In this document: in pieces, positions 1 to 64,000 of the stretch
How positions within the stretch are numbered: position 1 is the first letter of the stretch
Layout of the letters: each line of letters begins with the position of its first letter
Source: Gammaproteobacteria bacterium
Lineage (GTDB): Bacteria > Pseudomonadota > Gammaproteobacteria > G965209235
Direction of reading: 5' to 3'
Length of the DNA: 64,000 nucleotides
Assembly (NCBI GenBank): GCA_965209235.1
Contig: OZ242382.1
Span: 1,263,010-1,327,009 of the forward strand
Position numbers and translations under genes: made by a program
The notes under the pieces: model-generated
Databases searched by the model: none
Told to the model about the DNA's origin: nothing
Seen by the model: only the letters and a program-made list of their open reading frames with translations

Positions 1-1712
1 TGAGCGTGAGTGGTTGGGTGCAACGGCGCCGCGATCACGGTGGCGTGATTTTCTTGGACGTCAGGGACCCAAGCGGGCTGGTGCAAGCGGTGGTCAATCC
101 TGACGATGAAGCGGCGTTTGCTGTGGCGGATGCGTGCCGAAACGAGTATGTCATTCGCGTGACAGGTGGATTAAGGGCGCGTCCCGAGGGAACCGTCAAT
201 CGTGAGCTTGCCACGGGAGAGGTTGAGATTGTGGCTCATGAAGTCGAGATGTTATCACGTTCCGAACCACTGCCTTTTGCCATTGATGGTAAGGACGAAC
301 CGAGTGAAGAGGTCAGGCTTCGGTATCGTTATCTCGATTTGCGCCGATCTGAGATGAACCAGAGGTTGCGCGAACGCGCGGCCATTTCTCGGGAAGTACG
401 TCACTTCCTTGAAACCCAAGAATGCATTGAAGTTGAGACGCCAATCTTGACTCAGTCAACGCCGTCCGGCGCTCGTGACTACTTGGTGCCCAGCCGTATT
501 CATCATGGACATGCTTTCGCGCTACCGCAGTCACCTCAGTTGTTTAAGCAACTGCTGATGATTGGGGGGATCGGGCGGTACTATCAGATCGCGCGGTGTT
601 TCAGGGATGAAGATCCTCGCGCAGACCGTCAGCCCGACTTCACGCAGATTGACATTGAGTTGTCGTTTGTGAATCAAACCGAGATCCAACAGCTCGGTGA
701 GGGGTTGATCCGCCATCTTTTCAAAACGAGATTGGGGGTTGAGTTTGGCGCGTGGCCGACTCTTCCGTACAGCGAAGCGATGGAGCTCTATGGCACGGAT
801 GCGCCAGACCTGCGTAACCCATTGAAGTTGGTGGAAGTCAAGGATCTCATGGCGAACGAAGAGTTCGTGGTGTTCGCTCGCCCCGCCAAAGACCCGAATT
901 CCAGAGTCTGTGTGATGCGGGCACCCGGAGAGCTTCTCACGCGCTCGCGGATTGATGCCTACACCAAATTCGTGCAAACCTTTGGTGCCAAGGGGTTGGC
1001 ATGGATGCGTGTTGAAAGCGCCGATCCGGCTGATGTCAAGGTGCAGTCACCGATTGCCAAGTTCCTTTCGAAAGAGGCCATCGAAGGCGTCGTTGCAAAG
1101 GCTGAAGCTCAAGACGGCGATGTCCTGTTCTTTGGGGCAGGCCCAAGCGCCATCGTCTGCGACTCGATGGCGCGGTTACGCGATGCTATTGCGGAAGACT
1201 TGTCGTTATTGACCTGCGAGTGGGCTCCGGTTTGGATTGTGGACTTTCCGCTGTTTGAAAAGAATGGCGAGGGTCGCGTGACATCGTGTCACCACCCGTT
1301 CACGGCGCCGCAAGGCGAGATGGACGGTTTGATGTCCGGTGTCTTCCCATATGTCGCGCAAGCCTACGATATTGTGTTGAACGGAAGTGAGCTCGGCGGC
1401 GGTTCCATTCGTATCCATGACCAGCCAACTCAAGCCAAAGTGTTTGAACTGCTCGGCATGGATGAGGCACAAGCCAAGGATCAGTTCGGCGCGTTGATGT
1501 CAGCCTTGAAATTCGGGACCCCACCGCATGGTGGCATCGCATTTGGACTCGACCGCATTGTGTCTCAGATGACGGGCGCCACGAGTATTCGGGACGTGAT
1601 TGCGTTTCCCAAAACGCAAAGCGGGACGTGCTTGCTCACCCGCGCCCCAAGCCCGATCGATCCTGATGTGTGGAGTGACTATGGTTTAAAACCGAGAGTT
1701 CCTCCCGCCTAG
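1..1712 (+). CDS. aspS: Aspartyl-tRNA synthetase, 5'-truncated by window edge (about 20 N-terminal residues missing)
   Basis: The ORF is open to the window edge. It aligns along its whole length with class II AspRS (GWVQRRRDHGGVIFLDVRD, FRDEDPRADRQPDFTQID, GGGSIRIH, AFGLDR motifs). Confidence 0.95.
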   Translation, partial: SVSGWVQRRRDHGGVIFLDVRDPSGLVQAVVNPDDEAAFAVADACRNEYVIRVTGGLRARPEGTVNRELATGEVEIVAHEVEMLSRSEPLPFAIDGKDEPSEEVRLRYRYLDLRRSEMNQRLRERAAISREVRHFLETQECIEVETPILTQSTPSGARDYLVPSRIHHGHAFALPQSPQLFKQLLMIGGIGRYYQIARCFRDEDPRADRQPDFTQIDIELSFVNQTEIQQLGEGLIRHLFKTRLGVEFGAWPTLPYSEAMELYGTDAPDLRNPLKLVEVKDLMANEEFVVFARPAKDPNSRVCVMRAPGELLTRSRIDAYTKFVQTFGAKGLAWMRVESADPADVKVQSPIAKFLSKEAIEGVVAKAEAQDGDVLFFGAGPSAIVCDSMARLRDAIAEDLSLLTCEWAPVWIVDFPLFEKNGEGRVTSCHHPFTAPQGEMDGLMSGVFPYVAQAYDIVLNGSELGGGSIRIHDQPTQAKVFELLGMDEAQAKDQFGALMSALKFGTPPHGGIAFGLDRIVSQMTGATSIRDVIAFPKTQSGTCLLTRAPSPIDPDVWSDYGLKPRVPPA

Positions 1713-1761
1713 ATTGAGGCGCCGCGCGCGGCTGCGTGCAGCTTGACACAGCGGCGCGTCA

Positions 1762-1781
1762 TGTGAATCCTAGAATTCACA
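1762..1781. repeat. Inverted repeat TGTGAAT-N6-ATTCACA in the aspS-yebC spacer, 14 nt downstream of a TTGACA hexamer (1743-1748)
   Basis: Read directly: tgtgaat cctaga attcaca. Function unknown; it may be an operator or hairpin upstream of yebC. Confidence 0.6.
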
Positions 1782-1805
1782 GTAGCAACCGCTTCTGATG
1801 TGTTT

Positions 1806-2528
1806 ATGGCCGGCCATTCCAAATGGGCGAATATCAAGCACAAGAAGGCCGCTGAAGATAAGAAGCGGGCCAAGGTGTTTGGTCGTTCGATTCGTGAGAT
1901 CACGGTCGCGGCGCGTGACGGTGGCCCGGATCCGGGCAGTAACCCGAAATTGCGCTTGGCTCTCGCCAAGGCTCAGGCCGTCAATTTGCCGCGGCCGTCT
2001 TTAGAACGAGCCATCGAGCGCGGGTCAGGCAACGCAGAGATGGACACGGTGACGGAGGTGCGCTACGAAGGCTACGGTCCCGGCGGCGTGCAAGTGATGG
2101 TGGAAGCCGAGACCGACAACAAGAATCGCACCGTGGCCGCTGTTCGGTCGGTGTTTACCAAGTTTCGTTGTGATCTTGGAACCGATAACTGCGTGGCCTA
2201 CAACTTTCGAAACAAGGGCCGTTGCGTGATCGAACATCGTGCAGACGGGATGGACGACGCATTGGAGCTTGCCATGACCGTTGGCGCAGATGACTGCGAT
2301 GAAGACGGCGAAGCATTGCTGTTGTGGTGTGAAGGCACGCGACTGGCAGAACTGCACCGCAACCTTGAAGAGGAAAAAGCCACGATTTTGGACGTCGCAT
2401 TGCTATGGGAACCCGTGGACCGTGTGTCGGTGGACGGCGAAGTCGCTGATAAGGCCCAGAAATTCATTGATGCCCTTGAGAACCTTGATGACGTCACCGT
2501 CGTATGGGATAACCGGCAGATTGCGTAG
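1806..2528 (+). CDS. yebC: YebC/PmpR family DNA-binding transcriptional regulator
   Basis: The N-terminus MAGHSKWANIKHKKAAEDKKRAK is the family signature. Position upstream of ruvC is conserved. Confidence 0.9.
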   Translation: MAGHSKWANIKHKKAAEDKKRAKVFGRSIREITVAARDGGPDPGSNPKLRLALAKAQAVNLPRPSLERAIERGSGNAEMDTVTEVRYEGYGPGGVQVMVEAETDNKNRTVAAVRSVFTKFRCDLGTDNCVAYNFRNKGRCVIEHRADGMDDALELAMTVGADDCDEDGEALLLWCEGTRLAELHRNLEEEKATILDVALLWEPVDRVSVDGEVADKAQKFIDALENLDDVTVVWDNRQIA

Positions 2529-2550
2529 TTCGCCGCCGCGATCTGAGGGG

Positions 2551-3090
2551 TTGATTCTGGGCATCGACCCAGGTTCACGCGCCACGGGTTGGTCCGTCGT
2601 TCGGCTCACCACTAACCAGCCCGATGTGGTTGCTTGTGGCGTGATCCGGCTCGATGGCCCTCATGGTGAACGCATTAGGGAAGTGGCGCAACGGATTGAC
2701 GAACTGGTGCAAAAGCATCAACCCGACTTGTGCGCTGTGGAAGACGGATATGTCGGCATTAATCCTCGGTCATCTTTGATCGTGGCTGAATACCGCGGTA
2801 TCGCATTGGGCATTGCGGCTTTGAGAGGCGTCGCGGTTGCGACCAAATCGCCAGCCGAAGTCAAGCGCGCTTGCGGCGTATCTGGGCGCGCGACAAAGGT
2901 GGATGTGCGTAGTGCAGCGATCCAGGTCTGCGGCCTCACCAAGACGCCGCCGATGGATGCGGCCGATGCTATTGCTGTCGCTCTCGCGGCCGGCTTCGCG
3001 CATGCTCTTCCGGGACAGGCAGCCAACCCAACGGCAACTGCTCATCGGCGTCATAGCCGCCCATCTGCGAGCCGGTTTGCAGGCTGGTGA
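2551..3090 (+). CDS. ruvC: Holliday junction resolvase RuvC (TTG start inferred)
   Basis: LILGIDPGSRATGW... is a RuvC N-terminal motif. The longer ORF from 2281 overlaps yebC and is not RuvC-like before residue 91. Confidence 0.85.
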   Translation: MILGIDPGSRATGWSVVRLTTNQPDVVACGVIRLDGPHGERIREVAQRIDELVQKHQPDLCAVEDGYVGINPRSSLIVAEYRGIALGIAALRGVAVATKSPAEVKRACGVSGRATKVDVRSAAIQVCGLTKTPPMDAADAIAVALAAGFAHALPGQAANPTATAHRRHSRPSASRFAGW

Positions 3091-3695
3091 TTGGTTCCAT
3101 CACCGGGTGCGTGGTAGATATCGCACCACCGATGCTCGTGTTAGACGCCCGCGGGGTGGGATATGAAATCTTGGCGACATCAGACGTCCTTGAAGCGGCA
3201 TCGGCGAAGCGAGCGCAGGATCCACAGGCCAAAGTCACAGTCGTAACACACCTCGTGGTGCGCGACGACGCGTGGATGCTGTACGGTTTTCGAACCCGGG
3301 GCTCACGTCTCATCTTCCGCGCACTGTTGAAAGTGCAGTCTGTCGGACCGAAAGTTGCCTTGAATGTCATGAGCGTGTACCGCGACCGGCAGTTGCTGGA
3401 CATCCTGCGTGTCGGTGATGTGGCGCTGGTGCAGCGCGTCCCAGGTGTTGGCGCCAAAATGGCGAAGCGGATTGTGGCCGAGGTGCCCGATCACTTGGCC
3501 AAAGTGTCGTCAGAGTTGGCCGGCGTCACATCCCAAGATGTCGGAACCAGCGCGTCCGTGGTGAACGCACTCGAAGCCCTTGGCTTTGGTCTGGAAGAGT
3601 CGCGCCGGATGCTGGCCGCTGCATTGGCTGAACTCGGCCCTGATGCCAGCGATGAAGATGCGCTGCGCGTGGCGATCGCACGCGGCGCACCATGA
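3087..3695 (+). CDS. ruvA: Holliday junction branch migration protein RuvA
   Basis: MIGSITGCVVDIAPPMLVLDARGVGYEI is a typical RuvA OB-fold start. The GTG start overlaps the ruvC stop (GTGA). Confidence 0.9.
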   Translation: MIGSITGCVVDIAPPMLVLDARGVGYEILATSDVLEAASAKRAQDPQAKVTVVTHLVVRDDAWMLYGFRTRGSRLIFRALLKVQSVGPKVALNVMSVYRDRQLLDILRVGDVALVQRVPGVGAKMAKRIVAEVPDHLAKVSSELAGVTSQDVGTSASVVNALEALGFGLEESRRMLAAALAELGPDASDEDALRVAIARGAP

Positions 3696-4714
3696 ACCCA
3701 GAAGATCCACCGATCGAGGCGGTAGAAGAAGAAAGTCCTCTTCGCCCCTCGCGATTCGATGACTTTCAAGGTCAAACGGCCGTGATGCGACCACTCTCCG
3801 TGTACGTAGAAGCCGCATTAGAGCGTGAGAGTGCACTGGATCACGTCCTACTGACAGGGCCGCCGGGCTTAGGTAAAACGACGATTGCTCGGATGCTAGC
3901 GCAAGAACTCGGTGTGGATTACAAGGCGACAAGCGGCCCGCTGTTTGAAAGACCGGGAGATATCGCCGCCATCCTCACGCGCATGCAAGACCGATCAGTG
4001 TTGTTCATTGATGAAATTCACCGGATCGGCCGGCCGGTTGAAGAGTTGCTGTATGGCGCCATGGAAGATTTTCATGTGGATGTCATCGCAGGAAGCGGCC
4101 CGGCCGCCACCAGTATCAGGCTGTCGCTACCGCCGTTCACCCTTGTTGCCGCCACAACGCTTCCTGGCCGATTGGCTGCGCCCTTTCGGGACCGATTTGG
4201 GATCGTATCTCACTTATCTTTTTACAATGACGCCGATCTTGCGCAGATCGTGGCCCGGTCTGCCGGAATCCTGCGCGTCGACATTACCGACGAAGCAGCC
4301 TTGATTATTGCTCAGCGTTCGCGTGGTACTCCGCGCATTGCCAACGCACGGTTGCGTCGCGTGTGCGACTTCGCCCTTGTCGCTCGGGAACAGCAGCTGC
4401 ACGCCGACATCGTGAAGCATGCACTGGCGGAGATGGCGGTGGATCCTCTCGGTCTCGAGGACTTAGATCGACGGTATTTGAATGTGCTGTCCGAAGCCCG
4501 CAGCGGTCAACCGGTCGGCGTCGGAGCATTAGCCGCGGCGCTGAACGAAGAAGCCGCAACGCTTGAGGAGTTGGTGGAACCCTTCCTGCTCAGTCGTGGT
4601 CTGATTACAAGAACGGCTCGTGGTCGCATGATCACGCCAGCCGCGCGATCGCACATTGGCGTGGAACGTGGCCCACAAACGCAAATGTCTTTACCCCTTA
4701 AGTCCTCACACTAA
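3692..4714 (+). CDS. ruvB: Holliday junction ATP-dependent DNA helicase RuvB
   Basis: Walker A GPPGLGKTT, Walker B LFIDEIHR and the RuvB C-terminal winged helix are present. ATGA overlap with ruvA. Confidence 0.95.
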   Translation: MNPEDPPIEAVEEESPLRPSRFDDFQGQTAVMRPLSVYVEAALERESALDHVLLTGPPGLGKTTIARMLAQELGVDYKATSGPLFERPGDIAAILTRMQDRSVLFIDEIHRIGRPVEELLYGAMEDFHVDVIAGSGPAATSIRLSLPPFTLVAATTLPGRLAAPFRDRFGIVSHLSFYNDADLAQIVARSAGILRVDITDEAALIIAQRSRGTPRIANARLRRVCDFALVAREQQLHADIVKHALAEMAVDPLGLEDLDRRYLNVLSEARSGQPVGVGALAAALNEEAATLEELVEPFLLSRGLITRTARGRMITPAARSHIGVERGPQTQMSLPLKSSH

Positions 4715-4734
4715 CTCGGTTTAGGTTTAAACAT

Positions 4735-5463
4735 ATGGAAACATCCATCATTACGATTTTGGCAGAAGCCTCCATCGTCGTTCAAGGCGTTGTCGCGATT
4801 CTGCTGATCATGTCACTTGCTAGTTGGTACGTTATCGTAGAACGATCCATCATGCTGAGGCGCGCATTTAACGCAGATCGTGATTTCGAAGAAGATTTGT
4901 GGGCCGGCGGAGATTTGTCGGATCTTTACACTCAGGTGAAGAGCGATGAGCACCATATCGGGACTGCGCAAACAGCGTTTGTGGCGGGGTATGCGGAGTT
5001 TGAGCGTCAGCACAAAGATCAAACAGAGACGCAGTTGATGCTTGACGCGGTGCAGCGCCGTTTAAGAATCTGGCTCTCCCGTAGGGAAGGTGAACTCAGT
5101 CAGCCGCTGCCATTCTTGGCCATCGTCGCATCAAGTAGTCCCTACATCGGTTTGTTTGGAACCGTCTGGGGAATCATGGGAGCCTTCCAAGGTTTGTCGA
5201 ATGCTGCGCAAGCGACGCTTGCAAGTGTTGCCCCCGGTATCTCCGAAGCGTTGGTTGCGACAGCCGTGGGACTGTTTGCGGCCATTCCGGCTGTGATTGG
5301 ATACAACCGGCTCACAGCCAAGGTAAATGACATCATGACTGAGGCGTGGGCTTTTGCCGATGAGTTGACAGCGCTGCTGACGCGTCATCACGACACCATC
5401 CGTCGTGTGCGCGAGGCATCAGCGGCGAAAGCAAGCGCAGAAGCAGAGGCGAAATCCCCATGA
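4735..5463 (+). CDS. tolQ: Tol-Pal system protein TolQ (MotA/TolQ/ExbB proton channel)
   Basis: Three TM segments, the YIGLFGTVWGIM motif, and its position ahead of tolR-tolA-tolB-pal. Confidence 0.9.
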   Translation: METSIITILAEASIVVQGVVAILLIMSLASWYVIVERSIMLRRAFNADRDFEEDLWAGGDLSDLYTQVKSDEHHIGTAQTAFVAGYAEFERQHKDQTETQLMLDAVQRRLRIWLSRREGELSQPLPFLAIVASSSPYIGLFGTVWGIMGAFQGLSNAAQATLASVAPGISEALVATAVGLFAAIPAVIGYNRLTAKVNDIMTEAWAFADELTALLTRHHDTIRRVREASAAKASAEAEAKSP

Positions 5464-5915
5464 CCGGCGGAAGCGCAGATGGCCTGAGACCTCGGCCGAG
5501 ACGTGCGCTCTCGGCTGAAATCAACGTCGTGCCGTACATCGATGTGATGTTGGTATTGCTGGTCATCTTTATGGTGGTGACGCCGTTGATCGTGCAAGGT
5601 GTCGACGTCACATTGCCGCAGGTGTCAGCTGAGCAATTGCCGGTGGATCAAAATGCGGCTATCATCGTGACGGTCGATAAGTTTGGGGACTTTCATCTGG
5701 AATTTGGAGCACAAATTGCCAGTGCGGTCCCGTTAGAGCGACTGGTGTTGCGTGTTGCGAGTTTCCGGCGCAGCGATCCGTCGCGAGATCTATTGATTCG
5801 AGCAGACGGCGTCGTGCCGTACGCCACCGTCGCCGATTTGTTAGCGCGACTTCAAGCAGTCGGCGTGTACGACGTGAGTTTGGTAACGCAACCCGCTGAC
5901 GCACCGCAAAGCTGA
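5460..5915 (+). CDS. tolR: Tol-Pal system protein TolR (ExbD/TolR family)
   Basis: EINVVPYIDVMLVLLVIFMV is the conserved TM with Asp. ATGA overlap with tolQ. Confidence 0.85.
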   Translation: MTGGSADGLRPRPRRALSAEINVVPYIDVMLVLLVIFMVVTPLIVQGVDVTLPQVSAEQLPVDQNAAIIVTVDKFGDFHLEFGAQIASAVPLERLVLRVASFRRSDPSRDLLIRADGVVPYATVADLLARLQAVGVYDVSLVTQPADAPQS

Positions 5916-6604
5916 TGTCTATCACCATCGTTGATCGATGCGTTTCCTTGGGTATTACGGCCCTTGTTCATGCGGGCTTTGCATTGGCATTGCTCTCGGC
6001 TGTCGAGAATGACCCGCGTGATCGTTTAGGTCCGGCGCAAGTCGTGAAGGCGGTTAGTGCGCGGTTGGTCTCATCCTTGCCATCGCGATCGCCGCAAGCA
6101 CCGGGCGGTGCGACAAAAGCGTTTCATCATGTCGATGTTGATGCGATCCTGCAGTCACTCAAAGAGCTATCCAGCAAACCTGAGCGCAGCGAAACCGAGC
6201 GAGCGGAAGCACGGGAAGCCGCGCGTGCGAGGCGGTTGGCTGCGAGACGGCAATCGTTACGTGAGCAATTGGAGGCGGAAGTGACGCGCTCTGTGTCACG
6301 TGACGATACCGCTTTGCGGGATGCGTATGCCTCATTTATTCAGCAAGCCGCCATCTTGAGCTGGCGTAGGCCGCCGGGGTCCGTGGATGGCCTGGCCGCC
6401 GAGGTTGAGATTCAACTGGTGCCGTCGGGCAAAATCATTGCGGCGAAGCTGGTTCGCAGCAGTGGGAACCAAGTGTATGACCGTTCGGTCATGCAAGCGG
6501 CGCGTAGTATCCCGCAGTTGCGGGAATTCGAAGCGCTAGATGTTGGCCTATTTGATGAGTACTTCAGATTCGTCACTCTAGTGTTTCGTCCGGAGGACAC
6601 TTAA
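5915..6604 (+). CDS. tolA: Tol-Pal system protein TolA (short form)
   Basis: N-terminal TM, a charged Ala/Arg/Glu-rich helical region (AEAREAARARRLAARRQ), a C-terminal TolA-III-like domain, and synteny. TGATG overlap with tolR. Confidence 0.7.
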   Translation: MSITIVDRCVSLGITALVHAGFALALLSAVENDPRDRLGPAQVVKAVSARLVSSLPSRSPQAPGGATKAFHHVDVDAILQSLKELSSKPERSETERAEAREAARARRLAARRQSLREQLEAEVTRSVSRDDTALRDAYASFIQQAAILSWRRPPGSVDGLAAEVEIQLVPSGKIIAAKLVRSSGNQVYDRSVMQAARSIPQLREFEALDVGLFDEYFRFVTLVFRPEDT

Positions 6605-7932
6605 TGACATCACGGCTTATTCCTAAGTTACAACATCATAGATGGTCGATAACTGCCCTTGCTTTCTTGATTTCTGTGTTACCCACTCAAGCGTATGCTG
6701 AGATCGTCATTGAGGTGACAAAAGGAGCAGATGACCCTCTCACCATTGCGATTGTCCCATTCCTGTGGGAAGCCGATGAACTCGTTGAGGCTGATGTGGC
6801 AGACCTGCTTGCGCAAGATTTGGGCTTGTTTGGCGAGTTTCGCATCATTCCTCGCTCCGACATGCTGAGCCTTCCCGCCGCGCCGGATGAAGTGCTGTAC
6901 AGCGAGTGGAAGTTGATTGGCGCGAAGTTTCTCGTGGTTGGAAAAGTCCGCCCTCACGGCACGACGGGTGAGATTGAAGTGGATGCAGCCCTGCTTGATG
7001 TTGTGAATGAAGACCAAGTAACCCGTTCCATCATCCGTGGTTCAGGAGTCGATCCTGAACGGGTAGTACACGCACTGGCTGATCGCTTGTATCGCGATGC
7101 CTTAGGTGTGGCAGGGGTGTTCTCTACTCACTTGGCTTACGTGTCGCGCATCGAAGGAGTCGAGCGGCCGTACTCCCTTCATATAGGGGCAGTGTCTGGT
7201 GGGAATGACACGGTCGTGTTTTCGTCAGCAGACCCAATCCTGTCGCCTGACTGGTCGCCTGACGGGCGCCGGATCGCGTATGTCGTGATCGAGGAGGATC
7301 GGGGATCAGTCGTCTACATTCATGATCTGTATAGCGGACAGCGTGACGTGGTAGCGTCGTTTCCTGGCATCAACAGTGCGCCGAGCTGGTCTCCCGATGG
7401 CACGCGACTGGCGATGACACTGTCAAAAGACGGAAACACCGAGATCTACGTTCTTCATATAGAAGGGAAACGGTTTAGCCGTATGACCAATAACGAGGGG
7501 ATCGACACGGAGCCAACGTGGAGCCTCGACGGGGAGCACATCTTGTTCACGTCTGATCGGGACGGCGGTCCACAGCTCTTTACGCTACGCTTACGCGACC
7601 GGGAACTCAAACGCGTCACGAAGCGCGGGGGCTACAACGCTCGCGGACGGTATATCAATAACAAGGAAATCGTATATGTTCACCGGGAATCGGGTGAAAA
7701 CTACCGGGTGGCGAAATTGAATCTTGAAACGGGCGATCATCTGGTAATTTCCAATAATGCGCTGGACGAATCCCCGTGCGTATCTCCAAATGGGAATGTG
7801 GTGATCTATGCCTCTCGGGTCGGCAGCAGGGATGTGCTGGCGGGTCTGACGTTGCGCGGAAACGCGAGATTTATCTTGCCAACGAGACGCGGTAGCGTCC
7901 GTGAGCCCGATTGGTCGCCAGCGATTCGGTAG
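6604..7932 (+). CDS. tolB: Tol-Pal system periplasmic beta-propeller protein TolB
   Basis: Signal peptide, repeated SPDWSPDG / APSWSPDG / EPTWSLDG / EPDWSP propeller motifs, and synteny. TAATG overlap with tolA. Confidence 0.9.
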   Translation: MTSRLIPKLQHHRWSITALAFLISVLPTQAYAEIVIEVTKGADDPLTIAIVPFLWEADELVEADVADLLAQDLGLFGEFRIIPRSDMLSLPAAPDEVLYSEWKLIGAKFLVVGKVRPHGTTGEIEVDAALLDVVNEDQVTRSIIRGSGVDPERVVHALADRLYRDALGVAGVFSTHLAYVSRIEGVERPYSLHIGAVSGGNDTVVFSSADPILSPDWSPDGRRIAYVVIEEDRGSVVYIHDLYSGQRDVVASFPGINSAPSWSPDGTRLAMTLSKDGNTEIYVLHIEGKRFSRMTNNEGIDTEPTWSLDGEHILFTSDRDGGPQLFTLRLRDRELKRVTKRGGYNARGRYINNKEIVYVHRESGENYRVAKLNLETGDHLVISNNALDESPCVSPNGNVVIYASRVGSRDVLAGLTLRGNARFILPTRRGSVREPDWSPAIR

Positions 7933-8013
7933 CCTGCAGTCTGCGTGAATGCATACAATTGCGGCAACGCGACGCTCGCACGTGAGCGTGACCCACACGC
8001 CAACGAGGTAGAT

Positions 8014-8619
8014 ATGTTGCTGCAAAAGACCCCCAATGTCGGAAGATTGGCGGTGCTGTTCATCGTCCCATTTTTGGTGGCATGTGGTAGCGATGAGGCC
8101 GAAACTTCAAACACTGTTGAAAACGTCTCGTCTGAACGGCCGGTCGCCGACACGCGTGTATCAAACACTGCGCAGGTGTCACCGGCCGTAGCTCCTACGC
8201 GTGAGCAGCGCGTGACTGACGCTGACGTTCAGTCGGTGAGTGACACTGGTTTCCGCTCCTCAACGCGCGCCGAGCCTGTGGCGGCACTCAATACACGTTC
8301 AACGGTCTACTTCGACTTTGACAAGTCAGACATCAAGCCAGAGGCATTGGTGGCACTGGACCGGATCGTTGCTCGCGTCAAGGAAGACCTCACCACGCAG
8401 GTCCAAATCGAAGGTCACTGTGATGCTCGGGGTACCCGAGAGTACAACCTCGCTCTTGGTGAGCGCCGTGGATCAGCTGTTGCGGGTTACCTCGTCAGTC
8501 GTGGTGTTGCGAATTACCGAATCAAAGTTGTGAGCCGTGGAGAAGAGCAACTGGCGGCACTCGGTAATAACGAACGCGCTCACGCTCAAAACCGGCGCGC
8601 CGCGATTACTGTTAAGTAA
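8014..8619 (+). CDS. pal: Peptidoglycan-associated lipoprotein Pal (OmpA-like domain)
   Basis: Lipobox FLVAC. C-terminal OmpA domain (VYFDFDKSDIKPEA, GHCDARGTREYNLALGERR, NRRAAI). Lies directly after tolB. Confidence 0.85.
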   Translation: MLLQKTPNVGRLAVLFIVPFLVACGSDEAETSNTVENVSSERPVADTRVSNTAQVSPAVAPTREQRVTDADVQSVSDTGFRSSTRAEPVAALNTRSTVYFDFDKSDIKPEALVALDRIVARVKEDLTTQVQIEGHCDARGTREYNLALGERRGSAVAGYLVSRGVANYRIKVVSRGEEQLAALGNNERAHAQNRRAAITVK

Positions 8620-8629
8620 GACTGTTCTT

Positions 8630-9364
8630 GTGATCGCTGCATGGGTGAAGAGAGCGAATTGCATAAGCCGTTGGAGCGCGCTCGCACTTAGCATCGCGTG
8701 CGCCGTTCCCGTCGTCGAAGCTGCAAATGAACCAGAGTTCACGACCAAGGACGAGACTTTGAAAAGAACGCCCATGAATACAAAGCTCAAATACGTGCGT
8801 AAGTACCACAAAGACCACGGTGAGAGTCGCCCTCGGTTAGTTTGTGAAGGGGATGCTTGGCCCGCGTCGCTGACTGATCGCCAGGAAGACTTGGTGCGGT
8901 TTTTTGGGATTACGACTGACGAAACTGACAGCGGCTTGTTTACGTGCATTGTGTTACGGAAAGAAGCGTATGACGCGGAAGAAGATGGTGGCTGGAACGT
9001 CATCAGAGAACGCCTTGTTTTTCTTCCAAAAAAAGGCACGCTATATCTCGCCATCGTTGAGTTGCTCCTGAAGGAGGACACGTGGAAAGAGCGGTACGAC
9101 AGCTACTGGGGTAGATACGGTGACCCCGTGAACCTCGAAACTGGTCGGATCAGCCGGCCGAGCGACATTTCAGGCACTCAAACGTATGCATGGACGATTT
9201 ACCGGAGAGGTGCGCAACAGCGGATTTCTGGGCGCATCAGGCAACAGTCTCGCGAGATTGATCGTAGTATCATTTTGTATCCCGATAACACCGTGAAAGC
9301 CGGACAGCGGGTGGACTATCGCAAGGAACCGCTGATAGAGCGGTGGCAGCGCGACCAAGAGTAG
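8630..9364 (+). CDS. Hypothetical exported protein (orphan) inserted between two pal paralogs. GTG start inferred; the ORF from 8537 overlaps pal.
   Basis: Signal-peptide-like segment RWSALALSIACAVPVVEA/AN. I recognise no family motif. It looks more AT-rich than its flanks. A weak hairpin plus T6 lies downstream. Confidence 0.5.
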   Translation: MIAAWVKRANCISRWSALALSIACAVPVVEAANEPEFTTKDETLKRTPMNTKLKYVRKYHKDHGESRPRLVCEGDAWPASLTDRQEDLVRFFGITTDETDSGLFTCIVLRKEAYDAEEDGGWNVIRERLVFLPKKGTLYLAIVELLLKEDTWKERYDSYWGRYGDPVNLETGRISRPSDISGTQTYAWTIYRRGAQQRISGRIRQQSREIDRSIILYPDNTVKAGQRVDYRKEPLIERWQRDQE

Positions 9365-9368
9365 CGCA

Positions 9369-9408
9369 CGCCGATGGGTTCGAGAGAGAACATCACGGGC
9401 GATTTTTT
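9369..9408 (+). terminator. Candidate weak intrinsic terminator after the orphan gene
   Basis: cgccgatg ... catc(acg)ggcg forms an 8-bp stem with a 3-nt bulge and 14-nt loop, followed by aTTTTTT. Confidence 0.3.
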
Positions 9409-9577
9409 CGGCAGGTAATTCATGTGAACGCCTTCGATGCAAGGCTTCAGACGGACTGCCATTGCTGGTTGTCAAAAAGGTCTCTTAAACCTCGCGCGCT
9501 CGGAGAATCTATAATTCATCACAGATTGGACGGGCGCTTGTTTGCCTGTCAGGACCCAGCCCCTCGAGGGAGTAACA

Positions 9578-10150
9578 ATGCAATCACTTAAGCCATGGGT
9601 TGTCTGGGCAGTATCTCCGCTGATTCTTGCGGGATGTTGTTCACGCGGCGTCATAGACGAGCCAGATGAAATGGATGTCTTTATGGCTGAAGCCGTGCCG
9701 ATCGAAGAAGTGGGCTCTGTTGCCAGTGCGCCTGCTGTTGCCAGCTCGACGCAGTCTGTTGCGAGCGAAGCAGTGCAGCCGGAGCGTCCGCGCGCCGCAC
9801 CGCCTGTTGCCACAGCAGAAAACCGTTCGTTGGTGTACTTCGACTTCGACAAGGCTTCCTTGAAACCTGAAGCTGTCGCATCGTTGCGTCGTATTGCACG
9901 TCAGTTGCGTCGCAACTCCCGATCCACGGTGGTTGTGCAAGGTCACGCCGACAGTCGCGGAACGCGCGAATACAACCTCGCGTTGGGCGAGCGTCGTGCG
10001 AAAGCCGTTGCTGCCTACTTGATTGATGCAGGTGTTCCGTCACGGCGTATCCGCACGACAAGCTTCGGTGAAGAGCGTCTTGCATCGCAAGGAAGCAGCG
10101 AAGAGTCGCATGCCCTCAACCGTCGGTCAGAGATCATCGTTCGACGTTGA
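9578..10150 (+). CDS. Second Pal-like OmpA-family lipoprotein
   Basis: Lipobox ILAGC with GAGGGAG 7 nt upstream of the ATG. The OmpA domain (VYFDFDKASLKPEA, GHADSRGTREYNLALGERR, NRRSEI) is clearly paralogous to the pal C-terminus. Confidence 0.8.
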   Translation: MQSLKPWVVWAVSPLILAGCCSRGVIDEPDEMDVFMAEAVPIEEVGSVASAPAVASSTQSVASEAVQPERPRAAPPVATAENRSLVYFDFDKASLKPEAVASLRRIARQLRRNSRSTVVVQGHADSRGTREYNLALGERRAKAVAAYLIDAGVPSRRIRTTSFGEERLASQGSSEESHALNRRSEIIVRR

Positions 10151-10210
10151 TGGCTAACGGCACGTAGGTTAGAGATTTTGGAAATGCCGGGGTGCCGAGG
10201 CGCCCCACGC

Positions 10211-10819
10211 ATGCTGATGCAACAAGCCTCACGTCTCGCATGGATGACGATGGGACTGGGTGTGTTGTTGTCGCCGGCTTACGCCCAAGACAATTCGCCT
10301 CAGGCCCTAGAACAACGCATTCGTTCGTTAGAGCAAATGGTGCAGGAGCAGCAGCAGCGGGTTGATACGCTCACCCGGACTGTAGCTGCGCTACGGCGCC
10401 GCGTCGCGACGGATGAGCTCCAAGTGGCGCCCAGTCGGGACGCTAGCGAAGAGGACGTATACCAAGCTGGCGTGAAGCTGTTGGATGAAAGACAGTTTGA
10501 AGATGCCGTCGATCGGTTTCAAACGTTACTCATTCGGTTTCCAACCGGCCAACGGGCGGCTGAAGCACATTTTTGGTTAGGTGAGATCTACTTTTTGCAA
10601 GATCTCCGACAAGAAGCGAAACAAGAGTTTGAGCTGATTGTCACGATGTATGAAAATCACTGGAGAACACCAACGGCTCATTTCAAGCTTGGCGAGATTG
10701 CACGAGTGAGTGCAGACTACGTCACGGCGCGTGAACAGTATGGAACAGTGATTAGCCGTTACCCCGATAGTCCCGCCGCGGGGCTCGCATCTTTAGCGAT
10801 GCGGTCACTCACAGAGTAG
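10211..10819 (+). CDS. cpoB: Cell division coordinator CpoB/YbgF (coiled coil plus TPR)
   Basis: Signal peptide ending AYAQD, coiled-coil LEQRIRSLEQMVQEQQQRVDTL, C-terminal TPR-like repeats, and position after pal. Start could be 10178-10217. Confidence 0.8.
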   Translation: MLMQQASRLAWMTMGLGVLLSPAYAQDNSPQALEQRIRSLEQMVQEQQQRVDTLTRTVAALRRRVATDELQVAPSRDASEEDVYQAGVKLLDERQFEDAVDRFQTLLIRFPTGQRAAEAHFWLGEIYFLQDLRQEAKQEFELIVTMYENHWRTPTAHFKLGEIARVSADYVTAREQYGTVISRYPDSPAAGLASLAMRSLTE

Positions 10820-10843
10820 GGTGGCGGTAAAATCGTCAGACAT

Positions 10844-10919
10844 GGGTCGTTAGCTCAGTTGGTAGAGCAGTTGGCTTTTAACCAATTGGTCACTGGTTCG
10901 AGCCCAGTACGACCCACCA
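10844..10919 (+). tRNA. tRNA-Lys (anticodon UUU), CCA encoded
   Basis: Manual cloverleaf: acceptor GGGTCGT/ACGACCC, D arm GCTC/GAGC, anticodon loop CTTTTAA, T arm ACTGG-TTCGAGC-CCAGT. It sits in the same cpoB-tRNA-Lys-nadA position as in E. coli. Confidence 0.95.
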
Positions 10920-10963
10920 TTTCGCGTTGCTAAGGAATTCCGCCAGCGGAACTAAACGAGCTA

Positions 10964-12025
10964 ATGTCGCAAACCTTACGCATACCACGGGCCTTATGGC
11001 GTGAGCATCGCGCTCGGCCGCCTGGTGACGTCTTTCAAGATCACGGCGATTTTCGCACCATGCGTGATCAGATTGCAAGTGAGCTACAGCGCCAGAACGC
11101 CTGCCTCGTTGCGCACTACTACGTGTCTGCTGACATTCAGGAAGTGGCGCTTGCGACCGGTGGGTGCGTCTCTGACTCGCTAGAAATGGCGCGTTTCGGA
11201 CGTGATAGCGACGCAACCACGTTGATTGTGGCCGGTGTGCGCTTCATGGGCGAGACCGCGAAGATTCTCAGTCCGGACAAGAGCGTATTGATCGTGTCTG
11301 ATCGCGCGGAGTGCTCGCTGGATCTCGGATGTCCGGCCGATCAGTTGGCTGAACTCAAAAAAGAACACCCAAACCATGTGCTCGTGGCTTATGCGAATAC
11401 ATCCGCCCGTGTTAAGGCGATGAGCGACTGGATCGTCACATCACGCAATGCGCGTGATATCTGCGAGAGAATTCTCCAAAGCGGGCAACAGTTGATTTTC
11501 GCCCCCGATAAGAACCTTGGTCAATGGGTGCGGGAAGAACTGGCAGCAGACGACGAAGACTTTATCTTGTGGGATGGTGCGTGCGTCGTGCACGAGGAAT
11601 TTCAAGGGGAAGGTGTTATTCGGCTGAAACACCAGTACCCTGAAGCGCCGATGTTGGCGCACCCAGAGTGTCCACAAAACGTGCTTGAGCACGCTGACGT
11701 GGTGGGTTCAACAACGGCGCTTATTCAAGCAGCGAAGTCTCGCACGGAAAAAGTGATGATTGTCGCGACTGATCGCGGGATCCTGCATGAGATGAGACGC
11801 GAAGCTCCAGACAAACGCTTTTTGGTTGCACCAGCGGCATCAGCCGGCGCGCCCTGTCGCGCCTGCGCGCGCTGCCCATGGATGGGACTCAACACGCTAA
11901 ATAGCGTTCTAGAAGTCCTACAAAACCCTTCAGAGACGCACGAGATCGCTATCGACCCGGATGTTAGCGTCCAGGCGGCGCGTCCGCTTGAGCGGATGCT
12001 GGCGTTCTCGAAAGCGCGCCAGTAG
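10964..12025 (+). CDS. nadA: Quinolinate synthase NadA
   Basis: NACLVAHYY...IQEVA...GGCVSDSLEMARFG aligns with E. coli NadA, and the C-terminal RPLERMLAF also matches. Confidence 0.9.
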   Translation: MSQTLRIPRALWREHRARPPGDVFQDHGDFRTMRDQIASELQRQNACLVAHYYVSADIQEVALATGGCVSDSLEMARFGRDSDATTLIVAGVRFMGETAKILSPDKSVLIVSDRAECSLDLGCPADQLAELKKEHPNHVLVAYANTSARVKAMSDWIVTSRNARDICERILQSGQQLIFAPDKNLGQWVREELAADDEDFILWDGACVVHEEFQGEGVIRLKHQYPEAPMLAHPECPQNVLEHADVVGSTTALIQAAKSRTEKVMIVATDRGILHEMRREAPDKRFLVAPAASAGAPCRACARCPWMGLNTLNSVLEVLQNPSETHEIAIDPDVSVQAARPLERMLAFSKARQ

Positions 12026-13598
12026 CTCCGTTTCGCGGTGGACCAAGAAGAGCTCGCTGCTGCTTCTGCAGCTCAGCCAACTCACTGATCGTCCCTTCGA
12101 CGGCGACGTACACCTCGGGGTAGTTATTGGCGAGCGGTAGCAGCCGGATGAGTTCGCGAATGGCTTGATCGTAGTGCCCTAAGCTCGCAAGGTAGTCAGC
12201 TTGGCTTCGCTTGAAGGCGAACAAGTTGCCTGAGGCCTCATGTACACGCGTGTACTCCAATAACACTGCTGGCTGTGATTGCCAATGAGGGTGGATGGAC
12301 TTCAAGAGGACAAGTGCTTCTGACGTGCGTCCGATTTCACGGCTCGCCGAGGCGGTGGCCAGTGCTAATGGGTAGTTGCCAGGTGCAAGCTCTAACGCGT
12401 CAAGACCAGCGGAAACGGCATCTCCCGGTTGTCCCGCATCTCTCATGATCTCAACCATCGACGCAGGAAACAGGAGGTTAATCTGGTCATCTTCCATGAG
12501 GGCTGCAAGGAGATCAATGGCTGATTGGTACCGGCCCAATCTCCAGTGAGCCATGGCCAGACCGTATGTCGCGATCCGACGATCGTGATTGGTGTCAGCC
12601 TTCTCCAGATCGCTCAGACTGGATTGCAAAAGGTCCAGTGGAGAGACCACGGAGTCAAGACGGCGGCGCACAAGCTGATAACGTTCACTGTCTTTGCGGC
12701 CCTTCAGGCCTCGTTCTTGAGCACTAGTCGCCAGCGTGCGCATCTTGTTGACGCGGTCGCTCGTCAGCGGGTGTGAACTCAGGTAACCCGGGAGCCGGTA
12801 GCGCTCATCACCGATGTTGCGCAACATTGTGGCAAACATATCAGCCGGGCCGTCTAGGTCGTAGTTGGCGGCCTCCATCATTCTGAAGCCCCTCACATCA
12901 GCTTCACTTTCCGCGAGGCGACTGAATGACAACGCATCTTGTTGTTGCTTGGCGAGTGAGCTAAACAATCCCGCAAACCCAACTGCCGGACCAAAGCTAA
13001 TGCCGCCAAGAATCGCCGCGAAAACGGAGAGCGCGGACCCGCGCGCTGAATCCTTTTTCGAAAGGTTGCTGCGTGCAAAGTGTTGCTCGGTCACGTGAGC
13101 AATCTCGTGGGCAGCCACGGCGGCAAACTGAGCTTCCTCATCGGCCAGTCGAAAGAGGCCATAGTTAAAACCGAACACTCCGCCGGGCACCGCGAAGGCA
13201 TTCAGACGGGGGTCGAGAAGGATCACGGAATGAAACTGCCGTCCAGCAGCGGCCAGTTGTCCTTGACGCAATCGACCAATAAGATCGTACAGCCATTCAT
13301 CGGCAATGGGATCCTGAATGGAGAGCGGCTCTCGCTGCAATTCAGCCAGCAATAGCTGCGCCAAGCTTTCCTCCTCCTTCAGCGACAAAGCCGCAGTCGC
13401 GCGGTTGCCGTATTCCGGTACATGGGGATTGTCCTGTGCCGCAGCACCCGGTGAGAGCATGACCGCAATGGATGCGACGATGTAGCTCGGCAGTGATGTA
13501 TTTAGCAAACCGCTATTGCGCAAAGATCGCGCGTGTCCTCTTCCGCACAAATGGGACACGAATACCCGCATAAGGTTCCGCATGACGTTCCGACGCAA
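11964..13598 (-). CDS. M48-family zinc metalloprotease with C-terminal TPR repeats (BepA/YfgC-like)
   Basis: HEIAHV zinc motif, a signal-peptide-like N-terminus, and TPR-like helical repeats in the C-terminal half. Its 3' end overlaps nadA by 62 nt. Confidence 0.8.
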   Translation of the reverse strand: MRRNVMRNLMRVFVSHLCGRGHARSLRNSGLLNTSLPSYIVASIAVMLSPGAAAQDNPHVPEYGNRATAALSLKEEESLAQLLLAELQREPLSIQDPIADEWLYDLIGRLRQGQLAAAGRQFHSVILLDPRLNAFAVPGGVFGFNYGLFRLADEEAQFAAVAAHEIAHVTEQHFARSNLSKKDSARGSALSVFAAILGGISFGPAVGFAGLFSSLAKQQQDALSFSRLAESEADVRGFRMMEAANYDLDGPADMFATMLRNIGDERYRLPGYLSSHPLTSDRVNKMRTLATSAQERGLKGRKDSERYQLVRRRLDSVVSPLDLLQSSLSDLEKADTNHDRRIATYGLAMAHWRLGRYQSAIDLLAALMEDDQINLLFPASMVEIMRDAGQPGDAVSAGLDALELAPGNYPLALATASASREIGRTSEALVLLKSIHPHWQSQPAVLLEYTRVHEASGNLFAFKRSQADYLASLGHYDQAIRELIRLLPLANNYPEVYVAVEGTISELAELQKQQRALLGPPRNGATGALSRTPASAQADAPPGR

Positions 13599-13599
13599 G

Positions 13600-13911
13600 A
13601 TGCCTTCTCAGCCTTATTTTGCCCGCGCGAGCGGTACAATCGTCAATCGTGGCGGGTGCGACAGTGGCGGGATTCTGCACGGGTTGATCGATGCGCGTCA
13701 CTTGGGATGCCCTATGCCGATGCTTAAAGCTGCCGTGGGGCTGTCGTGCTGCGAGCCAGGGGATGTGCTTGAGGTGTGGGCCAGTGATGAGCGCACCACA
13801 CGCGAGATGATGCAGTTATCCGTGACGAGGCGACTAGCAATGCCCGAAATGACGCCGACATCCGATGGGTCTACGGCGTATCGATTTGTGATGAAGAGAG
13901 CAACCACATGA
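13600..13911 (+). CDS. TusA/SirA-family sulfur carrier-like protein (start uncertain)
   Basis: LIDARHLGCPMPMLK carries the CPxP active-site motif of the TusA family, and GDVLEVWASDERTTREM matches the family core. Confidence 0.7.
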   Translation: MPSQPYFARASGTIVNRGGCDSGGILHGLIDARHLGCPMPMLKAAVGLSCCEPGDVLEVWASDERTTREMMQLSVTRRLAMPEMTPTSDGSTAYRFVMKRATT

Positions 13912-15077
13912 GGCAGTACACCCGCTTTAGCGAGCAAGTCGACCGTTATCTTGGGACGCCTGAGGTCCTGACCGTTGTCTTGCTAACGGCTGTCATCGTG
14001 GGCCTGATCTACTACGTCGGTCAGCTGATCGCTCCGATTTTCGTGGCGGCGGTCATTGCATATGTCATGCATGGGCTCGTCAACCTCTTGACCGGGGTCG
14101 GTGTGCCGTTTCGTTATGCGAAGTGGTCGGTGTCTGCGTTGGCTTCACTGACCGTCATTCTGATGGTCTTACTCCTGCCAAGTCTGTGGACGCAATTGCT
14201 GCGTATTCTTCAGACGATTCCGCAGTTGTGGGATAGCACGCTTGAGTGGATGCGAGATGCGACATTGCAATACCCGCAGTTGCTAGGCGCCGTGAATCTG
14301 GATCAGGTGAACGATTCCGTTCGGGAGATTGCATTCGATAGTCTTGGCTCGTTGGTCGGAAGCGGATTGGATACGCTCATCGGGTTGGGTCAGTTTTTGA
14401 TGTACACCGTTTTGGTCCCTGTCATGGTGTTCTTTTTCGTCAAAGATGGCAGCGACTACATTCGCTGGTTTGTCGAAAAGCTATTGCCAAAGCGCAGCGG
14501 ACTCATTGTTGAGGTGTGGGGCGACTTCAGCGGCAGACTGTCTTCGTATGTCCGCGGCAAGTTTTTGGAAGCCACCATCGTGGCTGTGATCTCGTGGATC
14601 TTGTTCGCCGTGGTGGGCGTGCCCTACGCGGAGCTGCTAGGCATCTTAGTGGGGTTTTCCGTTTTCGTCCCCGTGATTGGCGCAGCGATCGTGACAGTCC
14701 CTGTGGCGGCAGTGGGTGTTCAAGAATTCGGCGTTTCGTCCGGATTGATCGTCCTGCTCGCAGGTTATGCCGTCGTCCAGGCGATTGATGCGGGAGTGCT
14801 TGTGCCGTACATCTTTAGCGATGCAGTCAGCCTTGCGCCTGTCTCCATCATCATCGCTGTGATTGTTTTCGGTGGGCTGTGGGGCTTTTGGGGAGTCTTT
14901 CTCTCCATCCCGCTCGCGACACTACTCAAGGCATTCGTGGTTGTGTTACCGAAGTACACATCTAGCGAGTGGCGAAACCCTGTGTTGTCGTCCGGTGAGT
15001 CGGTGGAGCCTTCAGAGCGTCCGTCTGCTCAGCGAGCAGACTCGTCCAGCAAAGCTTCGAGCACTTCAGAAGCATGA
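13908..15077 (+). CDS. AI-2E (PerM/YhhT, UPF0118) family transporter
   Basis: About 8 TM segments with typical AI-2E topology and length, and a charged C-terminal tail. ATGA overlap with the tusA-like gene. Confidence 0.8.
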   Translation: MRQYTRFSEQVDRYLGTPEVLTVVLLTAVIVGLIYYVGQLIAPIFVAAVIAYVMHGLVNLLTGVGVPFRYAKWSVSALASLTVILMVLLLPSLWTQLLRILQTIPQLWDSTLEWMRDATLQYPQLLGAVNLDQVNDSVREIAFDSLGSLVGSGLDTLIGLGQFLMYTVLVPVMVFFFVKDGSDYIRWFVEKLLPKRSGLIVEVWGDFSGRLSSYVRGKFLEATIVAVISWILFAVVGVPYAELLGILVGFSVFVPVIGAAIVTVPVAAVGVQEFGVSSGLIVLLAGYAVVQAIDAGVLVPYIFSDAVSLAPVSIIIAVIVFGGLWGFWGVFLSIPLATLLKAFVVVLPKYTSSEWRNPVLSSGESVEPSERPSAQRADSSSKASSTSEA

Positions 15078-15520
15078 CCCTTCGGCTTCACCTTACGCCA
15101 GACGCGTCGAACGATACCTGTGGGATCCACTAAGAACGTGGAACGGTCAATGCCTTTGTATATGCGGCCGTACATGGACTTGTCCACCCAGGCGCCGTAC
15201 GAATCAGCGACGGCGGCATCGGGATCACTAACAAGTGTGATGCCAAGCTCGCGCTTCTGGCAAAACCGCTCATGACTGGCAATCGAGTCTTTAGACAACC
15301 CGACCACGGCGCAGTCGTTCGAAGCGAATTTCACGCGCAAGGCGGAAAAGTCATCAGCCTGAACGGTACAACCCGGAGTCATATCACGCGGGTAAAAATA
15401 AATGACGACCCAAGAGCCTTTCGTCTTATTCAGATCAAGCAAATGCTCGCCGCGTTCACTGGAATACGCGTCAAGCACAAACCCAGGCGCCGTGTCGCCC
15501 GTCGTCACGGGTGCGGCCAC
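15029..15520 (-). CDS. bcp: Thioredoxin-dependent peroxiredoxin Bcp
   Basis: VVIYFYPRDMTPGCTVQA (PxxxTxxC peroxidatic Cys motif) and Bcp length. Its 3' end overlaps the AI-2E gene by 49 nt. Confidence 0.9.
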   Translation of the reverse strand: MAAPVTTGDTAPGFVLDAYSSERGEHLLDLNKTKGSWVVIYFYPRDMTPGCTVQADDFSALRVKFASNDCAVVGLSKDSIASHERFCQKRELGITLVSDPDAAVADSYGAWVDKSMYGRIYKGIDRSTFLVDPTGIVRRVWRKVKPKGHASEVLEALLDESAR

Positions 15521-15588
15521 CAGCTTACTGCCAGCAAAGAAAATCGAGCCATTTTAGCAAAATTGTCTGCGGTTTGTCGAGAAGCGCT

Positions 15589-15822
15589 GTGAGCGCACTG
15601 ACAGAACTGGACTTACACTCGGTTCGCCACCACGAGGTTGAGACGCGAGTGGACCAGTTTTTACTGGGCGTCACGATGTTTCCGGTGACAATCGTATGCG
15701 GACGCAGTGAGCGGATGCATGAGATCGTGGAGGCGTATTTGCGGTTGGCAGGGTTTCAGTTTGACCGAGGACTGTCGCCGTCGTCGCCATTAGGCTACGT
15801 GCGCGTCTTGGGCTATCACTAA
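15589..15822 (+). CDS. Small Smr-domain-like protein (GTG start inferred)
   Basis: ELDLHSVRHHEVETRVDQFLL...VTIVCGRS resembles the Smr LDLHG...IIHGKG pattern, but with substitutions. The call is weak. Confidence 0.35.
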   Translation: MSALTELDLHSVRHHEVETRVDQFLLGVTMFPVTIVCGRSERMHEIVEAYLRLAGFQFDRGLSPSSPLGYVRVLGYH

Positions 15823-15847
15823 CAATACATCGGATACGGTTTAGGAG

Positions 15848-17170
15848 ATGACGATGGATGAACAGAATCACGAATTAGGTTTTCGGCGGCGCTTAGCGCT
15901 TGTAGGCGCCACCGAATCAGGTATTTCGACAGCTTTTGCATTCCGATTGCTTGTGCTCTTTGGCGTCGCAACGTGGATGTCTGGTGACATCTTGGTTGGC
16001 GCTGGGATCGCGATGTTGCTCATCGCTGTGGCCGAAGCGCTCACCTTGAGCGTAGGCTACGGGACGAGCAATATTTTGGGCGCGCTATTTGTGCGCAAGG
16101 ATCGCACAGCATCTTGGATCGCCACATTGGCGGTGGTGATGTCGGTCATCATCGCGATCGGAATCGCGATGTTGCTTTTCACGCTTTCACCACAGTTGGT
16201 GAGCGAGTTTGGGGTCACGCTTTTCGCGCAACACGAAGCGGTGACATTTTTGGATACCGCAGTCTGGTTTATCCCTGTCGCCATCGGCTACCAATCACTT
16301 GCGGCAGCGTTTCGCTCCAGTGGTCGATCAGGAATTGCGGCTGTCAGCTCGGGCGTGTGCGTCGCCACATTGGTGGGTGCGGCCGTGTATCTCACGAGCG
16401 CCGACGTCTTTGGCATCGGCGCGTTGGCCTACGCATGGGGTCTGGGATACGTGGCCGGAATATCAGTCTTGATTCTGCCGCTCCTGCTTGGGCGCGCAGG
16501 ATTGAAGATCCACGTGGGCAGCTGGACGGAGTTTGAGCACGTGTTTGAGACGGTGCGGCAAGGGTTGCCCACCAGCCTTGAGTCGTTCGTGAATGTCACA
16601 GGTGTTGCTGCCTTTTTGTGGCTGGCCTCACAACATGGCGCCGACGCGTTCGTGGCCTGTTTGATCGCTATCTGCACAGCATCGCTATTCCAGATCGTGT
16701 CAAGTTATTCCGCTGTAACATCGAGTGAGGCCATGCTCGGTCCCATTCAGCGCGGTGACTACGATCAGGCTGAGATTGCCGTCAGAGTGGTGGTGATCCA
16801 ATCGGTGAAGCGTTCGCTGATCGGCGCTCTCGTGATGATGGGCGCGGCTTATCCTATCGCTGCCATCATCGTGCCGCCAGAGAGTTTCGGCATTGCGTTG
16901 GCTGGTCTCATGTTTGTGGCCATCACGCTGCCGTTTACCGCCATGAACAGCTCGTTTGCAGGAGCGCTGCGGGGCGCGGGCGAAACGCGCCTTCCTATCC
17001 TGATGCAGATGTTATGTCTCGTGATGGTCCAGTTAACCTTGGCAGCGGTGCTGTTGCTGTTGGATGGGTCACCCATGTTGTTGATGGGTTGTGTGTTAGC
17101 GCGCGTGGTGGCTGAAACAGCGCTCAGCCACTGGGTCTTCGCGTCACGCAGTTGGCAGTGGGAGACGTGA
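15848..17170 (+). CDS. MATE-family efflux transporter-like membrane protein
   Basis: About 12 TM segments, 440 aa, and GALRGAGETRLP, which resembles the conserved MATE loop motif. Confidence 0.6.
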   Translation: MTMDEQNHELGFRRRLALVGATESGISTAFAFRLLVLFGVATWMSGDILVGAGIAMLLIAVAEALTLSVGYGTSNILGALFVRKDRTASWIATLAVVMSVIIAIGIAMLLFTLSPQLVSEFGVTLFAQHEAVTFLDTAVWFIPVAIGYQSLAAAFRSSGRSGIAAVSSGVCVATLVGAAVYLTSADVFGIGALAYAWGLGYVAGISVLILPLLLGRAGLKIHVGSWTEFEHVFETVRQGLPTSLESFVNVTGVAAFLWLASQHGADAFVACLIAICTASLFQIVSSYSAVTSSEAMLGPIQRGDYDQAEIAVRVVVIQSVKRSLIGALVMMGAAYPIAAIIVPPESFGIALAGLMFVAITLPFTAMNSSFAGALRGAGETRLPILMQMLCLVMVQLTLAAVLLLLDGSPMLLMGCVLARVVAETALSHWVFASRSWQWET

Positions 17171-18186
17171 CCGCCGCACGCCAGATTACGCTTACAGGGA
17201 TTACGACGACTGGAGTTCCGCATCTTGGCAACTTGATTGGGGCCATCCAGCCTGCCATCAACGCAGCCAAAACAGGTGATGAGGGAGCCAGCTTTCTTTT
17301 CCTTGCGGATATGCACGCGCTCACCAAGCTTCGTGATCCCCAACAGTTGAGACAGTCGGTGATTGCGGTGGCGGCGGCCTGGATGGCCGCGGGCATCGAT
17401 CTCCATCAAACGGCGATGTACCGGCAAACGGATGTTCCTGAAATTGTTGAATTGATGTGGGTCCTTCAGGCGGTGTGCGCCAAAGGCTTATTGAATCGCG
17501 CTCATGCCTATAAGGCCGCTGTGGACGCGAACACCGCCTCCGGACGCGACCCCGATGCTGGCATTGACGCCGCACTGTATTGCTACCCCGTGTTGATGGC
17601 GGCTGATATCTTGGCTTTTCGTGCGACCGCGGTTCCGGTGGGTGCTGATCAAGCGCAACATCTGGAAATGTGCCGAGATATGGCCGCGCGATTCAACCAT
17701 CTGTATGGGGAGTGTTTTCCACTGCCGGAAGCCATCGTCCGTTCTGGACAAGGGACGCTGGTCGGCCCTGATGGACGGAAGATGAGCAAGAGCTACGGCA
17801 ACATCATCGGGTTAGGGGCAACCGACAAGCAGATCAAAAAAGCGATTGCCAGCATCGTGACCGATTCTCTCGATAAACACGCACCGAAAGACCCAGACAC
17901 CAGTGTGGTGTACAAGATGCATGCGGTGTTGTTGAGCCGCGAAGATGCCCTGCAGCTCGCAGCGGAATACCGAGAAGGCATGCCATGGGGTGAGGCGAAG
18001 AAGCGCCTCACGGAAGCACTCATCGCGCTGCTAGCGCCCGTGCGTGATGCCTATAACGACTATCTCAGTCGACCAAAACAGATCGAAGAAGCGCTGGCAC
18101 AAGGCAGCGTGAAAGCGCGAGAAGTGGCGGGAGAAACGTTGCGAGAGGTCCGCGCATTGGTGGGGTGGACGGCGGCGCGATCATGA
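17152..18186 (+). CDS. trpS: Tryptophanyl-tRNA synthetase
   Basis: HIGH-type motif PHLGNLIGA, a KMSKS motif, and class Ic length. Start is TTG 17152 or GTG 17158/17167. Confidence 0.9.
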   Translation: MAVGDVTAARQITLTGITTTGVPHLGNLIGAIQPAINAAKTGDEGASFLFLADMHALTKLRDPQQLRQSVIAVAAAWMAAGIDLHQTAMYRQTDVPEIVELMWVLQAVCAKGLLNRAHAYKAAVDANTASGRDPDAGIDAALYCYPVLMAADILAFRATAVPVGADQAQHLEMCRDMAARFNHLYGECFPLPEAIVRSGQGTLVGPDGRKMSKSYGNIIGLGATDKQIKKAIASIVTDSLDKHAPKDPDTSVVYKMHAVLLSREDALQLAAEYREGMPWGEAKKRLTEALIALLAPVRDAYNDYLSRPKQIEEALAQGSVKAREVAGETLREVRALVGWTAARS

Positions 18187-18782
18187 CGGAAGGCGCCGGG
18201 ATTGCGGATGGATCGAAGGCACGTAACGCGCCGGCACTCCTTCGAAAACACCTGTACCCGGTGAGCCAAGGCGTCGCGCTTCACCTGCGAACATTCGATC
18301 TATCACGGGTCTTGCCAACGACAGAAGACAACCATATCCCACATCCCGGATGGTGGATTGAGCAAGCTGTTCACACGTCAGAAGCGCAGGGAATGACGCA
18401 CGTACATGCGTGGATCCCGCAACCCGATGTGCATGGGCCATTTACCGTTGAGCAAATCTGCGATAAGAGCGTGTGGTCCCACGAAACGCAATCCACGGCG
18501 GCGTTTGAGAGCGAGGTCAGAGGGTGGTTTCGCGAATCTCATCGCGGCACTGTTCCAAGCGATCGGACGATGCGCGGTATGGTGAATTTCGTCCGTGCGA
18601 CATTCACAGGGGACTCGATTGTTTTGCGATTGAATTTGTGTGATGAATTCAATCGAACCGCTTGGCGCAATAGCGGTGAATATGCCCATACATGGTCGCA
18701 TGTCCTCGTGGAATATCGGGAGTTTTGCATCATTCACCCGCGATCGCACACGCTCACGTTTGTCATGATCTGCTGGGACTAA
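18183..18782 (+). CDS. Hypothetical His/Trp-rich protein, translationally coupled to trpS
   Basis: The ATG overlaps the trpS stop (ATGA). I recognise no family. Confidence 0.45.
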   Translation: MTEGAGIADGSKARNAPALLRKHLYPVSQGVALHLRTFDLSRVLPTTEDNHIPHPGWWIEQAVHTSEAQGMTHVHAWIPQPDVHGPFTVEQICDKSVWSHETQSTAAFESEVRGWFRESHRGTVPSDRTMRGMVNFVRATFTGDSIVLRLNLCDEFNRTAWRNSGEYAHTWSHVLVEYREFCIIHPRSHTLTFVMICWD

Positions 18783-18799
18783 CGGAGCACAGCATCCTA

Positions 18800-20005
18800 G
18801 TGAGCGGCATTCGTGTAGTTTTCCCGATTCTGTTTGTCAACGCGCTTGGCCAGAGTTTTGTGTTTGCGGTGGTTCCGCCGTTGGCCAGGCAAGCTGGGTT
18901 GGTAGAGTGGCAGATCGGCGCTGTCTTTGGCGTGTCCGCGCTCCTTTGGGCTGTTGGCGCTGTGTTTTGGGGACGTGCGGTTGATCGCCGAGGTTCGCGC
19001 GCGGTGGCGATGTTGGGCATCGGTGGGTATGCGACATCCCTCACGGCATTTGGCACAGTCTTGATGGCTGGGATGGCGGGCCGCTTGACCGGGCTGACCC
19101 TATTTATCGCACTCATCATCACTCGTATGTTCAACGGCTTGTTTGGTAGCGCCGTACGGCCCGCGATATTTGCGCACATTGGACGCACCACCGGCCCCCG
19201 GGAAAGGGCTCCTGCCATGGCCACGGCGGAGTCGGGATTTTCTGTGGGTGCTGTCTTTGGTCCTGCGCTGGGCGGCGTTCTCGCGCTGTTGCATCCTTTG
19301 GCACCGTTTCTCCTCTTCGGTGGGGCGGGCATTCCGATCATGCTGCTCGCATGGTGGGGGCTGGCAGAAAAGAAAGGCCAGGCGGTCAGGCGCGCGGTAC
19401 AGCGGCTGCCAATGCGCTTGTTTGATCGCAGGATTGTGGCGACGCAAGGGGTATTCGTGTTGCATGGAATCGCGCATGCCGTGCTGATGCAAATGCTGGC
19501 CTTGCTTGTTATTGATCGTGCCATTGCCGGCGAACAGCTTGCGGCCGTTATCTCAGGCGCCGGATTCGCGGCGCTGTCTGCGGGCACCGTGGCTGGTCAG
19601 ATTCTGGTCGTCAGACAACGTCTTTTTAGCCTCTGGCGTACGGCGCAATTTGGTCCGGCTTTTGCGTCAGTCTCCATGGTGGCCATCTCGCTCAGCACGC
19701 ATTATTGGATGCTGATCCCCGCGATGTTTGTGCACGGCATTGCGGCCGCATCAACGCGCACCGCGACAACGGCGTGCGTGTCCCTTGCAGTGCGGAGCTC
19801 TGAGCAGGGGCAAGCCCAGGGATTTACGGCGAGCGTGGGTCCGATTGGTCACGTGATTGCCCCTTTCATGAGCGCGACGCTGTACGTGATTGATCCGAGG
19901 CTACCATTTGCGGTTGGCGCGTGTCTACTGCTGGTCGCAACCGTGATCGTGTCAGCGAGCCGGTCGATTCGGCGCGCAGCTCAGAGAGATGAATATGACA
20001 AGTGA
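18800..20005 (+). CDS. MFS transporter (GTG start inferred)
   Basis: 12 TM segments and MFS motif A GRAVDRRGSR between TM2 and TM3. Confidence 0.8.
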   Translation: MSGIRVVFPILFVNALGQSFVFAVVPPLARQAGLVEWQIGAVFGVSALLWAVGAVFWGRAVDRRGSRAVAMLGIGGYATSLTAFGTVLMAGMAGRLTGLTLFIALIITRMFNGLFGSAVRPAIFAHIGRTTGPRERAPAMATAESGFSVGAVFGPALGGVLALLHPLAPFLLFGGAGIPIMLLAWWGLAEKKGQAVRRAVQRLPMRLFDRRIVATQGVFVLHGIAHAVLMQMLALLVIDRAIAGEQLAAVISGAGFAALSAGTVAGQILVVRQRLFSLWRTAQFGPAFASVSMVAISLSTHYWMLIPAMFVHGIAAASTRTATTACVSLAVRSSEQGQAQGFTASVGPIGHVIAPFMSATLYVIDPRLPFAVGACLLLVATVIVSASRSIRRAAQRDEYDK

Positions 20006-21053
20006 CAGGCAGGCGACACAGCAACTGATTCTTCTGAATTTGGGCACCCCAAGCGCCCCCACGACACGGGCAGTGCGGACCTATCTCAGCGAGTTTCTCA
20101 CGGATCCGCGCGTCGTCCCTTTACCGTGGATCGCCAGACAGTTGTTAGTGCGCGGCATCATCGCGCCGCTGCGGTCTTTTGCTTCGGCCAAACGATATGC
20201 CAAGGTCTTTCGCGAAGACGGCTCTCCTCTGTTGAGTTACTCCAAAGCACTGGCTCCGAAGGTTGCCAGTCGTCTCGGGCCGCAATGGGCCGTCGACGTG
20301 GCGATGCGATACGGAGAACCCGCGTTGCCCGATGTCTTGCGAGAGGTGAAACGGCGGCGACCTGAGCGCATCGTGCTGTTACCGCTGTTTCCTCAATACG
20401 CATCAGCAACCACAGGGTCAGCGTTTGATCTGGCGTCCAAGACCTTGGCGAAATGGCACGACATGACGGCTGTGACAACGATTGATTCGTTTTGCAATGT
20501 GCCAGGATTTGTGCGCGCATTTGCGGCGCGCGGGAGGGCCGTGGACGCAGCCAGTCACGATCATGTGTTGTTTAGCTTTCATGGATTGCCGGTGAATGCC
20601 ACCTGCGGTGAGGCAGGCAAGTCCGCGTGCAAGGCGCGCGATTGCCAAAACGTGTACGGGCGCCACAATCGGCTGTGTTACAAAGCCTCGTGTTATGAGA
20701 CGGCGCGGCGTATCGCCGCAGAGTTGGGGTTGCCATCAGACCGCTGGACTGTCTCGTTTCAGTCGCGTATCTCAAGCGCGTGGGTCCGCCCGTTTACCGA
20801 TGAGGTTGCGGTGCAGCTCGCACAGAAAGGAGTCGCGCGACTGGCGGTGTATTCGCCCAGCTTTGTCACCGATTGTTTAGAAACCATCGAAGAAATCGAT
20901 ATCGATTTGAAAGAGATGTTTCTTCAGGCAGGAGGCAAGGAGTTGACGCTGGTGCCGTCGCTGAATGCGCGTGACGATTGGGCTGATGTGGTCGCGGATA
21001 TGGCGCGCGCTGCCGCGCCGATCGCTGTGAGTGCGGCCGATAGAATCGAGTGA
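19989..21053 (+). CDS. hemH: Ferrochelatase
   Basis: LILLNLGTPSAPT..VRTYLSEFLTDPRVV, SFHGLP and FVTDCLETIEEID are ferrochelatase motifs. Confidence 0.9.
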   Translation: MNMTSDRQATQQLILLNLGTPSAPTTRAVRTYLSEFLTDPRVVPLPWIARQLLVRGIIAPLRSFASAKRYAKVFREDGSPLLSYSKALAPKVASRLGPQWAVDVAMRYGEPALPDVLREVKRRRPERIVLLPLFPQYASATTGSAFDLASKTLAKWHDMTAVTTIDSFCNVPGFVRAFAARGRAVDAASHDHVLFSFHGLPVNATCGEAGKSACKARDCQNVYGRHNRLCYKASCYETARRIAAELGLPSDRWTVSFQSRISSAWVRPFTDEVAVQLAQKGVARLAVYSPSFVTDCLETIEEIDIDLKEMFLQAGGKELTLVPSLNARDDWADVVADMARAAAPIAVSAADRIE

Positions 21054-21072
21054 ACTGAACTCCCAAAGAACG

Positions 21073-21960
21073 ATGTTTCAACCCGACCTCCTCAAAGGCA
21101 AGCACATTCTCATTACCGGCGGCGGCAGTGGTCTCGGTAAAGAGATGGCCCGTGAATGCACCGAATTGGGTGCCAATGTGACGATCTGTGGCAGGCGGGG
21201 GTCAGTGCTCGAAGAGGCGAAAGCCGAGATTCAAGCCGGCACCGACGGCACGGTGTGGTGCCATGCGGTGGACATTCGCAATGCGGCGGACGTTGATGCG
21301 ATGGTCGGCGAAGCCTACGAGCGACAGCCGATTGATGGGTTAATCAACAACGCAGCAGGCAATTTCATTAGCCGCACGGCAGACTTGTCTCCACGCGGCT
21401 TTGATGCGATCGCCAATATCGTGCTACATGGCACGTTTTATTGCACGCAGGCCGTGGGTAAACGGTGGATTGACAACAAAAGATCCGGCTCGATCATCTC
21501 CATCACCACGACGTGGGTGTGGACGGGGTCACCGTATGTGGTTCCATCGGCCATGAGTAAGGCCGGCATACGCGCCATGACTCAATCGCTGGCGGTGGAG
21601 TGGGGGCAACACGGTATTCGCGTCAACAGCATCGCGCCGGGCCCATTTCCCACCGAAGGCGCATGGGCCCGCCTCTCGCCGGCGAGCTCTGGCGGTGATA
21701 CCTTGCGTGAAGACAACGATACCGGGATTCCCCTCGGTCGATTTGGTGATATGAAGGAATTGCGCAACCTGACGGCCTTCCTGTTATCGGATGGATGCGA
21801 CTACATCACGGGACAGACCATTGCGATTGATGGTGGACAATATCTCATGACAAATGGCGGTTTCGCCAGACTCAATCGATTGACCGACAGCGATTGGGAC
21901 AACATCAAGTCTCAGATTCGGCAGACGAATGAAAAAGACAAGGCCAAACGAACGGCCTAA
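21073..21960 (+). CDS. SDR-family oxidoreductase, 2,4-dienoyl-CoA reductase-like
   Basis: ITGGGSGLGKEMA Rossmann motif, NNAAGNF, and SAMSKAGIRAMTQSLAVEWG, which is typical of the DECR subgroup. Confidence 0.75.
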   Translation: MFQPDLLKGKHILITGGGSGLGKEMARECTELGANVTICGRRGSVLEEAKAEIQAGTDGTVWCHAVDIRNAADVDAMVGEAYERQPIDGLINNAAGNFISRTADLSPRGFDAIANIVLHGTFYCTQAVGKRWIDNKRSGSIISITTTWVWTGSPYVVPSAMSKAGIRAMTQSLAVEWGQHGIRVNSIAPGPFPTEGAWARLSPASSGGDTLREDNDTGIPLGRFGDMKELRNLTAFLLSDGCDYITGQTIAIDGGQYLMTNGGFARLNRLTDSDWDNIKSQIRQTNEKDKAKRTA

Positions 21961-21979
21961 GGAAGAGAGGACTAAAACA

Positions 21980-23452
21980 ATGATTGCGATCGAACTCGAA
22001 CACAAGCCTAAAGAAGCACTAGAGCGCTCACGCGCGCTGCTAGATGCCCAGAAAGCTGTTCATGTGTCTCACGGTGCACCAACGTACGAAGAGCGCATGG
22101 GGCGCTTGCTCCGCTTGTGGAAGCTGCTGTACGAAAACAAAGATGCCATTGCGGCCGCGCTCAATAAGGACTACGGTAACCGTCCTGACCAGCTGTCGAT
22201 GGCTGCTGACGTCGGTGGGTCTATCGCGCCGATTAAGCACATTCGTTCGAAACTGAAGTCATTGATGAAGTCGTCGAAGCGTGGTACGACCGTGCCGTTC
22301 AACCTCTTTGGCGCGAGATCTCATGTGCAGTATCAGCCGAAGGGATCGGTCGGAGTCATTGCACCTTGGAACTTCCCGGTTGTGTTGCTGGCTGGGCCGC
22401 TGGCCTGGATCATGGCTGCCGGTAATCGCGTGGTGTTGAAGCCATCAGAGCATGCCCCTGAAACGGCTCATCTTTTGGCGGAGTTGTTTGCCAAGTACTT
22501 CTCTGAAGAAGAAGTGGCAGTGGTCTTGGGTGATGGTGAAGTGGCAGCGGGATTTTGTGGCTTGCCATGGGATCACCTGCTCTACACCGGCGGAACTTCG
22601 ATTGCGTCTCACGTGATGCGTGCTGCGGCTGATAACCTCGTCCCTGTGACGTTAGAGCTGGGCGGCAAGTCGCCCGTGATCGTCGGAAAGGATGCGGATC
22701 TTGACCATGTCGCTGAGCGCGTCATGCTCGGGAAAACGTTCAACGCCGGCCAAATCTGTATTGCGCCTGACTACGCCATGATGGATGACTCCAAAGTGGA
22801 TGAGTTTGTGAATAAGGCGAAAGATAAGGTGGCCGAGATGTTCCCGACCATGGTGGATAACCCGGACTACGGCGCCATCATCAACCAGCGGCACTACGAA
22901 CGCGTGAAGGACATGATCGAAGACGCGCGCAACAAGGGCGCTGAGGTGATTCAAGTCAACCCGGCCAATGAAAACTTCGACCAACAGCCGCACCGCAAGA
23001 TTCCGCCGACGTTCATCAAACGTCCGACGGACGATATGCTCGTGATGCAAGAGGAAATCTTCGGACCGGTGTTGCCCGTTGTGTCAACCAAGGACGCTGA
23101 CGAAGCGATCGCTCGGGTGAACGCATCGGATCGTCCTTTGGCCCTGTACTACTTTGGCGATGATGTGGCCGAGAAGGACAAGGTGTTGGAGCGCACGACC
23201 AGCGGCGGCGTGACCGTCAACGACGTCATCACTCACATGCAGCAGCAAGAGCTGCCGTTTGGCGGTGTTGGGCATTCCGGCCAAGGTTCATGGCAAGGGG
23301 AAGAGGGTTTCCGGACCTTTAGCCATGCCAAAGCTGTGCATTCAGCCATGAAGTGGGACCCTCTCAAGTTGGCCAAGATGCTGATTCCGCCGTATGGCAA
23401 AGAGCTCGATAAGGCCATGTCGATGATCGTTCCGAAGCCACCAGCCTCTTAA
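21980..23452 (+). CDS. NAD(P)-dependent aldehyde dehydrogenase (ALDH3/coniferyl-aldehyde DH-like)
   Basis: ELGGKSP and FNAGQICIAPDY (catalytic Cys) motifs. AGGAAGAGAGG lies upstream of the ATG. Confidence 0.85.
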   Translation: MIAIELEHKPKEALERSRALLDAQKAVHVSHGAPTYEERMGRLLRLWKLLYENKDAIAAALNKDYGNRPDQLSMAADVGGSIAPIKHIRSKLKSLMKSSKRGTTVPFNLFGARSHVQYQPKGSVGVIAPWNFPVVLLAGPLAWIMAAGNRVVLKPSEHAPETAHLLAELFAKYFSEEEVAVVLGDGEVAAGFCGLPWDHLLYTGGTSIASHVMRAAADNLVPVTLELGGKSPVIVGKDADLDHVAERVMLGKTFNAGQICIAPDYAMMDDSKVDEFVNKAKDKVAEMFPTMVDNPDYGAIINQRHYERVKDMIEDARNKGAEVIQVNPANENFDQQPHRKIPPTFIKRPTDDMLVMQEEIFGPVLPVVSTKDADEAIARVNASDRPLALYYFGDDVAEKDKVLERTTSGGVTVNDVITHMQQQELPFGGVGHSGQGSWQGEEGFRTFSHAKAVHSAMKWDPLKLAKMLIPPYGKELDKAMSMIVPKPPAS

Positions 23453-23464
23453 CAGGACCTCGTC

Positions 23465-24868
23465 GTGAACACGGCCGCAATATCGTTTGGATTCGGAGTC
23501 TATTTCGCGATTCTTGCGGTCATTACGGTTCTGGCAACCCGGCGTACGAAATCGAGCGCCGACTACGCGATTGGTGGTCGGAGTTTGGGGGTCATGGTCA
23601 TTGCCTTCAGCGCCGGTGCGACAGAGTTGTCGGGGTGGGTCTTGTTGGGATTGCCGCGGCTCGCGTTCGTCAGCGGACAAGAAGCGCTGTGGACGATCGC
23701 AGGATTGCTCACCGGTGTGTGGCTCAACTGGACATTGCTGGCGCGAAAGCTCAGGGAGCGTTCGGAAGAACTGAACTCGATCACGGTCCCGTCGTTGCTG
23801 CGTCTTCACCTCGGTGGGGACAGCATGACGTTGCAGCGTGTGTCTGCGATTGTGATCCTGGTCTTTTTTACGATCTATGTCTCTGCCCAACTAGTCGCAG
23901 GCGGCAAACTCTTGTCCTCATCGTTCGACATTGATTACCAACTGGCGGTGGTTATCTCGTGCGGGATCATTCTGGTGTACACCACCGTGGGCGGCTTTAT
24001 TGCCGTCAGTTGGACGGACGTCTTTCAGGCGCTGTTGATGTTGGCGGCGCTCATCTTTATTCCGTTGTTTGCCTTGTCATTGGCAGCAAGCGACGCGCCC
24101 GCCCATGCTGAGTTTCCGTCCCTCGTCGATCACTTTGGCGTCTTTCCAGGTGCCATCGCGGTGGTGTCGGCGCTGGCGTGGGGGCTTGGGTATTTCGGCC
24201 AGCCTCATTTGATCATGCGGTTTAAGGCTCTCAAAGATCCCGCCCTCATGAACCGGGCACGCAACATCAGCTTCACATGGACAGCCGCTTGCATGCTGGC
24301 GGCGTGCTTGGCCGGGTATGCCGGGAGCGTGTTCGTTGGCGCAGAAATGATGGCACCGCTCGATGATCCAGAGCGGGTGTTTATCGTGTTGATTGAAACC
24401 GTGACCCATCCGATTGTCGCCGGTGTGTTGTTGAGTGCGATTCTGGCGGCCGCGATGTCGACGGCCGACTCGCAACTGCTCGTGGCGGGCACGTCTTTGG
24501 GGTACGACTTCTCACGTAACAAATCGAAGCATCAGCTCATGATTGGACGGCTTGCCGTGATGGCCGTGGCCATTGTGGCAGGTGCGGTGGCGTTTGACGA
24601 TACGTCGGGCGTGTTAGGGCTGGTTGCCTATGCGTGGTCTGGGTTAGGTTCGACGTTTGGTGCCGTCTTCCTCGTTTCCGTGCTGTGGCCTCATGTCACT
24701 GCGAAAGCGGCCATTGCAGGCATGGTGGTTGGCGCCACTGTGACCGTGGGGTGGCGCAATGTGTCGGGTGGCATCTTCGATGTCTATGAACTGCTGCCAG
24801 CTTTCTTACTGGCGAGCGCCACGATCATCGGTGTCAGCATGGTTCAGCGGGGACGGCAGACCGCCTAA
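23465..24868 (+). CDS. Sodium:solute symporter family transporter (PutP-like)
   Basis: About 13 TM segments, SSS-like N-terminal region (ADYAIGGRSLG) and length. Confidence 0.8.
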   Translation: MNTAAISFGFGVYFAILAVITVLATRRTKSSADYAIGGRSLGVMVIAFSAGATELSGWVLLGLPRLAFVSGQEALWTIAGLLTGVWLNWTLLARKLRERSEELNSITVPSLLRLHLGGDSMTLQRVSAIVILVFFTIYVSAQLVAGGKLLSSSFDIDYQLAVVISCGIILVYTTVGGFIAVSWTDVFQALLMLAALIFIPLFALSLAASDAPAHAEFPSLVDHFGVFPGAIAVVSALAWGLGYFGQPHLIMRFKALKDPALMNRARNISFTWTAACMLAACLAGYAGSVFVGAEMMAPLDDPERVFIVLIETVTHPIVAGVLLSAILAAAMSTADSQLLVAGTSLGYDFSRNKSKHQLMIGRLAVMAVAIVAGAVAFDDTSGVLGLVAYAWSGLGSTFGAVFLVSVLWPHVTAKAAIAGMVVGATVTVGWRNVSGGIFDVYELLPAFLLASATIIGVSMVQRGRQTA

Positions 24869-24872
24869 CCTC

Positions 24873-26114
24873 ATGAAGCGATATGCGGCGTGGCTGGGAT
24901 TACGCTACGCACTGGCTCCCGGCGGCGGGTTCACAACGTTCGTCGCGATCACCGCGGTCGTTGGCCTGACCATCGGAGTGTGCGTTCTCATCGTGGTCTT
25001 GAGCGTGTTAAACGGATTCAGCCGTGAGCTTCGCACCCGCATCCTTGGTGTGGTGCCACACGCGGTGCTGTTTCATGCAGACGGACAACCTTGGAAGGAT
25101 TGGCGCGAGGTCATTCGGATCGCTGAAGAGGCGCCGTCTGTCGTGGCTGCGTCACCGTTAATTGAGTATCAAGGATTGGTCTCAGGGACGGGCCGCGCAG
25201 CCGGAGCCTTGATTGCCGGCATTGACCCCGCGATTGAACAACGCACGTCGATTTTGTCGAGCGGGATCATTCATGGGAATCTGGACGACGTCGAACCCGG
25301 GACGTGGCGCGTGGCGCTGGGATCAGGACTCGCATCTCGAATTGATGCTGAGGTCGGTGATTTTGTGGCCTTCATGCTGCCTGTCGCACGAGCCGGACTT
25401 CTTGGCTTACAGCCACGAATGCGCCGATTTAAGGTCGTGGCTGTTTTTGAAATGCAAGCGCAGATTGATGATTACTATGCGTATGTTCACTGGGAAGATC
25501 TGGCGCGCCTTGCTGATCAACCCGGTCGGGTGAATATTCGCCTGCGCGCGACGGACATTTTTCAAGCCAAACAAGCGGTGCGAGAAGCTGGCACGGCGAT
25601 TGCTCAAAGCGGTGAATCGATTTCAGCCACAGACTGGTCTCAAACCCATGGCACGTTGTTTGATGCCGTGGCGCTAGAGCGCGTCATGATCGGCATGTTG
25701 CTGTCGATCATCGTTGCAGTCGCAGCCTTCAACATCTTATCTACGCTCATGATGGTGGTGAACGCGAAACGGGCTGACATTGCCGTCTTACAAACCATGG
25801 GCATGTCAACGACCGGAATCGCGGTGGTCTTCGTGGGCATGGGTGCGGTCATCGGTTCGGCCGGCGTGACACTCGGTGTATTGCTCGGCGTGCCTTTGGC
25901 GTACGCCGCTCCTCAGATCGTTGCCTCGCTCGAGGAATGGACAGGCCGACCACTGCTTCAGGCGTATTTCATTAATTACTTGCCGTCTGATGTCGACATG
26001 TCACAGGTGGCGTTCATCGCGCTGGTCTCCTGGATCTTGGCGCTGCTATCCACGTTGTGGCCGGCCTTGGCAGCCACGCGCGTGTTACCTGCACGAGAGC
26101 TGCGCCATGCCTGA
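24873..26114 (+). CDS. Lipoprotein-releasing system permease (LolC/LolE family; the only one at this locus)
   Basis: MKRYAAWLGLRYAL start, a large periplasmic loop between TM1 and TM2, a C-terminal FtsX-type 3-TM bundle, and lolD immediately downstream. Confidence 0.85.
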   Translation: MKRYAAWLGLRYALAPGGGFTTFVAITAVVGLTIGVCVLIVVLSVLNGFSRELRTRILGVVPHAVLFHADGQPWKDWREVIRIAEEAPSVVAASPLIEYQGLVSGTGRAAGALIAGIDPAIEQRTSILSSGIIHGNLDDVEPGTWRVALGSGLASRIDAEVGDFVAFMLPVARAGLLGLQPRMRRFKVVAVFEMQAQIDDYYAYVHWEDLARLADQPGRVNIRLRATDIFQAKQAVREAGTAIAQSGESISATDWSQTHGTLFDAVALERVMIGMLLSIIVAVAAFNILSTLMMVVNAKRADIAVLQTMGMSTTGIAVVFVGMGAVIGSAGVTLGVLLGVPLAYAAPQIVASLEEWTGRPLLQAYFINYLPSDVDMSQVAFIALVSWILALLSTLWPALAATRVLPARELRHA

Positions 26115-26802
26115 GGGTATCGTGTTGAGCGCGGTGGACGTGCATTTAACGTATCACACTGCCAGTGCGGAAGTGTCCGTGCTCAGAGGTGTCAACGTGG
26201 CGATTGAGGCCGCCACGACGGTCGCCATCATTGGCGCTTCAGGGAGCGGGAAGAGTTCGCTCCTGCATATCTTGGCTGCCATCGAAAAGCCGACGGCCGG
26301 CCACGTATTGATCGATGGCACCGACCCTTTTCAGATCTCAGCGGGCGCAAGAACTGCGTTGCGGGCAAAGACCATCGGCCTGGTGTATCAAGAGCCTCGG
26401 CTATTACGAGAACTCACGGCGGAAGAGAATGTCGCCGCTCCTTTGAGGATTGCAGGATTGGGTGGTCGAGCGGCACGCGAACGTGCTCGGACCATGTTGG
26501 CCCTTATGGGGTTATCGGAGCGGTTTACCCACCGGCCTCACGCGATGTCCGGTGGTGAGCGCCAACGCACGGCAACCGCGCGAGCGATGGCTGGTCATCC
26601 AAAGATCTTGTTGATGGATGAACCCACTGGTAGTCTCGATCGGGTATCGGGCGATGCGGTGGTTAAGTTGACGTTGGAGGCATGTCAAGAACGCGGAATT
26701 GCAACAGCGCTTGCGACGCACGATCTCAGGTTGGCGAGCGCAATGACGAGATGTTTAGAGCTCGAAGCGGGGCAGTTACAGCCGGCGATTCTGACGGCTT
26801 GA
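26107..26802 (+). CDS. lolD: Lipoprotein-releasing system ATP-binding protein LolD
   Basis: Walker A GASGSGKSS, signature MSGGERQR and Walker B LLMDEPTGSLD. 8-nt overlap with the permease gene. Confidence 0.9.
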   Translation: MPEGIVLSAVDVHLTYHTASAEVSVLRGVNVAIEAATTVAIIGASGSGKSSLLHILAAIEKPTAGHVLIDGTDPFQISAGARTALRAKTIGLVYQEPRLLRELTAEENVAAPLRIAGLGGRAARERARTMLALMGLSERFTHRPHAMSGGERQRTATARAMAGHPKILLMDEPTGSLDRVSGDAVVKLTLEACQERGIATALATHDLRLASAMTRCLELEAGQLQPAILTA

Positions 26803-27363
26803 GTGTCGCGTAATGAATCGCATAGCGCGCCGGCGAATGCGGGCGAGCCGCCGTTCTCTCTTCAGTGTTTCCCACCACCGGCCGACGCTCCAACCGATCA
26901 CTGACGTCATACAACCCATCACAACGCAACCCAAGAATAGTTTGGTGAACCAGAGCGTTTCGTTGGCGTCGGTGCTGGCGCTTAAGATGCTATCTCCCAC
27001 CAGCAAAGACCCCACAGAATAAGCAATCACCCCCATGGGTGCATATGTCAGGGGGTTAGAAATCCAAACGAGCGCAAAGGCGCCAATGACATTCGCACGA
27101 AACACGTAGCACGCCATGCCAGCAAGGATCATCTGAAACGGGATCGGAATCCACGTGCAGATGCCGCCGATGGCGAGCCCGCGGGCGAGGCATCCGCCTC
27201 CAGTGCGCCAGAGTTCCGGGCGGTGGAGGAAGGGACGGAGTAAGCGCCCCATCGGACTGCGGAGAAACGCCCGGCGGCGAAACGGTCGACGCTGCGGTTT
27301 CAAGTGAAAAGATCCGATCTCAGACGTCGTGGCATCACGAGACGAGCGTCTGGAAATGCGCAT
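26776..27363 (-). CDS. DUF2062 domain membrane protein
   Basis: LHRPELW...ARGLAIGG...PFQMILAGMACYVFRANV...WISNPLT matches the DUF2062 pattern. Its position between lolD and comEC is as in Pseudomonas-type genomes. Confidence 0.7.
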   Translation of the reverse strand: MRISRRSSRDATTSEIGSFHLKPQRRPFRRRAFLRSPMGRLLRPFLHRPELWRTGGGCLARGLAIGGICTWIPIPFQMILAGMACYVFRANVIGAFALVWISNPLTYAPMGVIAYSVGSLLVGDSILSASTDANETLWFTKLFLGCVVMGCMTSVIGWSVGRWWETLKRERRLARIRRRAMRFITRHSSRQNRRL

Positions 27364-27390
27364 AGTGCATCACCCAATCGCTTTGCTCCG

Positions 27391-29154
27391 ATGCTGGCAC
27401 TTGTCTCAATTGTGACGCTAATTCGCGTGGCGTGCGATGTCTGGTGCGTAGATCCGCGTGGTGAGATTTCCTTCCCACCTGTTGAGGTGGTCGAGAATGT
27501 GGTTGAGGAGTCTCGGTGCGATCGCACGGGATGCCGGCTTGAAATGGCGTGGCGCGGCGCGGCAACGGCGATTGTTTGGAAGCGCCCGCTCCGTGTGTAC
27601 CGGGGTGATCACGTGCGCATCATGGTGCGTTGGTACTTCAGCCGCCACACCCAGCAATGGACAGGAATCGCTGGGGAAGCGACGCTGATTGATCGCCTGA
27701 TGCCCTGCGTTTCGCTGTGGCCGCGTTGTTGGCACGCGCGGTCGTCTCGGGCATTTGACCGGCATTGCGGAGACAGTGGCTGCGGGTTATGGCGGGCCAT
27801 GGCGTTAGGGGATGGCAGTCGCTTGCTTCCCGAGCAATGGACAGTGTTGAGAGACGGAGGGACGCTTCACGTGGCTGTCGTCTCGGGTCTCCATTTCGCA
27901 GCCGTAGCAGGTCTGTGGCTGTTTGTCATCCGGCGGCGCGTGCAGCAGTCGCTGGCCACCCAGGATTGGAGCCGGCTGATGGGACAGGTCATGCCAAGCA
28001 TTGGTCTTTGTCTGGGGTACTACGCGCTTGCGGGTGGCGGCATTTCGTCCATTCGCGCACTGTGCATGACCATGTTGGGGGCGTGGCTCTTGCTGATGAG
28101 GCGACGGTGGCATTGGTCTCGCTCATTGGCGGTCACGGTCTGCGTTGTCTTATCCATTGCGCCGCAAGCGATTGAGACGATGGGTTTTTGGTTGTCGTTT
28201 GCCGCGGTGGCAGCGATCCTGTCCATGAGCACTGGTCGAGAGACGTCTGATGAACCCACGAGTTGGACGACATGGGGCCATCTGTTGGTACGCGTTCAGT
28301 GGCGGGTGACGCTGGCCACGATCCCTGTCTTCGTTGGGTTTGGGCAGGGGATGGCTGTGGCCAGTCCGTTGGTGAACCTCATCGTGGTTCCTGGCACTGC
28401 GGTCGCGCTCTTGCCGGCTGCTGCTGGCATGTTGGCGCAGTCCCTCGTGCAGCACCCATGGGAATCGATGTCGTGGATTGCCGCAGCCCTCGAAAACGGT
28501 TTGTTTACGGTGTCAGCGGCAGCAGCTCGCGGACCGCAGCTTCCGCTGTGGGTCATGGCGCATCCAGCCGGTACAGCGTTGGCAGCTGTCTCGTGCACGT
28601 GGGCGCTATTTGGGAACGGGCGATGGCGATATGTGCCGTTGGCCGCGTTCGGTCTGTGTGTGATGGGCATGAGCGCCTCGTCGCTGCGCGCAGAGCGCTC
28701 CTGCACCATTGCGGGAGACTGCCGCACGTCGGTCCAGATGTTCTCTGGCGGTTATCGGGCGTACGCTACAGCGTTTGACCATTGGCAGCGAACGACTCAG
28801 TCATGCCGGATCTCGGTTGGTGATGACATCGCCATTGATATGGCGATGATGCCTGAATGGCCCGTAGTGGTTGATCAGGCTGTCACAGAAGAGGGACTGA
28901 AATGGATGCGGCGATGCGCGCGCTTTCACCCACTCGTGATCGCAGATCGAGACGCGGGCCCCAGTTATGCACTGCTGGCAGCCTTACGGCCCAAAACCGT
29001 TGTGCTAGCAGACCGTATTCGGTCTGCCGGTCGCGCCAGATTGGCGTGGTTTGAACGCACGGGAACCACGGTCAATCTCCCGCATTGGCCTCCGCAATGG
29101 CTTGTGCTTCGGTCTGATGAATTTGGGTCCGATCCGGTGTACGACGATGAATAG
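27391..29154 (+). CDS. comEC: ComEC/Rec2-family DNA internalisation channel protein; no metallo-beta-lactamase motif seen
   Basis: N-terminal OB-like region, then a competence-domain TM bundle with LHVAVVSGLHFAAV. Start uncertain (ORF opens at 27304). Confidence 0.7.
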   Translation: MLALVSIVTLIRVACDVWCVDPRGEISFPPVEVVENVVEESRCDRTGCRLEMAWRGAATAIVWKRPLRVYRGDHVRIMVRWYFSRHTQQWTGIAGEATLIDRLMPCVSLWPRCWHARSSRAFDRHCGDSGCGLWRAMALGDGSRLLPEQWTVLRDGGTLHVAVVSGLHFAAVAGLWLFVIRRRVQQSLATQDWSRLMGQVMPSIGLCLGYYALAGGGISSIRALCMTMLGAWLLLMRRRWHWSRSLAVTVCVVLSIAPQAIETMGFWLSFAAVAAILSMSTGRETSDEPTSWTTWGHLLVRVQWRVTLATIPVFVGFGQGMAVASPLVNLIVVPGTAVALLPAAAGMLAQSLVQHPWESMSWIAAALENGLFTVSAAAARGPQLPLWVMAHPAGTALAAVSCTWALFGNGRWRYVPLAAFGLCVMGMSASSLRAERSCTIAGDCRTSVQMFSGGYRAYATAFDHWQRTTQSCRISVGDDIAIDMAMMPEWPVVVDQAVTEEGLKWMRRCARFHPLVIADRDAGPSYALLAALRPKTVVLADRIRSAGRARLAWFERTGTTVNLPHWPPQWLVLRSDEFGSDPVYDDE

Positions 29155-29194
29155 GATCATAATCTCTCATCGGTCGTTATCCAGTGTCAGACTC

Positions 29195-29884
29195 ATGCTT
29201 GAACTCGTCGCCAGTACGGGTTGGATCGGCATCGTGCTGACGGTTATGTCGTTGCTAGCGACGGGCGTGGTGCTTGAGCGCTACTGGTTTTTGCGGAAAA
29301 GCATTGTTGCGCCTCCGCAATTGGGTAAGCAGGTGTTGGCTGAACTCAGTCGGCGCGAGTCGGTGCGTACCGACACCGCTGCGCGAATTTCCGTGCTCGG
29401 GATGCTGATCGATGCAGCGGTCAGAGCGCGGACAGCGGGCCCGGATGCGGCGACGCAGTTGGTGGAAGCGGCCGCGCGAATTGCGCTGCGAAAGTTGGAG
29501 ACGCGACTCGTGATTCTTCAGCTTATCGGTGCACTTGCTCCGATGCTCGGATTGCTCGGGACTGTCGTTGGCATGATCACAGTGTTCAACTCGTCTTTTT
29601 CTAGTGCGGGTGCCAACACGGACGCGCTCGCTCAAGGAATCGCCCAAGCGTTGGTCACCACCGTGTTTGGGCTGATCGTTGGCATGCCATCGCTGGCTTT
29701 TCATCGGCTGCTGCAGCGACGCATTGACGGGCTCATGACCGAGATGCAGCGCGACGTGACGGACTTTATGCATGAGCTCTTCTTGGTAGAGCGCGTGCAG
29801 CAATACCGGCGCGCGACGTCCGCTTCGCCAGCACCTGCCGGACGCACGGGCGCGCAGCCCGCTCCCAGGGCCCCGAGAGTCTAG
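29195..29884 (+). CDS. exbB: MotA/TolQ/ExbB-family proton channel protein
   Basis: Three TM segments and the LGLLGTVVGMI motif. Followed by an ExbD-like gene. Confidence 0.85.
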   Translation: MLELVASTGWIGIVLTVMSLLATGVVLERYWFLRKSIVAPPQLGKQVLAELSRRESVRTDTAARISVLGMLIDAAVRARTAGPDAATQLVEAAARIALRKLETRLVILQLIGALAPMLGLLGTVVGMITVFNSSFSSAGANTDALAQGIAQALVTTVFGLIVGMPSLAFHRLLQRRIDGLMTEMQRDVTDFMHELFLVERVQQYRRATSASPAPAGRTGAQPAPRAPRV

Positions 29885-29893
29885 GCACACGAC

Positions 29894-30319
29894 ATGCAGT
29901 TTCCGAGTGCCGGCACAACAGAGGAACGGATTGACTTAACGCCCCTCATTGACGTGGTCTTGTTGATTCTGATTTTTATCTTGGTCAGCGCCAAATTCAT
30001 TGAAACATCAAGTATCGATATCGCGTTGCCGGAAACAGGCGCGCCTGCTGATCGCAGCACCGACCGCGCCATGATTGTGGATATCGGCGCGGCAGGAACA
30101 TTGGCCATTAACGGCATCTTTGTGGAAGGGATCACCGACGGGGAGCAAACAGAGTCGCTCTCTGAGCTGTTTGAGCAAGAAAGCGCTGGTGACTTGAAGG
30201 CCATCATCTATATCCGCGCTGATGCTCGTGCGCCTCACGGATCGGTCGTGTTGGTGCTCGATACCGCGCAGCGTAATGGGTATTCGCGCGTGAGGTTTGC
30301 GGTGTCTCCTCGGCAGTAA
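29894..30319 (+). CDS. exbD: ExbD/TolR-family protein
   Basis: IDLTPLIDVVLLILIFILV is the conserved TM with Asp; the periplasmic domain has the expected length. Confidence 0.85.
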   Translation: MQFPSAGTTEERIDLTPLIDVVLLILIFILVSAKFIETSSIDIALPETGAPADRSTDRAMIVDIGAAGTLAINGIFVEGITDGEQTESLSELFEQESAGDLKAIIYIRADARAPHGSVVLVLDTAQRNGYSRVRFAVSPRQ

Positions 30320-30323
30320 CGAT

Positions 30324-33161
30324 ATGACGAAAACGGCAGGCCTTTGGTGGCGCTTTGGGAAGGACGCGAAATACAAGTACTTGTATTTATCGGGCATTAT
30401 TGTGGGTGCGCTGGTGACGGCGGCCGGCCAAGCGGGCTTGGTGGAGTGGATGCGGCGCATGTTGGCACAAGCCGACGTTCAGTCCGTTGACGGAACCATC
30501 GTGCCTTGGGATCTGTTGCTCGCTGTACCTGTCATTTTGTTGATCAACTCTCTGGGCGTTGGCTTGGGCGGTCTCTCGGTGCGGTACGGTGCCAACCATG
30601 CCGTGCAGGGCCTGCGCGTGCGGGCATTCGGCAGTTTGATGCGCCAGTCTCTGGAGTACATCCAGGCGCACGGTGAGTGGCATCTGGTGACGCGGCTCAC
30701 GCAAACGGCGCAGCGGGCGGGTGACGCAGCGGCCGGTGCTGTCGGCACGATGTTCAAAGACACCTTTGTGATCATCGCCATGATCGGGTACATCATCTAC
30801 ATCGCGCCCACGCAGATGTTCGTGGTGGCGCTGTGTGTGGTCGGTGCCGCGGTTGTGAACGCTTTGGCAGGGCGCATTTCCCGCAAGACTGCCACGCAAC
30901 TTCAGCAGGCGACGGGTGAACTCACGGGGTTGTCGGCTCAGTCGCTCGAAGGAGCGCCGATTGTCAAAGTCTTCCAAGGAGAGGCTCGGGAGCAGGAGCG
31001 TTTTCGTCAGGCCGGCATGGCGACGCGTCGATACAGCAATCGGCTTGGGATTGCGACTGTTCTGTCAGGGTTTCTGGTGGATGGTCTGGCTGGCGTGTTG
31101 CTTTTTGTGATCGCGTTATCGGTCTTTGGCGTGTTTGGAGGCAGTGCCATGCCGTCGGCGGATGTCGCGGCATTGATGTTTGCCATCGGCGCGTTGTTAC
31201 GTCCCGCCCGGGCGATGGCCAACTTGACGGTCATCCTTCACGCTGGAGCCGCCGCTTTGGATGAGTTGTATGGGTTGGTGGACTCAGAGCCGGAACAAGA
31301 AGATGGTGTGGGCCGGGATCTCGAGCGTCCGTTGAAGGGCGGCATTGAATTTCGAAATGTCACGTACACCTACCCCGCAGCCCAAGGGCGTGAGGCGAGC
31401 CAAGTGCTTCGCGGGTTGAACCTCAAAATCGAGCCGGGCGAGACCGTCGCGCTTGTGGGTGAGTCGGGTGGCGGAAAGTCGACGATCGCCAAGATTGCTG
31501 CCTGCCTGATTCAGCCTCAAACCGGACAAGTTCTTTTTGATGGCATGAATGCTGTCGGACTGGACTTGCGGTCATTGCGCAGTCAGGTGTCATATGTCTC
31601 ACAACGTGCCTTCATCTTTGACGACACGATTCGCGAAAACATTGCCTACGGCGCACAATCCACTGATGAAGCCATCTGGAATGCGGCAGAACGCGCGGCG
31701 ATTGCCGACTTCATCCGGTCATTGCCGCGAGGACTGGATACCCGCCTTGGCGGTGATCATCATTCGATGTCAGGCGGGCAGTTGCAACGTATTGCACTGG
31801 CTCGCGCGTTCTTCCGCGACGCGCCGATCCTCGTCTTGGATGAGGCCACATCGGCCCTTGATCAGGAAACCGAAATACACGTCCAGCGGGTGATTCAGGA
31901 CTTAAGTCGTGGTCGAACCGTCATTGCCATTGCGCACCGCCCCGAGACGGCCATTCGCGCCGACCGGGTTGTCTTGATCAAAGATGGGGATGTCGGAGCA
32001 GACGGCGACCACAACGAGCTTTTGCGCCACGATGCGATTTATCGGCGGACCATGACGGGAACCACCCACGCCCCGCAACCTGAGGCACCGGCGGTCCATC
32101 CTCTCGTTGAGGTGCAGAATCGGATGCCGTGGTTCATCCGTACCCCAATCACCTTGATGCGGTACGTCAGCATGCTGCTGGCGCCGTTTGATGGCTTAAT
32201 CGCGCAGTGGCAGATACGGCGCCATATGAGATCTCGGCGGACGATTACAGGAGAAGTGCCAGTGGTTGCCGTCGGAGGGGTCTTGAGAGATGGCAGCGGC
32301 TGCGAGGACTTCACGTCCTACATGATCGATCGACTGGCCGCGAGTGGCCAACGCGTGGGTGTTGCCATCAGGCAGGATGACGGGGTGAGCGGGGAAGCGC
32401 GCTTGATTCCCTCGGGGGCCACCGCGTTCTCTGCCGGCGGATGGGCGTCGCGCCTCGCGTCTGATCAACGGCTGACGGTGGCGACTGCGCGCACCGTCGA
32501 AGCCGCGTCTCGACTCCTTCTGATGCGCGGGGGAATCGACATTGTGATTGCGCATGATGCGCTTTCACGCTATGGCCTGCGGCGTGCCTTTGAGGTGGCG
32601 GTCGTCGATCTCGTTGAGTCCAAGCATCTCTCATTGGCATTGACACCAACTGGCTTATCCATGCTGGATTGGATTGCCGTACGTGGGTTTGGGGGACAGG
32701 TGGAGCCTGTGCGCGAGGATGTGCCTCAACTGGCCTTTTGGCATAGCTCGCCAGAGTTTCGCCATCTTCAGCAAAACGAAGTCATGTCACCCGTAGAATT
32801 CCGTGAAGCGCATGGATTGTGGGTTCATTTGGTGGCCCGGTCCGGCGAAGTGTGGCCCTTAACCCGCGCGTTGGAAGTGCTCGGATTTAAGGTCAAGGCG
32901 CATGTGCCCAATGCCCTTCAATGGGTTGATCCTGATGCACTCCGCCGTGGTGATGAGTTTCCGATTGTGGCATCGGCCTCGACGTCATCCATGATGCCGT
33001 CAGGCGCTGCTGAAATATGGGAGCTGTCAGATGAGGTGGCTACAGATGCAACGGGAGACCTGTTAGTGCGGCGAGTAATTGAAAAATTTGGGTTGGTGGA
33101 AAGACACATCGTGGACGCCATAGATGCCAAAGACGCTGATGATCAAGAGAAGGTGGCGTAA
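30324..33161 (+). CDS. msbA: Lipid A flippase MsbA (residues about 1-590) fused in frame to an LpxK-like domain with degenerate active-site motifs (about the last 345 residues)
   Basis: MsbA part: six TM segments, Walker A GESGGGKST, signature MSGGQLQRIA, Walker B ILVLDEATSALD, H-loop AIAHR. C-terminal part: VPVVAVGGVLRDGSGCEDF...GQRVGVAIRQDDG...IVIAHDALSRYGLRRAFEVAVVD aligns with E. coli LpxK VPVVVVGNLTAGGNGKTP...GIRVGVVSRGYGG...[23 protein letters not shown]. Confidence 0.85.
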   Translation: MTKTAGLWWRFGKDAKYKYLYLSGIIVGALVTAAGQAGLVEWMRRMLAQADVQSVDGTIVPWDLLLAVPVILLINSLGVGLGGLSVRYGANHAVQGLRVRAFGSLMRQSLEYIQAHGEWHLVTRLTQTAQRAGDAAAGAVGTMFKDTFVIIAMIGYIIYIAPTQMFVVALCVVGAAVVNALAGRISRKTATQLQQATGELTGLSAQSLEGAPIVKVFQGEAREQERFRQAGMATRRYSNRLGIATVLSGFLVDGLAGVLLFVIALSVFGVFGGSAMPSADVAALMFAIGALLRPARAMANLTVILHAGAAALDELYGLVDSEPEQEDGVGRDLERPLKGGIEFRNVTYTYPAAQGREASQVLRGLNLKIEPGETVALVGESGGGKSTIAKIAACLIQPQTGQVLFDGMNAVGLDLRSLRSQVSYVSQRAFIFDDTIRENIAYGAQSTDEAIWNAAERAAIADFIRSLPRGLDTRLGGDHHSMSGGQLQRIALARAFFRDAPILVLDEATSALDQETEIHVQRVIQDLSRGRTVIAIAHRPETAIRADRVVLIKDGDVGADGDHNELLRHDAIYRRTMTGTTHAPQPEAPAVHPLVEVQNRMPWFIRTPITLMRYVSMLLAPFDGLIAQWQIRRHMRSRRTITGEVPVVAVGGVLRDGSGCEDFTSYMIDRLAASGQRVGVAIRQDDGVSGEARLIPSGATAFSAGGWASRLASDQRLTVATARTVEAASRLLLMRGGIDIVIAHDALSRYGLRRAFEVAVVDLVESKHLSLALTPTGLSMLDWIAVRGFGGQVEPVREDVPQLAFWHSSPEFRHLQQNEVMSPVEFREAHGLWVHLVARSGEVWPLTRALEVLGFKVKAHVPNALQWVDPDALRRGDEFPIVASASTSSMMPSGAAEIWELSDEVATDATGDLLVRRVIEKFGLVERHIVDAIDAKDADDQEKVA
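30369..30388. repeat. Perfect 20-bp palindrome AAATACAAGTACTTGTATTT inside the first 25 codons of msbA
   Basis: Read directly and checked by reverse complement. It is AT-rich in a GC-rich context and encodes KYKYLY. Confidence 0.95.
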
Positions 33162-33361
33162 TGGATGATGTCATCGTGCAGATGCTTGCCTGCCCAAAAA
33201 CGCGTCAGCCATTGCGCAAAGATGGTGATTGGTTGATTTGCGATGCTGCGCAATTGAAGTACCCCATCGAAGATGGGTTACCGATCCTACTGCCGGACAG
33301 AGCAGTTGCGATTTCGTCTGACTCCAAGGAGGTGTCTGCAGACGACAGAACCACGTCGTGA
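33161..33361 (+). CDS. ycaR: Trm112/YcaR-family small protein
   Basis: LACPKTRQPL...LICDAAQLKYPIEDGLPILLPD matches the Trm112 family. The lpxK-ycaR-kdsB position is conserved. TAATG overlap. Confidence 0.85.
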   Translation: MDDVIVQMLACPKTRQPLRKDGDWLICDAAQLKYPIEDGLPILLPDRAVAISSDSKEVSADDRTTS

Positions 33362-34140
33362 CCGTCACGTCCTCTCCTTTTCGTGTGGTGATTCCAGCGC
33401 GGATTGGATCGACGCGTCTGCCGCGAAAAATGCTGGCAGACCTCTGTGGTGCTCCCGTGATTGCATGGACCGTCCAAGCCGCGCTGAACTCTCAAGCGGC
33501 TGAAGTGATTGTGGCGACGGATAGTCAACAGATAGCTGATGTGGTGGCCCCGTCCGGGGTGCAGGTGGTCATGACACCGGCCGACTTAGCCAGCGGTACC
33601 GATCGTGTGGCGCTGGCCATCACACTGCGTGAGATTCCGAATGAAGATCTGGTGGTGAGCGTTCAAGGAGATGAACCGTTTACGGAGTCAGACACCATTG
33701 CACGATGCGCGAATGCGGCATCATCACCTGATGTCGACATGGCCACCGTGTGCCGCGCTTTGGCAGTAGGAGACAGAGAGCGACATGATCCGGCTCACGT
33801 CAGGGTGGTGCGGAATCGAAGTGGCGCTGCGCTGTACTTTTCCCGAGCACCCATCGCCGATGCCGAGGTCGCCATCACAGGTGCATGTCCAGTGATGTCC
33901 CGCCATATTGGGATGTATGGCATGAGGGCCAAACGGTTTCATGACTTTGCGTCGTTGCCACCGTCCATGCTGGAATTGGCGGAGAAGCTGGAGCAATTGC
34001 GAGCGCTAGAAGCGGGGTGGCGCATGGCCTGTCCGCTGGTCTATCCCGCGCTTCCGATCTGTGCGATTGATACGCCTGCCGACCTATTAGACGCGAGCGA
34101 GATCGTCGCCCGGCACGGGCTCACAGCGCCGTCGTGGTAA
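33358..34140 (+). CDS. kdsB: 3-deoxy-manno-octulosonate cytidylyltransferase (CMP-Kdo synthetase)
   Basis: VVIPARIGSTRLPRKMLADLCGAPVI and VSVQGDEPF motifs. GTG start overlaps the ycaR stop. Confidence 0.9.
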   Translation: MTVTSSPFRVVIPARIGSTRLPRKMLADLCGAPVIAWTVQAALNSQAAEVIVATDSQQIADVVAPSGVQVVMTPADLASGTDRVALAITLREIPNEDLVVSVQGDEPFTESDTIARCANAASSPDVDMATVCRALAVGDRERHDPAHVRVVRNRSGAALYFSRAPIADAEVAITGACPVMSRHIGMYGMRAKRFHDFASLPPSMLELAEKLEQLRALEAGWRMACPLVYPALPICAIDTPADLLDASEIVARHGLTAPSW

Positions 34141-35228
34141 GCGCGCCCTGCATCGACACAAACGTCTCACTTCTCGCTGACAACGTACTCGGGCTACCGA
34201 CCCTCGCGGAGTTTTTGTGTCAGCCTCGTAATGAAGAAGAGGTTTTGGCCACGCTGGCATGGGCCCGGTCTCAAGGGGTGACGGTTCGAGTGCTGGGAAG
34301 TGGCACCAATATCGTGTGCGGCCCTGTCCTCTCGGGCCTCATCATCTCAACCAAGCGAATGCGTGCGCTGACGCAACACTCAAATGACCACGGCACTGCC
34401 TATGTCGCAGGCGCAGGCACATCATGGCAGTCCGTCTGTGATCTGGCGATCACAAGCGGGCATGGTGGTTTTGAATGCATGACCGGCATCCCTGGGACCG
34501 TGGGGGCTGCGTTGTATCAGAACATCGGTGCGTACGGTTCTGAGTTGTCTGATGTTTTGGTCTCTGTGCGGGTCATCGATCAGACCCACCCCGAACGTGG
34601 GGTGCAGGTGCACAGTGCCGCATGGGCCAACTTGTCGTATCGTTGGAGTCGGCTGCAAGACGAGCCCACCCGCTGGATCGTGACAGGGCTTCATCTCCAG
34701 TCCCGGTCTGACTACAATCCGAATTGGCGCTACGATCGTTTACGCACCGCTTTGGGTGCGTCGGCTCAGTCGCTGGAGCAACGCTGGCATGATGCGCCCA
34801 GTCACGAGACGCGAGCCCGTGTGCTGCGCGAGGTGCAGCACACCGTCGAGGGATTACGAGCAACGCGCCTGCCATCCCTTCAATCATCCGCGCATGTCGG
34901 TAGCTTCTTTAAGAACCCGGTGCTGAATGAAGAACAGATCGACGCCGTTCGGAAGCTGATCCCGGGAGTCGAACATTGGCAAGATGCGTCAGGCTCCTAC
35001 CGAATGAGAGCGGCAACAGTGATGGAGCATCTCTCGTTGCTCGGTGTCTCTGTTGGTCCCTGGTGTTTGAACCGCCAAAACCCTATGATCATCTGTGCCG
35101 ACAGACAAGCGCTGGCTTCGGCAGCTACACCGTATGCGGATCTGCAGTCGCTCGTGCGCGAAATCGTGACGACGTGGACAACGCGGGTCGGCATTGAACC
35201 ACGCGTTGAACCGACGTTATGGCCGTGA
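34134..35228 (+). CDS. murB: UDP-N-acetylenolpyruvoylglucosamine reductase
   Basis: FAD-binding PCMH region (VRVLGSGTNIV, GIPGTVGAALYQNIGAYG), MurB C-terminal domain (GSFFKNP), and the Pseudomonas-like kdsB-murB neighbourhood. Confidence 0.85.
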   Translation: MVSAPCIDTNVSLLADNVLGLPTLAEFLCQPRNEEEVLATLAWARSQGVTVRVLGSGTNIVCGPVLSGLIISTKRMRALTQHSNDHGTAYVAGAGTSWQSVCDLAITSGHGGFECMTGIPGTVGAALYQNIGAYGSELSDVLVSVRVIDQTHPERGVQVHSAAWANLSYRWSRLQDEPTRWIVTGLHLQSRSDYNPNWRYDRLRTALGASAQSLEQRWHDAPSHETRARVLREVQHTVEGLRATRLPSLQSSAHVGSFFKNPVLNEEQIDAVRKLIPGVEHWQDASGSYRMRAATVMEHLSLLGVSVGPWCLNRQNPMIICADRQALASAATPYADLQSLVREIVTTWTTRVGIEPRVEPTLWP

Positions 35229-36178
35229 TGACGAACCGACTTTTTCGGAAACTACGTGTCAGCCTGACGCGCACATGCAACTACGGATGCGCGTATTGCG
35301 CTCCCGATGGCCGACCGTTCATTGATCCAACGCCGCCGATGTCGATGCTGGACTGGCGCCGGGCTCTTGAGCTGTTGTACGCCAGTGGCCTTGAGACGGC
35401 GCGCATCACAGGAGGTGAACCATTGTTGTCGCCACAGGTGTACGACGTGATTGCCAGCGCCCGGGACATCGGATACCGAGATCTCGCGATCACGACAAAC
35501 GGCGAGCGCCTAGCGAAGTTCGCGCCGGCATTGCGCGACGCGGGCATTGAGCGCTGCAACGTCAGTCTGGATTCGTTACAAAAAGACGCGTTTCATCGCA
35601 TGACGCGCGGCGGCACGCTGCGCCGCGTACTGGCGGGCATTGAAGCCGCCGTGGCCGTGGGGTTTCGCGTGCGGATCAACATGGTGGTGATGAAGGGACT
35701 GAATGACAACGAGGTTGTCGATATGTTGACGTATGCCAGCGAGGTGGGAGCCGAGCTGCGTTATCTGGAACTGATGCGGTCAGGTGCGTCGTTTGAAAGT
35801 GACATGTGGACGCAGCATTTCGTGCCCATCCATGACATTCTCACGGCGATCGCAACGGTTTCCGAGGTAAAGGAAGAGCCGTATCTCGTGGGAGAGACGG
35901 CGCGTTGGTATGAGGCCAGTTCGTTGGGGCGATTTGGGGCGATCTGTAATACGAGCCTCCCTTTTTGCGAGGGGTGCGATCGGTTGCGGCTATCGTCGGA
36001 CGGCACATTGCGAGGGTGCCTGTCATCGTCAAGAACCTTCGACATGCGGCCATTGTTTTCGCTGCCTGTCTGCGATGCCAATGACGCGCTGTCGGATGTT
36101 CTTCATCGCGCACATCGCACTAAACGTACTCATCAATTTGAGGGGCAGCGTATTCCGCTGAGAGACATTGGCGGTTAG
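35219..36178 (+). CDS. moaA: GTP 3',8-cyclase MoaA (radical SAM)
   Basis: CNYGCAYC (CX3CX2C), a second cluster FCEGCDRLRLSSDGTLRGCL, and the C-terminal Gly-Gly tail (..DIGG). Confidence 0.85.
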   Translation: MAVMTNRLFRKLRVSLTRTCNYGCAYCAPDGRPFIDPTPPMSMLDWRRALELLYASGLETARITGGEPLLSPQVYDVIASARDIGYRDLAITTNGERLAKFAPALRDAGIERCNVSLDSLQKDAFHRMTRGGTLRRVLAGIEAAVAVGFRVRINMVVMKGLNDNEVVDMLTYASEVGAELRYLELMRSGASFESDMWTQHFVPIHDILTAIATVSEVKEEPYLVGETARWYEASSLGRFGAICNTSLPFCEGCDRLRLSSDGTLRGCLSSSRTFDMRPLFSLPVCDANDALSDVLHRAHRTKRTHQFEGQRIPLRDIGG

Positions 36179-36182
36179 ATCA

Positions 36183-37082
36183 ATGTCCGAGCGCCGCCGG
36201 CGCCTTGGGGTCCTGACCATGGCAGCGGCGTCCTGTTGTGCTGCCATCGGCGCGGCCAGCGTGCGGTACGTCACCGATGACCTCGGAGTGGCGGCGACGG
36301 TGTTTTATCGCGGTGCCTTTGCCATTGCGGTTTTACTGCCTATGTTGGCCGCCACGGGACGCTTGCGGGAAGCAACGGTGGCCGTGAGACCAGGCCTCGT
36401 GTTCTGGCGGTGTTTTTTCGGGCTGCTAGGCATGGTGGCGTATTTCTATTGCGTGGCTCACTTTGGGCTGGGAATTGGAATCGTTTCAGCGTTTTCGTCG
36501 CCGCTTTGGATTCCGATTTTGTCTGCTATTTTCCTGAAGGAAAAAGCGTCACCCATGCTCATTGGGTTAGCAGTGGTGGGATTTGTTGGGGTGTTGCTCA
36601 TCGTGGGCCCAAGCGCGCTGGTCTTGGATGTCGGCGCCATCATTTTTGTCCTCACGGGGATGTTAGCAGCGATGGCTATGATTTGTGTTCGCAAGTTGCG
36701 CAACACAGACCCACCGGTGCGGCTGACGTTTTGGTTCACAGTCATTTGTTGCTTGGGCTCGTTGCCGTTTGCGCTGGTGCAGGACATGACGTTGACGCTC
36801 CAAACCTCCGCAGGGGTCGGGGTTCTGGCGGCGGCCACCACCGCCAACCAGTGGTTGTTGTCTCGGGCGTATGCCTACGCGCCGGCGCCGGCTGTGGCTC
36901 CCGCGAGTTACTTGGCTGTGGCCGTGGGATGTGTGTTAGGTGTGTTGTTGTGGGATGAGCATTTCTCCATCCAAGTGCTGTCTGGTATTGGACTCATCAT
37001 CGCGGCCGGCGTTGGGGTGTCGGTCCTAGGATCGACATCAACCGCGAAGGCGCTTGTGACGCCAAAGGATCCGGCGTCATGA
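36183..37082 (+). CDS. DMT superfamily (EamA-like) transporter
   Basis: Ten TM segments arranged as two EamA-like halves. Confidence 0.75.
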   Translation: MSERRRRLGVLTMAAASCCAAIGAASVRYVTDDLGVAATVFYRGAFAIAVLLPMLAATGRLREATVAVRPGLVFWRCFFGLLGMVAYFYCVAHFGLGIGIVSAFSSPLWIPILSAIFLKEKASPMLIGLAVVGFVGVLLIVGPSALVLDVGAIIFVLTGMLAAMAMICVRKLRNTDPPVRLTFWFTVICCLGSLPFALVQDMTLTLQTSAGVGVLAAATTANQWLLSRAYAYAPAPAVAPASYLAVAVGCVLGVLLWDEHFSIQVLSGIGLIIAAGVGVSVLGSTSTAKALVTPKDPAS

Positions 37083-37720
37083 ACGTCTTTGAGATCCTTT
37101 TTACTGTCGCGGTGGCACATGCGATTGCGGTGGCATCTCCCGGCCCGGATTTTGCGTTAGTCGTCGAAACCGTCGCGCGCAATGCGCGAGCTGGGATCCC
37201 GATTGGAGTGGCTAAGCGCGCCGGCGCGTTGGTGGCTAGCGGCATTGGGGCGGGAGTCCTCGTGCTGGCGCTGGTCACGCAGATTCCCTACATGGTGTCC
37301 GGCGTTGTGGTTATGCCAGAGTGGATTCAGGTTGCCCGCGCAGTGGGAGGTATCTACTTGTGCGTGATCGCCGTGCGTGGGTGGATGGCAGTCGGTTCGC
37401 CGACGCCTCAAGCGTCCAGCGCAGCATCGCTGTGGGGCAAGGGTTTCGCCACCAATGCGCTCAATGGTCAGGCCTGGGTCTTCTTTCTGGCGGTCATGAC
37501 CGTGACGGCAGGATCTGAGTTGACGGCGCCTGGGCGTGTGGTCTTTGCGCTTTATCTTGGATTTGCAACCGCATGCTGGTTTAGCTTGGTCTCGTATGCG
37601 CTGACCAGTGGCGCTCGGCGGGCATTTATCTCCCGGCATGCGGTGGTGATCGCTCGCGCATCTTCCGCTGCCATGTTCATACTCGGGATGATTCTGATCA
37701 ATCCAGCGCAGTGGTTGTGA
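37079..37720 (+). CDS. LysE/RhtB-family amino-acid exporter
   Basis: SPGPDFALVV N-terminal family motif, six TM segments, about 210 aa. ATGA overlap with the upstream gene. Confidence 0.8.
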   Translation: MNVFEILFTVAVAHAIAVASPGPDFALVVETVARNARAGIPIGVAKRAGALVASGIGAGVLVLALVTQIPYMVSGVVVMPEWIQVARAVGGIYLCVIAVRGWMAVGSPTPQASSAASLWGKGFATNALNGQAWVFFLAVMTVTAGSELTAPGRVVFALYLGFATACWFSLVSYALTSGARRAFISRHAVVIARASSAAMFILGMILINPAQWL

Positions 37721-37809
37721 GGCGACTTTCGAGGTCAATCTGAAGGAAAGAGGTTGGCGTGAGCGCACACCTGCCACAATTAGCGCGCATCACCGTGAAA
37801 TGCCGTTGC

Positions 37810-38496
37810 ATGAACATTCGAGTACTTGTCATCCCGGCCGCCGTCTTGGTGTGTGCACTTGCACCTCCGCCGACGGACTTAGTGTCTGAAGGTCGCTGGG
37901 TCGAAGGTGTCGAGCAGTATCGTGAAGGCATCGAAAATAAAGAGCCAGAAGCCGAATACGCTCTTGGCCGCGCCTACTACACCGGGGCTGGTGTCAATAT
38001 CAACTACAAGGAAGCGGTCATTTGGCTTCGTAAGGCAGCCCGCCGCGGACACGTGGAGGCAGCGCTCACGATGGGCAGTATGTATGAACTGGGGCAAGGG
38101 GTCAAAGCGTCACCCCGGCTGGCGGCTGATTGGTACCGGCAAGCGGCCGGGTATGGCAACGCCAAGGCGATGTACCACCTCGCGTTGTTGTACAGAAACG
38201 GAAGTCTGGGCCGAAAAGGTGCGACGCAGTCCTTTCGCCTGATGCTTCAGGCCGCGCAAAATGGTTATGCACTCGCCCAATACCAACTGGGGCTCCTGTA
38301 CATGAAGGGTGAAGGTGTCGAACAAGACGACGTTGTTGCCTACATGTGGTTGCTGATCGCCAAGCAAGCTGATGTGGTGGTGGCAGAGACGTATCTCACC
38401 GAGTTGAATGACATCTTGTCCGTCGGTGAGATTGAACGCGCCGAGCGATTTGCGATCTCATGCACCAGACGCGACTTTCAACGATGCGTGGGTTAA
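37810..38496 (+). CDS. Exported Sel1-repeat (TPR-like) protein
   Basis: Signal peptide MNIRVLVIPAAVLVCALA, then about five Sel1 repeats (AEYALGRAYYTGAGV, AALTMGSMYELGQGV, AMYHLALLYRNG, AQYQLGLLYMKGEGV). Confidence 0.8.
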   Translation: MNIRVLVIPAAVLVCALAPPPTDLVSEGRWVEGVEQYREGIENKEPEAEYALGRAYYTGAGVNINYKEAVIWLRKAARRGHVEAALTMGSMYELGQGVKASPRLAADWYRQAAGYGNAKAMYHLALLYRNGSLGRKGATQSFRLMLQAAQNGYALAQYQLGLLYMKGEGVEQDDVVAYMWLLIAKQADVVVAETYLTELNDILSVGEIERAERFAISCTRRDFQRCVG

Positions 38497-38558
38497 CCAG
38501 TCAAAACATCGTCAATGAGACGTTCTGACGGAATGTCCCCACACGCTTTGATAGCACT

Positions 38559-39098
38559 GTGACCGATTCGACGAAGACATCGCGGTGGCAGCACGATGCC
38601 CCTGTGCATTCGTGGAATCCTCCGTTATGCGAAGGTGTGAAGTTCACCATTGACGCGCGGTTTCAGTGGCGCTACCAAGGTTCCGCAATTCAACGCCCTT
38701 CGTTGATCAGTATGTTTGCGCGGGTGATGCGAAAGGATGATGATGGATACGTCATCGTCACGCCGGGCGAAAAGGTACCGTGTGAAGTTGAAGATCTGCC
38801 ATTTGAGGCACATCTCAGTGAGGTGGATGACACGGGCTATCTCTTCATGACGACCAATGTGGGAGATGTCGTTCGCGTGGACGATGCCCATGAAGTCGTG
38901 ATCGATACATCGCCCTCAGGGGATGCGATGCCCCGGGTGAGGGTCAGGCACGATCTGTGGGCCCGGATATCGCGCCCAACGTACTTGGAACTCGTCGGCA
39001 TGGCAACAGAAGTGGAATCTGAGCAGCGGGTGACGTTCCAATTGGCATCGGGTCCACACCATTTCACGCTGGGCACAATCGCCGTAGACGGCCACTGA
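38559..39098 (+). CDS. DUF1285 domain protein (GTG start)
   Basis: FTIDARFQWRYQGSAIQRPSLISMFARVMRKDDDGYVIVTPGEKVPCEVEDLPF matches the DUF1285 pattern as I remember it. The stop overlaps the mrcA start (TGATG). Confidence 0.65.
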   Translation: MTDSTKTSRWQHDAPVHSWNPPLCEGVKFTIDARFQWRYQGSAIQRPSLISMFARVMRKDDDGYVIVTPGEKVPCEVEDLPFEAHLSEVDDTGYLFMTTNVGDVVRVDDAHEVVIDTSPSGDAMPRVRVRHDLWARISRPTYLELVGMATEVESEQRVTFQLASGPHHFTLGTIAVDGH

Positions 39099-41653
39099 TG
39101 GCACGCCGCACGCCGCATTCCCGTCGCTCGGCTGGCGAGAAAACCAGCGTCAGCCGCATGGCACTTGGTTTCGCGATCTTCTGTTTGGGCGGTGCCGTTA
39201 TGACGCTTGCTGCAGGGTATTTACGCCTTGCCAGAGACATTCCACCTATCGTGGGATTGCTCGAAGTCAAGTTGGAAGAACCCATGAGGGTGTACACCAA
39301 AGATCGTGAGTTTATCGGTCAGTTTGGGACGATTAAAAGGACGCCGCGGGCCTCGGAAGATGTTCCTCTGCGGTTGCGTCAAGCGATCTTGGCCGCTGAA
39401 GATCACAACTTTTATAACCACGAAGGGGTGAGCTACGTGGGCCTGGCGCGGGCGGTCATGGAGTTGCTGCGATACCGCACGATCCGCAGCGGCGGTGGAA
39501 CGATCACCATGCAGGTTGCGCGTAACTATTTGTTGTCGCGCGAGCAGACGTTTGTGCGCAAGTTTCGTGAGATCATTCTTGCGTATCGTATTGACGAAGC
39601 GTACACCAAAGATGAGGTGATGTCGCTGTACCTGAATAACATCTTTTTGGGAAATCGGGCGTATGGTGTAGTGGCCGGGGCCCAAGTGCTGTACGGTAAG
39701 ACACTTGAAGAACTCACACTTGACGAGATCGCGGTGCTGGCCGCCTTGCCCAAAGCCCCGTCGTCGCTCAACCCGGTTCGTTATCCAGCGCGCGCGCAAG
39801 TTCGACGGGACTGGGTCTTGCGTCGCATGAGAGGGCTGGGCTACATCTCAAACGAAGACTACGAGTTGGCGGTGGCTGCGCCTGTCACCAGCCGTGTCTT
39901 TGGGTACGCAGCAGAGATTGATGCCAGTCATGCGGCAGAGATCATTCGCCGGCGGATGCTGCAGCTGTTTGGCCGGGCGGCGTATACCGAAGGGTATCAG
40001 GTGATTACCACTATTGATTCACAAGCCCAATCGGCAGCCGTACACGCGCTGAGATCAGGCTTAGAGAACTACGACCGCCGTCATGGATGGCGGTTACCTG
40101 CGCAGCGCAGTGATTTGTTTGTGCCTCGGTTGCGACGTGCCATTGAGGCCGGCGACTACCGTCGGCTATACGACCACGCCGAATACAACGAAGAGGGAGA
40201 ACTACTCGATGATGGCGGCCCTTTTGCTGTTCTCTTCGAAGGCTTGCTGGATGAAGTGTCGTACGGCGACACCATTCCCGCGTTGGTGCTGAAAGTAGAA
40301 GGTCCCACGGCCCAGCTTGCGGCCCAGAATGAAGGGATCGTTGACGTTGAATGGGGCACGCACTTCAACTGGATGCGACAGCATCTGGGATTGGATCGGC
40401 TAGGCGCTCGGCCGCGCTCGTTCCTCGACGTGATTAAGCCAGGTCAAGTTATCTACTTGCGGGCGAACGGCGACACTTACGACATCGTTCAATCGCCTAA
40501 CGTTGAGGGCGCGTTGGTGGCGCTGGATCCCACCGATGGTGCCATCGTGGCCATGGTGGGGGGATATGACGCGAAACGCAGCGAATTCAATCGCGCGACG
40601 CAAGCGAAGCCGCTCGTGGGATCAAGCATCAAGCCATTTCTGTATTCTGAAGCGGTGGATCAGTGTTACTCACCCGCCACCGTCATCAACGAATCCGCCA
40701 TCGTGATTGATGATGACACGTTGGAGGAACGTTGGCAGCCTGCCAATTCCGACGGTCGGTTTTATGGCGAAACGTCGTTGCGAGACGCCATTGTGTTCTC
40801 GCGCAACCTCGTCTCCATCAAACTCCTGCAAGAGCTCTCAATTGATTCCGTGATTGACCATTTAAAGCAATTCGGGTTCATTGAAAGCGATATGCCTCGC
40901 GATCTGTCGCTGTCACTGGGGACAGCACAGATCTCTCCGCTGGATCTCGCGCGTGGATTTTCTGTCTTCGCGAACAATGGCATACTCGTACAACCGCAAT
41001 TGATTTGGGAGGTGATTGACCGAACCGGCGCGCGGGTCCCTGGTGTCGGGTTGGCCCATGTGATCGAAACGCTTGCACGTCCCGTCACGCCCGCCCCTGT
41101 TGTTGAAACGGTGGGCTGGGAAGAGATTACGGGTGCCAAGCGGGTGATCTCGCAGGCGGAATCATGGATCATTGCCGACATGATGAAGGACGCTGCCACG
41201 CGCGGAACAGGACGCGGCACGCGAGTCTTGAAACGAGACGACATTGCTGGGAAAACAGGGACATCAAACGATGCTGACAGTACGTGGTTTTCGGGGTTTA
41301 CCAAACGTTTAGCTGCCAGCGTGTGGGTGGGATATGACTCTCCTCAAACGCTGGGTAGCCGAGAGTTTGGGAGCACAACGGCGCTGCCTATCTGGATTGA
41401 ATTTGCCGAGAGTGCGCTGCAGATTTCCGATGCGCGAGAGTCAGCAGGCATCGTGCCGCTGACGGACAGCGAACAGATTCCTGAAGGAATCGCGCTCATT
41501 CGAGTGGACCCCGAAACCGGGTTGCCTGCTGTTGCAGGGAGTGACTCGAATAGCTTTGAGTACGGACTCAATCGGTGTCTTGCTGATATCTCCACCGACC
41601 CAACAGGTCGGGAAATCGAGGACGTGAAGATCGACCTCGAGGAGATCTTTTAG
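39098..41653 (+). CDS. mrcA: Penicillin-binding protein 1A (bifunctional transglycosylase/transpeptidase)
   Basis: GT51 motifs EDHNFYNHEGV and GGGTITMQVARN. Transpeptidase motifs SSIKPF, SRN and KTGTSND. Confidence 0.95.
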   Translation: MARRTPHSRRSAGEKTSVSRMALGFAIFCLGGAVMTLAAGYLRLARDIPPIVGLLEVKLEEPMRVYTKDREFIGQFGTIKRTPRASEDVPLRLRQAILAAEDHNFYNHEGVSYVGLARAVMELLRYRTIRSGGGTITMQVARNYLLSREQTFVRKFREIILAYRIDEAYTKDEVMSLYLNNIFLGNRAYGVVAGAQVLYGKTLEELTLDEIAVLAALPKAPSSLNPVRYPARAQVRRDWVLRRMRGLGYISNEDYELAVAAPVTSRVFGYAAEIDASHAAEIIRRRMLQLFGRAAYTEGYQVITTIDSQAQSAAVHALRSGLENYDRRHGWRLPAQRSDLFVPRLRRAIEAGDYRRLYDHAEYNEEGELLDDGGPFAVLFEGLLDEVSYGDTIPALVLKVEGPTAQLAAQNEGIVDVEWGTHFNWMRQHLGLDRLGARPRSFLDVIKPGQVIYLRANGDTYDIVQSPNVEGALVALDPTDGAIVAMVGGYDAKRSEFNRATQAKPLVGSSIKPFLYSEAVDQCYSPATVINESAIVIDDDTLEERWQPANSDGRFYGETSLRDAIVFSRNLVSIKLLQELSIDSVIDHLKQFGFIESDMPRDLSLSLGTAQISPLDLARGFSVFANNGILVQPQLIWEVIDRTGARVPGVGLAHVIETLARPVTPAPVVETVGWEEITGAKRVISQAESWIIADMMKDAATRGTGRGTRVLKRDDIAGKTGTSNDADSTWFSGFTKRLAASVWVGYDSPQTLGSREFGSTTALPIWIEFAESALQISDARESAGIVPLTDSEQIPEGIALIRVDPETGLPAVAGSDSNSFEYGLNRCLADISTDPTGREIEDVKIDLEEIF

Positions 41654-43071
41654 CTCGTTCCCGTGACGATTGACACATCGATGGCAGGCGCGCACAGCTT
41701 GATCGCTTCGGCAAACGTTTGACGAATGCGGGCTAACGCTGCCTCATCCTTGCCTTCGAAACACAGCGAGATGGCCGGCGAGCTGTTGGACATGCGGATC
41801 AACCCAAACCCATCGGCATAGTCGATGCGTGTGCCGTCTAGCTGCGTCACGACGGCGCTTTCAGGAAGCGCGTCGAGTAATTCACGGCCCGTCTTTTCGA
41901 CGATCTCTTGTTTCATGCTGTCATCAATATCAATGATGACTTCGCCGCTTGTCACGCCGGTTGGAAACTCTGACATGATGTCATCCAGTGAGCGGCCATC
42001 TTCAGCCAGAGCTTCAAGGACCCGTCCACCGGCATAGATCGCGTCATCTGCGTTGATCCAGCGGTCTGGGAAACTCAGGTGCCCGCTCACTTCACCCGCT
42101 GCCACGGCATTACCGCGCGCGATCGCGAGCTTGATGAATGAGTGTCCGGTGCGCACCAGTTCCGCCGTGCCGCCGGCGGCTTCCAGCGTGCCGCGCATGT
42201 GCGCGGTGGACTTGACGTCGTACAACACGCGTCCTTTGGTATCGCGCAGTGCAATCGATGCTAACCACATGAAGAGTTGATCGGCAGGAATGTAGCGTCC
42301 GCTAGAGGTTACGACGCCGACGCGATCGCCATCTCCATCGAACGCAATACCGAGATCTGCTCCGGTTTCAAGCACACGCGCTTGCAGATCCACGAGGTTT
42401 TCCGGCTTCGCGGGATCCGGATGGTGGTTTGGGAACCGTCCGTCGAGGTCGCAGTACAGCTCATCGACGTCGACGCCCAGAGACCGGTACAACGAGGGGG
42501 CAAATGCGCCAGCTACGGCGTTTCCCGCGTCTACAACGATCTTCAACCCCGAGGCAGGACGTAAGGCTTGTTTCAGCGCTGCCATCCAGGATGTTTCCAC
42601 AGATGCGTCTTCGGAAATGGGCGTTCCCACCTGACAATCCCCGTCTTTTTCACCCAGTGCGATGACGTCTTGCCCGAAGTCCTGCAGTTCCTCAGCCGTC
42701 AGAGGCAACCCATCAATGATGAACTTCAGGCCATTGAATTGACCGGGGTTGTGGCTAGCCGTCACAACGACGCCGCATCGTATGTCAGGATCGAAACGAC
42801 CACTGGCTGCGTAGTACACCATCGGGGAAGTCGTCAGTCCCGCATTCGTGATCTCGGTGACACCGGCATGCTGCAGCCCCGTCTGGAGGGCCTCGACGAG
42901 TGCGGGGCTCGTCAAGCGCGCGTCGCGCCCAATGACGATTTTGTGGTGCCCTGTTTTGAGCATGCGGGCGCCAAGCACTTGACCGATCAGTCTCATGACT
43001 GAGTCGTTGAGCTGTGAAGGAACGACACCACGAATGTCGTAGGCGCGAAAAATTGAGTGCTCGATTAACAC
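41650..43071 (-). CDS. algC: Phosphomannomutase/phosphoglucomutase (AlgC-like)
   Basis: IFRAYDIRG, the active-site loop TASHNP, and the metal loop FDGDGDR. Confidence 0.9.
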   Translation of the reverse strand: MLIEHSIFRAYDIRGVVPSQLNDSVMRLIGQVLGARMLKTGHHKIVIGRDARLTSPALVEALQTGLQHAGVTEITNAGLTTSPMVYYAASGRFDPDIRCGVVVTASHNPGQFNGLKFIIDGLPLTAEELQDFGQDVIALGEKDGDCQVGTPISEDASVETSWMAALKQALRPASGLKIVVDAGNAVAGAFAPSLYRSLGVDVDELYCDLDGRFPNHHPDPAKPENLVDLQARVLETGADLGIAFDGDGDRVGVVTSSGRYIPADQLFMWLASIALRDTKGRVLYDVKSTAHMRGTLEAAGGTAELVRTGHSFIKLAIARGNAVAAGEVSGHLSFPDRWINADDAIYAGGRVLEALAEDGRSLDDIMSEFPTGVTSGEVIIDIDDSMKQEIVEKTGRELLDALPESAVVTQLDGTRIDYADGFGLIRMSNSSPAISLCFEGKDEAALARIRQTFAEAIKLCAPAIDVSIVTGTS

Positions 43072-43193
43072 GAAAAATCGTCAAGAGTGCGTTGGAGATT
43101 CTAGGTTTTCTGCGATGGAAGGGTGTTTCTGATGGTGTCAAAGCTCACGTGTCGCCAATCTATAATTACGTTCATCAACAGGTTGAACAACTC

Positions 43194-44189
43194 ATGTTTG
43201 ATGACATTCAAGCCGTATGGTTCAATGGGCGGATGATTCCGGTAAAGGATGCTGTCGTCCCCATGTGGACACATGGCTTGCACTACGGCACGTCCGTTTT
43301 TGAAGGCATACGAAGTTGGAGTCAAGAGGACGGAAGTGTTGCCATCTTTCGACTACGAGACCACTGCCAGCGTCTGTCGCGATCCGCCAAGATCGCGTGT
43401 ATCCCGATGGATTACAGCGCTGAGCAGTGGGAAGAAGCCATTTTGCAGACTGTCGAAGTGAATAACCTCACCAACGCATATATCAGGCCACTTGCGGCGT
43501 ACGGGTGCAATTCGCTGGCATTGAATGCCGAACATGTGGATCATTTTGCACTCGTGGTGGCGTGGAATTGGGGCTTGATGCTTAATGACGATGCGGTTGC
43601 AAGAGGGCTACAACTCAAAACCGTCGGCATCCGACGAACAGGGACCTCTGACAACATGGCAGGAGCCAAAGTGGGCGGGTTGTACGTGAAGGCCAATGTA
43701 GCGCTTCATGAAGCTCGGGCTGCAGGAGCTGATGAGGCACTTATCCTTGACGAATTTGGCTTTGTTTCCGAAACGTCTGGGCAGAATTTGTTTGCGCTCT
43801 TTCAAACTCCCACCGGAGAACTTGAGCTCGTCACCCCGTCGCCGACTTCGTGCTTGCGGGGAATTACGCGGTCGACGATCATGACGCTTGCCAAAGAGAT
43901 TGGCCTTCCAGTCCGCGAGACGATGTTCACGCCGCCGGTGCTGTACGACGCTTGTGAAGTATTTATCACAGGCACGGCAACGGGCCTCGTTGGTGTCGCG
44001 GCGGTGGATGGACATGAAATTCGCGGCGTGAGCGACCGATCGTCCCTGCCAGCAGCGATTCGGGACGCTGCATCTGTGACGTCGTACTTCCGGCGCCGGT
44101 ACTTTGATATCTGCACCGGGCGCACGGATCACCGCAATTGGCTCTTTCCCGTTGGGACAAAATCTGTGTCGACGCCCCATCTCGCATAG
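43194..44189 (+). CDS. ilvE: Branched-chain amino acid aminotransferase (fold type IV)
   Basis: WFNGRMIPVKDAVVPMWTHGLHYGTSVFEGIR, ETSGQNLF and GITR motifs. The ORF upstream of Met-61 overlaps algC. Confidence 0.85.
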   Translation: MFDDIQAVWFNGRMIPVKDAVVPMWTHGLHYGTSVFEGIRSWSQEDGSVAIFRLRDHCQRLSRSAKIACIPMDYSAEQWEEAILQTVEVNNLTNAYIRPLAAYGCNSLALNAEHVDHFALVVAWNWGLMLNDDAVARGLQLKTVGIRRTGTSDNMAGAKVGGLYVKANVALHEARAAGADEALILDEFGFVSETSGQNLFALFQTPTGELELVTPSPTSCLRGITRSTIMTLAKEIGLPVRETMFTPPVLYDACEVFITGTATGLVGVAAVDGHEIRGVSDRSSLPAAIRDAASVTSYFRRRYFDICTGRTDHRNWLFPVGTKSVSTPHLA

Positions 44190-44199
44190 CTGACTGAAT

Positions 44200-45465
44200 T
44201 TGTCCCGACCCTTACGTATTGCGCTGACTACTTACCGAGGAAACCCTCGATCGGGCGGTCAAGGCGTATTTGTTGCTCGGATCTCGCGGGAGATCACGCG
44301 GCTAGGGCATCAGGTGTCCGTGTTATCGGGGCCGCCGTATCCCGAGCTGGATGAGGGAGTCGAACTGATTCGTATTCCGGGATTGCAACTCTATGACTCC
44401 ATTCCGGTCGAATGGGGGCAGGCAGCGTCACGCGTCCGTACCTTGGCGGATGCCGATGAACTGTGGTGTCGCGTGATGGGCCGCTTCATGGAGATGCGCA
44501 GCTTCGGTAAACGCGTGCTCAGCATGATTCGCTCGCGAAAAGAAGAGACTTCCTGGGATGTCATTCACGACAACCAGTCGATTGCGCCATGGTTGATTGC
44601 CGCGCAAGACCTCATGCCGACGGTCAGCACGATTCACCACCCCGTGGTGATTGATCGTGATATTCAGGTTGCGCAAGCCAAGTCTGCGCTAGATGCGATG
44701 GCAACGCGTCGCTGGTATTCGTTTGTCAACATGCAGCGGGCAGTCGCGCCGCGCCTTCGGGCGGTCGTTTGTCCAACGCCGTCAGCCTTGCGTGATTGTG
44801 TGACCCATCTTGGCGTGCGAGAACATCGTTCTAGTGTCGCCGCCAATGGGGTGGATCAAGAGGTGTTTTATGCCACTGACGATCACCGAGCCCCGTTACG
44901 AATCGTGACGTGTGCCAGCGCGATGCATGCGATGAAAGGACTGAACGTGTTGGTGCGCGCGATGGCGCTCGTCGTCGGGCGAGATGTTGATGTGACGTTG
45001 GATGTGGTTGGTGGTCAACCGAGTGGTGAAATCAGACGACTGATTCGCGACTATGGCCTGAGTGGTCGTATCGCCTTTCACAGTCCTCCAGAGGCGTCCG
45101 GTGTGGCGGCGCTGTATCGGCGCGCGACCATTGGCATTGTGCCATCACTCTATGAAGGATTTGGGCTGCCAGCGCTGGAAATGATGGCCTGCGGGACGCC
45201 CGTTATTGCCTCACGAGCGGGTGGCTTAACCGACGTCTGTGAAGGGGCTGCTGTTTTAGTGCCGCCCGGAGATGCAACGGCTCTCTCTGTCTCCATCCGA
45301 GACTTGATTGGTTCCCAGTCATTACGCACGAAACTGCAGAAGGCTGGTTTCCAGCGCATGGAGTCTTACACCTGGGCACAAACGGCGCGGGACTATTTGA
45401 CGGAATACGATCGAGTGATCATGAGCTGGCTCGAACAAAGAGGGCACACTAGCTCGACCGCCTGA
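44200..45465 (+). CDS. GT4-family glycosyltransferase (TTG start)
   Basis: N-terminal GGQGVFV motif. C-terminal EX7E motif in PSLYEGFGLPALEMMACGTPVIAS. Confidence 0.85.
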   Translation: MSRPLRIALTTYRGNPRSGGQGVFVARISREITRLGHQVSVLSGPPYPELDEGVELIRIPGLQLYDSIPVEWGQAASRVRTLADADELWCRVMGRFMEMRSFGKRVLSMIRSRKEETSWDVIHDNQSIAPWLIAAQDLMPTVSTIHHPVVIDRDIQVAQAKSALDAMATRRWYSFVNMQRAVAPRLRAVVCPTPSALRDCVTHLGVREHRSSVAANGVDQEVFYATDDHRAPLRIVTCASAMHAMKGLNVLVRAMALVVGRDVDVTLDVVGGQPSGEIRRLIRDYGLSGRIAFHSPPEASGVAALYRRATIGIVPSLYEGFGLPALEMMACGTPVIASRAGGLTDVCEGAAVLVPPGDATALSVSIRDLIGSQSLRTKLQKAGFQRMESYTWAQTARDYLTEYDRVIMSWLEQRGHTSSTA

Positions 45466-46178
45466 TGAATACGATTGATCTCGACCGTCTTGAGTTGTCA
45501 GACGGCCACGTCGTCCTCGACGCTGGGTGTGGAGAGGGGCGGCATGTCCGCGCGCTACGTCAGCACGGCGACCTTGAGGCGGTGGGTGTTGATATGCGGA
45601 TTGATCGCCTCAAACAGATACGTGGTGAGGATGGCGCCTCGGACAAAGTGCGGCTCTACGCCGCAGATATCACCCGGCTTCCTTTCCAAAGCGGTTCGTT
45701 TGACGCGGTGATTTGCAGCGAGGTGTTTGAGCACATTCCGTTGTGGCAACGTGCGGCACATGAACTGACACGAGTGCTGCGCGGCGGTGGTGTGTTTGCG
45801 GTCAGCGTGCCGGCCCGCATGCCCGAAATGTTGTGCTGGGCGTTGTCCAAGAAATATCGAACCACTCCTGGTGGGCATGTGCGTATCTTTCGGGAAGATG
45901 AACTGAAAGCTGGCGTGCAGGCTGCGGGGATGATTTATCTCGGTAAGCATTACGCCCACGCTTTGCATGTCCCATATTGGTGGTTGCGCTGCCTGTTCGA
46001 TAAGGATCCAGACCACCATCCGGTTGTGGGATGGTATCGCAGGCGCTTAGAGGCCGAAATGTTTGGCGGTGCACGCATGCTCACTCGTCTAGACCGTTGG
46101 GCGGCGCCTCATGCCGGCAAGAGTGTGGTGATGTACTTCAGAAAGCCAGCGGACTCGCAAACACTACTTGCGTCTTAG
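45465..46178 (+). CDS. Class I SAM-dependent methyltransferase
   Basis: VLDAGCGEGRH (motif I) and FDAVICSEVFEHIP. TGATG overlap with the GT4 gene. Confidence 0.85.
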   Translation: MNTIDLDRLELSDGHVVLDAGCGEGRHVRALRQHGDLEAVGVDMRIDRLKQIRGEDGASDKVRLYAADITRLPFQSGSFDAVICSEVFEHIPLWQRAAHELTRVLRGGGVFAVSVPARMPEMLCWALSKKYRTTPGGHVRIFREDELKAGVQAAGMIYLGKHYAHALHVPYWWLRCLFDKDPDHHPVVGWYRRRLEAEMFGGARMLTRLDRWAAPHAGKSVVMYFRKPADSQTLLAS

Positions 46179-47178
46179 CGCTTCAGTGCACCGTTTAGCC
46201 GAAACGGCGAGCTGGCTCGCAACACATCAGCTCCGCAACGGATTCATCCCGTGGTATCCGGGTGGTCGCGGCGACATGTGGAATCACCTAGAGTGCGTGA
46301 TGGCGCTGGCGTCTTATGGCCATGGGCCGCAGGCGGTGCGTGGACTCGCGTTTGCGTCGCGCACGCAACGTGACAACGGCTCATGGCCTCTCGAATGGCT
46401 TGGCGATGGCACGGAAGTGGTCGGCGGTGCATCGCATCATGCCGCTTACTTTGCAGTTGCGCTTCACCACGTCGCTGCTGCGCTGGGTGATCACGATCTC
46501 GCGGGTCACTACTTGCCTGTGGCGCGCAAGGGGCTGGACTATGCGCTGTCTCTTCAGCGTCCCGACGGTGCAATGAACTGGGCCAGCGTTGGCGAGGCCA
46601 TATGGGACGTTCCGTTATTGATTGGCAATGCCTCGGTTAGTCTGGGTTTGGCGGTCGGTCACGTTGCCGAGCGCGCAGTGTCACCGAGAGATACGCCACG
46701 ATGCCAACGCTACGCGGCGGCGCGTGGCCGTCTGTGCGAGGCTCTGAATGATCGGAGTGGGTTTGACGCGGGGCACAGGGACCAAGTGAAGCATGCCATG
46801 CACTGGTATTACCCGTCCTTGTACGCCGGCAAGCCGCTCCCTGTCGAAGGCATCGATCGGTATGTGATGGATGGCTGTGGGTCGCGGTGCGTGGCTGATC
46901 AGCCGTGGGTGACGGCTGCGGAAACCGCTGAACTCACCATGGCACTTCGTCTGACACAAACATCTTCGCCGTGCGCGGATGACTTATTGGCGTGCATTGA
47001 ACAGATGCGCGACGATGATGGTGGCTACTGGACGGGCTGGCAGGTCGCGGCACAAACGCATTGGCCGGTACAAAAAACGACATGGACGGCGGCGGCTGTG
47101 TTGCTGGCTCACGACTTTGCATCAGGGGGGACCACGCGTGATACCTTCCTCATCAGTCGCAGTCAGAGTGATGAGTGA
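46168..47178 (+). CDS. Prenyltransferase/terpenoid-cyclase-like alpha/alpha-toroid protein (QW-type repeats)
   Basis: Repeated Q-x-x-(D/N)G-x-W-like motifs: QLRNGFIPW, QRDNGSWPL, QRPDGAMNW, MRDDDGGYWTGW. Overlaps the upstream methyltransferase stop. Confidence 0.65.
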   Translation: MRLSASVHRLAETASWLATHQLRNGFIPWYPGGRGDMWNHLECVMALASYGHGPQAVRGLAFASRTQRDNGSWPLEWLGDGTEVVGGASHHAAYFAVALHHVAAALGDHDLAGHYLPVARKGLDYALSLQRPDGAMNWASVGEAIWDVPLLIGNASVSLGLAVGHVAERAVSPRDTPRCQRYAAARGRLCEALNDRSGFDAGHRDQVKHAMHWYYPSLYAGKPLPVEGIDRYVMDGCGSRCVADQPWVTAAETAELTMALRLTQTSSPCADDLLACIEQMRDDDGGYWTGWQVAAQTHWPVQKTTWTAAAVLLAHDFASGGTTRDTFLISRSQSDE

Positions 47179-47208
47179 GCGCTGAGAGGCGAACATCCCA
47201 AGAATGGG

Positions 47209-47820
47209 TCAGACGTCGCAGAGGCGTTTGGCCACCTCCAGTGATTGGATGCGATCAACGACGGTCCATCTGTCGGACAACGCGCGTTGCCATGCGAGCC
47301 GAGGCGCTTGACCGCCGTCCTCTTCGCGGTGATAGATATCGTGCATCGCGACTAATCCGTCCGGTTTGACAAGCGGTAACCAAGTTGCGAGATCGTTGGT
47401 GGCAGCGATGGCCGAGTGTCCGCCATCAATGAATAGGAGGTCAATTTGGGGTCGAAGCAAGCCGCCAACGATCAACGACGGACCCACGACGGGAAATACC
47501 ACATCCGTTAACTCAGCGGCAGTGAGCGCGCGTCGTAAGTGTGGCAACGTATCGATGAGGCCAGACGGTTCGTCGAGAAGTTCGGGGTCGTGATACTGTT
47601 CCCCTGGCTGTTGTTCTTCGCTACCTCGGTGGTGATCCACCGTGATCACATAGGCTCCGGCTTCCTTGGCTCCTTGCCCGAGATAGACGGTCGATCGCCC
47701 GCAGTATGATCCGATTTCGACGATGGTTCCGCGGCGTGAAACGCCTTGCGCCAGTTGAAAAAGCGCGCGGCCTTCGGTTTGTGAAAAGAAGCCTTTAAGC
47801 AACTGTGGGTCAAGCGTCAT
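47209..47820 (-). CDS. Class I SAM-dependent methyltransferase (Methyltransf_24 / O-methyltransferase-like)
   Basis: IVEIGSYCGRSTVYL (motif I), DLLFIDGGH, and LVKPDGLVAMHD. Confidence 0.7.
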   Translation of the reverse strand: MTLDPQLLKGFFSQTEGRALFQLAQGVSRRGTIVEIGSYCGRSTVYLGQGAKEAGAYVITVDHHRGSEEQQPGEQYHDPELLDEPSGLIDTLPHLRRALTAAELTDVVFPVVGPSLIVGGLLRPQIDLLFIDGGHSAIAATNDLATWLPLVKPDGLVAMHDIYHREEDGGQAPRLAWQRALSDRWTVVDRIQSLEVAKRLCDV

Positions 47821-48736
47821 AAGGAGGAGGCAGTGACTGCCAGCCGAAGGCCTGAGCGACTTCTTTCAGCCCCGTATCTTTATTCAAGAAATACCGGTTG
47901 TAGTGCATGGACGTCGCTTCGGGATGTTGCGTGAACCAAGGGCGGTAAATCGCAGATAGCCACGCGCCGTAGTCGTCTGCTGTTTTTAGATCCGCGATCT
48001 CTGAGCGGTGAATCTCAAACAGAATGTCATCCCCCATGCGTTGGTAGGCCATCGCAACAATCGGGACGTTCGCTTTGGTCGCCAGGCGGTAGGGCGAATC
48101 CACAACGTCATATGGTCGTGGCGCAAAGGCCAGTGATGCCCGGCGTTTGTCAACATCCCAAGCCTTGATGTCGTTGGCAATGGTCACGACGCGGTGATCG
48201 GCTATCGCTCGCCGCGCTTGCCGCAGATCTTTGAGATAGATGATCTCGCAGACTTGCTCAAACTGACTCCATACCCATGATGTCATGGAACTGCGTCCAC
48301 CCTGCCGAGCCAGTAACACTGGCTTGATGCCAGTCTCTTCGTAGATCACGCGAAAACACGCGAAGCTACAGAGTTGAGCCATGGGCGAATGGATGCCCGT
48401 GAACAGGGCTCCAGCCCGCGCGCACTCGAGAATGCGCCTCTTCGTATCGCCGGTCATGACAACTCTTTTCGTGAGATCAATTCTGTCGCGAAACAAGATC
48501 CCAACCGCATGCAGAATCTGCTCGTTGTAGCGCGCGTGGCACACAAACCGGTACCACAGCGATGCTCCCGGAAACAGGATGCGTCCGTTGCGCAAGGCAA
48601 AGACCCACCGTTTGAAGATCAGCGGGAACGTCAGCACGACCAGCCCCCACCGCATGGCGTGGCCATGCGGGCCTGCCAGTGCAGCAAAAAAGCTCGCGCC
48701 AAACGGGTCGGACGCGGGTGACGACGGTTGTGTCAT
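47810..48736 (-). CDS. Hypothetical protein, possibly an LpxL/HtrB-type (lysophospholipid acyltransferase superfamily) acyltransferase
   Basis: Family-like length, hydrophobic N-terminus and layout: ALFTGIHSPMAQL versus the xxxGxHxGNWE region, and VVTIANDIKA...PYRLATKANVPIVAM versus the DQ...A...LA...PVV region. The HX4D motif reads HX4Q. Weak, by eye only. Confidence 0.35.
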   Translation of the reverse strand: MTQPSSPASDPFGASFFAALAGPHGHAMRWGLVVLTFPLIFKRWVFALRNGRILFPGASLWYRFVCHARYNEQILHAVGILFRDRIDLTKRVVMTGDTKRRILECARAGALFTGIHSPMAQLCSFACFRVIYEETGIKPVLLARQGGRSSMTSWVWSQFEQVCEIIYLKDLRQARRAIADHRVVTIANDIKAWDVDKRRASLAFAPRPYDVVDSPYRLATKANVPIVAMAYQRMGDDILFEIHRSEIADLKTADDYGAWLSAIYRPWFTQHPEATSMHYNRYFLNKDTGLKEVAQAFGWQSLPPPYDA

Positions 48737-48742
48737 CGTGGG

Positions 48743-50344
48743 TTAGGAGTTGGCGTTGATCCCCAGCACATCAAGCATATGCGCTTTGATGCCGTTGTAG
48801 TCCGCCTTGCCGTTATCGGCGCGCAAGGGAAGTTCAGAGGCCATGATGCGTTTGGGGATCTTGTAGTCCGCCAAATGATCACGGCAAAACGTCCTAACAT
48901 CTCCTTCATCGACGGGACCAGCGCTTGGAATGATCGCTGCGATGACAGCGTTGCCAAATCGCGGGTCAGGCACGCCAATCACCAAGCAGTCTTCGATCTG
49001 TGGATGCTGCTTGACAGCTTCTTCCACTTCTTCGGGGTAAATCTTCTCCCCAGCCGAGTTAATGCAAACGCTGCCGCGGCCCACCAGTTGGATCGTGTCC
49101 TGATCAAGCACGCGACACCAGTCGCCAGGGATGGAATACCGGACACCGTCGATGGTTTTAAAGACAGTGGCTGATTTCACCTCGTCTTTGTAGTAGCCGA
49201 GCGGAATCGTCCCAGAGACAGCAATAAATCCGAGGGTGTCACTGCCTGGGTTCACCTCCTTGAAGTCTTCGGTAAAGACCTTGGTGTTTTTCCCCTTGTT
49301 GAAGATCGATGTTTTGGCTTTCCCGTTTTGATCGGTGACTGAGCTTCCAAAGCCAAGCCCTTCAGACGCTCCAAACGTGTCTACCAACATGCAATTGGGG
49401 ACATGTTCCAAGAATGCTTGTTTCACGGGTTCAGACCACATCACACCGGAACTCACCATGCGCTGCAGCTTCGACAAGTCGTACTGAGATCCATTGGCAT
49501 TGAGCTCATCCACAAAGGGCTTGCAAAACGCATCGCCCACGATGGCCATCTCTGTGACGTCATGCCGCGTCACTTCAGCTAGGATGCGGCCAGCGTCAAA
49601 TTTCGCAATTTCCGGCACCACTTCGGCGCCGCCCATCGACATGCATCCCACGGCGGTAAACATGCCTGTTCCATGCATCAATGGGCATGCGGGAAGGTGT
49701 CGGGTCTGAGAATCGGGATCAATGACATCCATTAGTCCGCTCAGTGTCTCTGGTGCAGCGGTTCCCAAAACAGCCGCGGCGCCATTGAGGATGCCTTGAT
49801 GTTCCCAGATGACGCCTTTGGGCATCCCCGTTGTGCCGCCTGTGTAGAGGAACAACTGGTCTTCGGGAGAGCGCTTGATGTCAAGCTTATTGGCGCTTTG
49901 ACCCGCCATCATTGCCTCTAAGGAGTGCGCCCACTGAGGCGGGTCACCTGCGACTTGGACGAGGGTTGTCAGCTTCGGGAGAGAGCCCCGGATGCGGTCA
50001 ACGCGCTCAGCGTACTCCGGCGCAAACAACAGTACCTCGGCATCGGAGTTGTCCAAGATGTACGTGAGTTCTTTCTCGATGTAGCGATAGTTCAAGTTGA
50101 CGTGCGTCAACCTCGCTTTGAAACAGCCAACCATACCTTCGACGTACGCCGGGCAGTTGCGCATATAGAAGCCCACTTTGGCGCGAGGTTGATGCCCTTC
50201 CGCCATCAAAGCTCGAGCGAGCTGGTTGGTGCGATCTGAGAAGGTTTTCCACGTGTCCATCCGGTCGCCGGAGAGAATCGCCGGCCGACTTGGGTTGACG
50301 TGGTCAGCTAATGCATCGAAGATGTCACCGTAATTAAATTTCAT
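48743..50344 (-). CDS. AMP-forming acyl-CoA synthetase / fatty-acid ligase family protein
   Basis: AMP-binding motif LFLYTGGTTGMPKGVIW, with GDW and the C-terminal KxxxR region. The start at 50344 (MKFNYGD) has GGGAG 5 nt upstream; the ORF extends to 50365. Confidence 0.9.
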   Translation of the reverse strand: MKFNYGDIFDALADHVNPSRPAILSGDRMDTWKTFSDRTNQLARALMAEGHQPRAKVGFYMRNCPAYVEGMVGCFKARLTHVNLNYRYIEKELTYILDNSDAEVLLFAPEYAERVDRIRGSLPKLTTLVQVAGDPPQWAHSLEAMMAGQSANKLDIKRSPEDQLFLYTGGTTGMPKGVIWEHQGILNGAAAVLGTAAPETLSGLMDVIDPDSQTRHLPACPLMHGTGMFTAVGCMSMGGAEVVPEIAKFDAGRILAEVTRHDVTEMAIVGDAFCKPFVDELNANGSQYDLSKLQRMVSSGVMWSEPVKQAFLEHVPNCMLVDTFGASEGLGFGSSVTDQNGKAKTSIFNKGKNTKVFTEDFKEVNPGSDTLGFIAVSGTIPLGYYKDEVKSATVFKTIDGVRYSIPGDWCRVLDQDTIQLVGRGSVCINSAGEKIYPEEVEEAVKQHPQIEDCLVIGVPDPRFGNAVIAAIIPSAGPVDEGDVRTFCRDHLADYKIPKRIMASELPLRADNGKADYNGIKAHMLDVLGINANS

Positions 50345-50393
50345 GGCTGCTCCCGTTGAAGGCACGCGAAATCAGTTGCACACAACCAATATC

Positions 50394-51380
50394 GTGCAAC
50401 GTTCTAGTCTAGCACAACAGGGGACCGGCATCCTCTCTGCCATCGCGCTGATCGGACCGACTGCCATCGGGAAGACGGCGATCGCCCACGCACTGGCCGA
50501 AACGTATCCGGTCGAGATTGTGAGCCTCGATAGCGGGATGGTGTACCGTGGCATGGACATCGGAACAGCCAAGCCAACGCACTGCGAAATCCGCGAGTAC
50601 CGCTATCACGGCATCGACATCGCGGATCCATGGCGTCCTTTCAGCGCCGCTGACTATTGGCGGACGGCCGTGACTGCTTGCGCCGCGTGCGTGTCGCGCG
50701 GCCGAATTCCGTTGCTCGTGGGTGGTGCCATGTTTTGGTTACGCGTGGGGCTGGGAGCGGTTGATGACTTGCCGCCGACATCAGAGCCGATCCGCGCGCG
50801 GTGGGCTGGATTCCTGCATCAACACGGCGTCGCGGTTGCCCATCAAGAACTAACGCGTCGAAACCCAAAACGGGCGATGGAGCTGTCGCCGGCAGATCGT
50901 CAGCGCATCCAAAGAGCGCTTGAGTTAGAGGATCTCAAGCTGGCGCCGCCAGCACAGACTGTGACGTTAAACGCTTTGCTATCTCGACTGCATATTCGCG
51001 TGATCGGCGTGATGCCGTGCGATCGCGCGCAACTGCATCGTGCGGTGGAGGCACGGCTCAAGACGATGTGGACGGATGGTCTATTGGACGAAGCCAAGCG
51101 ACTTCATGGGTTGCTCGATCCCGCTGTTCATAGCGCGGCACGGTTAATTGGATATCGCCAGATTTGGCCCCTAATTGACGGTACGTCAACATATGAGCAG
51201 TGGCTGCACACGTCTTTGGTAGCCACGCGCAGATACGTGAAGCATCAACTCACGTGGATGAGGTCGCTAAATGACGCGTCTCTCACGGCGGAGCCGGATG
51301 CGCTGGCTATGATTGGGGCAGAGATTCAACGATTGAGAGACCGCTCTGAGCACATCCGGAACCCCGACAGCATTGACTGA
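50394..51380 (+). CDS. miaA: tRNA dimethylallyltransferase MiaA (start uncertain, ORF opens at 50343)
   Basis: P-loop LIGPTAIGKTAIA, SLDSGMVYRGMDIGTAKPT, and GGAMFW. Confidence 0.9.
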   Translation: MQRSSLAQQGTGILSAIALIGPTAIGKTAIAHALAETYPVEIVSLDSGMVYRGMDIGTAKPTHCEIREYRYHGIDIADPWRPFSAADYWRTAVTACAACVSRGRIPLLVGGAMFWLRVGLGAVDDLPPTSEPIRARWAGFLHQHGVAVAHQELTRRNPKRAMELSPADRQRIQRALELEDLKLAPPAQTVTLNALLSRLHIRVIGVMPCDRAQLHRAVEARLKTMWTDGLLDEAKRLHGLLDPAVHSAARLIGYRQIWPLIDGTSTYEQWLHTSLVATRRYVKHQLTWMRSLNDASLTAEPDALAMIGAEIQRLRDRSEHIRNPDSID

Positions 51381-52512
51381 AACGCCATCCATCATCTTGG
51401 TAACGCAGCGGCAGACTTCGAGTCAGAAGACCAAAGACAAGATTGGTGAACTTGTGGAACTCGCTGTGTCGGCCGGCTACAGAGTGGCCAAAGTCATTGC
51501 CGCACCGCGCCGTCCGCCATCGCCATCAACCTATTTTTCCCGTGGCATCGTGGAACAGATTGATGTGGCGCTGACCGAGTTCACGCACGCGGAACAACCT
51601 ATTGCGGCCGTTCTTGTGGGCGAGGATCTCAGAAGTTCGCAAGAGCGGACGCTCAGCGAAACATTGAAGACGAAGGTTGTGGACCGCACGGGACTGATTC
51701 TCAATGTGTTTTCGAGGCATGCTGGGTCTGAGGAAGGAAAAATCGAGGTCGAGATCGCACGCCTTGACTACGAGGGCTCTCGGTTAGCGGGCCGTTGGAC
51801 ACACCTTGAGCGGCAGCGGGGTGGAATCGGGGTGAGAGGTGGCCCTGGAGAACGGCAGATCGACTTGGACAGGCACGAAATGCGCCGTCGTCGTCAACGG
51901 CTGCAGAAGAAACTGACATCGGTGGCGTCGCAACGAGCTGTGGCACGGCGTTCTCGCAGTGCTGGTCGTCGCCCCGTGGTGGCGCTGGTGGGATACACCA
52001 ATGCGGGGAAATCCAGTCTGTTTCGCTGGTTATCAGCAGCGGATGTTGTCATTGACGATCGTATGTTCGCCACGCTTGATACGCGCATGCGCCGGACATG
52101 GATTCCCGCATTTGGAGAAATCATCCTCGTTGACACCGTGGGATTGATTCAGGACCTCCCCAAAGGCTTGGCTAAGGCGTTTGCTGCAACGTTTGAAGAG
52201 GTAACAGCAGCGGATGTGATCGTGCAAGTCAGTGAGTGCGGTCATCCTCGCGAAGATGACAGGCACCAAGAAACACTGAGTTGGCTTGAGACGCTGCAAT
52301 TGGGGTCGCGTCCGTACGTTTTGGTAAGGTCAAAGGTGGATCTCATTTGCAGTTCGACATCAGCGCGCCGCATGACACGTGGTCACACGGTCTGGGTCTC
52401 AGCCGAGCGCGGTTGGAATAAGGAAGCATTGGGCCGGGCGATAGCAGTTGGATTGCTAGAATCTGGGTATCTGCCATCTGATACGGTTTCATCCGTGTCA
52501 GATGTCGCTTAG
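51373..52512 (+). CDS. hflX: GTPase HflX (TTG start overlapping miaA stop)
   Basis: HflX N-domain (DRTGLILNVFSRHA, GGIGVRGGPGERQIDLDR). G1 GYTNAGKSSLF, G3 DTVG. Confidence 0.9.
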   Translation: MTETPSIILVTQRQTSSQKTKDKIGELVELAVSAGYRVAKVIAAPRRPPSPSTYFSRGIVEQIDVALTEFTHAEQPIAAVLVGEDLRSSQERTLSETLKTKVVDRTGLILNVFSRHAGSEEGKIEVEIARLDYEGSRLAGRWTHLERQRGGIGVRGGPGERQIDLDRHEMRRRRQRLQKKLTSVASQRAVARRSRSAGRRPVVALVGYTNAGKSSLFRWLSAADVVIDDRMFATLDTRMRRTWIPAFGEIILVDTVGLIQDLPKGLAKAFAATFEEVTAADVIVQVSECGHPREDDRHQETLSWLETLQLGSRPYVLVRSKVDLICSSTSARRMTRGHTVWVSAERGWNKEALGRAIAVGLLESGYLPSDTVSSVSDVA

Positions 52513-52529
52513 CGTTGTACTCAAGTCGC

Positions 52530-53747
52530 ATGTCAAACATGACCGCCGAAGGGCGCGCACGGCCAACCCATGCCGCACAGGACCGCAATAACTGGGGCGA
52601 TCAAGGCCCACCCAGTCTTGATGAAGTCGTCAAGCGGCTCAAGGAAGTGTTAGGGCGCTCGCAAGAACGCCGCGCTTCCGGTGACAAGGGGACTGGCTCA
52701 GGGATGCCCACGGGCGGATCGCGCAAGTTCGATAACTTGGTGCTCATTGGCGTCGGTGTCGTAATGGCCATCCTGTATTCAGTGATGAGCCTGTACACGT
52801 TGACACAGCAGGAGCAAGCCGTGATCTTGAGGTTGGGTAAGTTCCATACCGTGAACGGACCTGGGCTGCATTTCAACCCGTGGCTGATTGATCAACGATT
52901 CAAGCACAACGTGACGCAGGTGCATGACATGCACCACACCGCAAGGATGTTGACGCGCGATGAAAACCTTGTTGTGCTGGATGTGAGCGTGCAGTACCGC
53001 ATCGGCGAGATTTCCGATTACGTGCTGAAGATCGCTAACCCTGAGGAAAGTCTTCACCAAGCGCTTGAAGCGGCGTTGCGTCATGTTGTGGGGGTCACCA
53101 CGATGGACGACATCGTCGCTGGTGGTGGCGTGGCTGACGTTGCGATTGAAACTGCTCAACGGATGCAGAGTTACTTGGATGACTACCACGCCGGCTTGAC
53201 GGTGACGAAAGTCAACGTCTCAAGCGCAACAGCTCCGCGGGAAGTTCAAGATGCGTTTGATGACGTGATCAAGGCTCGCGAAGACAAAGAGCGTTTCCGT
53301 AACACGGCTGAAGCGTATGCCAACCGCATGCTGCCAGAGGCTCGGGGTCGTTCGAAGCGCATCACAGAAGAGGCACGCGCTTATGCCGCTGACCTTTTGG
53401 GCCGCGCTCGCGGTGACGCTTCACGGTTCATTCAGCTCTACGAGGCGTACTCGCGTGCACCCAAGGTCACGTGGACACGACTCCATCTGGAAGCAGTTGA
53501 GAGTGTGTTTCGCAAACTCGGCAAGGTCGTAATTGATACCGAAGGTACGAGTTTGGTGTATGTTCCCATTGATCGGCTCTCGCAGCAATCGTCAGGAACA
53601 TCGATTCCTAACGAGTTACCGCGCATTGCCCCGACGTCGTCAACGTCACCGCCGCCAGGCGCATTGGGCACGGTCCTCGATAGTGTGAGCGATGCCTTAA
53701 ATCGTCGTGCGACCGTATCAGAAACGACCGTTGGACGGGGCCGGTAA
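52530..53747 (+). CDS. hflK: Protease modulator HflK (SPFH domain)
   Basis: N-terminal GDQGPPSLDEVVKRL, a TM segment, a prohibitin/SPFH domain, and synteny with hflX and hflC. Confidence 0.9.
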   Translation: MSNMTAEGRARPTHAAQDRNNWGDQGPPSLDEVVKRLKEVLGRSQERRASGDKGTGSGMPTGGSRKFDNLVLIGVGVVMAILYSVMSLYTLTQQEQAVILRLGKFHTVNGPGLHFNPWLIDQRFKHNVTQVHDMHHTARMLTRDENLVVLDVSVQYRIGEISDYVLKIANPEESLHQALEAALRHVVGVTTMDDIVAGGGVADVAIETAQRMQSYLDDYHAGLTVTKVNVSSATAPREVQDAFDDVIKAREDKERFRNTAEAYANRMLPEARGRSKRITEEARAYAADLLGRARGDASRFIQLYEAYSRAPKVTWTRLHLEAVESVFRKLGKVVIDTEGTSLVYVPIDRLSQQSSGTSIPNELPRIAPTSSTSPPPGALGTVLDSVSDALNRRATVSETTVGRGR

Positions 53748-54637
53748 TGATTGATAAAAAGTTTCGTGACACCGTCATCGTCGTTACCGTTATTGGCCTG
53801 CTGATCTTACTCGGCAATGGTCTGTTCATCGTTCGCGATTACGAACAAGCGGTTGTCTTGCGTTTTGGGAAGCTGGTTCGACCATCCGTTGATCCGGGGC
53901 TCCACATCAAGGTTCCCTTCGCTGATACGGCGCGGATTTTTGATGGCCGTGTGTTGACCACGCTGGTGGATGACCGGACCTACCTGACTGAAGAGAAGAA
54001 GCGGCTGGTGGTCGACAGTTTCTCGAAATGGCGCATTCGCGATGTCCAACAGTACTACGAAGCGACCGGTGGCTTGCTGACTCGGGCGGAACGTTTGATT
54101 TCTCAACGTGTCGACTCGGGCCTGCGCAACCAGTTTGCGGATCGGACCCTTCGCGATGTAATCTCGAGCGAACGCGAACAGCTCATGCAGGACCTGCTTG
54201 CGGATGTGTCAGGCGTGTTGGAGCGAGAGCTCGGTGTTGAGATGGTAGACATTCGCGTCAAAGCGATTGAGCTGCCACCGAACGTGACCGACTCGGTGTT
54301 TCAACGGATGCGTGCAGAACGCGTGCGTCTTGCTGAACAAGCGCGGGCCGAGGGGACAGAAATCTCTGAGGAGATTAGGGCCAGAGCGGAACGTGGTCGC
54401 GCAGAGCTTCTAGCTGACGCATTTGAAGCAGCCGAGCGGATTCGTGGAGCAGCTGATGCGGAGGCGGCTGACGTCTATGCCAACGCGTATGGCAGAGATC
54501 CTGAGTTCTATAAGTTTCATCGCACCTTGAAACTGTATGAAGCCAGTTTCGTCGAATGGCGAGATGTGCTTGTGCTCGATGGTGATATGCCTCACTTGCG
54601 CTATTTACTTAGTGATCCGAACGAAGACGACCGTTAA
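53747..54637 (+). CDS. hflC: Protease modulator HflC (SPFH domain)
   Basis: TM segment plus SPFH domain (VVLRFGK, RAERVRLAEQARAEG). TAATG overlap with hflK. Confidence 0.9.
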   Translation: MIDKKFRDTVIVVTVIGLLILLGNGLFIVRDYEQAVVLRFGKLVRPSVDPGLHIKVPFADTARIFDGRVLTTLVDDRTYLTEEKKRLVVDSFSKWRIRDVQQYYEATGGLLTRAERLISQRVDSGLRNQFADRTLRDVISSEREQLMQDLLADVSGVLERELGVEMVDIRVKAIELPPNVTDSVFQRMRAERVRLAEQARAEGTEISEEIRARAERGRAELLADAFEAAERIRGAADAEAADVYANAYGRDPEFYKFHRTLKLYEASFVEWRDVLVLDGDMPHLRYLLSDPNEDDR

Positions 54638-54643
54638 GGGCGA

Positions 54644-56008
54644 ATGGCTGTGACCGATCACCGGCACAACAAAGCGTCAGGACTTCAAATAGTTGGCGCC
54701 CAATGGGGCGATGAGGGGAAGGGCAAACTTTCTCATGCGTTGAGTTATCACGCTGACTACTGCGTTCGGTACCATGGCGGTGCGAACGCAGGACACTCCA
54801 TCAAGCCGCGCGATGGCACATCTATGGTGCTTCACTTGGTGCCTTGCGGGATCATGCATGAGGACGTGCACTGTCTCATCGGACGCGGCACGGTGTTGGA
54901 CATTGACCGGTTAACGGATGAAGTCCAAAAACTAGACGCTATGCGACCAGATCTGCGCGTGCGATCGCGTCTTGCTGTGTCGTATGCATGCCCTGTGGTT
55001 CTCCCGTGGCATGTCGCTGTTGATGAAGCTGTGGATGACAGCACCGCCTCGCTGGGCACAACCCGAAGGGGCATTGGGCCGGTGATGGAAGACCGGGCAG
55101 CGCGCCGTGCAGTTCGTGTGGGTGATTGTTTCAAACCTGACGACCTCAAGGCGCGATTACAGCAGATTTCGAATCGTTATAACGTCATCCTTAAGCATCA
55201 GTACAACGAAAACACAATTTCGATGATGTCGGTGTATGATGCGGTTATGACAGCATTTGACTCGAATGTCAAAGATCTGGTGACAGACGATGAGGCGTAC
55301 ATGCGCGATCGTGTGATCGGCGCAACGGCGGTCTATGAAGGCGCGCAAGGAGCGATGCTGGATCTGGACTTTGGCACATGGCCGTATGTCACCAGCACAA
55401 ATACCATGCCGTTTGATCTCGCGCGTGGTGTTGGCTACGATGGTTCACATGTCGTGGGGCACACGTTGCTCGTGGCCAAAGCCTATGTCACGCGAGTTGG
55501 CGTGGGGCCGCTTCCCACCACGATGGATGATGATGTCGGATCCATGATTGCGGAAAAAGGGAAAGAGTGGGGAGCATCGACTGGTCGCGCCCGTCGTATT
55601 GGATGGTTGGACATCCCCTTACTACGGCACGTTGTTGACAAGACAGCCCGCGCGTCGCTCGCCCTCACAAAAGCAGATGTCCTTTCGGACCTGAAGACAG
55701 TCAAGGTTTGCGTGGGATACGATGGCGTTGAAGCGGGTAAGAGCCCGTCTTTGATGTCGTTGCAACCAGAGACTCATGGGCTTCGTCCGATCTACCGTGA
55801 GTTCGAAGGTTGGGGAGATTTGACCCAAGCGACGAGCTATGCGGATCTCGATTCGCGATTTCGCGTGTTTGTTGATTTTCTGGAAGATGAGCTCCAGATC
55901 CCGGTCTCGTTGATCTCCAACGGTCCAGAAGAGCGGGCGTTGTTAGAAACTCCTCATGTCGCACAACTCGTCCGGTCGTATATGACGTCCAGCCGGTCTC
56001 GTGAGTAG
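54644..56008 (+). CDS. purA: Adenylosuccinate synthetase
   Basis: GAQWGDEGKGK P-loop, GTTRRGIGP, GKEWGASTGRARR, and position after hflC. Confidence 0.95.
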   Translation: MAVTDHRHNKASGLQIVGAQWGDEGKGKLSHALSYHADYCVRYHGGANAGHSIKPRDGTSMVLHLVPCGIMHEDVHCLIGRGTVLDIDRLTDEVQKLDAMRPDLRVRSRLAVSYACPVVLPWHVAVDEAVDDSTASLGTTRRGIGPVMEDRAARRAVRVGDCFKPDDLKARLQQISNRYNVILKHQYNENTISMMSVYDAVMTAFDSNVKDLVTDDEAYMRDRVIGATAVYEGAQGAMLDLDFGTWPYVTSTNTMPFDLARGVGYDGSHVVGHTLLVAKAYVTRVGVGPLPTTMDDDVGSMIAEKGKEWGASTGRARRIGWLDIPLLRHVVDKTARASLALTKADVLSDLKTVKVCVGYDGVEAGKSPSLMSLQPETHGLRPIYREFEGWGDLTQATSYADLDSRFRVFVDFLEDELQIPVSLISNGPEERALLETPHVAQLVRSYMTSSRSRE

Positions 56009-58358
56009 ATGGCGTAATCCCGAGGCGCCTCGTATGGTGCGCGCGTGGCTACGCGTTGTCATCACGGGCGTCGTCTTACTGGTGGGCCCTGCACTGTATT
56101 GGTTGGTGGGGTTGAACTTTGGGTTGTTTGGCAACCTGCACCCGAAAGGTCAGCCGACGGTGGCGCCGATTGAAGAGGGCTTCATTGCACAGCGGGATGC
56201 TTTGCAAGATGATGCTCGCCTGCGGGCGGGAAGCGACAACGAAACGATGATCCTATTTGGTGATCTTCATGTTCACACCACTTACTCCATTGATGCCTAC
56301 GCGGGTGCACTACGGTTTCGCGGAGGTTCAGGACTGCGCCCGGTTGCCGACGCATGTGACTATGCGCGGTTTTGTGCTGCCCTGGATTTCTGGGCTATCA
56401 CTGATCATGCAGAGACGCTCACGACCAGGACATGGCATGACACTCAAGATGCCATAGAACAGTGCATGGCAGCTCAGATCTCACCTGGTGGTGGGGATGA
56501 GCTTGAAACGGTGCCATTCCTTGGCTGGGAATGGACCGGTGTCTCGCGCGAGTCGGCTACGCACTACGGGCACCGCAACATCATCCTGAAGGACGCCAGT
56601 AAGAATGTCCCTCAGCGTGCGATTGCATCCCCAGGATCGAGTGGAACAGCACGAGGTGTACCACCTCTCGCGGCGCGCATGATCCCCACGCTCGGGGACT
56701 GGGGAAACAGGCAGGGGTACTACGACTTTTACCGGCATTTACAGGAAATTGCAGAGAGACCTCTTTGTCCGGAGGGTGTCCCATCGCCCGATCTCCCAGA
56801 TTCGTGTCACGAAGTGGCATGGGACCCTGCTGACCTCTTTCGCAAGCTAGACGAGTGGCCCGAGACTGAGGCGATTGTGATCCCTCATGGGACCACATGG
56901 GGTTTTTACACACCGCCGGATTCCGATTGGGTCGAGAAGCAGGGGGCGTACTCATCGCAGCACGACCTATCGCGCCAGATTCTGTTTGAAACGTACAGCG
57001 GACACGGTAACTCTGAGGAGTACCGGCCATTTATCGCGATCATCCCTGAAGACGATGGGACGTACTCGTGTCCCGGCATTCAGGGCAACTACGTGCCGAT
57101 GTGCGTTCGTGCCGGCGAGATCATTCAAGAGCGGTGCGAGAAGGCGGGAGGTAGCCCACCCGAGTGCGCTGACCGTGCGGCTGATGCACGCAAGTTTGCA
57201 GCCAATATGGGCATTGGCGCCTGGATGTCAGTGCCGAGCGGGACTGTGGATGAATGGCGTGATGCCGGGCAGTGCATGGACTGTTACTTGCCATCGTTCA
57301 ACTACAACCCGAAAGGATCCATCCAGTACGTGTTGGCTCGCCGAGACTTCTCGGCAAACCCAGCTGCGAAACACGTCTTTGGGTTTATCGGATCCAGCGA
57401 TAACCATACGGCCAGGCCGGGCGCTGGCTACAAAGAGCGCAACCGCCCTACGACCCTTGATGGCGTGTATTTCGTCAACGATTTTTGGAAGCAATACCAG
57501 ATGGGCAGACAACCAGAGCCATCTGCTGCGGCCCGCTATGTCGACATTCTGACGCCAGGGATCGGCGGCGGATTCCGTTTGCAAGAAACCGAGAGGCTGA
57601 ATAGCTACTTCTACGGCGCCGGTCTCGTGGGCGTGCACGCTACAGAAAGGTCGTCAGACGCCATCTGGGATGCGATGTCCAGTCGAAGCACATACGCCAC
57701 CAGTGGTGGCCGGTTGATGCTGTGGTTTGATCTGCTGAACGGACCAGGTAACCGAGAATCGTGGCCGATGGGTTCTCACGTCGAAATGAACTGGGCCCCA
57801 TCGTTTCGCGTGCGTGCGATCGGGGAAGCCAAACAAGCACCAGGGTGCCCTGACTATCGGGTAAATGCGGTCGATCCACAGCGCCTCGAACACCTGTGTA
57901 AAAGTGACTGTTATAACCCGACGAATGAACGTCATTCAATCAACAAGATTCAGGTTGTCCGCATTCGGCCTCAATTGTCAGAAGATGAGCCTGTGGAAGA
58001 CTTAATCGAAGACCCATGGCTTGAATTTGTCTGCCCGCCAAACGATGGAACATGCGTGGTTCAGTTCACTGATCCCGAGTTCTTCGATAGCGAGCGTGAC
58101 TCTCTGTATTACGTCCGTGCGATCCAAGAAGCCACCCCTGTAATGGGCGGGGAACAGATCAGATGTGAGCGTGATGACAGTGGACGGTGCGTGCGCGTCT
58201 TGGATCCATGCCCAGGCATCATCATGTCGGATGGTTTCGTGCGTGATTGCAATGATGGCAAGCCGGTCGGCGAGCGAGCATGGTCATCGCCGATCTATGT
58301 GGATTTCGCACCCTGGGTGGGACGTTCTCGGGACTTTGATCGCGTTACGAAGCGCTGA
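56001..58358 (+). CDS. DUF3604 domain protein (PHP-like metal-dependent phosphoesterase fold), membrane-anchored or exported
   Basis: N-terminal TM segment. LFGDLHVHTTYSIDAY and ITDHAE His-rich motifs are typical of DUF3604/PHP. Many Cys residues. Confidence 0.7.
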   Translation: MSRWRNPEAPRMVRAWLRVVITGVVLLVGPALYWLVGLNFGLFGNLHPKGQPTVAPIEEGFIAQRDALQDDARLRAGSDNETMILFGDLHVHTTYSIDAYAGALRFRGGSGLRPVADACDYARFCAALDFWAITDHAETLTTRTWHDTQDAIEQCMAAQISPGGGDELETVPFLGWEWTGVSRESATHYGHRNIILKDASKNVPQRAIASPGSSGTARGVPPLAARMIPTLGDWGNRQGYYDFYRHLQEIAERPLCPEGVPSPDLPDSCHEVAWDPADLFRKLDEWPETEAIVIPHGTTWGFYTPPDSDWVEKQGAYSSQHDLSRQILFETYSGHGNSEEYRPFIAIIPEDDGTYSCPGIQGNYVPMCVRAGEIIQERCEKAGGSPPECADRAADARKFAANMGIGAWMSVPSGTVDEWRDAGQCMDCYLPSFNYNPKGSIQYVLARRDFSANPAAKHVFGFIGSSDNHTARPGAGYKERNRPTTLDGVYFVNDFWKQYQMGRQPEPSAAARYVDILTPGIGGGFRLQETERLNSYFYGAGLVGVHATERSSDAIWDAMSSRSTYATSGGRLMLWFDLLNGPGNRESWPMGSHVEMNWAPSFRVRAIGEAKQAPGCPDYRVNAVDPQRLEHLCKSDCYNPTNERHSINKIQVVRIRPQLSEDEPVEDLIEDPWLEFVCPPNDGTCVVQFTDPEFFDSERDSLYYVRAIQEATPVMGGEQIRCERDDSGRCVRVLDPCPGIIMSDGFVRDCNDGKPVGERAWSSPIYVDFAPWVGRSRDFDRVTKR

Positions 58359-58782
58359 TCTTCGGGGAGGCGGCCTGTCCTTCCTTAAAAATGCGGTCGA
58401 GGGTCGCATTGATGATCTTGAATGTGCGGTCGCCCATAAACGTTTTCGACAGCTGGATGCAGCGCGAGATCACCAAAGGTCCGTCGGCACACTTCATGTA
58501 TTCAATCTCAGCGCAACCGACGATCAGTAGCGACAGGGTAAGCGGATCGAAGTGACGAGGCTCACGGTCAGCAACTGCTGAAATGCGGGCAAGGATTTTG
58601 TTGTAGTGCGTCGACACGTCCTGGGTCAGCGCGTTGAAATACTCATCCGTTTGCGCGCCTTTCGACAAAGCGTTTCGATCAATCAACTCACCAGATTGTG
58701 CTGTCTGGCCAACAACCTGTGCGTACACCGCTTCGACGCACGCGCGAAAGCCTTTAAAAGTGGGTTCGACAGCGTTATGCAT
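58345..58782 (-). CDS. nusB: Transcription antitermination factor NusB
   Basis: NusB-like helical pattern (LSLLIVGCAEIEY, VISRCIQLSKTFMGDRTFKIINATLDRI) and position after ribH. Its 3' end overlaps the DUF3604 gene by 14 nt. Confidence 0.8.
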   Translation of the reverse strand: MHNAVEPTFKGFRACVEAVYAQVVGQTAQSGELIDRNALSKGAQTDEYFNALTQDVSTHYNKILARISAVADREPRHFDPLTLSLLIVGCAEIEYMKCADGPLVISRCIQLSKTFMGDRTFKIINATLDRIFKEGQAASPKISAS

Positions 58783-58844
58783 GGCAATTCCTGGATATCG
58801 GAGATGTGACACGCTGTGGGGTCAGATGGTTCATACAGTCGAAT

Positions 58845-59744
58845 TCACGCGCTGTATCGAGGGATGGCAAGCAAGGTCCGAATTGCGGACACCATGCATT
58901 CAGCGCCTTTCGTCTTTGCGCGCTCTTGGAGCTGTTCTTGGGTATGGCATGTCAGGATGCCGCAGATCACCGGCTTCTTGCGTGAAATCGAAATGCGTTG
59001 CAACTGATCAAATGCAGCTTGTGAGATCAGTTGGGCGTGGTTGGTTTCGCCTGTCACGACGCATCCAAAAGCGATAGATGCCGAACAGTTGTCAAAGGCC
59101 AGAAGTTGATCACAGGCATACGGAAGCTCAAAGGTGCCTGGGACTTCAAACTGATTCGTGAATGCTTCGTGGTCAGGCGCGGATGGTCGAACATCAGAGA
59201 GTTGCTGCACGACATTCATGAATCCGTTACGCACTGTGAAAGGTGTGTTCGGTTTGACTTCTCGTTTGGTTGCTTCTAACGCTTTGCTGACCTTAGAGAA
59301 GTACTCTCGTCTAATCACCTTGTCACGTGTTGAAAGAGCGGCTTGATGAAGGCAGTTGGCGTAGTTCAATGCGAGGATGGCTGCGTCAATGAGTGCTTCA
59401 ACGAACACGTGGGTCTCACGCATCTCAACAAATGTCTTCAAGATGTCGCTTCGCATCCTCTGCGCGTCTAGCGACATTTGTGAGCAGGTGTCGTTATGCC
59501 AAGACGTATGCACGATTGATATTTGTGCAATCCTTTGCAAGTATCGCAAGGCTTCTGCGGCTATGCTGACGAGTGTGTCATCTTCGTTGAGTGCAATGTC
59601 TTCAGAAAAGCTTCTGTAGCTATGCTCATCTTGAGTGCGCTGCACTACTTGCGCCACATGCTTATCAAGAACTCGCGCCCAGAATAGCCGAACTAGCTCC
59701 TTCTTCGCATCGTCACCAAGCAGAAAGTCTCCGTGCTGGGCCAT
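58845..59744 (-). CDS. ribH: 6,7-dimethyl-8-ribityllumazine synthase (RibH) with a non-homologous N-terminal extension of about 146 residues
   Basis: C-terminal residues about 198-299 (FEVPGTFELP...IAFGCVVTGETNHAQL...PVICGILTC...ERAKTKGAE) align with E. coli RibH from VWVPGAYELP onward. Residues 1-146 are predicted helical and unlike RibH. The ATG overlaps the ribBX stop (TGATG). Confidence 0.75.
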   Translation of the reverse strand: MAQHGDFLLGDDAKKELVRLFWARVLDKHVAQVVQRTQDEHSYRSFSEDIALNEDDTLVSIAAEALRYLQRIAQISIVHTSWHNDTCSQMSLDAQRMRSDILKTFVEMRETHVFVEALIDAAILALNYANCLHQAALSTRDKVIRREYFSKVSKALEATKREVKPNTPFTVRNGFMNVVQQLSDVRPSAPDHEAFTNQFEVPGTFELPYACDQLLAFDNCSASIAFGCVVTGETNHAQLISQAAFDQLQRISISRKKPVICGILTCHTQEQLQERAKTKGAECMVSAIRTLLAIPRYSA

Positions 59745-60823
59745 CAGCTGCTTCGGCCCTTCGGAGATTCGAAGTTAATGATGTTGATATCAAACCACGA
59801 GAGCGGTGACTGGGGCAGGGGAGATCCCAGCGCGACGCAGGAGTGCACGCCGACATTCTGAAGAATTTGTGCGCCAAGTCCAACATCCCGCATCGTGTGG
59901 GAGGAGGAGCCACTTCGGGAATCCCGAGATGCCCATGCGCCGCCTAACAGTGCAACAACGCCGTGTCCGTGACGTGCAATCCGTTCTTGGGCTGTATCCA
60001 CAGACCATGAATCATCAGTCATCAACCCAAGTGCATCGCGCTCAAGCTCAATGCGCTGGACTCTAACCATTGTGGAGCCATCTTCAGGAATATCTCCGTA
60101 AACCATCGCATGGTGATGGTCACCTGAGATACTATCCAAGTAGGTATGTACCTTCCAATCACCATGGCGGGTGGTGATTGTCTTCTCGCTGATCGTCGTC
60201 AGCGTGTTTTCGCGAGACTGCCGGTAGTGAATCAGGTCAGCAATGGTGCCGATCTTCAGGCCAAACTTCAACGCGAATTCGCGAAGTTCTGGCAAACGTG
60301 CCATCGTGCCATCTTCGTTCATGATCTCAACGATGGCGGCACCTGGTTTGCGTCCTGCCAGCACAGCCAAGTCAATCGCAGCTTCCGTATGACCAGCGCG
60401 CCGCAACACGCCGCCATCAGCGGCACGCAGCGGAAACACGTGTCCGGGGCGTACGAATTGATCCGGTGTCGCATCATCATTCATCACTTCGCGCATCGTG
60501 TATGCGCGGTCTGCGGCAGAAATCCCGGTCGTGACACCTTCTCGCGACTCGATCGTGACGGTAAAGGCCGTGCCGTGATGCGCTTCATTGCGAGCGGTCA
60601 TGGGGCCGAATTGCAAGCGGTCGCAGACTGACCCTGGCAAAGGCATACAGATGAGGCCGCAGCACTCGCGTGCCATAAACGCAACTTGCTCGTTGGTGAG
60701 GCAGTCTGCTGCGGCGATTACGTCGCCTTCGTTCTCTTGATCTTCGTCATCAACCAAGATGACCATTTCACCGGCGCGAACCGCTTCAATCAGGGACGAT
60801 GTCTCTGAGATAGCAACTGACAT
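59744..60823 (-). CDS. ribB: 3,4-dihydroxy-2-butanone-4-phosphate synthase fused to a GTP-cyclohydrolase-II-like domain lacking the zinc cysteines (RibBX type)
   Basis: DHBPS motifs MVILVDDEDQENEGDVI and RAGHTEAAIDL. The C-terminal domain aligns with RibA, but [10 protein letters not shown]...RCDCG reads RVQRIELERD...TDDSW. Confidence 0.9.
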   Translation of the reverse strand: MSVAISETSSLIEAVRAGEMVILVDDEDQENEGDVIAAADCLTNEQVAFMARECCGLICMPLPGSVCDRLQFGPMTARNEAHHGTAFTVTIESREGVTTGISAADRAYTMREVMNDDATPDQFVRPGHVFPLRAADGGVLRRAGHTEAAIDLAVLAGRKPGAAIVEIMNEDGTMARLPELREFALKFGLKIGTIADLIHYRQSRENTLTTISEKTITTRHGDWKVHTYLDSISGDHHHAMVYGDIPEDGSTMVRVQRIELERDALGLMTDDSWSVDTAQERIARHGHGVVALLGGAWASRDSRSGSSSHTMRDVGLGAQILQNVGVHSCVALGSPLPQSPLSWFDINIINFESPKGRSS

Positions 60824-60866
60824 TTCGCTTGTTTTTGTGCGCGATAGGGTATTGTCCCTGACGACG

Positions 60867-62081
60867 CTAATTTCGCGCGATCGCTTCGTCTATGCCTGTC
60901 ACCATTTGCTGCGCGATCGTTGCTATATCGGAGTGATTTGAGGTGTCGGCGAACACCATGCGCGTATCAGCGCCAACTTGTCGAGCATCCACCAGAGAGA
61001 GAGATGAAGGGTGGGAGAGATCGGCGCCGATCGCAACACCCTCAATGCCCTGCCCGCTGCCGAGTAACCGCGGCGCGAGATAGACCACACACAGATCAGC
61101 CAGACCCGATTGCACGACCGATTGCATCAGCCTCGGACCGGCTTCCACCATCACGTGCGCGCAACCCGCATGACCGAGCGCGGTGAAGAGCGCACCCATG
61201 TCAGTTCGGCCGTGGGAATCAACAAGCGCGGGTTTCGGAGTGCATCCAGTCGGAGCGCTCGTAGCAACGATCCACACTGGTGTATCTGGGTCGTTCCGCA
61301 GTTGGTGGATGTCCTGTTCTTCGACTGAGCCGCAGACGACTTTGAGGCGCGGCGCATGCGCTACCAAAGAGCTGTGATGATCGTCAAGCCCACACCGGAT
61401 GAGTTCGTCACGGCGAGGTGACAGGCGAGGACGGTCACGGGTCACCGTGCCGCATCCGGTGACGATGGCATCGGTCACGCCGCGCCACAGGTGGGCATCG
61501 CACCGAGATGCCGCCGACGTGATCCACTGTGAACGGCCGGCGGCGTTCACCATGTATCCATCAAGCGACTGAGCCCACTTCGCGATGACTAATGGCCGAG
61601 ATTGCCTATAAAGGGATCCATATCCCAGCAGCTGGGCTTGCGCTTGTTGGGCGATCGGGTCGTCGTGAGGTAGCACTTGAATATCAATCCCTCGCTCGCG
61701 CAGGATCTGGACACCGCGTCCGCTAACGTCAGGATGGGGATCGAGAGTGGCTACCCTTACGGTTGTGATTCCAGAGCGCAGGATGGCTTCCGTGCAAGGA
61801 GGCGTGCGGCCATGGATGCAGCAGGGCTCCAACGTGACGTACATCGTCAAGTCATCAACAGATGTGATGTTCCTCGTTTTGAGATCCGCGAGGGCATTGA
61901 CCTCGCCGTGCCCGGTTCCCGGCTGGATGTGCCACCCTTCGCCGACGATATCCCGCCCGTTCGTGATCACACATCCCACGGTGGGATTGGGGTGCGCCGT
62001 CAATGTGCCGCGCCGCGCCAGCGTCAACGCGCGCTGAAAGAAGACAGATGCGTTTATGAGAGCACCTCGCAGATGTCGCAA
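60867..62081 (-). CDS. ribD: Bifunctional riboflavin biosynthesis protein RibD (deaminase/reductase). TTG start inferred; ORF opens at 62186.
   Basis: NPTVGCVI, HGEVNAL and TLEPCCIHGRTPPC deaminase zinc motifs, plus a C-terminal reductase domain. Confidence 0.85.
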   Translation of the reverse strand: MRHLRGALINASVFFQRALTLARRGTLTAHPNPTVGCVITNGRDIVGEGWHIQPGTGHGEVNALADLKTRNITSVDDLTMYVTLEPCCIHGRTPPCTEAILRSGITTVRVATLDPHPDVSGRGVQILRERGIDIQVLPHDDPIAQQAQAQLLGYGSLYRQSRPLVIAKWAQSLDGYMVNAAGRSQWITSAASRCDAHLWRGVTDAIVTGCGTVTRDRPRLSPRRDELIRCGLDDHHSSLVAHAPRLKVVCGSVEEQDIHQLRNDPDTPVWIVATSAPTGCTPKPALVDSHGRTDMGALFTALGHAGCAHVMVEAGPRLMQSVVQSGLADLCVVYLAPRLLGSGQGIEGVAIGADLSHPSSLSLVDARQVGADTRMVFADTSNHSDIATIAQQMVTGIDEAIARN

Positions 62082-62689
62082 AACTCGCCTTCTTTCTTGC
62101 AGCGATGGGCCTGACAACGCTGGCGGCCCCAGTAAATGATCTGCAAATGCAAGTCGTTCCAGTACTCCGAGGCGTACAGGCGGCACAAGTCTTTTTCCAC
62201 GCGATCAGGAGTCGTGGCCTGCGTTAGCTTCCAGCGTTTTGCGAGCCGAAGGATATGGGTGTCGACGGGGAAGGCGGGAATACCGAACCCTTGACTGCGC
62301 ACCACCAGAGCAGTCTTGCGACCGACGCCTGCCAGCGCAGTCAGATCTGCTAAGTCGCACGGGATCTCGCCGCCGTGGTGCTCAACAAGGAGCTTGGCGG
62401 TTTTGACCAAGTTGGCGGCCTTGGAGTTAGCCAGTCCCAAGCTGCGAATGTGCGTCAGGACCTCTGACGCGCTGGCTTGAGCCATCGTTTCAGGGTCTGG
62501 GAACGCCTTCATTAAGCTCGGTGTGCACATATTGACGCGCACATCAGTGCATTGGGCCGAGAGCAACACAGCCACAAGCAAAGAAAACCGGTCATCATGA
62601 TCTAAGGGAATCGGCGGCGTTGGGTACGCGGCGCGAAGGTGCGTGTGCGCTAGCTCGGCTCTGGCTTCTATCGTGAAGTGACCTGGCAT
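62054..62689 (-). CDS. nth: Endonuclease III (Nth), HhH-GPD family
   Basis: LLSAQCTD, the HhH motif LTALAGVGRKTALVV, and VDTHILR. The C-terminal four-Cys cluster has unusual spacing. Start at Met-23 of the ORF is inferred. Confidence 0.85.
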   Translation of the reverse strand: MPGHFTIEARAELAHTHLRAAYPTPPIPLDHDDRFSLLVAVLLSAQCTDVRVNMCTPSLMKAFPDPETMAQASASEVLTHIRSLGLANSKAANLVKTAKLLVEHHGGEIPCDLADLTALAGVGRKTALVVRSQGFGIPAFPVDTHILRLAKRWKLTQATTPDRVEKDLCRLYASEYWNDLHLQIIYWGRQRCQAHRCKKEGEFCDICEVLS

Positions 62690-62865
62690 TGTCGATGTCC
62701 TGGTGACGCCTCTGACGCATGCGGCAACACCGTAGGCGATCGTGTCTGAGGTCAATCAAATTGTGCGTACCGAGATGCGGCGGCGCTGGTACACTTGGAT
62801 TGACTCGTAGCAAAGCACACTCCGGTGTCTTTGCTGCATTGCGCCATGGGTAGGTCTCAGCGATC

Positions 62866-63585
62866 ATGAGCACGGCAAGAAAAACAGTGTTAGTGACGGG
62901 TGCAAAGCGCCTTGGAAGAGCGGTCTGCGTCTTACTGGCGGGGCAGGGCTGGGATGTTGTTTTTACCTACCACTCGTCGCAAGACGAGGCGGCGGCATTG
63001 AGCCAGTCGCTCACACGACGGGGTGCGACTGCAACGGCGATTCAAGCCGATCTCTCCACCCCTTCAGGGGCCGGCGAGGTGATCACGCGCACGCTCGCTG
63101 CTGGTGGTGTCGACGCCTTCGTGCACTGTGCGTCACGGTTCGATCGTCATGGCCTTGGTGGCGTGAACCCCGCAGATATGGTGGGATGGTATTTCATTGA
63201 GGCCGGGAGCCCGCTGCTTATTTGTCAGGGACTGGCACACGTGCTGGCGGAGCGCCGAGGCAGTGTCGTTTTGACCACGGACGCGATGTTGGATCGTGGG
63301 GTTCGTGGCTATCCCATGTATGCCGCCGCCAAAGGCGCAGCTGCAGCACTCGTGCCCACACTGGCCCATGAGATGGCGCCGCATGTTCGCGTCAACGGGG
63401 TCGCTCCCGGCGCAATGTTGCCGTTGCCAGGTCAAACATCCGTGCCTGAGAGCTGGACAAAGAGGATTCCCTTGAAGCGCGTCGGCGGTGCTCGTTCGTA
63501 CGCCCAGGCTGTCTGCACGTTGCTTCTCAGCTCGTATCTCAACGGTGTGATCCTGAAGGTCGACGGTGGTCGATCAATCGGCTAA
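62866..63585 (+). CDS. SDR-family oxidoreductase, pteridine/dihydrofolate reductase (FolM/PTR1)-like
   Basis: VLVTGAKRLGRAV Rossmann motif (the RxG variant is typical of pteridine reductases), YAAAKGA catalytic YxxxK, and GVAPG. Confidence 0.7.
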   Translation: MSTARKTVLVTGAKRLGRAVCVLLAGQGWDVVFTYHSSQDEAAALSQSLTRRGATATAIQADLSTPSGAGEVITRTLAAGGVDAFVHCASRFDRHGLGGVNPADMVGWYFIEAGSPLLICQGLAHVLAERRGSVVLTTDAMLDRGVRGYPMYAAAKGAAAALVPTLAHEMAPHVRVNGVAPGAMLPLPGQTSVPESWTKRIPLKRVGGARSYAQAVCTLLLSSYLNGVILKVDGGRSIG

Positions 63586-63638
63586 AACGGCTGTAGACGG
63601 CGAGTGTGGTTAGTACACTCAATTAGCGACAGTTAGTG

Positions 63639-64000
63639 ATGCACATGGATCTTCCAGAGCGCCCGTTTCATCTCTCTCCCGGCGAAGACGCCCTTGCGAT
63701 GAAAGACGTCGCACGGCGTATGGCTGACGACGTGCTGAGACCACAAGCGGATGATGCTGAGTCTCAGGGACTGTCCGGGGAAACTCAAGAGACGTTTGAT
63801 GCACTCGGTCTGGCAGAAGTGGTGGCAGATGTCAGCGCTTCAGAGACGCTGATTCCTGTGGATCTGGCTTACGCTCTGGAAGAGTTCGGCCGTGGTGATA
63901 TGGGTCAAGCCATTGCTGGGCTGATATCGCTGTCGGGAGTTTCAGCAGCTCATGCGATGACAAACGAAGACAACGCTTCGCCGCTACGTGAAGCCATATT
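63639..64000 (+). CDS. Acyl-CoA dehydrogenase-family protein, N-terminal fragment (runs off the window)
   Basis: My own translation gives an open frame with no stop to the window edge: MHMDLPERPFHLSPGEDALAMKDVARRMADDVLRPQADDAE...ALEEFGRGDMG. This resembles the ACAD N-terminal helical domain. It is absent from the ORF track because it has no stop. Confidence 0.5.
   Translation, partial: MHMDLPERPFHLSPGEDALAMKDVARRMADDVLRPQADDAESQGLSGETQETFDALGLAEVVADVSASETLIPVDLAYALEEFGRGDMGQAIAGLISLSGVSAAHAMTNEDNASPLREAI

Follow-up and report, generated by a model that had tools for sequence, protein, structure and literature searches.

An LpxK-derived domain without kinase motifs fused in frame to MsbA: a candidate pseudoenzyme at the ancestral lpxK locus of a gammaproteobacterium

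LpxK is considered to catalyze the final step that lipid A synthesis cannot do without. In the window analyzed here (the whole stretch of DNA of 64 kb), the one lpxK locus that is visible in a diderm bacterium appears, judged by its sequence, to hold a catalytically dead copy with an open reading frame, which is joined to the lipid A flippase MsbA. This raises the question of whether we are dealing with a proteobacterium without a 4′-kinase or with one that possesses a non-orthologous or relocated enzyme, and whether the LpxK scaffold has a task on MsbA that requires no catalysis. Both outcomes would be informative on the coupling of LPS synthesis and export and on the safety of LpxK and MsbA as antibiotic targets.

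The fusion is encoded on the forward strand at positions 30324 to 33161 (945 aa from the ATG at 30324; stop codon TAA at 33159-33161). With the TTG at 30297 as an alternative start, the reading frame covers positions 30297 to 33161 (+) and comprises 954 codons (954 aa), and the residue numbers of domains and substitutions given below refer to this 954-aa version. The ATG at 30324 is likely the true start of the fusion. The 945-aa protein is 100% identical to the database protein P0002, and the mass of the fusion product was predicted to be 104 kDa. The ORF itself and its Pfam domains confirmed the original prediction of one uninterrupted 954-codon frame containing MsbA and an LpxK-like domain, since both halves lie in frame 0 with no stop codon between them. 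They are connected by a Pro/Thr-rich tether (containing RRTMTGTTHAPQPEAPAVHPLVEVQNR; 32049-32123, +) which is free of in-frame stops and comprises approximately 25 residues, close to the 30 or so that had been proposed. The degenerate LpxK-derived domain (Met610-Ala954; 32124-33158, +) is composed of an N-terminal helix, a basic N-lobe and an acidified C-lobe. While the domain had been recognized correctly, its start had been set to position 32127. The ancestral LpxK start is Met610, whose ATG is located one codon earlier at 32124, and LpxK profiles begin exactly there.

The ABC half revealed the architecture of a complete MsbA exporter, as had been anticipated, with every ATPase motif intact. 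The transmembrane domain (Pfam ABC_membrane, residues 35-291; 30399-31169, +) is followed by the nucleotide-binding domain (31407-32048, +; Pfam ABC_tran, residues 371-519), in which Walker A (GGGKST), Q-loop, signature (SGGQ), Walker B (LDEATS) and H-loop are all present. The MsbA profile match stops near residue 584. The best equivalog match of this half was TIGR02203 (MsbA) with 388 bits against a cutoff of 602, and a homology search with the whole fusion yielded no close MsbA relative, as the matches were dominated by double-length ABC transporters. Orthology to MsbA is nonetheless supported because the locus holds the syntenic msbA position. R78, R148 and K299 of MsbA constitute a basic ring holding the phosphoglucosamines of lipid A (PMC10945598). 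The equivalents of these E. coli residues, aligned within the transmembrane segment, are Asn, Lys and Arg in the fusion.

Directly upstream of the fusion, the exbB-exbD pair is located (29051-30319, +), the exbD stop codon lying 4 nt before the fusion ATG. Downstream, the ATG of ycaR (Trm112p-like; 33161-33361, +) overlaps with the fusion stop codon (TAATG), and the ribosome-binding site of ycaR (AAGGTGG) sits within the final codons of the fusion ORF. The gene kdsB (CMP-Kdo synthetase; 33358-34140, +; TIGR00466 score 174, cutoff 155) in turn shares a GTGA overlap with ycaR, and overlaps of stop and start codons continue from ycaR through kdsB, murB, moaA, an EamA gene and a LysE gene. No promoter-like site above chance was detected between the fusion and kdsB. 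The gene order comEC-exbB-exbD-[fusion]-ycaR-kdsB-murB parallels ycaI-msbA-lpxK-..-ycaR-kdsB of E. coli, and the assignment of the ancestral lpxK slot by its neighbors, exbBD upstream and ycaR-kdsB downstream, therefore proved to be correct. When all 64 kb were searched with the profile in six frames, solely the ORF's own frame gave a match, by which a second or a hidden frameshifted lpxK was ruled out for the window; likewise, no alternative kinase was found among its unannotated ORFs.

That the domain is homologous to tetraacyldisaccharide 4′-kinase, as had been stated, was evident from a full-length match to a custom profile built from 128 LpxKs (model positions 21-325 of 360 aligned, 83 bits, E=6e-27, in the ORF's own frame only). 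The Pfam model PF02606 (LpxK) matched residues 625-786 with its N-terminal half only (45.7 bits versus a gathering score of 27, E=6e-12), and BLASTP against the ordinary LpxK P0001 gave 25% identity over 289 aa (E=6e-13). With the equivalog model TIGR00682, the domain scored 25.7 compared to a cutoff of 91.95 (0.28 of the cutoff). In the AlphaFold model, the domain adopts the two lobes of the LpxK fold and has a membrane helix at its N-terminus (pLDDT 85.4, pTM 0.84), a result that is biased towards the LpxK fold as the input alignment consisted of intact LpxKs. The top six Foldseek matches in the PDB were all Aquifex aeolicus LpxK (E=6e-16, TM 0.61-0.77), while a direct phmmer search of the domain against PDB sequences returned nothing, so that LpxK structures were reached by the profile and fold routes only. 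What the domain has in common with LpxK (PF02606, TIGR00682; A. aeolicus structures 4EHX, 4EHY, 4ITL and 4LKV) is thus the homology over the full length, the predicted two-lobe fold with its N-terminal helix, the slot between msbA and ycaR-kdsB, and the equivalents of R72 and D139.

What separates it from LpxK, apart from the fusion to MsbA, is the active site. All motif substitutions were read from both a MAFFT and a profile alignment, and the two agreed on each of the five replacements originally reported. In the P-loop (VGGVLRDGSGCED; 32271-32309, +; VGNxxxGGxGKTP in the family), the Walker A Lys and Thr and the adjoining Pro are replaced by Cys669, Glu670 and Asp671, and the equivalent of Gly57 (E. 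coli LpxK numbering) is Asp665. Where Walker A GxxGxGK[ST] (K51 and T52 in A. aeolicus) is expected, the domain reads GVLRDGSGCE; the profile-HMM check hence found no intact motif, and the catalytic Asp-Glu pair is lost as well. SRGYGG has become IRQDDG (32367-32384, +), in which the R72 equivalent is kept as Arg692 and the Tyr74 equivalent is Asp. AGDEP reads AGGWA (GDEP reads GGWA), with GGW in place of GDE at 32436-32444 (+) and Gly715 and Trp716 at the positions of the catalytic residues Asp99 and Glu100. TDDGLQH reads AHDALSR; within it, HDALSR (32553-32570, +) replaces the Walker B-type DDGLQH, so that D138 corresponds to His753, D139 is kept as Asp754, Q142 is Ser and H143 is Arg758. 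Finally, GIGHPPRFF (family GIGxPxRFF) reads RSGEVWPLT. Further losses went beyond those reported. An 8-residue deletion (site at 32646-32657, +) removed the LPxGPLRE loop with its (P)LRE segment and the equivalents of R171 and E172, leaving LTPTG of LLPAGPLRE. PDH reads NAL, Leu874 (32916-32918, +) takes the His261 position, TEKDAVK reads SASTSSM (32973-32993, +), with Ser895 at that of K280, and the R119 equivalent is Val734.

Mutagenesis of A. aeolicus LpxK identified K51, T52, D99, E100, D138, D139, H261, R72, R119, H143, R171 and K280 as important, His261 being the partner of the catalytic Asp and R72 binding the lipid 1-phosphate and the distal GlcN (PMC6286764). Only the equivalents of R72 and D139 survived among these 12 residues, with H143 changed to Arg. 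K51, D99, E100, D138, D139, R171 and E172 are present in all 131 other aligned LpxKs, which also possess Thr or Ser at the T52 position (131/131) and nearly always His261 (129/131). Of the columns conserved to at least 90%, the domain keeps 19 of 53 (family minimum 39, median 52), and of those conserved to at least 95%, 12 of 36. The claim of an LpxK-like domain without kinase motifs, fused in frame in the ancestral slot, is thereby supported quantitatively. Since an acidic P-loop with Cys-Glu-Asp replaces Lys-Thr-Pro, Gly-Trp stands in place of the catalytic Asp-Glu and His in place of the first Walker B Asp, and the R171/E172 loop has been lost entirely, as have the counterparts of His261 and Lys280, the LpxK-derived half is probably incapable of P-loop phosphotransfer. 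The charge has also shifted: the N-lobe retains a net charge of +5 (family median +6), the C-lobe has -12, and the pI of the domain is 5.8 compared to a median of 9.0 for the basic family.

One might still imagine that the domain works as a lipid A 4′-kinase with a non-canonical active site, in which other residues replace the Walker A Lys and the catalytic Asp. It occupies the sole lpxK position seen, no second lpxK exists in any frame of the 64 kb window, Kdo-lipid A synthesis is presumably active as kdsB is intact, and E. coli WaaA requires the 4′-phosphate (PMC6286764). However, at least 10 independently essential residues were lost together, including positions invariant in 131 homologues, while a single Ala substitution of K51, T52, D138 or D139 already lowers kcat 3000- to 8100-fold (PMC6286764). 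In addition, Asp665, Glu670 and Asp671 in the P-loop would repel the phosphates of ATP, and the R171/E172 loop is deleted. Retained kinase activity is therefore very improbable.

The decay is specific to LpxK, because PurA of the same genome keeps 88 of its 105 invariant columns (84%). Equivalog cutoffs were passed by KdsB, RuvB, AspS, TolB, MiaA, TrpS and HemH, and on the basis of PurA and these NCBIfam controls a genome-wide degeneration was rejected. The source lineage is a fast-evolving, so far unique gammaproteobacterium. Compared to the genome encoding P0041, an intact MsbA-LpxK fusion, identity to the E. coli proteins is 39 versus 44% for KdsB, 31 versus 40% for MsbA and 22 versus 43% for the LpxK half.

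As judged from its sequence, the LpxK-derived region is still subject to constraint at the protein level, since the frame is open, the domain has its full length, and codon usage and GC2 are gene-like although drift of the extent required would have wiped out this signal. Its coding log-likelihood (0.278 per codon) and GC1/2/3 values (0.66/0.47/0.62) fell within the range of 18 real genes. Stop-free HKY drift with at least 0.7 substitutions per codon led to log-likelihoods of at most 0.19, and the observed value was reached in none of 56 simulations. Nor would the open frame survive unconstrained drift, as nearly all simulated runs acquired stops: the frame remained open in 2% of the runs at 20% amino-acid change, in 0.07% at 30% and in 0 of 1500 at 40% or more. 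Among the 26 conserved columns that are polar or catalytic, 5 were retained, compared to 11.9 ± 2.2 expected from drift, a value as low being obtained in 0.5% of the simulations; this excess loss points to a dismantling of the active site rather than to uniform decay. Under stop-free neutral drift, 13.6 of the 27 conserved apolar, Gly and Pro columns were predicted to be kept and 14 were found, and the hydrophobic pattern (r=0.50) equaled that of the simulations at matched family identity (0.49 ± 0.04). The profile score of the domain (83 bits) was lower than that of drifted real LpxKs (114 ± 15). As PurA of the same genome exceeds its own drift control and the LpxK domain does not, these data provide no positive evidence for preservation of the LpxK fold.

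Relatives were sought both for the fusion and for the degeneration, of which only the former recurred. The searches recovered three further MsbA-LpxK fusions, all from metagenomic gammaproteobacteria: P0041 (957 aa) and the partial sequences P0125 and P0024. Like the fusion in the window, they comprise ABC_membrane, ABC_tran, a tether of 20 to 45 residues and LpxK, and the P0041 locus shares the order fusion-kdsB-murB-EamA-DUF1285. By contrast, all kinase motifs are intact in their LpxK halves. The same degenerate domain was not recovered: a word-indexed search of 5.8 billion proteins gave one weak match, 1.84 billion representatives searched exhaustively with HMMER yielded the domain itself and 330 ordinary LpxKs with at most 59 bits, and scans of GTDB genomes and JGI metagenomes gave none. 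In the searchable literature, neither an MsbA-LpxK fusion nor an LpxK pseudoenzyme or pseudokinase was found. When 131 LpxKs were ranked by affinity to the domain, the three fused ones occupied ranks 13, 38 and 87, and none of them has another of the fusions as its nearest relative. A fusion ancestral to a clade shared with P0041 was rejected on these grounds. Because the other fusions are intact and not specifically related to the domain in the window, the sequences suggest that the fusion is recurrent and does not look like the cause of the degeneration. They also bear on the concern that the fusion or its degenerate sequence is an artefact of assembly or sequencing. Although the protein is known from a single record, a single indel cannot create the fusion since both halves share one frame; two compensating errors or a miscalled stop would be needed. 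Moreover, no other frame has better LpxK motifs, and divergence spread across 345 codons with normal codon usage is not a pattern of errors. Together with the independent fusions in other datasets, this makes an artefact hardly credible.

We consider it somewhat probable (about 0.55) that the fusion is a 104-kDa MsbA with a tethered, non-catalytic LpxK-fold appendage, i.e. a pseudoenzyme, constrained as a protein. A flexible tether would link the appendage to the C-terminal end of the MsbA nucleotide-binding domain. Its residual activity would most likely be binding of the membrane or of a lipid A precursor beside the flippase, because the N-terminal membrane-interface helix and the basic N-lobe survive, as do two of the three LpxK contacts to the lipid 1-phosphate (R72 as Arg692, and H143 in the form of its replacement Arg758, R119 being Val734). 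The acidic C-lobe and the pI of 5.8 are unexpected for a binder of anionic lipids. In binding there, the appendage might be either a passive anchor or a ligand-sensing regulatory domain. C-terminal regulatory domains of MalK, MetN (C2) and ModC bind ligand and modulate ATPase activity. By analogy, the fusion may be regulated through ligand sensing in their manner; they likewise follow the nucleotide-binding domain, but these transporters are importers and their extra domains have unrelated small folds, so that the likeness is one of mechanism and not a family assignment. With pseudoenzymes of P-loop and other kinases as a general class, the domain shares a recognizable scaffold, replaced catalytic residues and a preserved reading frame, though it is known from one genome. 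If any 4′-kinase activity is still needed, its gene would lie outside the window; otherwise, lipid A would be made without the 4′-phosphate.

It is possible, though rather doubtful, that the domain is instead a functionless translated relic of an LpxK whose activity became dispensable or was replaced, its frame being kept open because ribosomes have to arrive at its end for the coupled start of ycaR, kdsB and murB and for polarity to be avoided, and its sequence being kept benign because a tail that misfolds would damage the essential MsbA. The translational coupling of the downstream genes to the end of the ORF is a function-free reason for an open frame: the fusion stop overlaps with the ycaR start, the ycaR ribosome-binding site lies inside the ORF, the chain of overlaps continues, and no above-chance promoter-like site precedes kdsB. 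Structural positions, hydrophobic pattern and profile score that do not surpass stop-free drift, unlike those of PurA, point in the same direction, as does the strong divergence and acidification of the C-lobe, and a fast-evolving lineage with a contig of only 1.47 Mb fits ongoing gene erosion. Yet drift limited only by the absence of stops would degrade the codon and composition statistics, which are gene-like, and catalytic and polar residues were removed beyond drift expectation. Bacterial genomes have a deletion bias, despite which the domain is of full length with one 8-residue deletion, and a short linker would keep the coupling equally well. As the domain keeps the conserved structural positions only to the extent expected from drift, the sequence of one genome does not discriminate between a pseudoenzyme with a function and a translated relic that is tolerated. 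Should it be a relic, the locus would still illustrate cleanly how translational coupling, together with fusion to an essential protein, can conserve a dead domain.

An unlikely variant of the pseudoenzyme reading is that the bacterium has no working LpxK and produces Kdo-containing lipid A without 4′-phosphate, with MsbA adapted to it, its phosphate-binding Arg78 being lost, and the dead domain acting as a recognition or regulatory module for the unphosphorylated precursor. If true, a proteobacterium would naturally run the Raetz pathway without LpxK, and lipid A biosynthesis would gain its first pseudoenzyme.

Both the pseudoenzyme and the relic reading are compatible with a second product, a free 38-kDa pseudo-LpxK translated from Met610 besides or instead of the fusion. 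The ancestral ATG at 32124 is kept where LpxK profiles begin, with GAGG 11 nt upstream, but this spacing is long for a Shine-Dalgarno site, no stop codon releases upstream ribosomes and no promoter-like site lies near 32124, which renders separate translation improbable. The GAGG itself may be the relic of a Shine-Dalgarno site.

The msbA-lpxK-derived fusion of the window forms one uninterrupted ORF of 954 codons if read from the TTG at 30297 (30297..33161, + strand), with no stop between its halves, as the original prediction had stated. The ATG at 30324, located after the exbD stop codon (30317-30319), gives a 945-aa product identical to the database protein P0002 (from an NCBI/ENA record and alone in its cluster). 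In the 954-aa numbering, used below unless the shorter product is named, Pfam detected ABC_membrane (residues 35-291), ABC_tran (371-519) and LpxK (PF02606; 625-786, 45.7 bits), the last covering only the N-terminal half of its model. The best NCBIfam model for the first 585 residues was MsbA TIGR02203 with 388 bits, which is below the cutoff of 602 bits, and the lpxK equivalog TIGR00682 scored 25.7 bits against a cutoff of 91.95. An in-frame linker between the halves was also predicted correctly, but this tether (..RRTMTGTTHAPQPEAPAVHPLVEVQNR-M610) comprises about 25 codons rather than about 30 residues. It contains no in-frame stop, two TGA triplets within this stretch belonging to another frame. 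Since the halves share one frame and the tether is stop-free, a single indel error is unable to produce the fusion, and an assembly artefact is highly improbable.

Upstream of the fusion lie comEC, exbB and exbD, downstream ycaR, kdsB, murB, moaA, an EamA-family gene and a LysE-family gene. Comparison with the order in E. coli, ycaI(comEC)-msbA-lpxK-ycaQ-ycaR-kdsB, places the fusion in the ancestral lpxK slot, in agreement with the earlier reading. From exbD to the LysE-family gene (30317-37082), nearly all junctions are overlaps or gaps of a few bases (TAA-cgat-ATG, TAATG, GTGA, then overlaps of 7, 10, 11 and 4 nt), which suggests one long translationally coupled operon mixing LPS, peptidoglycan, molybdenum-cofactor and transporter genes. 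The 616-aa ComEC homologue (27304-29154, + strand) matched only the Competence domain; a metallo-beta-lactamase domain was not detected in it, unlike in E. coli YcaI.

The homology of the LpxK-derived half (Met610-Ala954; 32124..33158, + strand) to tetraacyldisaccharide 4'-kinase, first noticed by eye, was borne out by BLASTP (25% identity to an ordinary LpxK over 289 residues, E=6e-13) and by a profile built from 128 full-length LpxKs, which aligned at positions 21-325 of 360 (83 bits, E=6e-27). A six-frame search of all 64 kb with the profile returned this domain alone and thus no second lpxK and no motif hidden in another frame. An AlphaFold2 model of the domain reached a mean pLDDT of 85.4 and a pTM of 0.84, though the alignment behind it consisted of 60 intact LpxKs and so biases it towards their fold; its six best PDB matches are all entries of Aquifex aeolicus LpxK (E down to 6e-16, TM 0.61-0.77).

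The loss of the kinase motifs was confirmed residue by residue, with the 954-aa numbering mapped via E. coli to that of A. aeolicus. In the Walker A and catalytic aspartate columns, K51 is replaced by Cys669, T52 by Glu670, D99 by Gly715 and D138 by His753, leaving only D139 (Asp754). Further replacements are Y74 by Asp694, E100 by Trp716, R119 by Val734, Q142 by Ser757, H143 by Arg758, H261 by Leu874 and K280 by Ser895; R171 and E172 are gone within an eight-residue loop deletion, while R72 is retained as Arg692. None of the 131 other LpxKs in the alignment departs from K51, D99, E100, D138, D139, R171 or E172, and compared with these homologues the window domain is the only one deprived of invariant catalytic residues. 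It keeps 19 of the 53 columns conserved to at least 90% (family minimum 39, median 52) and 12 of the 36 conserved to at least 95% (minimum 27, median 36). According to a review summarising Emptage et al. 2012-2014 (PMC6286764), kcat drops 3000-fold in K51A and T52A, 4700- and 8100-fold in D138A and D139A and 850-fold in H261A, and the lipid 1-phosphate is held by R72, R119 and H143. The P-loop has additionally gained three acidic residues. Taken with the losses, this excludes the canonical P-loop kinase mechanism; an active kinase using a non-canonical mechanism is very unlikely.

A fast-evolving genome was considered as the explanation of the decay. PurA (purA, 54644-56008) has its best non-self match among 5.8 billion proteins at only about 41% identity, the named top matches coming from Ostreibacterium, Oleiagrimonas, Dokdonella, Mizugakiibacter and SAR86, i.e., gammaproteobacteria of the Xanthomonadales and Cardiobacteriales type, and no relative of the MsbA half exceeds about 38% identity. 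The lineage is thus an orphan long branch. The source contig measures 1.47 Mb with about 59% GC, and the organism may be a reduced, fast-evolving gammaproteobacterium, Xanthomonadales- or Cardiobacteriales-like and perhaps host-associated. Rapid evolution as the sole cause is, however, rejected by several controls. PurA of this genome keeps 88 of 105 columns conserved to at least 95%, and KdsB, RuvB, AspS, TolB, MiaA, TrpS and HemH pass their equivalog cutoffs. The fraction of the TIGR cutoff reached is 0.92 for PurA, 0.91 for MoaA, 0.76 for MurB and 0.64 for MsbA, compared to 0.28 for LpxK. Identities to E. coli are 39% (KdsB), 31% (MsbA) and 22% (LpxK) in the window, and 44%, 40% and 43% at the locus of P0041, another MsbA-LpxK fusion protein. 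Even for such an extreme lineage, the decay is therefore specific to LpxK.

As only one genome carries the domain, intrinsic tests were used to distinguish a relic from a retained protein. Under unconstrained nucleotide drift the frame stayed open in 2% of runs at 20% amino-acid change, in 0.07% at 30% and in none of 1500 runs at 40% or more. To lose two thirds of its invariant columns, the domain would have needed about one replacement per site. Thus, stops have been selected against. The coding log-likelihood of 0.278 per codon and a GC1/2/3 of 0.66/0.47/0.62 are within the range of 18 real window genes; after stop-free drift, such genes fell to 0.19 +/- 0.04 at 0.7 substitutions per codon and to 0.16, with a GC2 of 0.53, at 1.07, and none of 56 runs reached 0.278. 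Since stop-free drift does not yield these codon statistics, selection acts on the encoded protein and not on the absence of stops alone. By these measures the domain appears to be translated and constrained as a protein whose active site has been dismantled.

Compared with real LpxKs that were drifted without stops until they had the same family identity (0.233), the domain has a similar hydrophobic-pattern correlation (0.50 vs 0.49 +/- 0.04), keeps 14 of 27 conserved apolar, Gly and Pro columns (13.6 by drift) and scores 83 profile bits vs 114 +/- 15. PurA, by contrast, exceeds its own drift simulation (correlation 0.718 vs 0.670 +/- 0.029; about 2 SD more conserved columns). The structural family signal hence argues against preservation of the LpxK fold: no structural constraint specific to LpxK can be detected any more. 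Of the conserved columns, the polar and catalytic ones are depleted beyond drift (5 of 26 kept vs 11.9 +/- 2.2; 0.5% of simulations were as low). The N-lobe has remained basic (net charge +5, family median +6), the C-lobe is now acidic (-12, median -1), and the overall pI is 5.8 (median 9.0).

The best-supported reading, with a probability of roughly 0.55, is a pseudoenzyme appendage. The product would be a 104-kDa MsbA with two additions behind its nucleotide-binding domain, first a flexible tether rich in Pro and then a domain of LpxK fold that would no longer bind or use ATP. Because an N-terminal interfacial helix, the basic N-lobe and two of the three lipid 1-phosphate contacts survive, binding of the membrane or of lipid A precursors beside the flippase would be the most plausible residual property. 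This role might be passive or regulatory. MalK, MetN and ModC carry C-terminal regulatory domains, to which the appendage can be likened by analogy only. The main rival, a functionless translated tail, is possible but less probable. The ycaR start overlaps the fusion stop (TAATG), its ribosome-binding site lies inside the ORF and a chain of overlapping genes follows, which could maintain the frame and the benign composition of such a tail. A single genome is unable to separate the appendage from the tail. Both are compatible with a separately initiated product from Met610, which is possible; GAGG lies 11 nt upstream of this start.

The same architecture occurs in three further proteins of metagenomic gammaproteobacteria from unrelated datasets, P0041 (957 aa), P0125 and P0024. 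Their domain order is that of the window fusion and their tethers comprise 20-45 residues, but their LpxK motifs are fully intact. The locus of P0041 also shares the order fusion-kdsB-murB-EamA-DUF1285 with the window. The fused LpxKs rank only 13, 38 and 87 of 131 in relatedness to the window domain and are not mutual nearest relatives; thus, these two neighbouring genes, which often overlap, seem to have become fused more than once. A fusion ancestral to a shared clade was dropped for lack of specific relatedness among the fused LpxKs. On contig_17 of ENA ERZ25766944, which carries P0041, several genes at 476-2573 and 11069-11605 are split or shortened (Cys_Met_Meta_PP as 122 + 63 aa, an MFS transporter as 202 + 325 aa, kdsB only 178 aa). 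Frameshift errors in this assembly are the suggested cause, so that its gene models need caution, while the existence of fusions in general is not affected.

LpxK and MsbA are well known, and MsbA-LpxK fusions are present in sequence databases but uncharacterised; our literature search turned up no paper about either such fusions or pseudoenzymes derived from LpxK. The window domain, known from one genome, represents a clear, specific anomaly in a step that is essential. Due to the intact kdsB and the Tol-Pal genes in the window, an outer membrane with a Kdo-containing glycolipid is to be expected. For the missing 4'-kinase there are two options: a functional lpxK in another part of the genome, or a pathway that does without this step. 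WaaA of E. coli requires the 4'-phosphate, while that of A. aeolicus weakly takes the unphosphorylated disaccharide (PMC6286764). In E. coli MsbA, one substrate phosphoglucosamine is held by Arg78 of each subunit in the inner cavity, and the mutations R78A/R148A/K299A abolish lipid-stimulated ATPase activity (PMC10945598). The MsbA half has Asn at the Arg78 position (30519-30521; residue 75 of the 945-aa product) in one alignment of a transmembrane segment, and conservative replacements, Lys and Arg, at the R148 and K299 equivalents. The Asn may point to a changed lipid A head group and offers no more than a lead towards a bypass of the 4'-kinase.

The rest of the window (aspS, ruvCAB, tolQRAB-pal-cpoB, mrcA, miaA-hflXKC, purA, rib genes) is densely packed with genes that look healthy. 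The longest ORFs of ribH (58845-59744, - strand; 299 aa, DMRL synthase only at residues 195-290) and ruvC (2281-3090, + strand; 269 aa, domain at 92-236) have long N-terminal extensions, which probably result from wrongly chosen start codons in the mechanical ORF call but could be genuine. A 275-aa ORF without a Pfam match (8537-9364, + strand) lies between tolB and pal, in a tolQRAB-pal-cpoB cluster that is canonical in other respects. Two ORFs of about 310-340 aa, for which Pfam gave no significant match (46168-47178, + strand; 47810-48736, - strand), are clustered with a GT4 glycosyltransferase, two methyltransferases, a phosphomannomutase and an AMP-binding enzyme, in what may be a surface-glycan locus.

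Follow-up and report, generated by a model that had tools for sequence, protein, structure and literature searches.

The 64,000-nucleotide stretch of DNA analysed here (the window) carries six tightly packed genes between ilvE and miaA, and the question arises of what they do in a fast-evolving Gram-negative bacterium with LPS genes and a 1.47-Mb genome (57% GC), and whether they belong together. The initial annotation, made from the sequence alone, treated them as a single pathway for an acylated and methylated envelope lipid or glycolipid. Our analysis suggests instead that four of them (manT, meT3 and mmpH, and meT1, which converges on them) form the proteobacterial counterpart of a cluster known from mycobacteria, that for methylmannose polysaccharide (MMP). 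Beside it stand a separate gene, orf308, probably derived from lpxL, and a general ligase gene. For this composite reading as a whole, we estimate a probability of roughly 0.78.

Layout of the locus

Direct reading of the sequence verified all six ORFs of the block (44200-50344) at their reported positions, together with the TGATG junction and the 11-nt overlap that had been described. Searches of Pfam and NCBIfam confirmed the domains GT4, Methyltransf_11/25, Methyltransf_24 and AMP-binding. The genes and their neighbours are as follows.

41650..43071, minus strand: phosphomannomutase/phosphoglucomutase (PMM); four of four PGM_PMM Pfam domains, top NCBIfam match PgmG (5e-102)
43014..44189, plus strand: ilvE, branched-chain aminotransferase; TIGR01122, 267 bits (cut-off 246)
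44200..45465, plus strand: manT (GT4); Pfam/NCBIfam GT4, PDB 7QSG match
45465..46178, plus strand: meT3 (class I methyltransferase); Pfam Methyltransf_11/25, slot between manT and mmpH
46168..47178, plus strand: mmpH (toroid protein); PDB 7QSJ match
47209..47820, minus strand: meT1 (Methyltransf_24); Pfam Methyltransf_24, PDB 6G7D match, convergent with mmpH
47810..48736, minus strand: orf308, a 308-aa ORF; positional and class-profile evidence for LpxL
48743..50365, minus strand: AMP-binding ligase; NF005863, ATG at 50344 is the likelier start
50343..51380, plus strand: miaA, right-hand boundary; TIGR00174, 189 bits

The manT and meT3 genes are joined by the TGATG (45463-45467), and meT3 and mmpH overlap at 46168-46178, with a TTG start and a TAG stop. 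On the opposite strand, orf308 overlaps the start of meT1 by 11 nt, and 6 nt separate the ligase gene from orf308. The ilvE gene, in whose ORF the family match excludes the first ~60 residues, ends 10 nt upstream of manT; it is a housekeeping neighbour that is probably co-transcribed with manT. Directly after miaA follow hflX-hflK-hflC, all three confirmed by family searches. The adjoining PMM is the likely source of mannose-1-phosphate for the MMP genes, and a ManC-like GMP_PMI match is present elsewhere in the genome (C1:864441-865826; 310 bits, below the curated cut-off of 373), so that genes for a supply of GDP-mannose are at hand.

The block had been said to interrupt conserved core genes. 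It is not a local insertion, however: neither flanking repeats nor a tRNA or a shift in composition were found around it, and the same arrangement exists in three other small, marine-type genomes of the class (G249, G395 and G040). The chromosomal context in these genomes is identical, in the order PMM, ilvE, manT, meT3, mmpH, meT1, (lpxL, waaA), miaA. They differ from the host in their GC content of 31-34%, and in having recognisable LpxL and waaA genes.

Homologues of the mycobacterial MMP enzymes

The mycobacterial MMP cluster, manT-pmeT3-mmpH-meT1, has been described as MHAS_04402-04405 in M. hassiacum and as MSMEG_6481-6484 in M. smegmatis (Ripoll-Rozada 2019, Maranha 2023, PMC9883506). 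The window contains four genes in the same order, again with meT1 convergent. Homologues of all four proteins (ManT, pMeT3, MmpH and MeT1) are thus found, and three of them match solved M. hassiacum structures directly. These matches support the earlier idea of a dedicated methylated-glycan pathway, but not the statement that it lacks a characterised counterpart, since it matches the mycobacterial ManT/pMeT3/MmpH/MeT1 set (PMC9883506). There are also differences: instead of an actinobacterium, the host is a Gram-negative proteobacterium that has LPS genes and a small genome, and its cluster is tightly enclosed by ilvE/PMM on one side and lpxL on the other.

The manT product aligns over its full length with PDB 7QSG (M. 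hassiacum ManT, 3.5e-67), and more weakly with MshA (3e-23) and PimA (about 6e-10). The donor-binding residues of the GT-B enzyme ManT, Gly15, Lys240, Glu313 and Glu321 (PMC9883506), correspond in the alignment to G22, K246, E319 and E327, and the gene is best described as a predicted GT4 alpha-(1->4)-mannosyltransferase homologue. The product of meT3 appears to be the SAM methyltransferase of the pMeT3 position, a putative 3-O-methyltransferase; of 82 loci, 80 have a homologue (36-45% identical) in this slot, flanked by manT and mmpH. The meT1 product matches PDB 6G7D/6G80/6H40 over residues 8-198 (9.3e-48), which points to a Methyltransf_24 1-O-methyltransferase homologue.

The mmpH product matches PDB 7QSJ (MmpH) over residues 10-322 (1.1e-42). 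The alpha/alpha fold that had been recognised in this protein is thereby confirmed, but the prenyltransferase or terpene-type toroid is replaced by a probable (alpha/alpha)6-barrel MMP endomannosidase (glycoside hydrolase) homologue. The MmpH homology begins at residue 10 and therefore supports the TTG start; the public gene call is shorter (292 aa) and would remove the region of the catalytic Asp. For MmpH, the catalytic base Glu262, the acid candidate Asp47 and a number of subsite residues have been described (PMC9883506). D47, W49, E262, E265, M215, Y219 and W315 are kept here as D36, W38, E252, E255, M211, Y215 and W306. D50 is changed to N, as it is in 36 of 82 loci. Two further changes from the mycobacterial enzyme, N101 to H (3/82 loci) and T163 to I (1/82), are rare and located in the proposed sugar subsite.

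The proteins of the cluster are about 35-48% identical to their mycobacterial counterparts. With identities of 25-45% to any relative and a very long branch (2.6-3.1 changes per site), substrate specificity may have drifted. Two concatenated trees place the window on the proteobacterial side of the starred split from Actinomycetota.

A neighbourhood analysis separates the four genes from the other two. Of 80 fetched loci, about 75 show manT-meT3-mmpH with meT1 in this order and orientation, among them L057, L060 and L065 from Mycobacterium, and in most of the 80 a convergent MeT1 gene follows mmpH. The check suggested with the initial annotation thus upheld the triad of GT4, methyltransferase and toroid protein, and failed for the triad of ligase, acyltransferase and methyltransferase: of 88 loci, 85 have no LpxL-family or close ligase gene less than 10 kb away from their MMP genes. 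The exceptions, three in number, are the syntenic loci, where LpxL is paired with waaA. Across the 88 loci, neither orf308 nor the ligase gene accompanies the MMP genes, and the six genes that had been taken as a unit are probably not one pathway. The proposed resemblance to PimA/PatA logic is weak as well, given the much poorer match of the GT4 to PimA than to ManT, and an LpxL/PatA-family neighbour in just these 3 of 88 loci.

The LpxL-like gene and the ligase

For the 308-aa ORF, no homologues were found in the 5.8e9 or the 1.84e9 proteins (1.84 billion representatives) that were searched, there is no Pfam match at E<=10, and PF03279, the family of LpxL and LpxM, has no match anywhere in the genome. 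Pairwise BLASTP is not significant, the hhalign probability is only 13% (at P=0.002), and the AlphaFold model is uninformative (pLDDT 36). The protein is similar in length to LpxL/LpxM and shares a hydrophobic stretch near the N-terminus, but it remains under every Pfam threshold. In the HX4 motif (H116-S-P-M-A-Q121), the acidic residue, which is E in 24, D in 2 and G in 1 of 27 LpxL sequences, is replaced by Q121, so that the catalytic dyad is incomplete (HX4Q instead of HX4(E/D)), and two invariant C-terminal aromatic residues, the conserved W and F, are replaced too. The missing matches and the replaced residues would fit an unrelated orphan gene or an inactive, decaying remnant, with a coincidental likeness to LpxL.

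We consider such a coincidence improbable. In G395 and G040, the same slot is occupied by a clear LpxL gene (PF03279 at 2e-49 and 7e-45) that stands beside waaA and is coupled to meT1; orf308 shares its slot, strand, length and coupling. In G249, LpxL and waaA are found 3 kb further on. A class-built LpxL HMM ranks orf308 first of 4306 genome ORFs (14.0 bits, E=0.0047), and none of 500 shuffles reached this score (shuffle maximum 3.0). N50, H116, R148, D188, F204 and P272 fit conserved LpxL columns, four of them invariant and two conserved in 26 of 27 sequences. The frame is intact, and codon usage is typical of a gene in this frame only. Moreover, the genome carries LpxC, LpxB, WaaA and KdsB, and orf308 is its only LpxL-like gene. 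The case is largely one of position, with weak sequence evidence, but synteny and the class-specific profile favour the earlier guess of an LpxL-type protein with HX4Q, despite the blank in Pfam. We thus regard orf308 as probably the positional orthologue of lpxL, the gene for a late acyltransferase of lipid A, in a highly diverged and fast-evolved form; it would lie outside the MMP set and beside meT1 through inherited synteny rather than function.

The surroundings of the gene have also changed. Compared with G249, G395 and G040, LpxL is eroded to HX4Q in the host, waaA has moved (to C1:457015), and the acyl-CoA synthetase gene stands in the place of waaA. The ligase, which had been called an acyl-AMP/CoA ligase, indeed scores above the cut-off of NF005863 over its full length (594 bits against 543). 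This family (PRK07798) comprises FadD-type long-chain acyl-CoA synthetases, to which some sources give the name 3-oxocholest-4-en-26-oate-CoA ligase. Its ANL motifs are present (YTGGTTGMPKG at 174, C-terminal NGK at 518). There are more than 8000 homologues, the best of them 50-53% identical and found in marine Pseudomonadota; the nearest are in unrelated contexts without MMP genes. Orthologues in class relatives are located elsewhere, and of the genomes examined the host alone has the ligase gene beside MMP and LpxL genes. The ligase is therefore best viewed as a putative general FadD-like, AMP-forming acyl-CoA synthetase of the PRK07798 type, and a lineage-specific neighbour.

The predicted product and its significance

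Homology, conserved residues, gene order, synteny and non-co-occurrence are observed, whereas the chemistry of the predicted product, what the individual enzymes do and how the operons are built are inferred, with mycobacteria as the model. GDP-mannose would be produced by the adjoining phosphomannomutase and the ManC-like enzyme encoded elsewhere. From it, ManT would extend alpha-(1->4) mannosides, to which MeT3 would add 3-O-methyl groups. MmpH would then cleave finished chains to oligomannosides, and MeT1 would cap these at the reducing-end 1-OH, with the capped pieces priming new chains. The expected product is a small cytoplasmic glycan with a hydrophobic core. In mycobacteria, MMP binds long acyl-CoA chains. 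It is a cytoplasmic polysaccharide and not an envelope glycolipid, which weakens the earlier assignment of the locus to the envelope.

In the host itself, the six genes could still make up one pathway, with the ligase producing acyl-CoA and the LpxL/PatA-like orf308 transferring the acyl group to the mannose polymer, to yield an acylated methylated mannan or glycolipid. PF03279 also includes PatA, an acyl-CoA-dependent mannoside acyltransferase. The ligase, orf308 and meT1 are co-directional, and spacing as tight as theirs (a 6-nt gap, an 11-nt overlap) is also compatible with a functional operon. Acetylated MMP is made by Streptomyces griseus (PMC9883506), and in one Cellvibrionales locus a hexapeptide acyltransferase gene follows straight after mmpH. 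However, packing is tight throughout this 1.47-Mb genome, with ilvE-manT and miaA-hflX equally close. In the genome, which in other respects encodes the lipid A pathway, no LpxL-like gene other than orf308 is present, the closest homologues of the ligase are in unrelated contexts, and the 85 of 88 loci without either gene also speak against this pathway, which we consider unlikely. In a lineage-specific variant of it, an operon with meT1 would have recruited both the acyl-CoA synthetase, newly placed there, and the eroded LpxL with its HX4Q motif, and the two would use acyl-CoA to acylate the methylmannose polymer as PatA does. We regard this as very unlikely; if true, a Gram-negative bacterium would make an acylated lipoglycan that resembles MMP.

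Alternatively, the methylated mannan of the four core genes may be exported or displayed on the surface, LPS-linked or capsular for example, instead of being a cytoplasmic MMP. The cluster adjoins the LPS genes lpxL and waaA in several genomes of the class, the G204 cluster contains an ABC exporter gene between meT3 and manT, and meT1 is flanked by genes for an MFS_2 sugar transporter and a DUF1329 protein in loci of alphaproteobacteria. Yet the sequences of the four MMP proteins contain no N-terminal signal or membrane segment, and no polymerase, flippase or exporter gene was found near the cluster in the window. Moreover, 1-O-methylation by MeT1 and a recycling hydrolase (MmpH) imply a free glycan that is not lipid-linked, as in mycobacteria (PMC9883506). 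We consider export unlikely here, and a cytoplasmic MMP-like polymer remains the preferred reading.

The literature searched treats MMP as a mycobacterial polymer that a few other actinobacteria share, and connects it with the unusual metabolism of fatty acids in these bacteria (PMC9883506). It contained no report of MMP genes outside Actinobacteria, or of a link between MMP and Proteobacteria. In public annotations, the genes are called 'prenyltransferase', 'glycosyltransferase family 4' and 'methyltransferase', and under such names nobody reading a genome annotation would see the pathway. As the case of the eroded LpxL gene illustrates, 'orphan' genes of fast-evolving genomes can be ordinary genes that are identifiable by position only. 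An intact and conserved copy of the MMP genes is retained in the 1.47-Mb, fast-evolving genome of a Gram-negative bacterium. Since several small genomes of the same class keep these genes at the same site, the data suggest that the polymer has a general role, for example in acyl-chain buffering or cold adaptation, that is independent of the mycobacterial FAS-I. Small Gram-negative genomes with MMP genes would be simple systems in which to test this role.

The four-gene core and its chromosomal setting

The six ORFs proposed in the initial annotation as a cluster for an acylated and methylated glycoconjugate lie at the positions claimed there, and the domain calls made for them are backed by Pfam and NCBIfam.

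Six ORFs and flanking genes (window positions; P/N, supported by a Pfam/NCBIfam domain)
41650-43071, minus strand: phosphomannomutase (PMM), flank, P/N
44200-45465, plus strand: GT4 glycosyltransferase (manT), P/N
45465-46178, plus strand: class I methyltransferase (meT3), P/N
46168-47178, plus strand: toroid protein (mmpH)
47209-47820, minus strand: Methyltransf_24 methyltransferase (meT1), P/N
47810-48736, minus strand: 308-aa ORF (orf308)
48743-50365, minus strand: AMP-binding ligase, P/N
Flanks: ilvE, miaA and hflX, P/N

In searches against solved structures, the toroid protein matches the methylmannose polysaccharide (MMP) hydrolase MmpH of Mycobacterium hassiacum (7QSJ, 1.1e-42). The Methyltransf_24 protein matches 6G7D, 6G80 and 6H40 (9.3e-48), which we take to be MeT1, the MMP 1-O-methyltransferase; its catalytic residues were compared through the 6G7D alignment. 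The GT4 protein matches the M. hassiacum ManT entry 7QSG with 3.5e-67, versus 3e-23 for MshA and about 6e-10 for PimA. MMP synthesis and recycling have been assigned to a four-gene cluster of MeT1, MmpH, the putative 3-O-methyltransferase pMeT3 and the alpha-(1->4)-mannosyltransferase ManT (Maranha et al. 2023, PMC9883506), and the class I methyltransferase of the window occupies the pMeT3 slot. The ManT residues named in that work are kept (G15, K240, E313 and E321, which are G22, K246, E319 and E327 in the window), as are D47, W49, E262, E265, M215, Y219 and W315 of MmpH. MmpH D50 is replaced by Asn, as in 36 of 82 loci, while N101 to H and T163 to I are rare substitutions. We infer the identity of the product, the enzyme activities and the operon structure from these sequence comparisons. 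GDP-mannose is expected to be available, because PMM adjoins the cluster and a ManC-like gene is present elsewhere in the genome.

The ManC-like (GMP_PMI) match, at 864441-865826 of the single contig G000:C1, lies within a 940-aa open frame of about twice the usual length, and the product may be a fusion protein. The public call for the MmpH homologue (P0001, 292 aa) starts about 44 residues late in the ORF at 46168-47178, and a protein shortened in this way would lack the catalytic stretch with Asp36 and Trp38; when the ORF is read from its TTG, the homology to 7QSJ sets in at residue 10.

The arrangement of the core is widely conserved. A scan with an MmpH alignment against one genome per species returned 80 loci, and about 75 of them, Mycobacterium loci included, show the order seen in the window: manT-meT3-mmpH and then meT1, which is usually convergent. 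Sampling 400 further genomes of the class yielded MmpH homologues in 8, and MAGs of Alphaproteobacteria and Gammaproteobacteria carry them too. In two concatenated four-protein trees, a starred split separates the Actinomycetota from all rows of Proteobacteria, the window among them. The window branch measures 2.6-3.1 changes per site, and because it is so long, the exact sister of the window is uncertain.

The block had been thought to interrupt core genes, but it is not an insertion. PMM (minus strand), ilvE, manT, meT3 and mmpH (plus), meT1 (minus) and, a few genes on, miaA are arranged as in the window in the same-class genomes G249 (1.2 Mb), G395 (1.3 Mb) and G040 (0.9 Mb), whose fetched 20-kb regions have 33%, 31% and 34% GC. 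Since these three small genomes share the arrangement, the MMP block is inherited at its present chromosomal site. Origin from an island or mobile element was also considered, and is ruled out by the even base composition across the region and by the absence of flanking repeats, tRNAs and integrase or other mobile-element genes around the cluster.

The reported junctions, TGATG and the 11-nt overlap at 46168-46178, were verified in the sequence. On the other strand, orf308 overlaps the start of meT1 by 11 nt and lies 6 nt from the ligase. Promoter and terminator scans of 42900-51500 gave fewer sites than shuffled sequences and are uninformative on operons. In its longest form, the ilvE ORF extends about 60 residues ahead of the part matched by the family and runs into the start of the divergent PMM gene (43014-43190); the longest ligase ORF, which opens with GTG at 50365, shares 23 nt with the start of miaA (50343-50365). 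The true starts of both genes are probably internal; for the ligase, an ATG at 50344 is consistent with the public 533-aa call. Further on, miaA and hflX overlap by 8 nt with no hfq between them (50343-52512). At the G249 locus (L092:16920-19025), a 380-aa ORF, probably an unannotated hflX, begins 45 nt past miaA, with no space for hfq there either. The hfq gene may be absent from these small genomes or may have moved elsewhere.

The 308-aa ORF and the ligase

Neither a word-based search (5.8 billion proteins) nor a full HMMER pass (1.84 billion representatives) gave a homologue of orf308, and Pfam gave no match at E<=10. A single-sequence AlphaFold2 model, made with no alignment, is uninformative (pLDDT 36). 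Only in its own frame does orf308 show gene-like codon usage. The corresponding slot of G395 and G040, immediately upstream of meT1 and on its strand, holds a clear LpxL (PF03279, 2e-49 and 7e-45, respectively), with waaA next and divergent; in G249, the sole LpxL lies 3 kb further on, with waaA. No significant match between orf308 and the syntenic LpxL proteins came from pairwise BLASTP. Against a profile of 27 same-class LpxL sequences, orf308 scores 14.0 bits at colinear positions (HMM 165-256, protein 162-254), a score to be compared with 0 of 500 shuffles above 3.0 bits, and it is the best match among 4306 six-frame ORFs of the genome (E=0.0047). The register agrees in hhalign, weakly (P=0.002, probability 13%). 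N50, H116, R148, D188, F204 and P272 fall on conserved LpxL columns, four of them invariant and two kept in 26 of 27 proteins; in HX4(E/D), Q121 stands in place of the acid, and orf308 has lost two aromatic residues of the C-terminal part. The genome holds no other LpxL-like gene, and the remaining lipid A pathway is present. The second-best profile match in the genome, at window positions 10964-12025, is NadA and was dismissed as a chance match.

From synteny, the class profile and genome content, we conclude that orf308 is the eroded positional orthologue of lpxL, with HX4Q as its putative catalytic motif, and that it belongs to LPS biosynthesis, not to the glycan pathway. The LpxL-type family first guessed from the motif is thus retained, and its membership of the glycan pathway is not.

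The ligase exceeds the curated threshold of NCBIfam NF005863, and the ANL motifs are present in it. Its homologues number more than 8000, and the best, at 50-53% identity, come from marine Pseudomonadota, e.g. Henriciella, Hyphomonas and Tepidicaulis; two of the nearest have unrelated gene contexts. The best matches in G395 and in two other same-class genomes, G017 and G204, are 37-41% identical and located elsewhere in those genomes. The ligase may be horizontally acquired, to judge from its sequence. It is 50-53% identical to homologues named as Alphaproteobacteria or Pseudomonadota, though the other proteins of the genome are very divergent.

Extent of the pathway

By the co-occurrence test named in the initial annotation, the unit of six genes fails and a unit of four holds. 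Only 3 of 88 loci have an AMP-binding gene less than 10 kb from MMP genes, in each case a distant and dissimilar gene, and an LpxL-family gene is near MMP genes only in the three syntenic genomes; across the 88 loci, ligase and LpxL-like gene do not co-occur with the MMP genes. This rarity speaks against acylation of the MMP polymer by the ligase and orf308. Other proteobacterial loci have accessory genes of different kinds. In a Cellvibrionales MAG (L062:7912-10130), genes for a hexapeptide-repeat acyltransferase and ManC (GDP-mannose pyrophosphorylase/PMI) come after mmpH, with no meT1 within the 16-kb contig; this locus may stand for an acetylated polymer variant. A nucleotidyltransferase neighbours the G017 locus, and Rhodobiaceae/Parvibaculales-type MAG loci carry DUF1329 and an MFS_2 transporter. 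In G204 (62% GC, 1.7 Mb), the gene for a 681-aa ABC transporter (ABC_tran and a weak ABC_membrane match) lies between meT3 and manT (L091:11255-13300), and waaA directly adjoins meT1. Because the accessory neighbours differ among proteobacterial loci, lineage-specific tailoring or transport of the polymer is possible. For the window, we assign a small probability to acylation, and likewise to export of the polymer, which the transport genes at other loci would favour.

The host and the novelty of the locus

The host genome, a single 1.47-Mb contig of 57% GC, is 89% complete by marker genes, and none of the genomes compared is related more closely than at class level. Nucleotide identity to the named MAG loci is only 64-70%. 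The host is a Gram-negative proteobacterium, as judged from its LPS genes and gene orders. Window and genome carry kdsB, lpxC, lpxB, waaA and mrcA. The orders miaA-hflX-hflK-hflC and, at 9542-12025, OmpA-family gene (probable pal), TPR/YfiO-like gene (probable cpoB), tRNA-Lys and nadA resemble the E. coli arrangement and fit a gammaproteobacterial origin.

In mycobacteria, the MMP system is already known and has been characterised biochemically. The literature searched contains no report of MMP genes outside Actinobacteria, and the description of the four-gene cluster does not mention Proteobacteria (PMC9883506). Particular to the window are its extreme divergence, the eroded LpxL, and an acyl-CoA synthetase where relatives have waaA.

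Follow-up and report, generated by a model that had tools for sequence, protein, structure and literature searches.

Lumazine synthase (RibH), a textbook example of enzyme self-assembly, is widely employed as a nanoparticle scaffold, and the roles of its active-site residues are known from mutagenesis and structures of the Bacillus subtilis enzyme. Natural variation in the family consists, to our knowledge, of small loop changes or of fusions in which a whole enzyme is joined to an intact RibH. Type I lumazine synthases (PF00885) are proteins of about 150-165 residues encoded between ribBA or ribBX and nusB. The longer natural members are either RibH-RibH tandems (P0002) or RibH proteins preceded by riboflavin synthase (P0021, P0232, P0236), archaeal-type riboflavin synthase (P0094, P0140), or GTP cyclohydrolase II (P0087, P0111, P0118, P0143). 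The active site lies between adjacent subunits of the pentamer, the N-terminus donating a strand to the sheet of the neighbouring subunit, and in the capsid helices alpha1 and alpha4 lie at the threefold contact and the alpha4-alpha5 loop at the twofold (PMC2935281). The N-terminus is exposed at the surface (PMC6071185).

The ribH open reading frame described here occupies positions 58845..59744 on the minus strand of the window (the whole 64-kb stretch of DNA that was analysed), which also carries its operon neighbours described below, and comprises 299 codons and a stop, with its ATG at 59742-59744. Its product shares with type I RibH the fold elements and their order, the conserved and catalytic residues, and the operon position. 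However, at 299 residues it is not the contiguous single domain of about 150-165 residues typical of the family, having about 56 additional residues at the N-terminus and about 88-90 between alpha1 and beta3. Judged from its sequence, we consider it likely to be a complete and probably active type I RibH with an interrupted flavodoxin-like fold, laid out as an N-terminal extension (residues 1-56; 59577..59744), the canonical N-terminal part (residues 57-101; 59442..59576), a helical insertion (residues 102-191; 59172..59441), and the rest of the fold from beta3 to alpha5 (residues 192-299; 58848..59171). The extension contains predicted helices at residues 11-38 and 43-52 and has no family or structure match, and the insertion corresponds to the gap between two HMM domains and is predicted, at low confidence, to be helical. 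An earlier note on this DNA had described a RibH of about twice the normal length with an N-terminal extension of about 146 residues; the length stands, whereas the extra sequence is divided between the N-terminus and the interior of the protein. The spacing between the substrate-stacking aromatic residue and the V of the VPG motif illustrates the size of the interruption: it measures 119 residues here, whereas in 231 other RibH proteins the mode is 31 and genuine values span 26-41, a variation of only about 15 residues. Long fused RibH proteins are similar in that they reach about 300 residues or more and carry their extra sequence N-terminal to VPG, but in these a recognisable second enzyme precedes an intact RibH, whereas the additions described here lack homologues and lie partly inside the fold.

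The core is readily recognised by Pfam, hhalign, and comparison with structures in the PDB. The Pfam model DMRL_synthase (PF00885) matches with an E-value of 2.6e-29 and 102.3 bits, against a gathering cutoff of 26.7, spanning residues 196-291 only (profile positions 37-135 of 139), and hhalign of the core against RibH gives 3.7e-29 at 42% identity. Lumazine synthases in the PDB, with E-values down to 5.5e-12, align only from about residue 198, equivalent to their residue 50, so that in standard searches it is indeed only the C-terminal part that aligns with RibH, as had been noted before. The NCBIfam equivalog model TIGR00114 scores 78.1 bits, below its cutoff of 84.6, because the N-terminal third is displaced and the model cannot bridge the insertion. 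All columns invariant in alignments of 30 and 21 RibH proteins are kept (G203, E206, G227, G232, T234, H236, P258, R275). By alignment with the B. subtilis enzyme, W82 corresponds to Phe22 (Trp27), F205/E206 to Phe57/Glu58, T234/H236 to Thr86/His88, R275 to Arg127, and K279 to Lys135. The fold elements beta2-alpha1-beta3-alpha2-beta4-alpha3-beta5-alpha4-alpha5 are all found in order, distributed over two pieces (residues 73-101 and 192-299). By sequence, the nearest solved structures are the enzymes of Bordetella pertussis (9yl5) and Aquifex aeolicus (1hqk); over the whole fold, the Mycobacterium tuberculosis enzyme (2vi5) superposes best. The alpha4-alpha5 loop is four residues shorter, a feature shared with B. 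pertussis RibH.

The missing N-terminal portion of the fold is found upstream of the insertion, in the region (residues 57-101) picked out by PSSM, HMM, phmmer, and MAFFT, and modelled accordingly by AlphaFold2 (AF2) when this register was supplied. Residues 73-101, AQISIVHTSWHNDTCSQMSLDAQRMRSDI, make up the RibH beta2/alpha1 block, including the stretch ISIVHTSWHND, for which the family consensus reads RIGIVvSrW[NH]eeIT..L..GA. Strand beta2 falls at residues 75-80 (ISIVHT), W82 is the substrate-stacking aromatic and is followed by H83, and helix alpha1 starts at residue 84. A PSSM of 29 columns, built from 174 RibH proteins, has its maximum of 15.0 bits at residue 73, no other position exceeding 1.1 bits, and none of 5000 shuffles of residues 1-200 attained 15 bits (mean of the shuffle maxima -0.8, standard deviation 3.3). 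The full RibH HMM, searched with hmmsearch, finds two collinear domains, one aligning model positions 17-41 with residues 73-97 (i-Evalue 0.0016) and the other positions 48-154 with residues 192-294 (3e-39), while an HMM covering the part of RibH ahead of VPG gives a single match at residues 75-90. Two collinear domains (about 57-101 and 199-290) are likewise obtained by phmmer with six natural RibH proteins (P0032, P0196, P0026, P0104, P0003, P0010), which share the motif IVxTxWH with the protein studied here. Smith-Waterman alignment of 143 RibH N-terminal fragments centred the best match of 62 on residues 70-89, these including almost every high scorer, and free beta2/alpha1 fragments of 28-34 residues are placed by MAFFT at residues 64-96. 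A 30-sequence RibH profile compared with residues 1-162 by hhalign aligns with residues 72-94 only. The single matches to residues 73-101 are individually weak (HMMER i-Evalue 0.0016-0.008 in a single-sequence search, hhalign probability 2.8%), and this register is accepted because the methods agree and because of the shuffle test. The earlier statement that residues 1-146 resemble nothing known therefore does not hold for residues 73-101, where the PSSM score and the two collinear HMM domains reveal a canonical beta2/alpha1 block. Nor is the RibH fold eroded at its N-terminus, the first strand and helix being situated inside the supposed extension.

Structure prediction depends on how this block is supplied. 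In a first AF2 run, for which the alignment covered the core alone, residues 200-299 were modelled with pLDDT above 90 and residues 1-196 as low-confidence helices, with a pTM of 0.40 and no strand beta2. The second run used six core fragments together with 18 beta2/alpha1 fragments, the latter placed by MAFFT at residues 66-96; many other fragment mixtures were misaligned by MAFFT before a clean input alignment was obtained. The resulting model has a pTM of 0.67, up from 0.40, a value conditional on the 73-101 register that was supplied and so not independent of it. Residues 71-100 reach pLDDT 94-95, with the strand at 75-80, a helix at 84-110, and beta3 at 198-201. Most of the core exceeds 88, although residues 231-260 fall to 65-74 in this second run. 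The N-terminal helices (11-38, 43-52, 54-73) are predicted with pLDDT of about 60-86, residues 11-40 lying at about 72-83 and helix 11-38 reaching about 82 in the second run without any alignment support, and the insertion helices (112-138, 142-159, 172-183) with pLDDT 41-63. In the model, the N-terminal strand beta1 of type I RibH would thus be replaced by a predicted helix. Foldseek aligns the second model with M. tuberculosis lumazine synthase 2vi5 over 232 columns at a target-normalised TM of 0.74, compared with about 0.52-0.55 for core-only alignments, from which it follows that the whole fold is present in the model; given the supplied alignment, the model holds a complete lumazine synthase fold. 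Lumazine synthases are the sole Foldseek matches of the second model, which makes the search uninformative on the added module.

The gene is embedded in a riboflavin operon, the order on the minus strand being ribD, ribBX, the 299-codon ribH frame, and nusB. The first gene, ribD (60867..62186), is given as its longest open reading frame, with a start probably called too far upstream; ribBX (59744..60823) encodes a DHBP synthase domain and a weak GTP cyclohydrolase II-like domain; and the downstream nusB-like gene (58345..58812) is divergent and low in GC. The ATG of ribH overlaps the TGA stop codon of ribBX by one base within TGATG (59742-59746), as the earlier note had reported together with the 299-residue length, VPGTFELP at residue 201, and the lack of an in-frame stop ahead of the core, all of which were confirmed. 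At 0.507, the GC content of ribH is the lowest among the 53 open reading frames of the window (0.571 +/- 0.023). The note had also regarded the extension segment as AT-rich: ribH is the most AT-rich of these frames, but this applies to the whole gene rather than to its 5' part alone. Low GC is no mark of a foreign extension, because the conserved core is low as well (0.517).

Coding potential was assessed with a three-periodic Markov model trained on 46 other open reading frames of the window. The in-frame score of ribH is positive in 15 of 19 sliding windows, dipping slightly below zero at residues ~61-105 and in the last ~45 codons, while the other two sense frames of the region are negative and the antisense frames lie at or below about zero. 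For codons 1-65 the model gives 0.130 per codon, a value reached by none of 420 shifted-frame and none of 630 antisense windows; genuine in-frame windows of 65 codons average 0.106 +/- 0.068. The core is preceded by 197 codons free of stops, and codon usage throughout the 299 stop-free codons is normal. The extra sequence of the frame is very probably translated, as previously proposed, an assessment resting on the stop-free frame and its in-frame coding potential, and the most likely start is the ATG coupled to the ribBX stop.

Other readings of the upstream sequence differ in where they place the RibH N-terminus and the start of translation. One, that of the earlier note, is that the N-terminus carries, as a fusion, one new helical domain of about 146 residues, with the first strand and helix of RibH lying, poorly conserved, at about residues 147-197. 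It draws on BLASTP alignments with P0195 and P0197, which extend through residues 132-163 and put the N-terminal block at about 136-163, and on MAFFT alignments with full-length homologues, whose N-termini fall at residues 133-156. The PSSM, however, gives -3.0 bits at residues 139-167 against its maximum at residue 73, and neither the HMM of the RibH N-terminal region nor the full RibH HMM finds a domain at ~133-163, the narrower stretch ~139-163 included. The stretch KVIRRE, the candidate strand of this register, is more polar than a buried central strand would allow, residues 142-159 form a low-confidence helix in AF2, and free beta2/alpha1 fragments are never placed there by MAFFT. A block at ~133-163 is accordingly regarded as a gap-cost effect, the first RibH strands were not borne out at residues 147-197, and a single fused domain is decidedly unlikely. 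It is more improbable still, and very much so, that the start has been mis-called and that internal initiation yields a RibH of normal length, the upstream 440 nt being non-coding or a decayed gene. Longest-frame calls can overshoot, as that of ribD probably does, and the Shine-Dalgarno sequence before the first ATG of ribH is weak; against this, the sole beta2/alpha1 block precedes the core by about 94 residues in the same frame, the stop-free codons ahead of the core and the score of codons 1-65, which exceeds all 1050 off-frame windows, argue for translation, the other frames of the region are not coding-like, and the region has no family match. An internal start is excluded mainly because the central strand, together with the substrate-stacking aromatic, would be lost with any start beyond residue 72. 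A start upstream of the block, leaving the split architecture intact with a shorter extension, is a less radical alternative: the frame contains GTG-30, GTG-34, TTG-66, and TTG-69, of which the last two would yield an N-terminus of canonical length and make the internal insertion the sole addition. Initiation at one of these codons is nonetheless unlikely, since the one-base overlap of stop and ATG recurs at five further ATG-started junctions of the window (5915, 6604, 39098, 45465, 53747), the coding potential of codons 1-65 is typical of real genes, the ribosome-binding site of the first ATG is not bettered at any internal start codon, and helix 11-38 is predicted with fair pLDDT from the sequence by itself.

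A further alternative concerns the role of the additions rather than their position, and is compatible with the split architecture. The extension and the insertion may be neutral and functionless, tolerated on account of their surface position in a ribH that evolves fast or was acquired horizontally and that might itself be decaying if the genome has a second ribH; we regard this as possible, though not as the likelier case. Relaxed selection would fit the GC content of the gene and that of the nusB-like neighbour, which is second lowest of the 53 frames and whose sequence is also very divergent, and the lack of any homologue found for either segment, the low confidence with which the insertion is modelled, and the TIGR00114 score below cutoff point the same way. 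On the other side stand the retention of all invariant RibH residues, the uninterrupted frame with its normal codon usage, and the canonical operon position. Other proteins of the window, AspRS, TolB, and PurA among them, match their family models end to end without comparable insertions, which indicates that large insertions are not a general habit of this genome.

Where the additional segments came from was sought in several directions. Searches against Pfam, NCBIfam, PHROGs, and PDB sequences returned nothing significant for them, the best sub-significant matches being TPR_ATM (0.005-0.009) and CysG_dimeriser (0.03); the HMM search of the N-terminal residues that had been proposed as a check thus gave no significant family match for the added segments, and the earlier view that the extra sequence lacks recognisable relatives holds for residues 1-56 and 102-191. 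An intein or mobile element as the source of the insertion was rejected, residues 98-196 having no family match and the flanking direct or inverted repeats being only short and at chance level. No internal duplication was detected in ribH at either the protein or the DNA level, no paralogue of the added segments occurs in the 64-kb window, and the N-terminal part shows no similarity to the downstream NusB. A decayed second RibH copy was also discarded as the origin of the N-terminal part, hhalign finding just the short beta2/alpha1 motif.

Relatives with the same layout were looked for on a large scale. None was found among representatives of ~15 billion proteins; a word-indexed protein search returned the query as its sole match, and two metagenome scans for RibH of this layout were negative, as was a look-up of contigs by exact sequence. 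When 1.84 billion cluster representatives were searched exhaustively with HMMER, the split layout occurred in the query alone, which scored 663 bits and was followed by ordinary RibH proteins at no more than 75 bits. Entries of this search aligning in two stretches are explained by the two collinear domains formed with natural RibH, and the other long matches are tandem RibH proteins or enzyme fusions, the RibH being uninterrupted in each. The nearest homologues of the neighbouring RibBX come from Gamma- and Betaproteobacteria and are 47-50% identical (47% for the best in GTDB species representatives, about 50% in 5.8 billion protein clusters). The top protein match of RibBX, P0250, proved to be an artefact, a tandem RibB located where its contig ends and with no ribH beside it. 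Among the RibH proteins adjoining the nearest RibBA homologues, all 57 of 57 are contiguous and canonical, so that the search for orthologous extended ribH genes in relatives, another check suggested earlier, gave none. In the literature searched, no lumazine synthase carrying an insertion of this kind was described. The split RibH layout is known from a single sequence in one genome.

The positions of the additions bear on assembly. According to sequence and the AF2 model, the capsid contact elements would be altered: alpha1 continues into the insertion, the alpha4-alpha5 loop is shorter by four residues, and residues 54-73, at the place of the N-terminal strand, are predicted to be helical. 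With these three elements apparently changed, the catalytic pentamer would be expected to be retained and the standard 60-subunit capsid would not be expected to form. Capsid-free pentameric RibH proteins are found in M. tuberculosis, yeasts, and Magnaporthe grisea, and Brucella RibH2 is decameric; the altered interface elements of the present protein would likewise be expected to allow a pentamer-based assembly without a capsid (PMC2935281, PMC10366380). Small loop changes set these pentameric and decameric enzymes apart from capsid formers, whereas the protein studied here is distinguished by about 145 added residues. In the mechanism that we propose, the ribH frame would encode a complete RibH translated from the ATG at the ribBX stop, alpha1 would be prolonged into the insertion, a helix would take the place of the N-terminal strand, and each subunit would probably carry an additional helical module made of the two added segments. 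It is a tentative and somewhat unlikely extension of this proposal that the N-terminal segment and the insertion come together as a single discontinuous helical domain at the subunit's outer face, giving the pentamer a new assembly state or allowing a pathway partner, RibBX or riboflavin synthase for example, to dock for substrate channelling, in the manner of a natural domain-decorated scaffold.

As a variant, the protein stays within a known enzyme family and does not constitute a new kind of system; it is most likely, to judge by its retained sequence features, an active lumazine synthase with lineage-specific helical additions. For annotation it carries the lesson that domain models report only the C-terminal two-thirds of such a fold, so that a complete but split RibH may be mistaken for a truncated one with an unknown domain attached. 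If the enzyme is active, about 90 residues between alpha1 and beta3 and an N-terminal helical extension would be tolerated in nature, which would mark a permissive insertion site in the lumazine synthase fold and possibly a new assembly state or interaction surface.

The gene upstream of ribH, ribBX (window 59744-60823, minus strand), encodes a protein of the RibBX type whose two halves match their families to very different degrees. The DHBP synthase domain is strong (268 bits), whereas the GTP cyclohydrolase II-like half is weak, scoring 72.7 bits and only 20 bits against TIGR00505, and by eye it lacks the zinc-binding cysteine motif. From these features of the sequence, a separate ribA would be expected elsewhere, outside ribBX. 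The top-scoring match to RibBX, the protein P0250 of a Rhizobacter sp. MAG (GCA_045810325.1, locus L081:5033-6101), carries the DHBP synthase domain twice in tandem and is cut off by the end of its contig; at 54% identity, it is probably an assembly artefact rather than a close relative.

The longest ribD ORF (window 60867-62186, minus strand) shares 133 nt with an upstream endonuclease III-like (HhH-GPD) ORF (window 62054-62755, minus strand), and the RibD deaminase domain does not start until residue 47; the real ribD start probably lies further downstream than that of the longest ORF. Within the 64 kb window, tblastn found neither a riboflavin synthase gene (ribE) nor a second ribH, and no FMN riboswitch reached the Rfam gathering score anywhere in the window, the sole Rfam hit being a tRNA at 10844-10916.

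Among the other ORFs, one of 954 aa (window 30297-33161, plus strand) encodes the lipid A exporter MsbA in full (ABC_membrane and ABC_tran, residues 35-584) as well as an LpxK tetraacyldisaccharide kinase domain (residues 625-786) and, barring a missed stop codon or start, looks like an msbA-lpxK fusion. A 785-aa ORF that matches DUF3604 (window 56001-58358, plus strand) carries an N-terminal histidine motif, DLHVHTTYS, of a kind typical of PHP-type metal-dependent hydrolases.

Immediately downstream of ribH, the nusB-like gene (window 58345-58812, minus strand) is very divergent, scoring 46.5 bits against TIGR01951 (cutoff 88.35) with a Pfam NusB match of 9e-10, and its GC content of 0.532 is the second-lowest among the window ORFs. 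Together, ribH and nusB make up a low-GC pair that is fast-evolving or possibly acquired. At six operon junctions in the window (5915, 6604, 39098, 45465, 53747 and 59744), an ATG start overlaps the preceding stop codon by one base, in a TGATG or TAATG arrangement, and this recurrence in the sequence suggests that translational coupling is common in the source genome.
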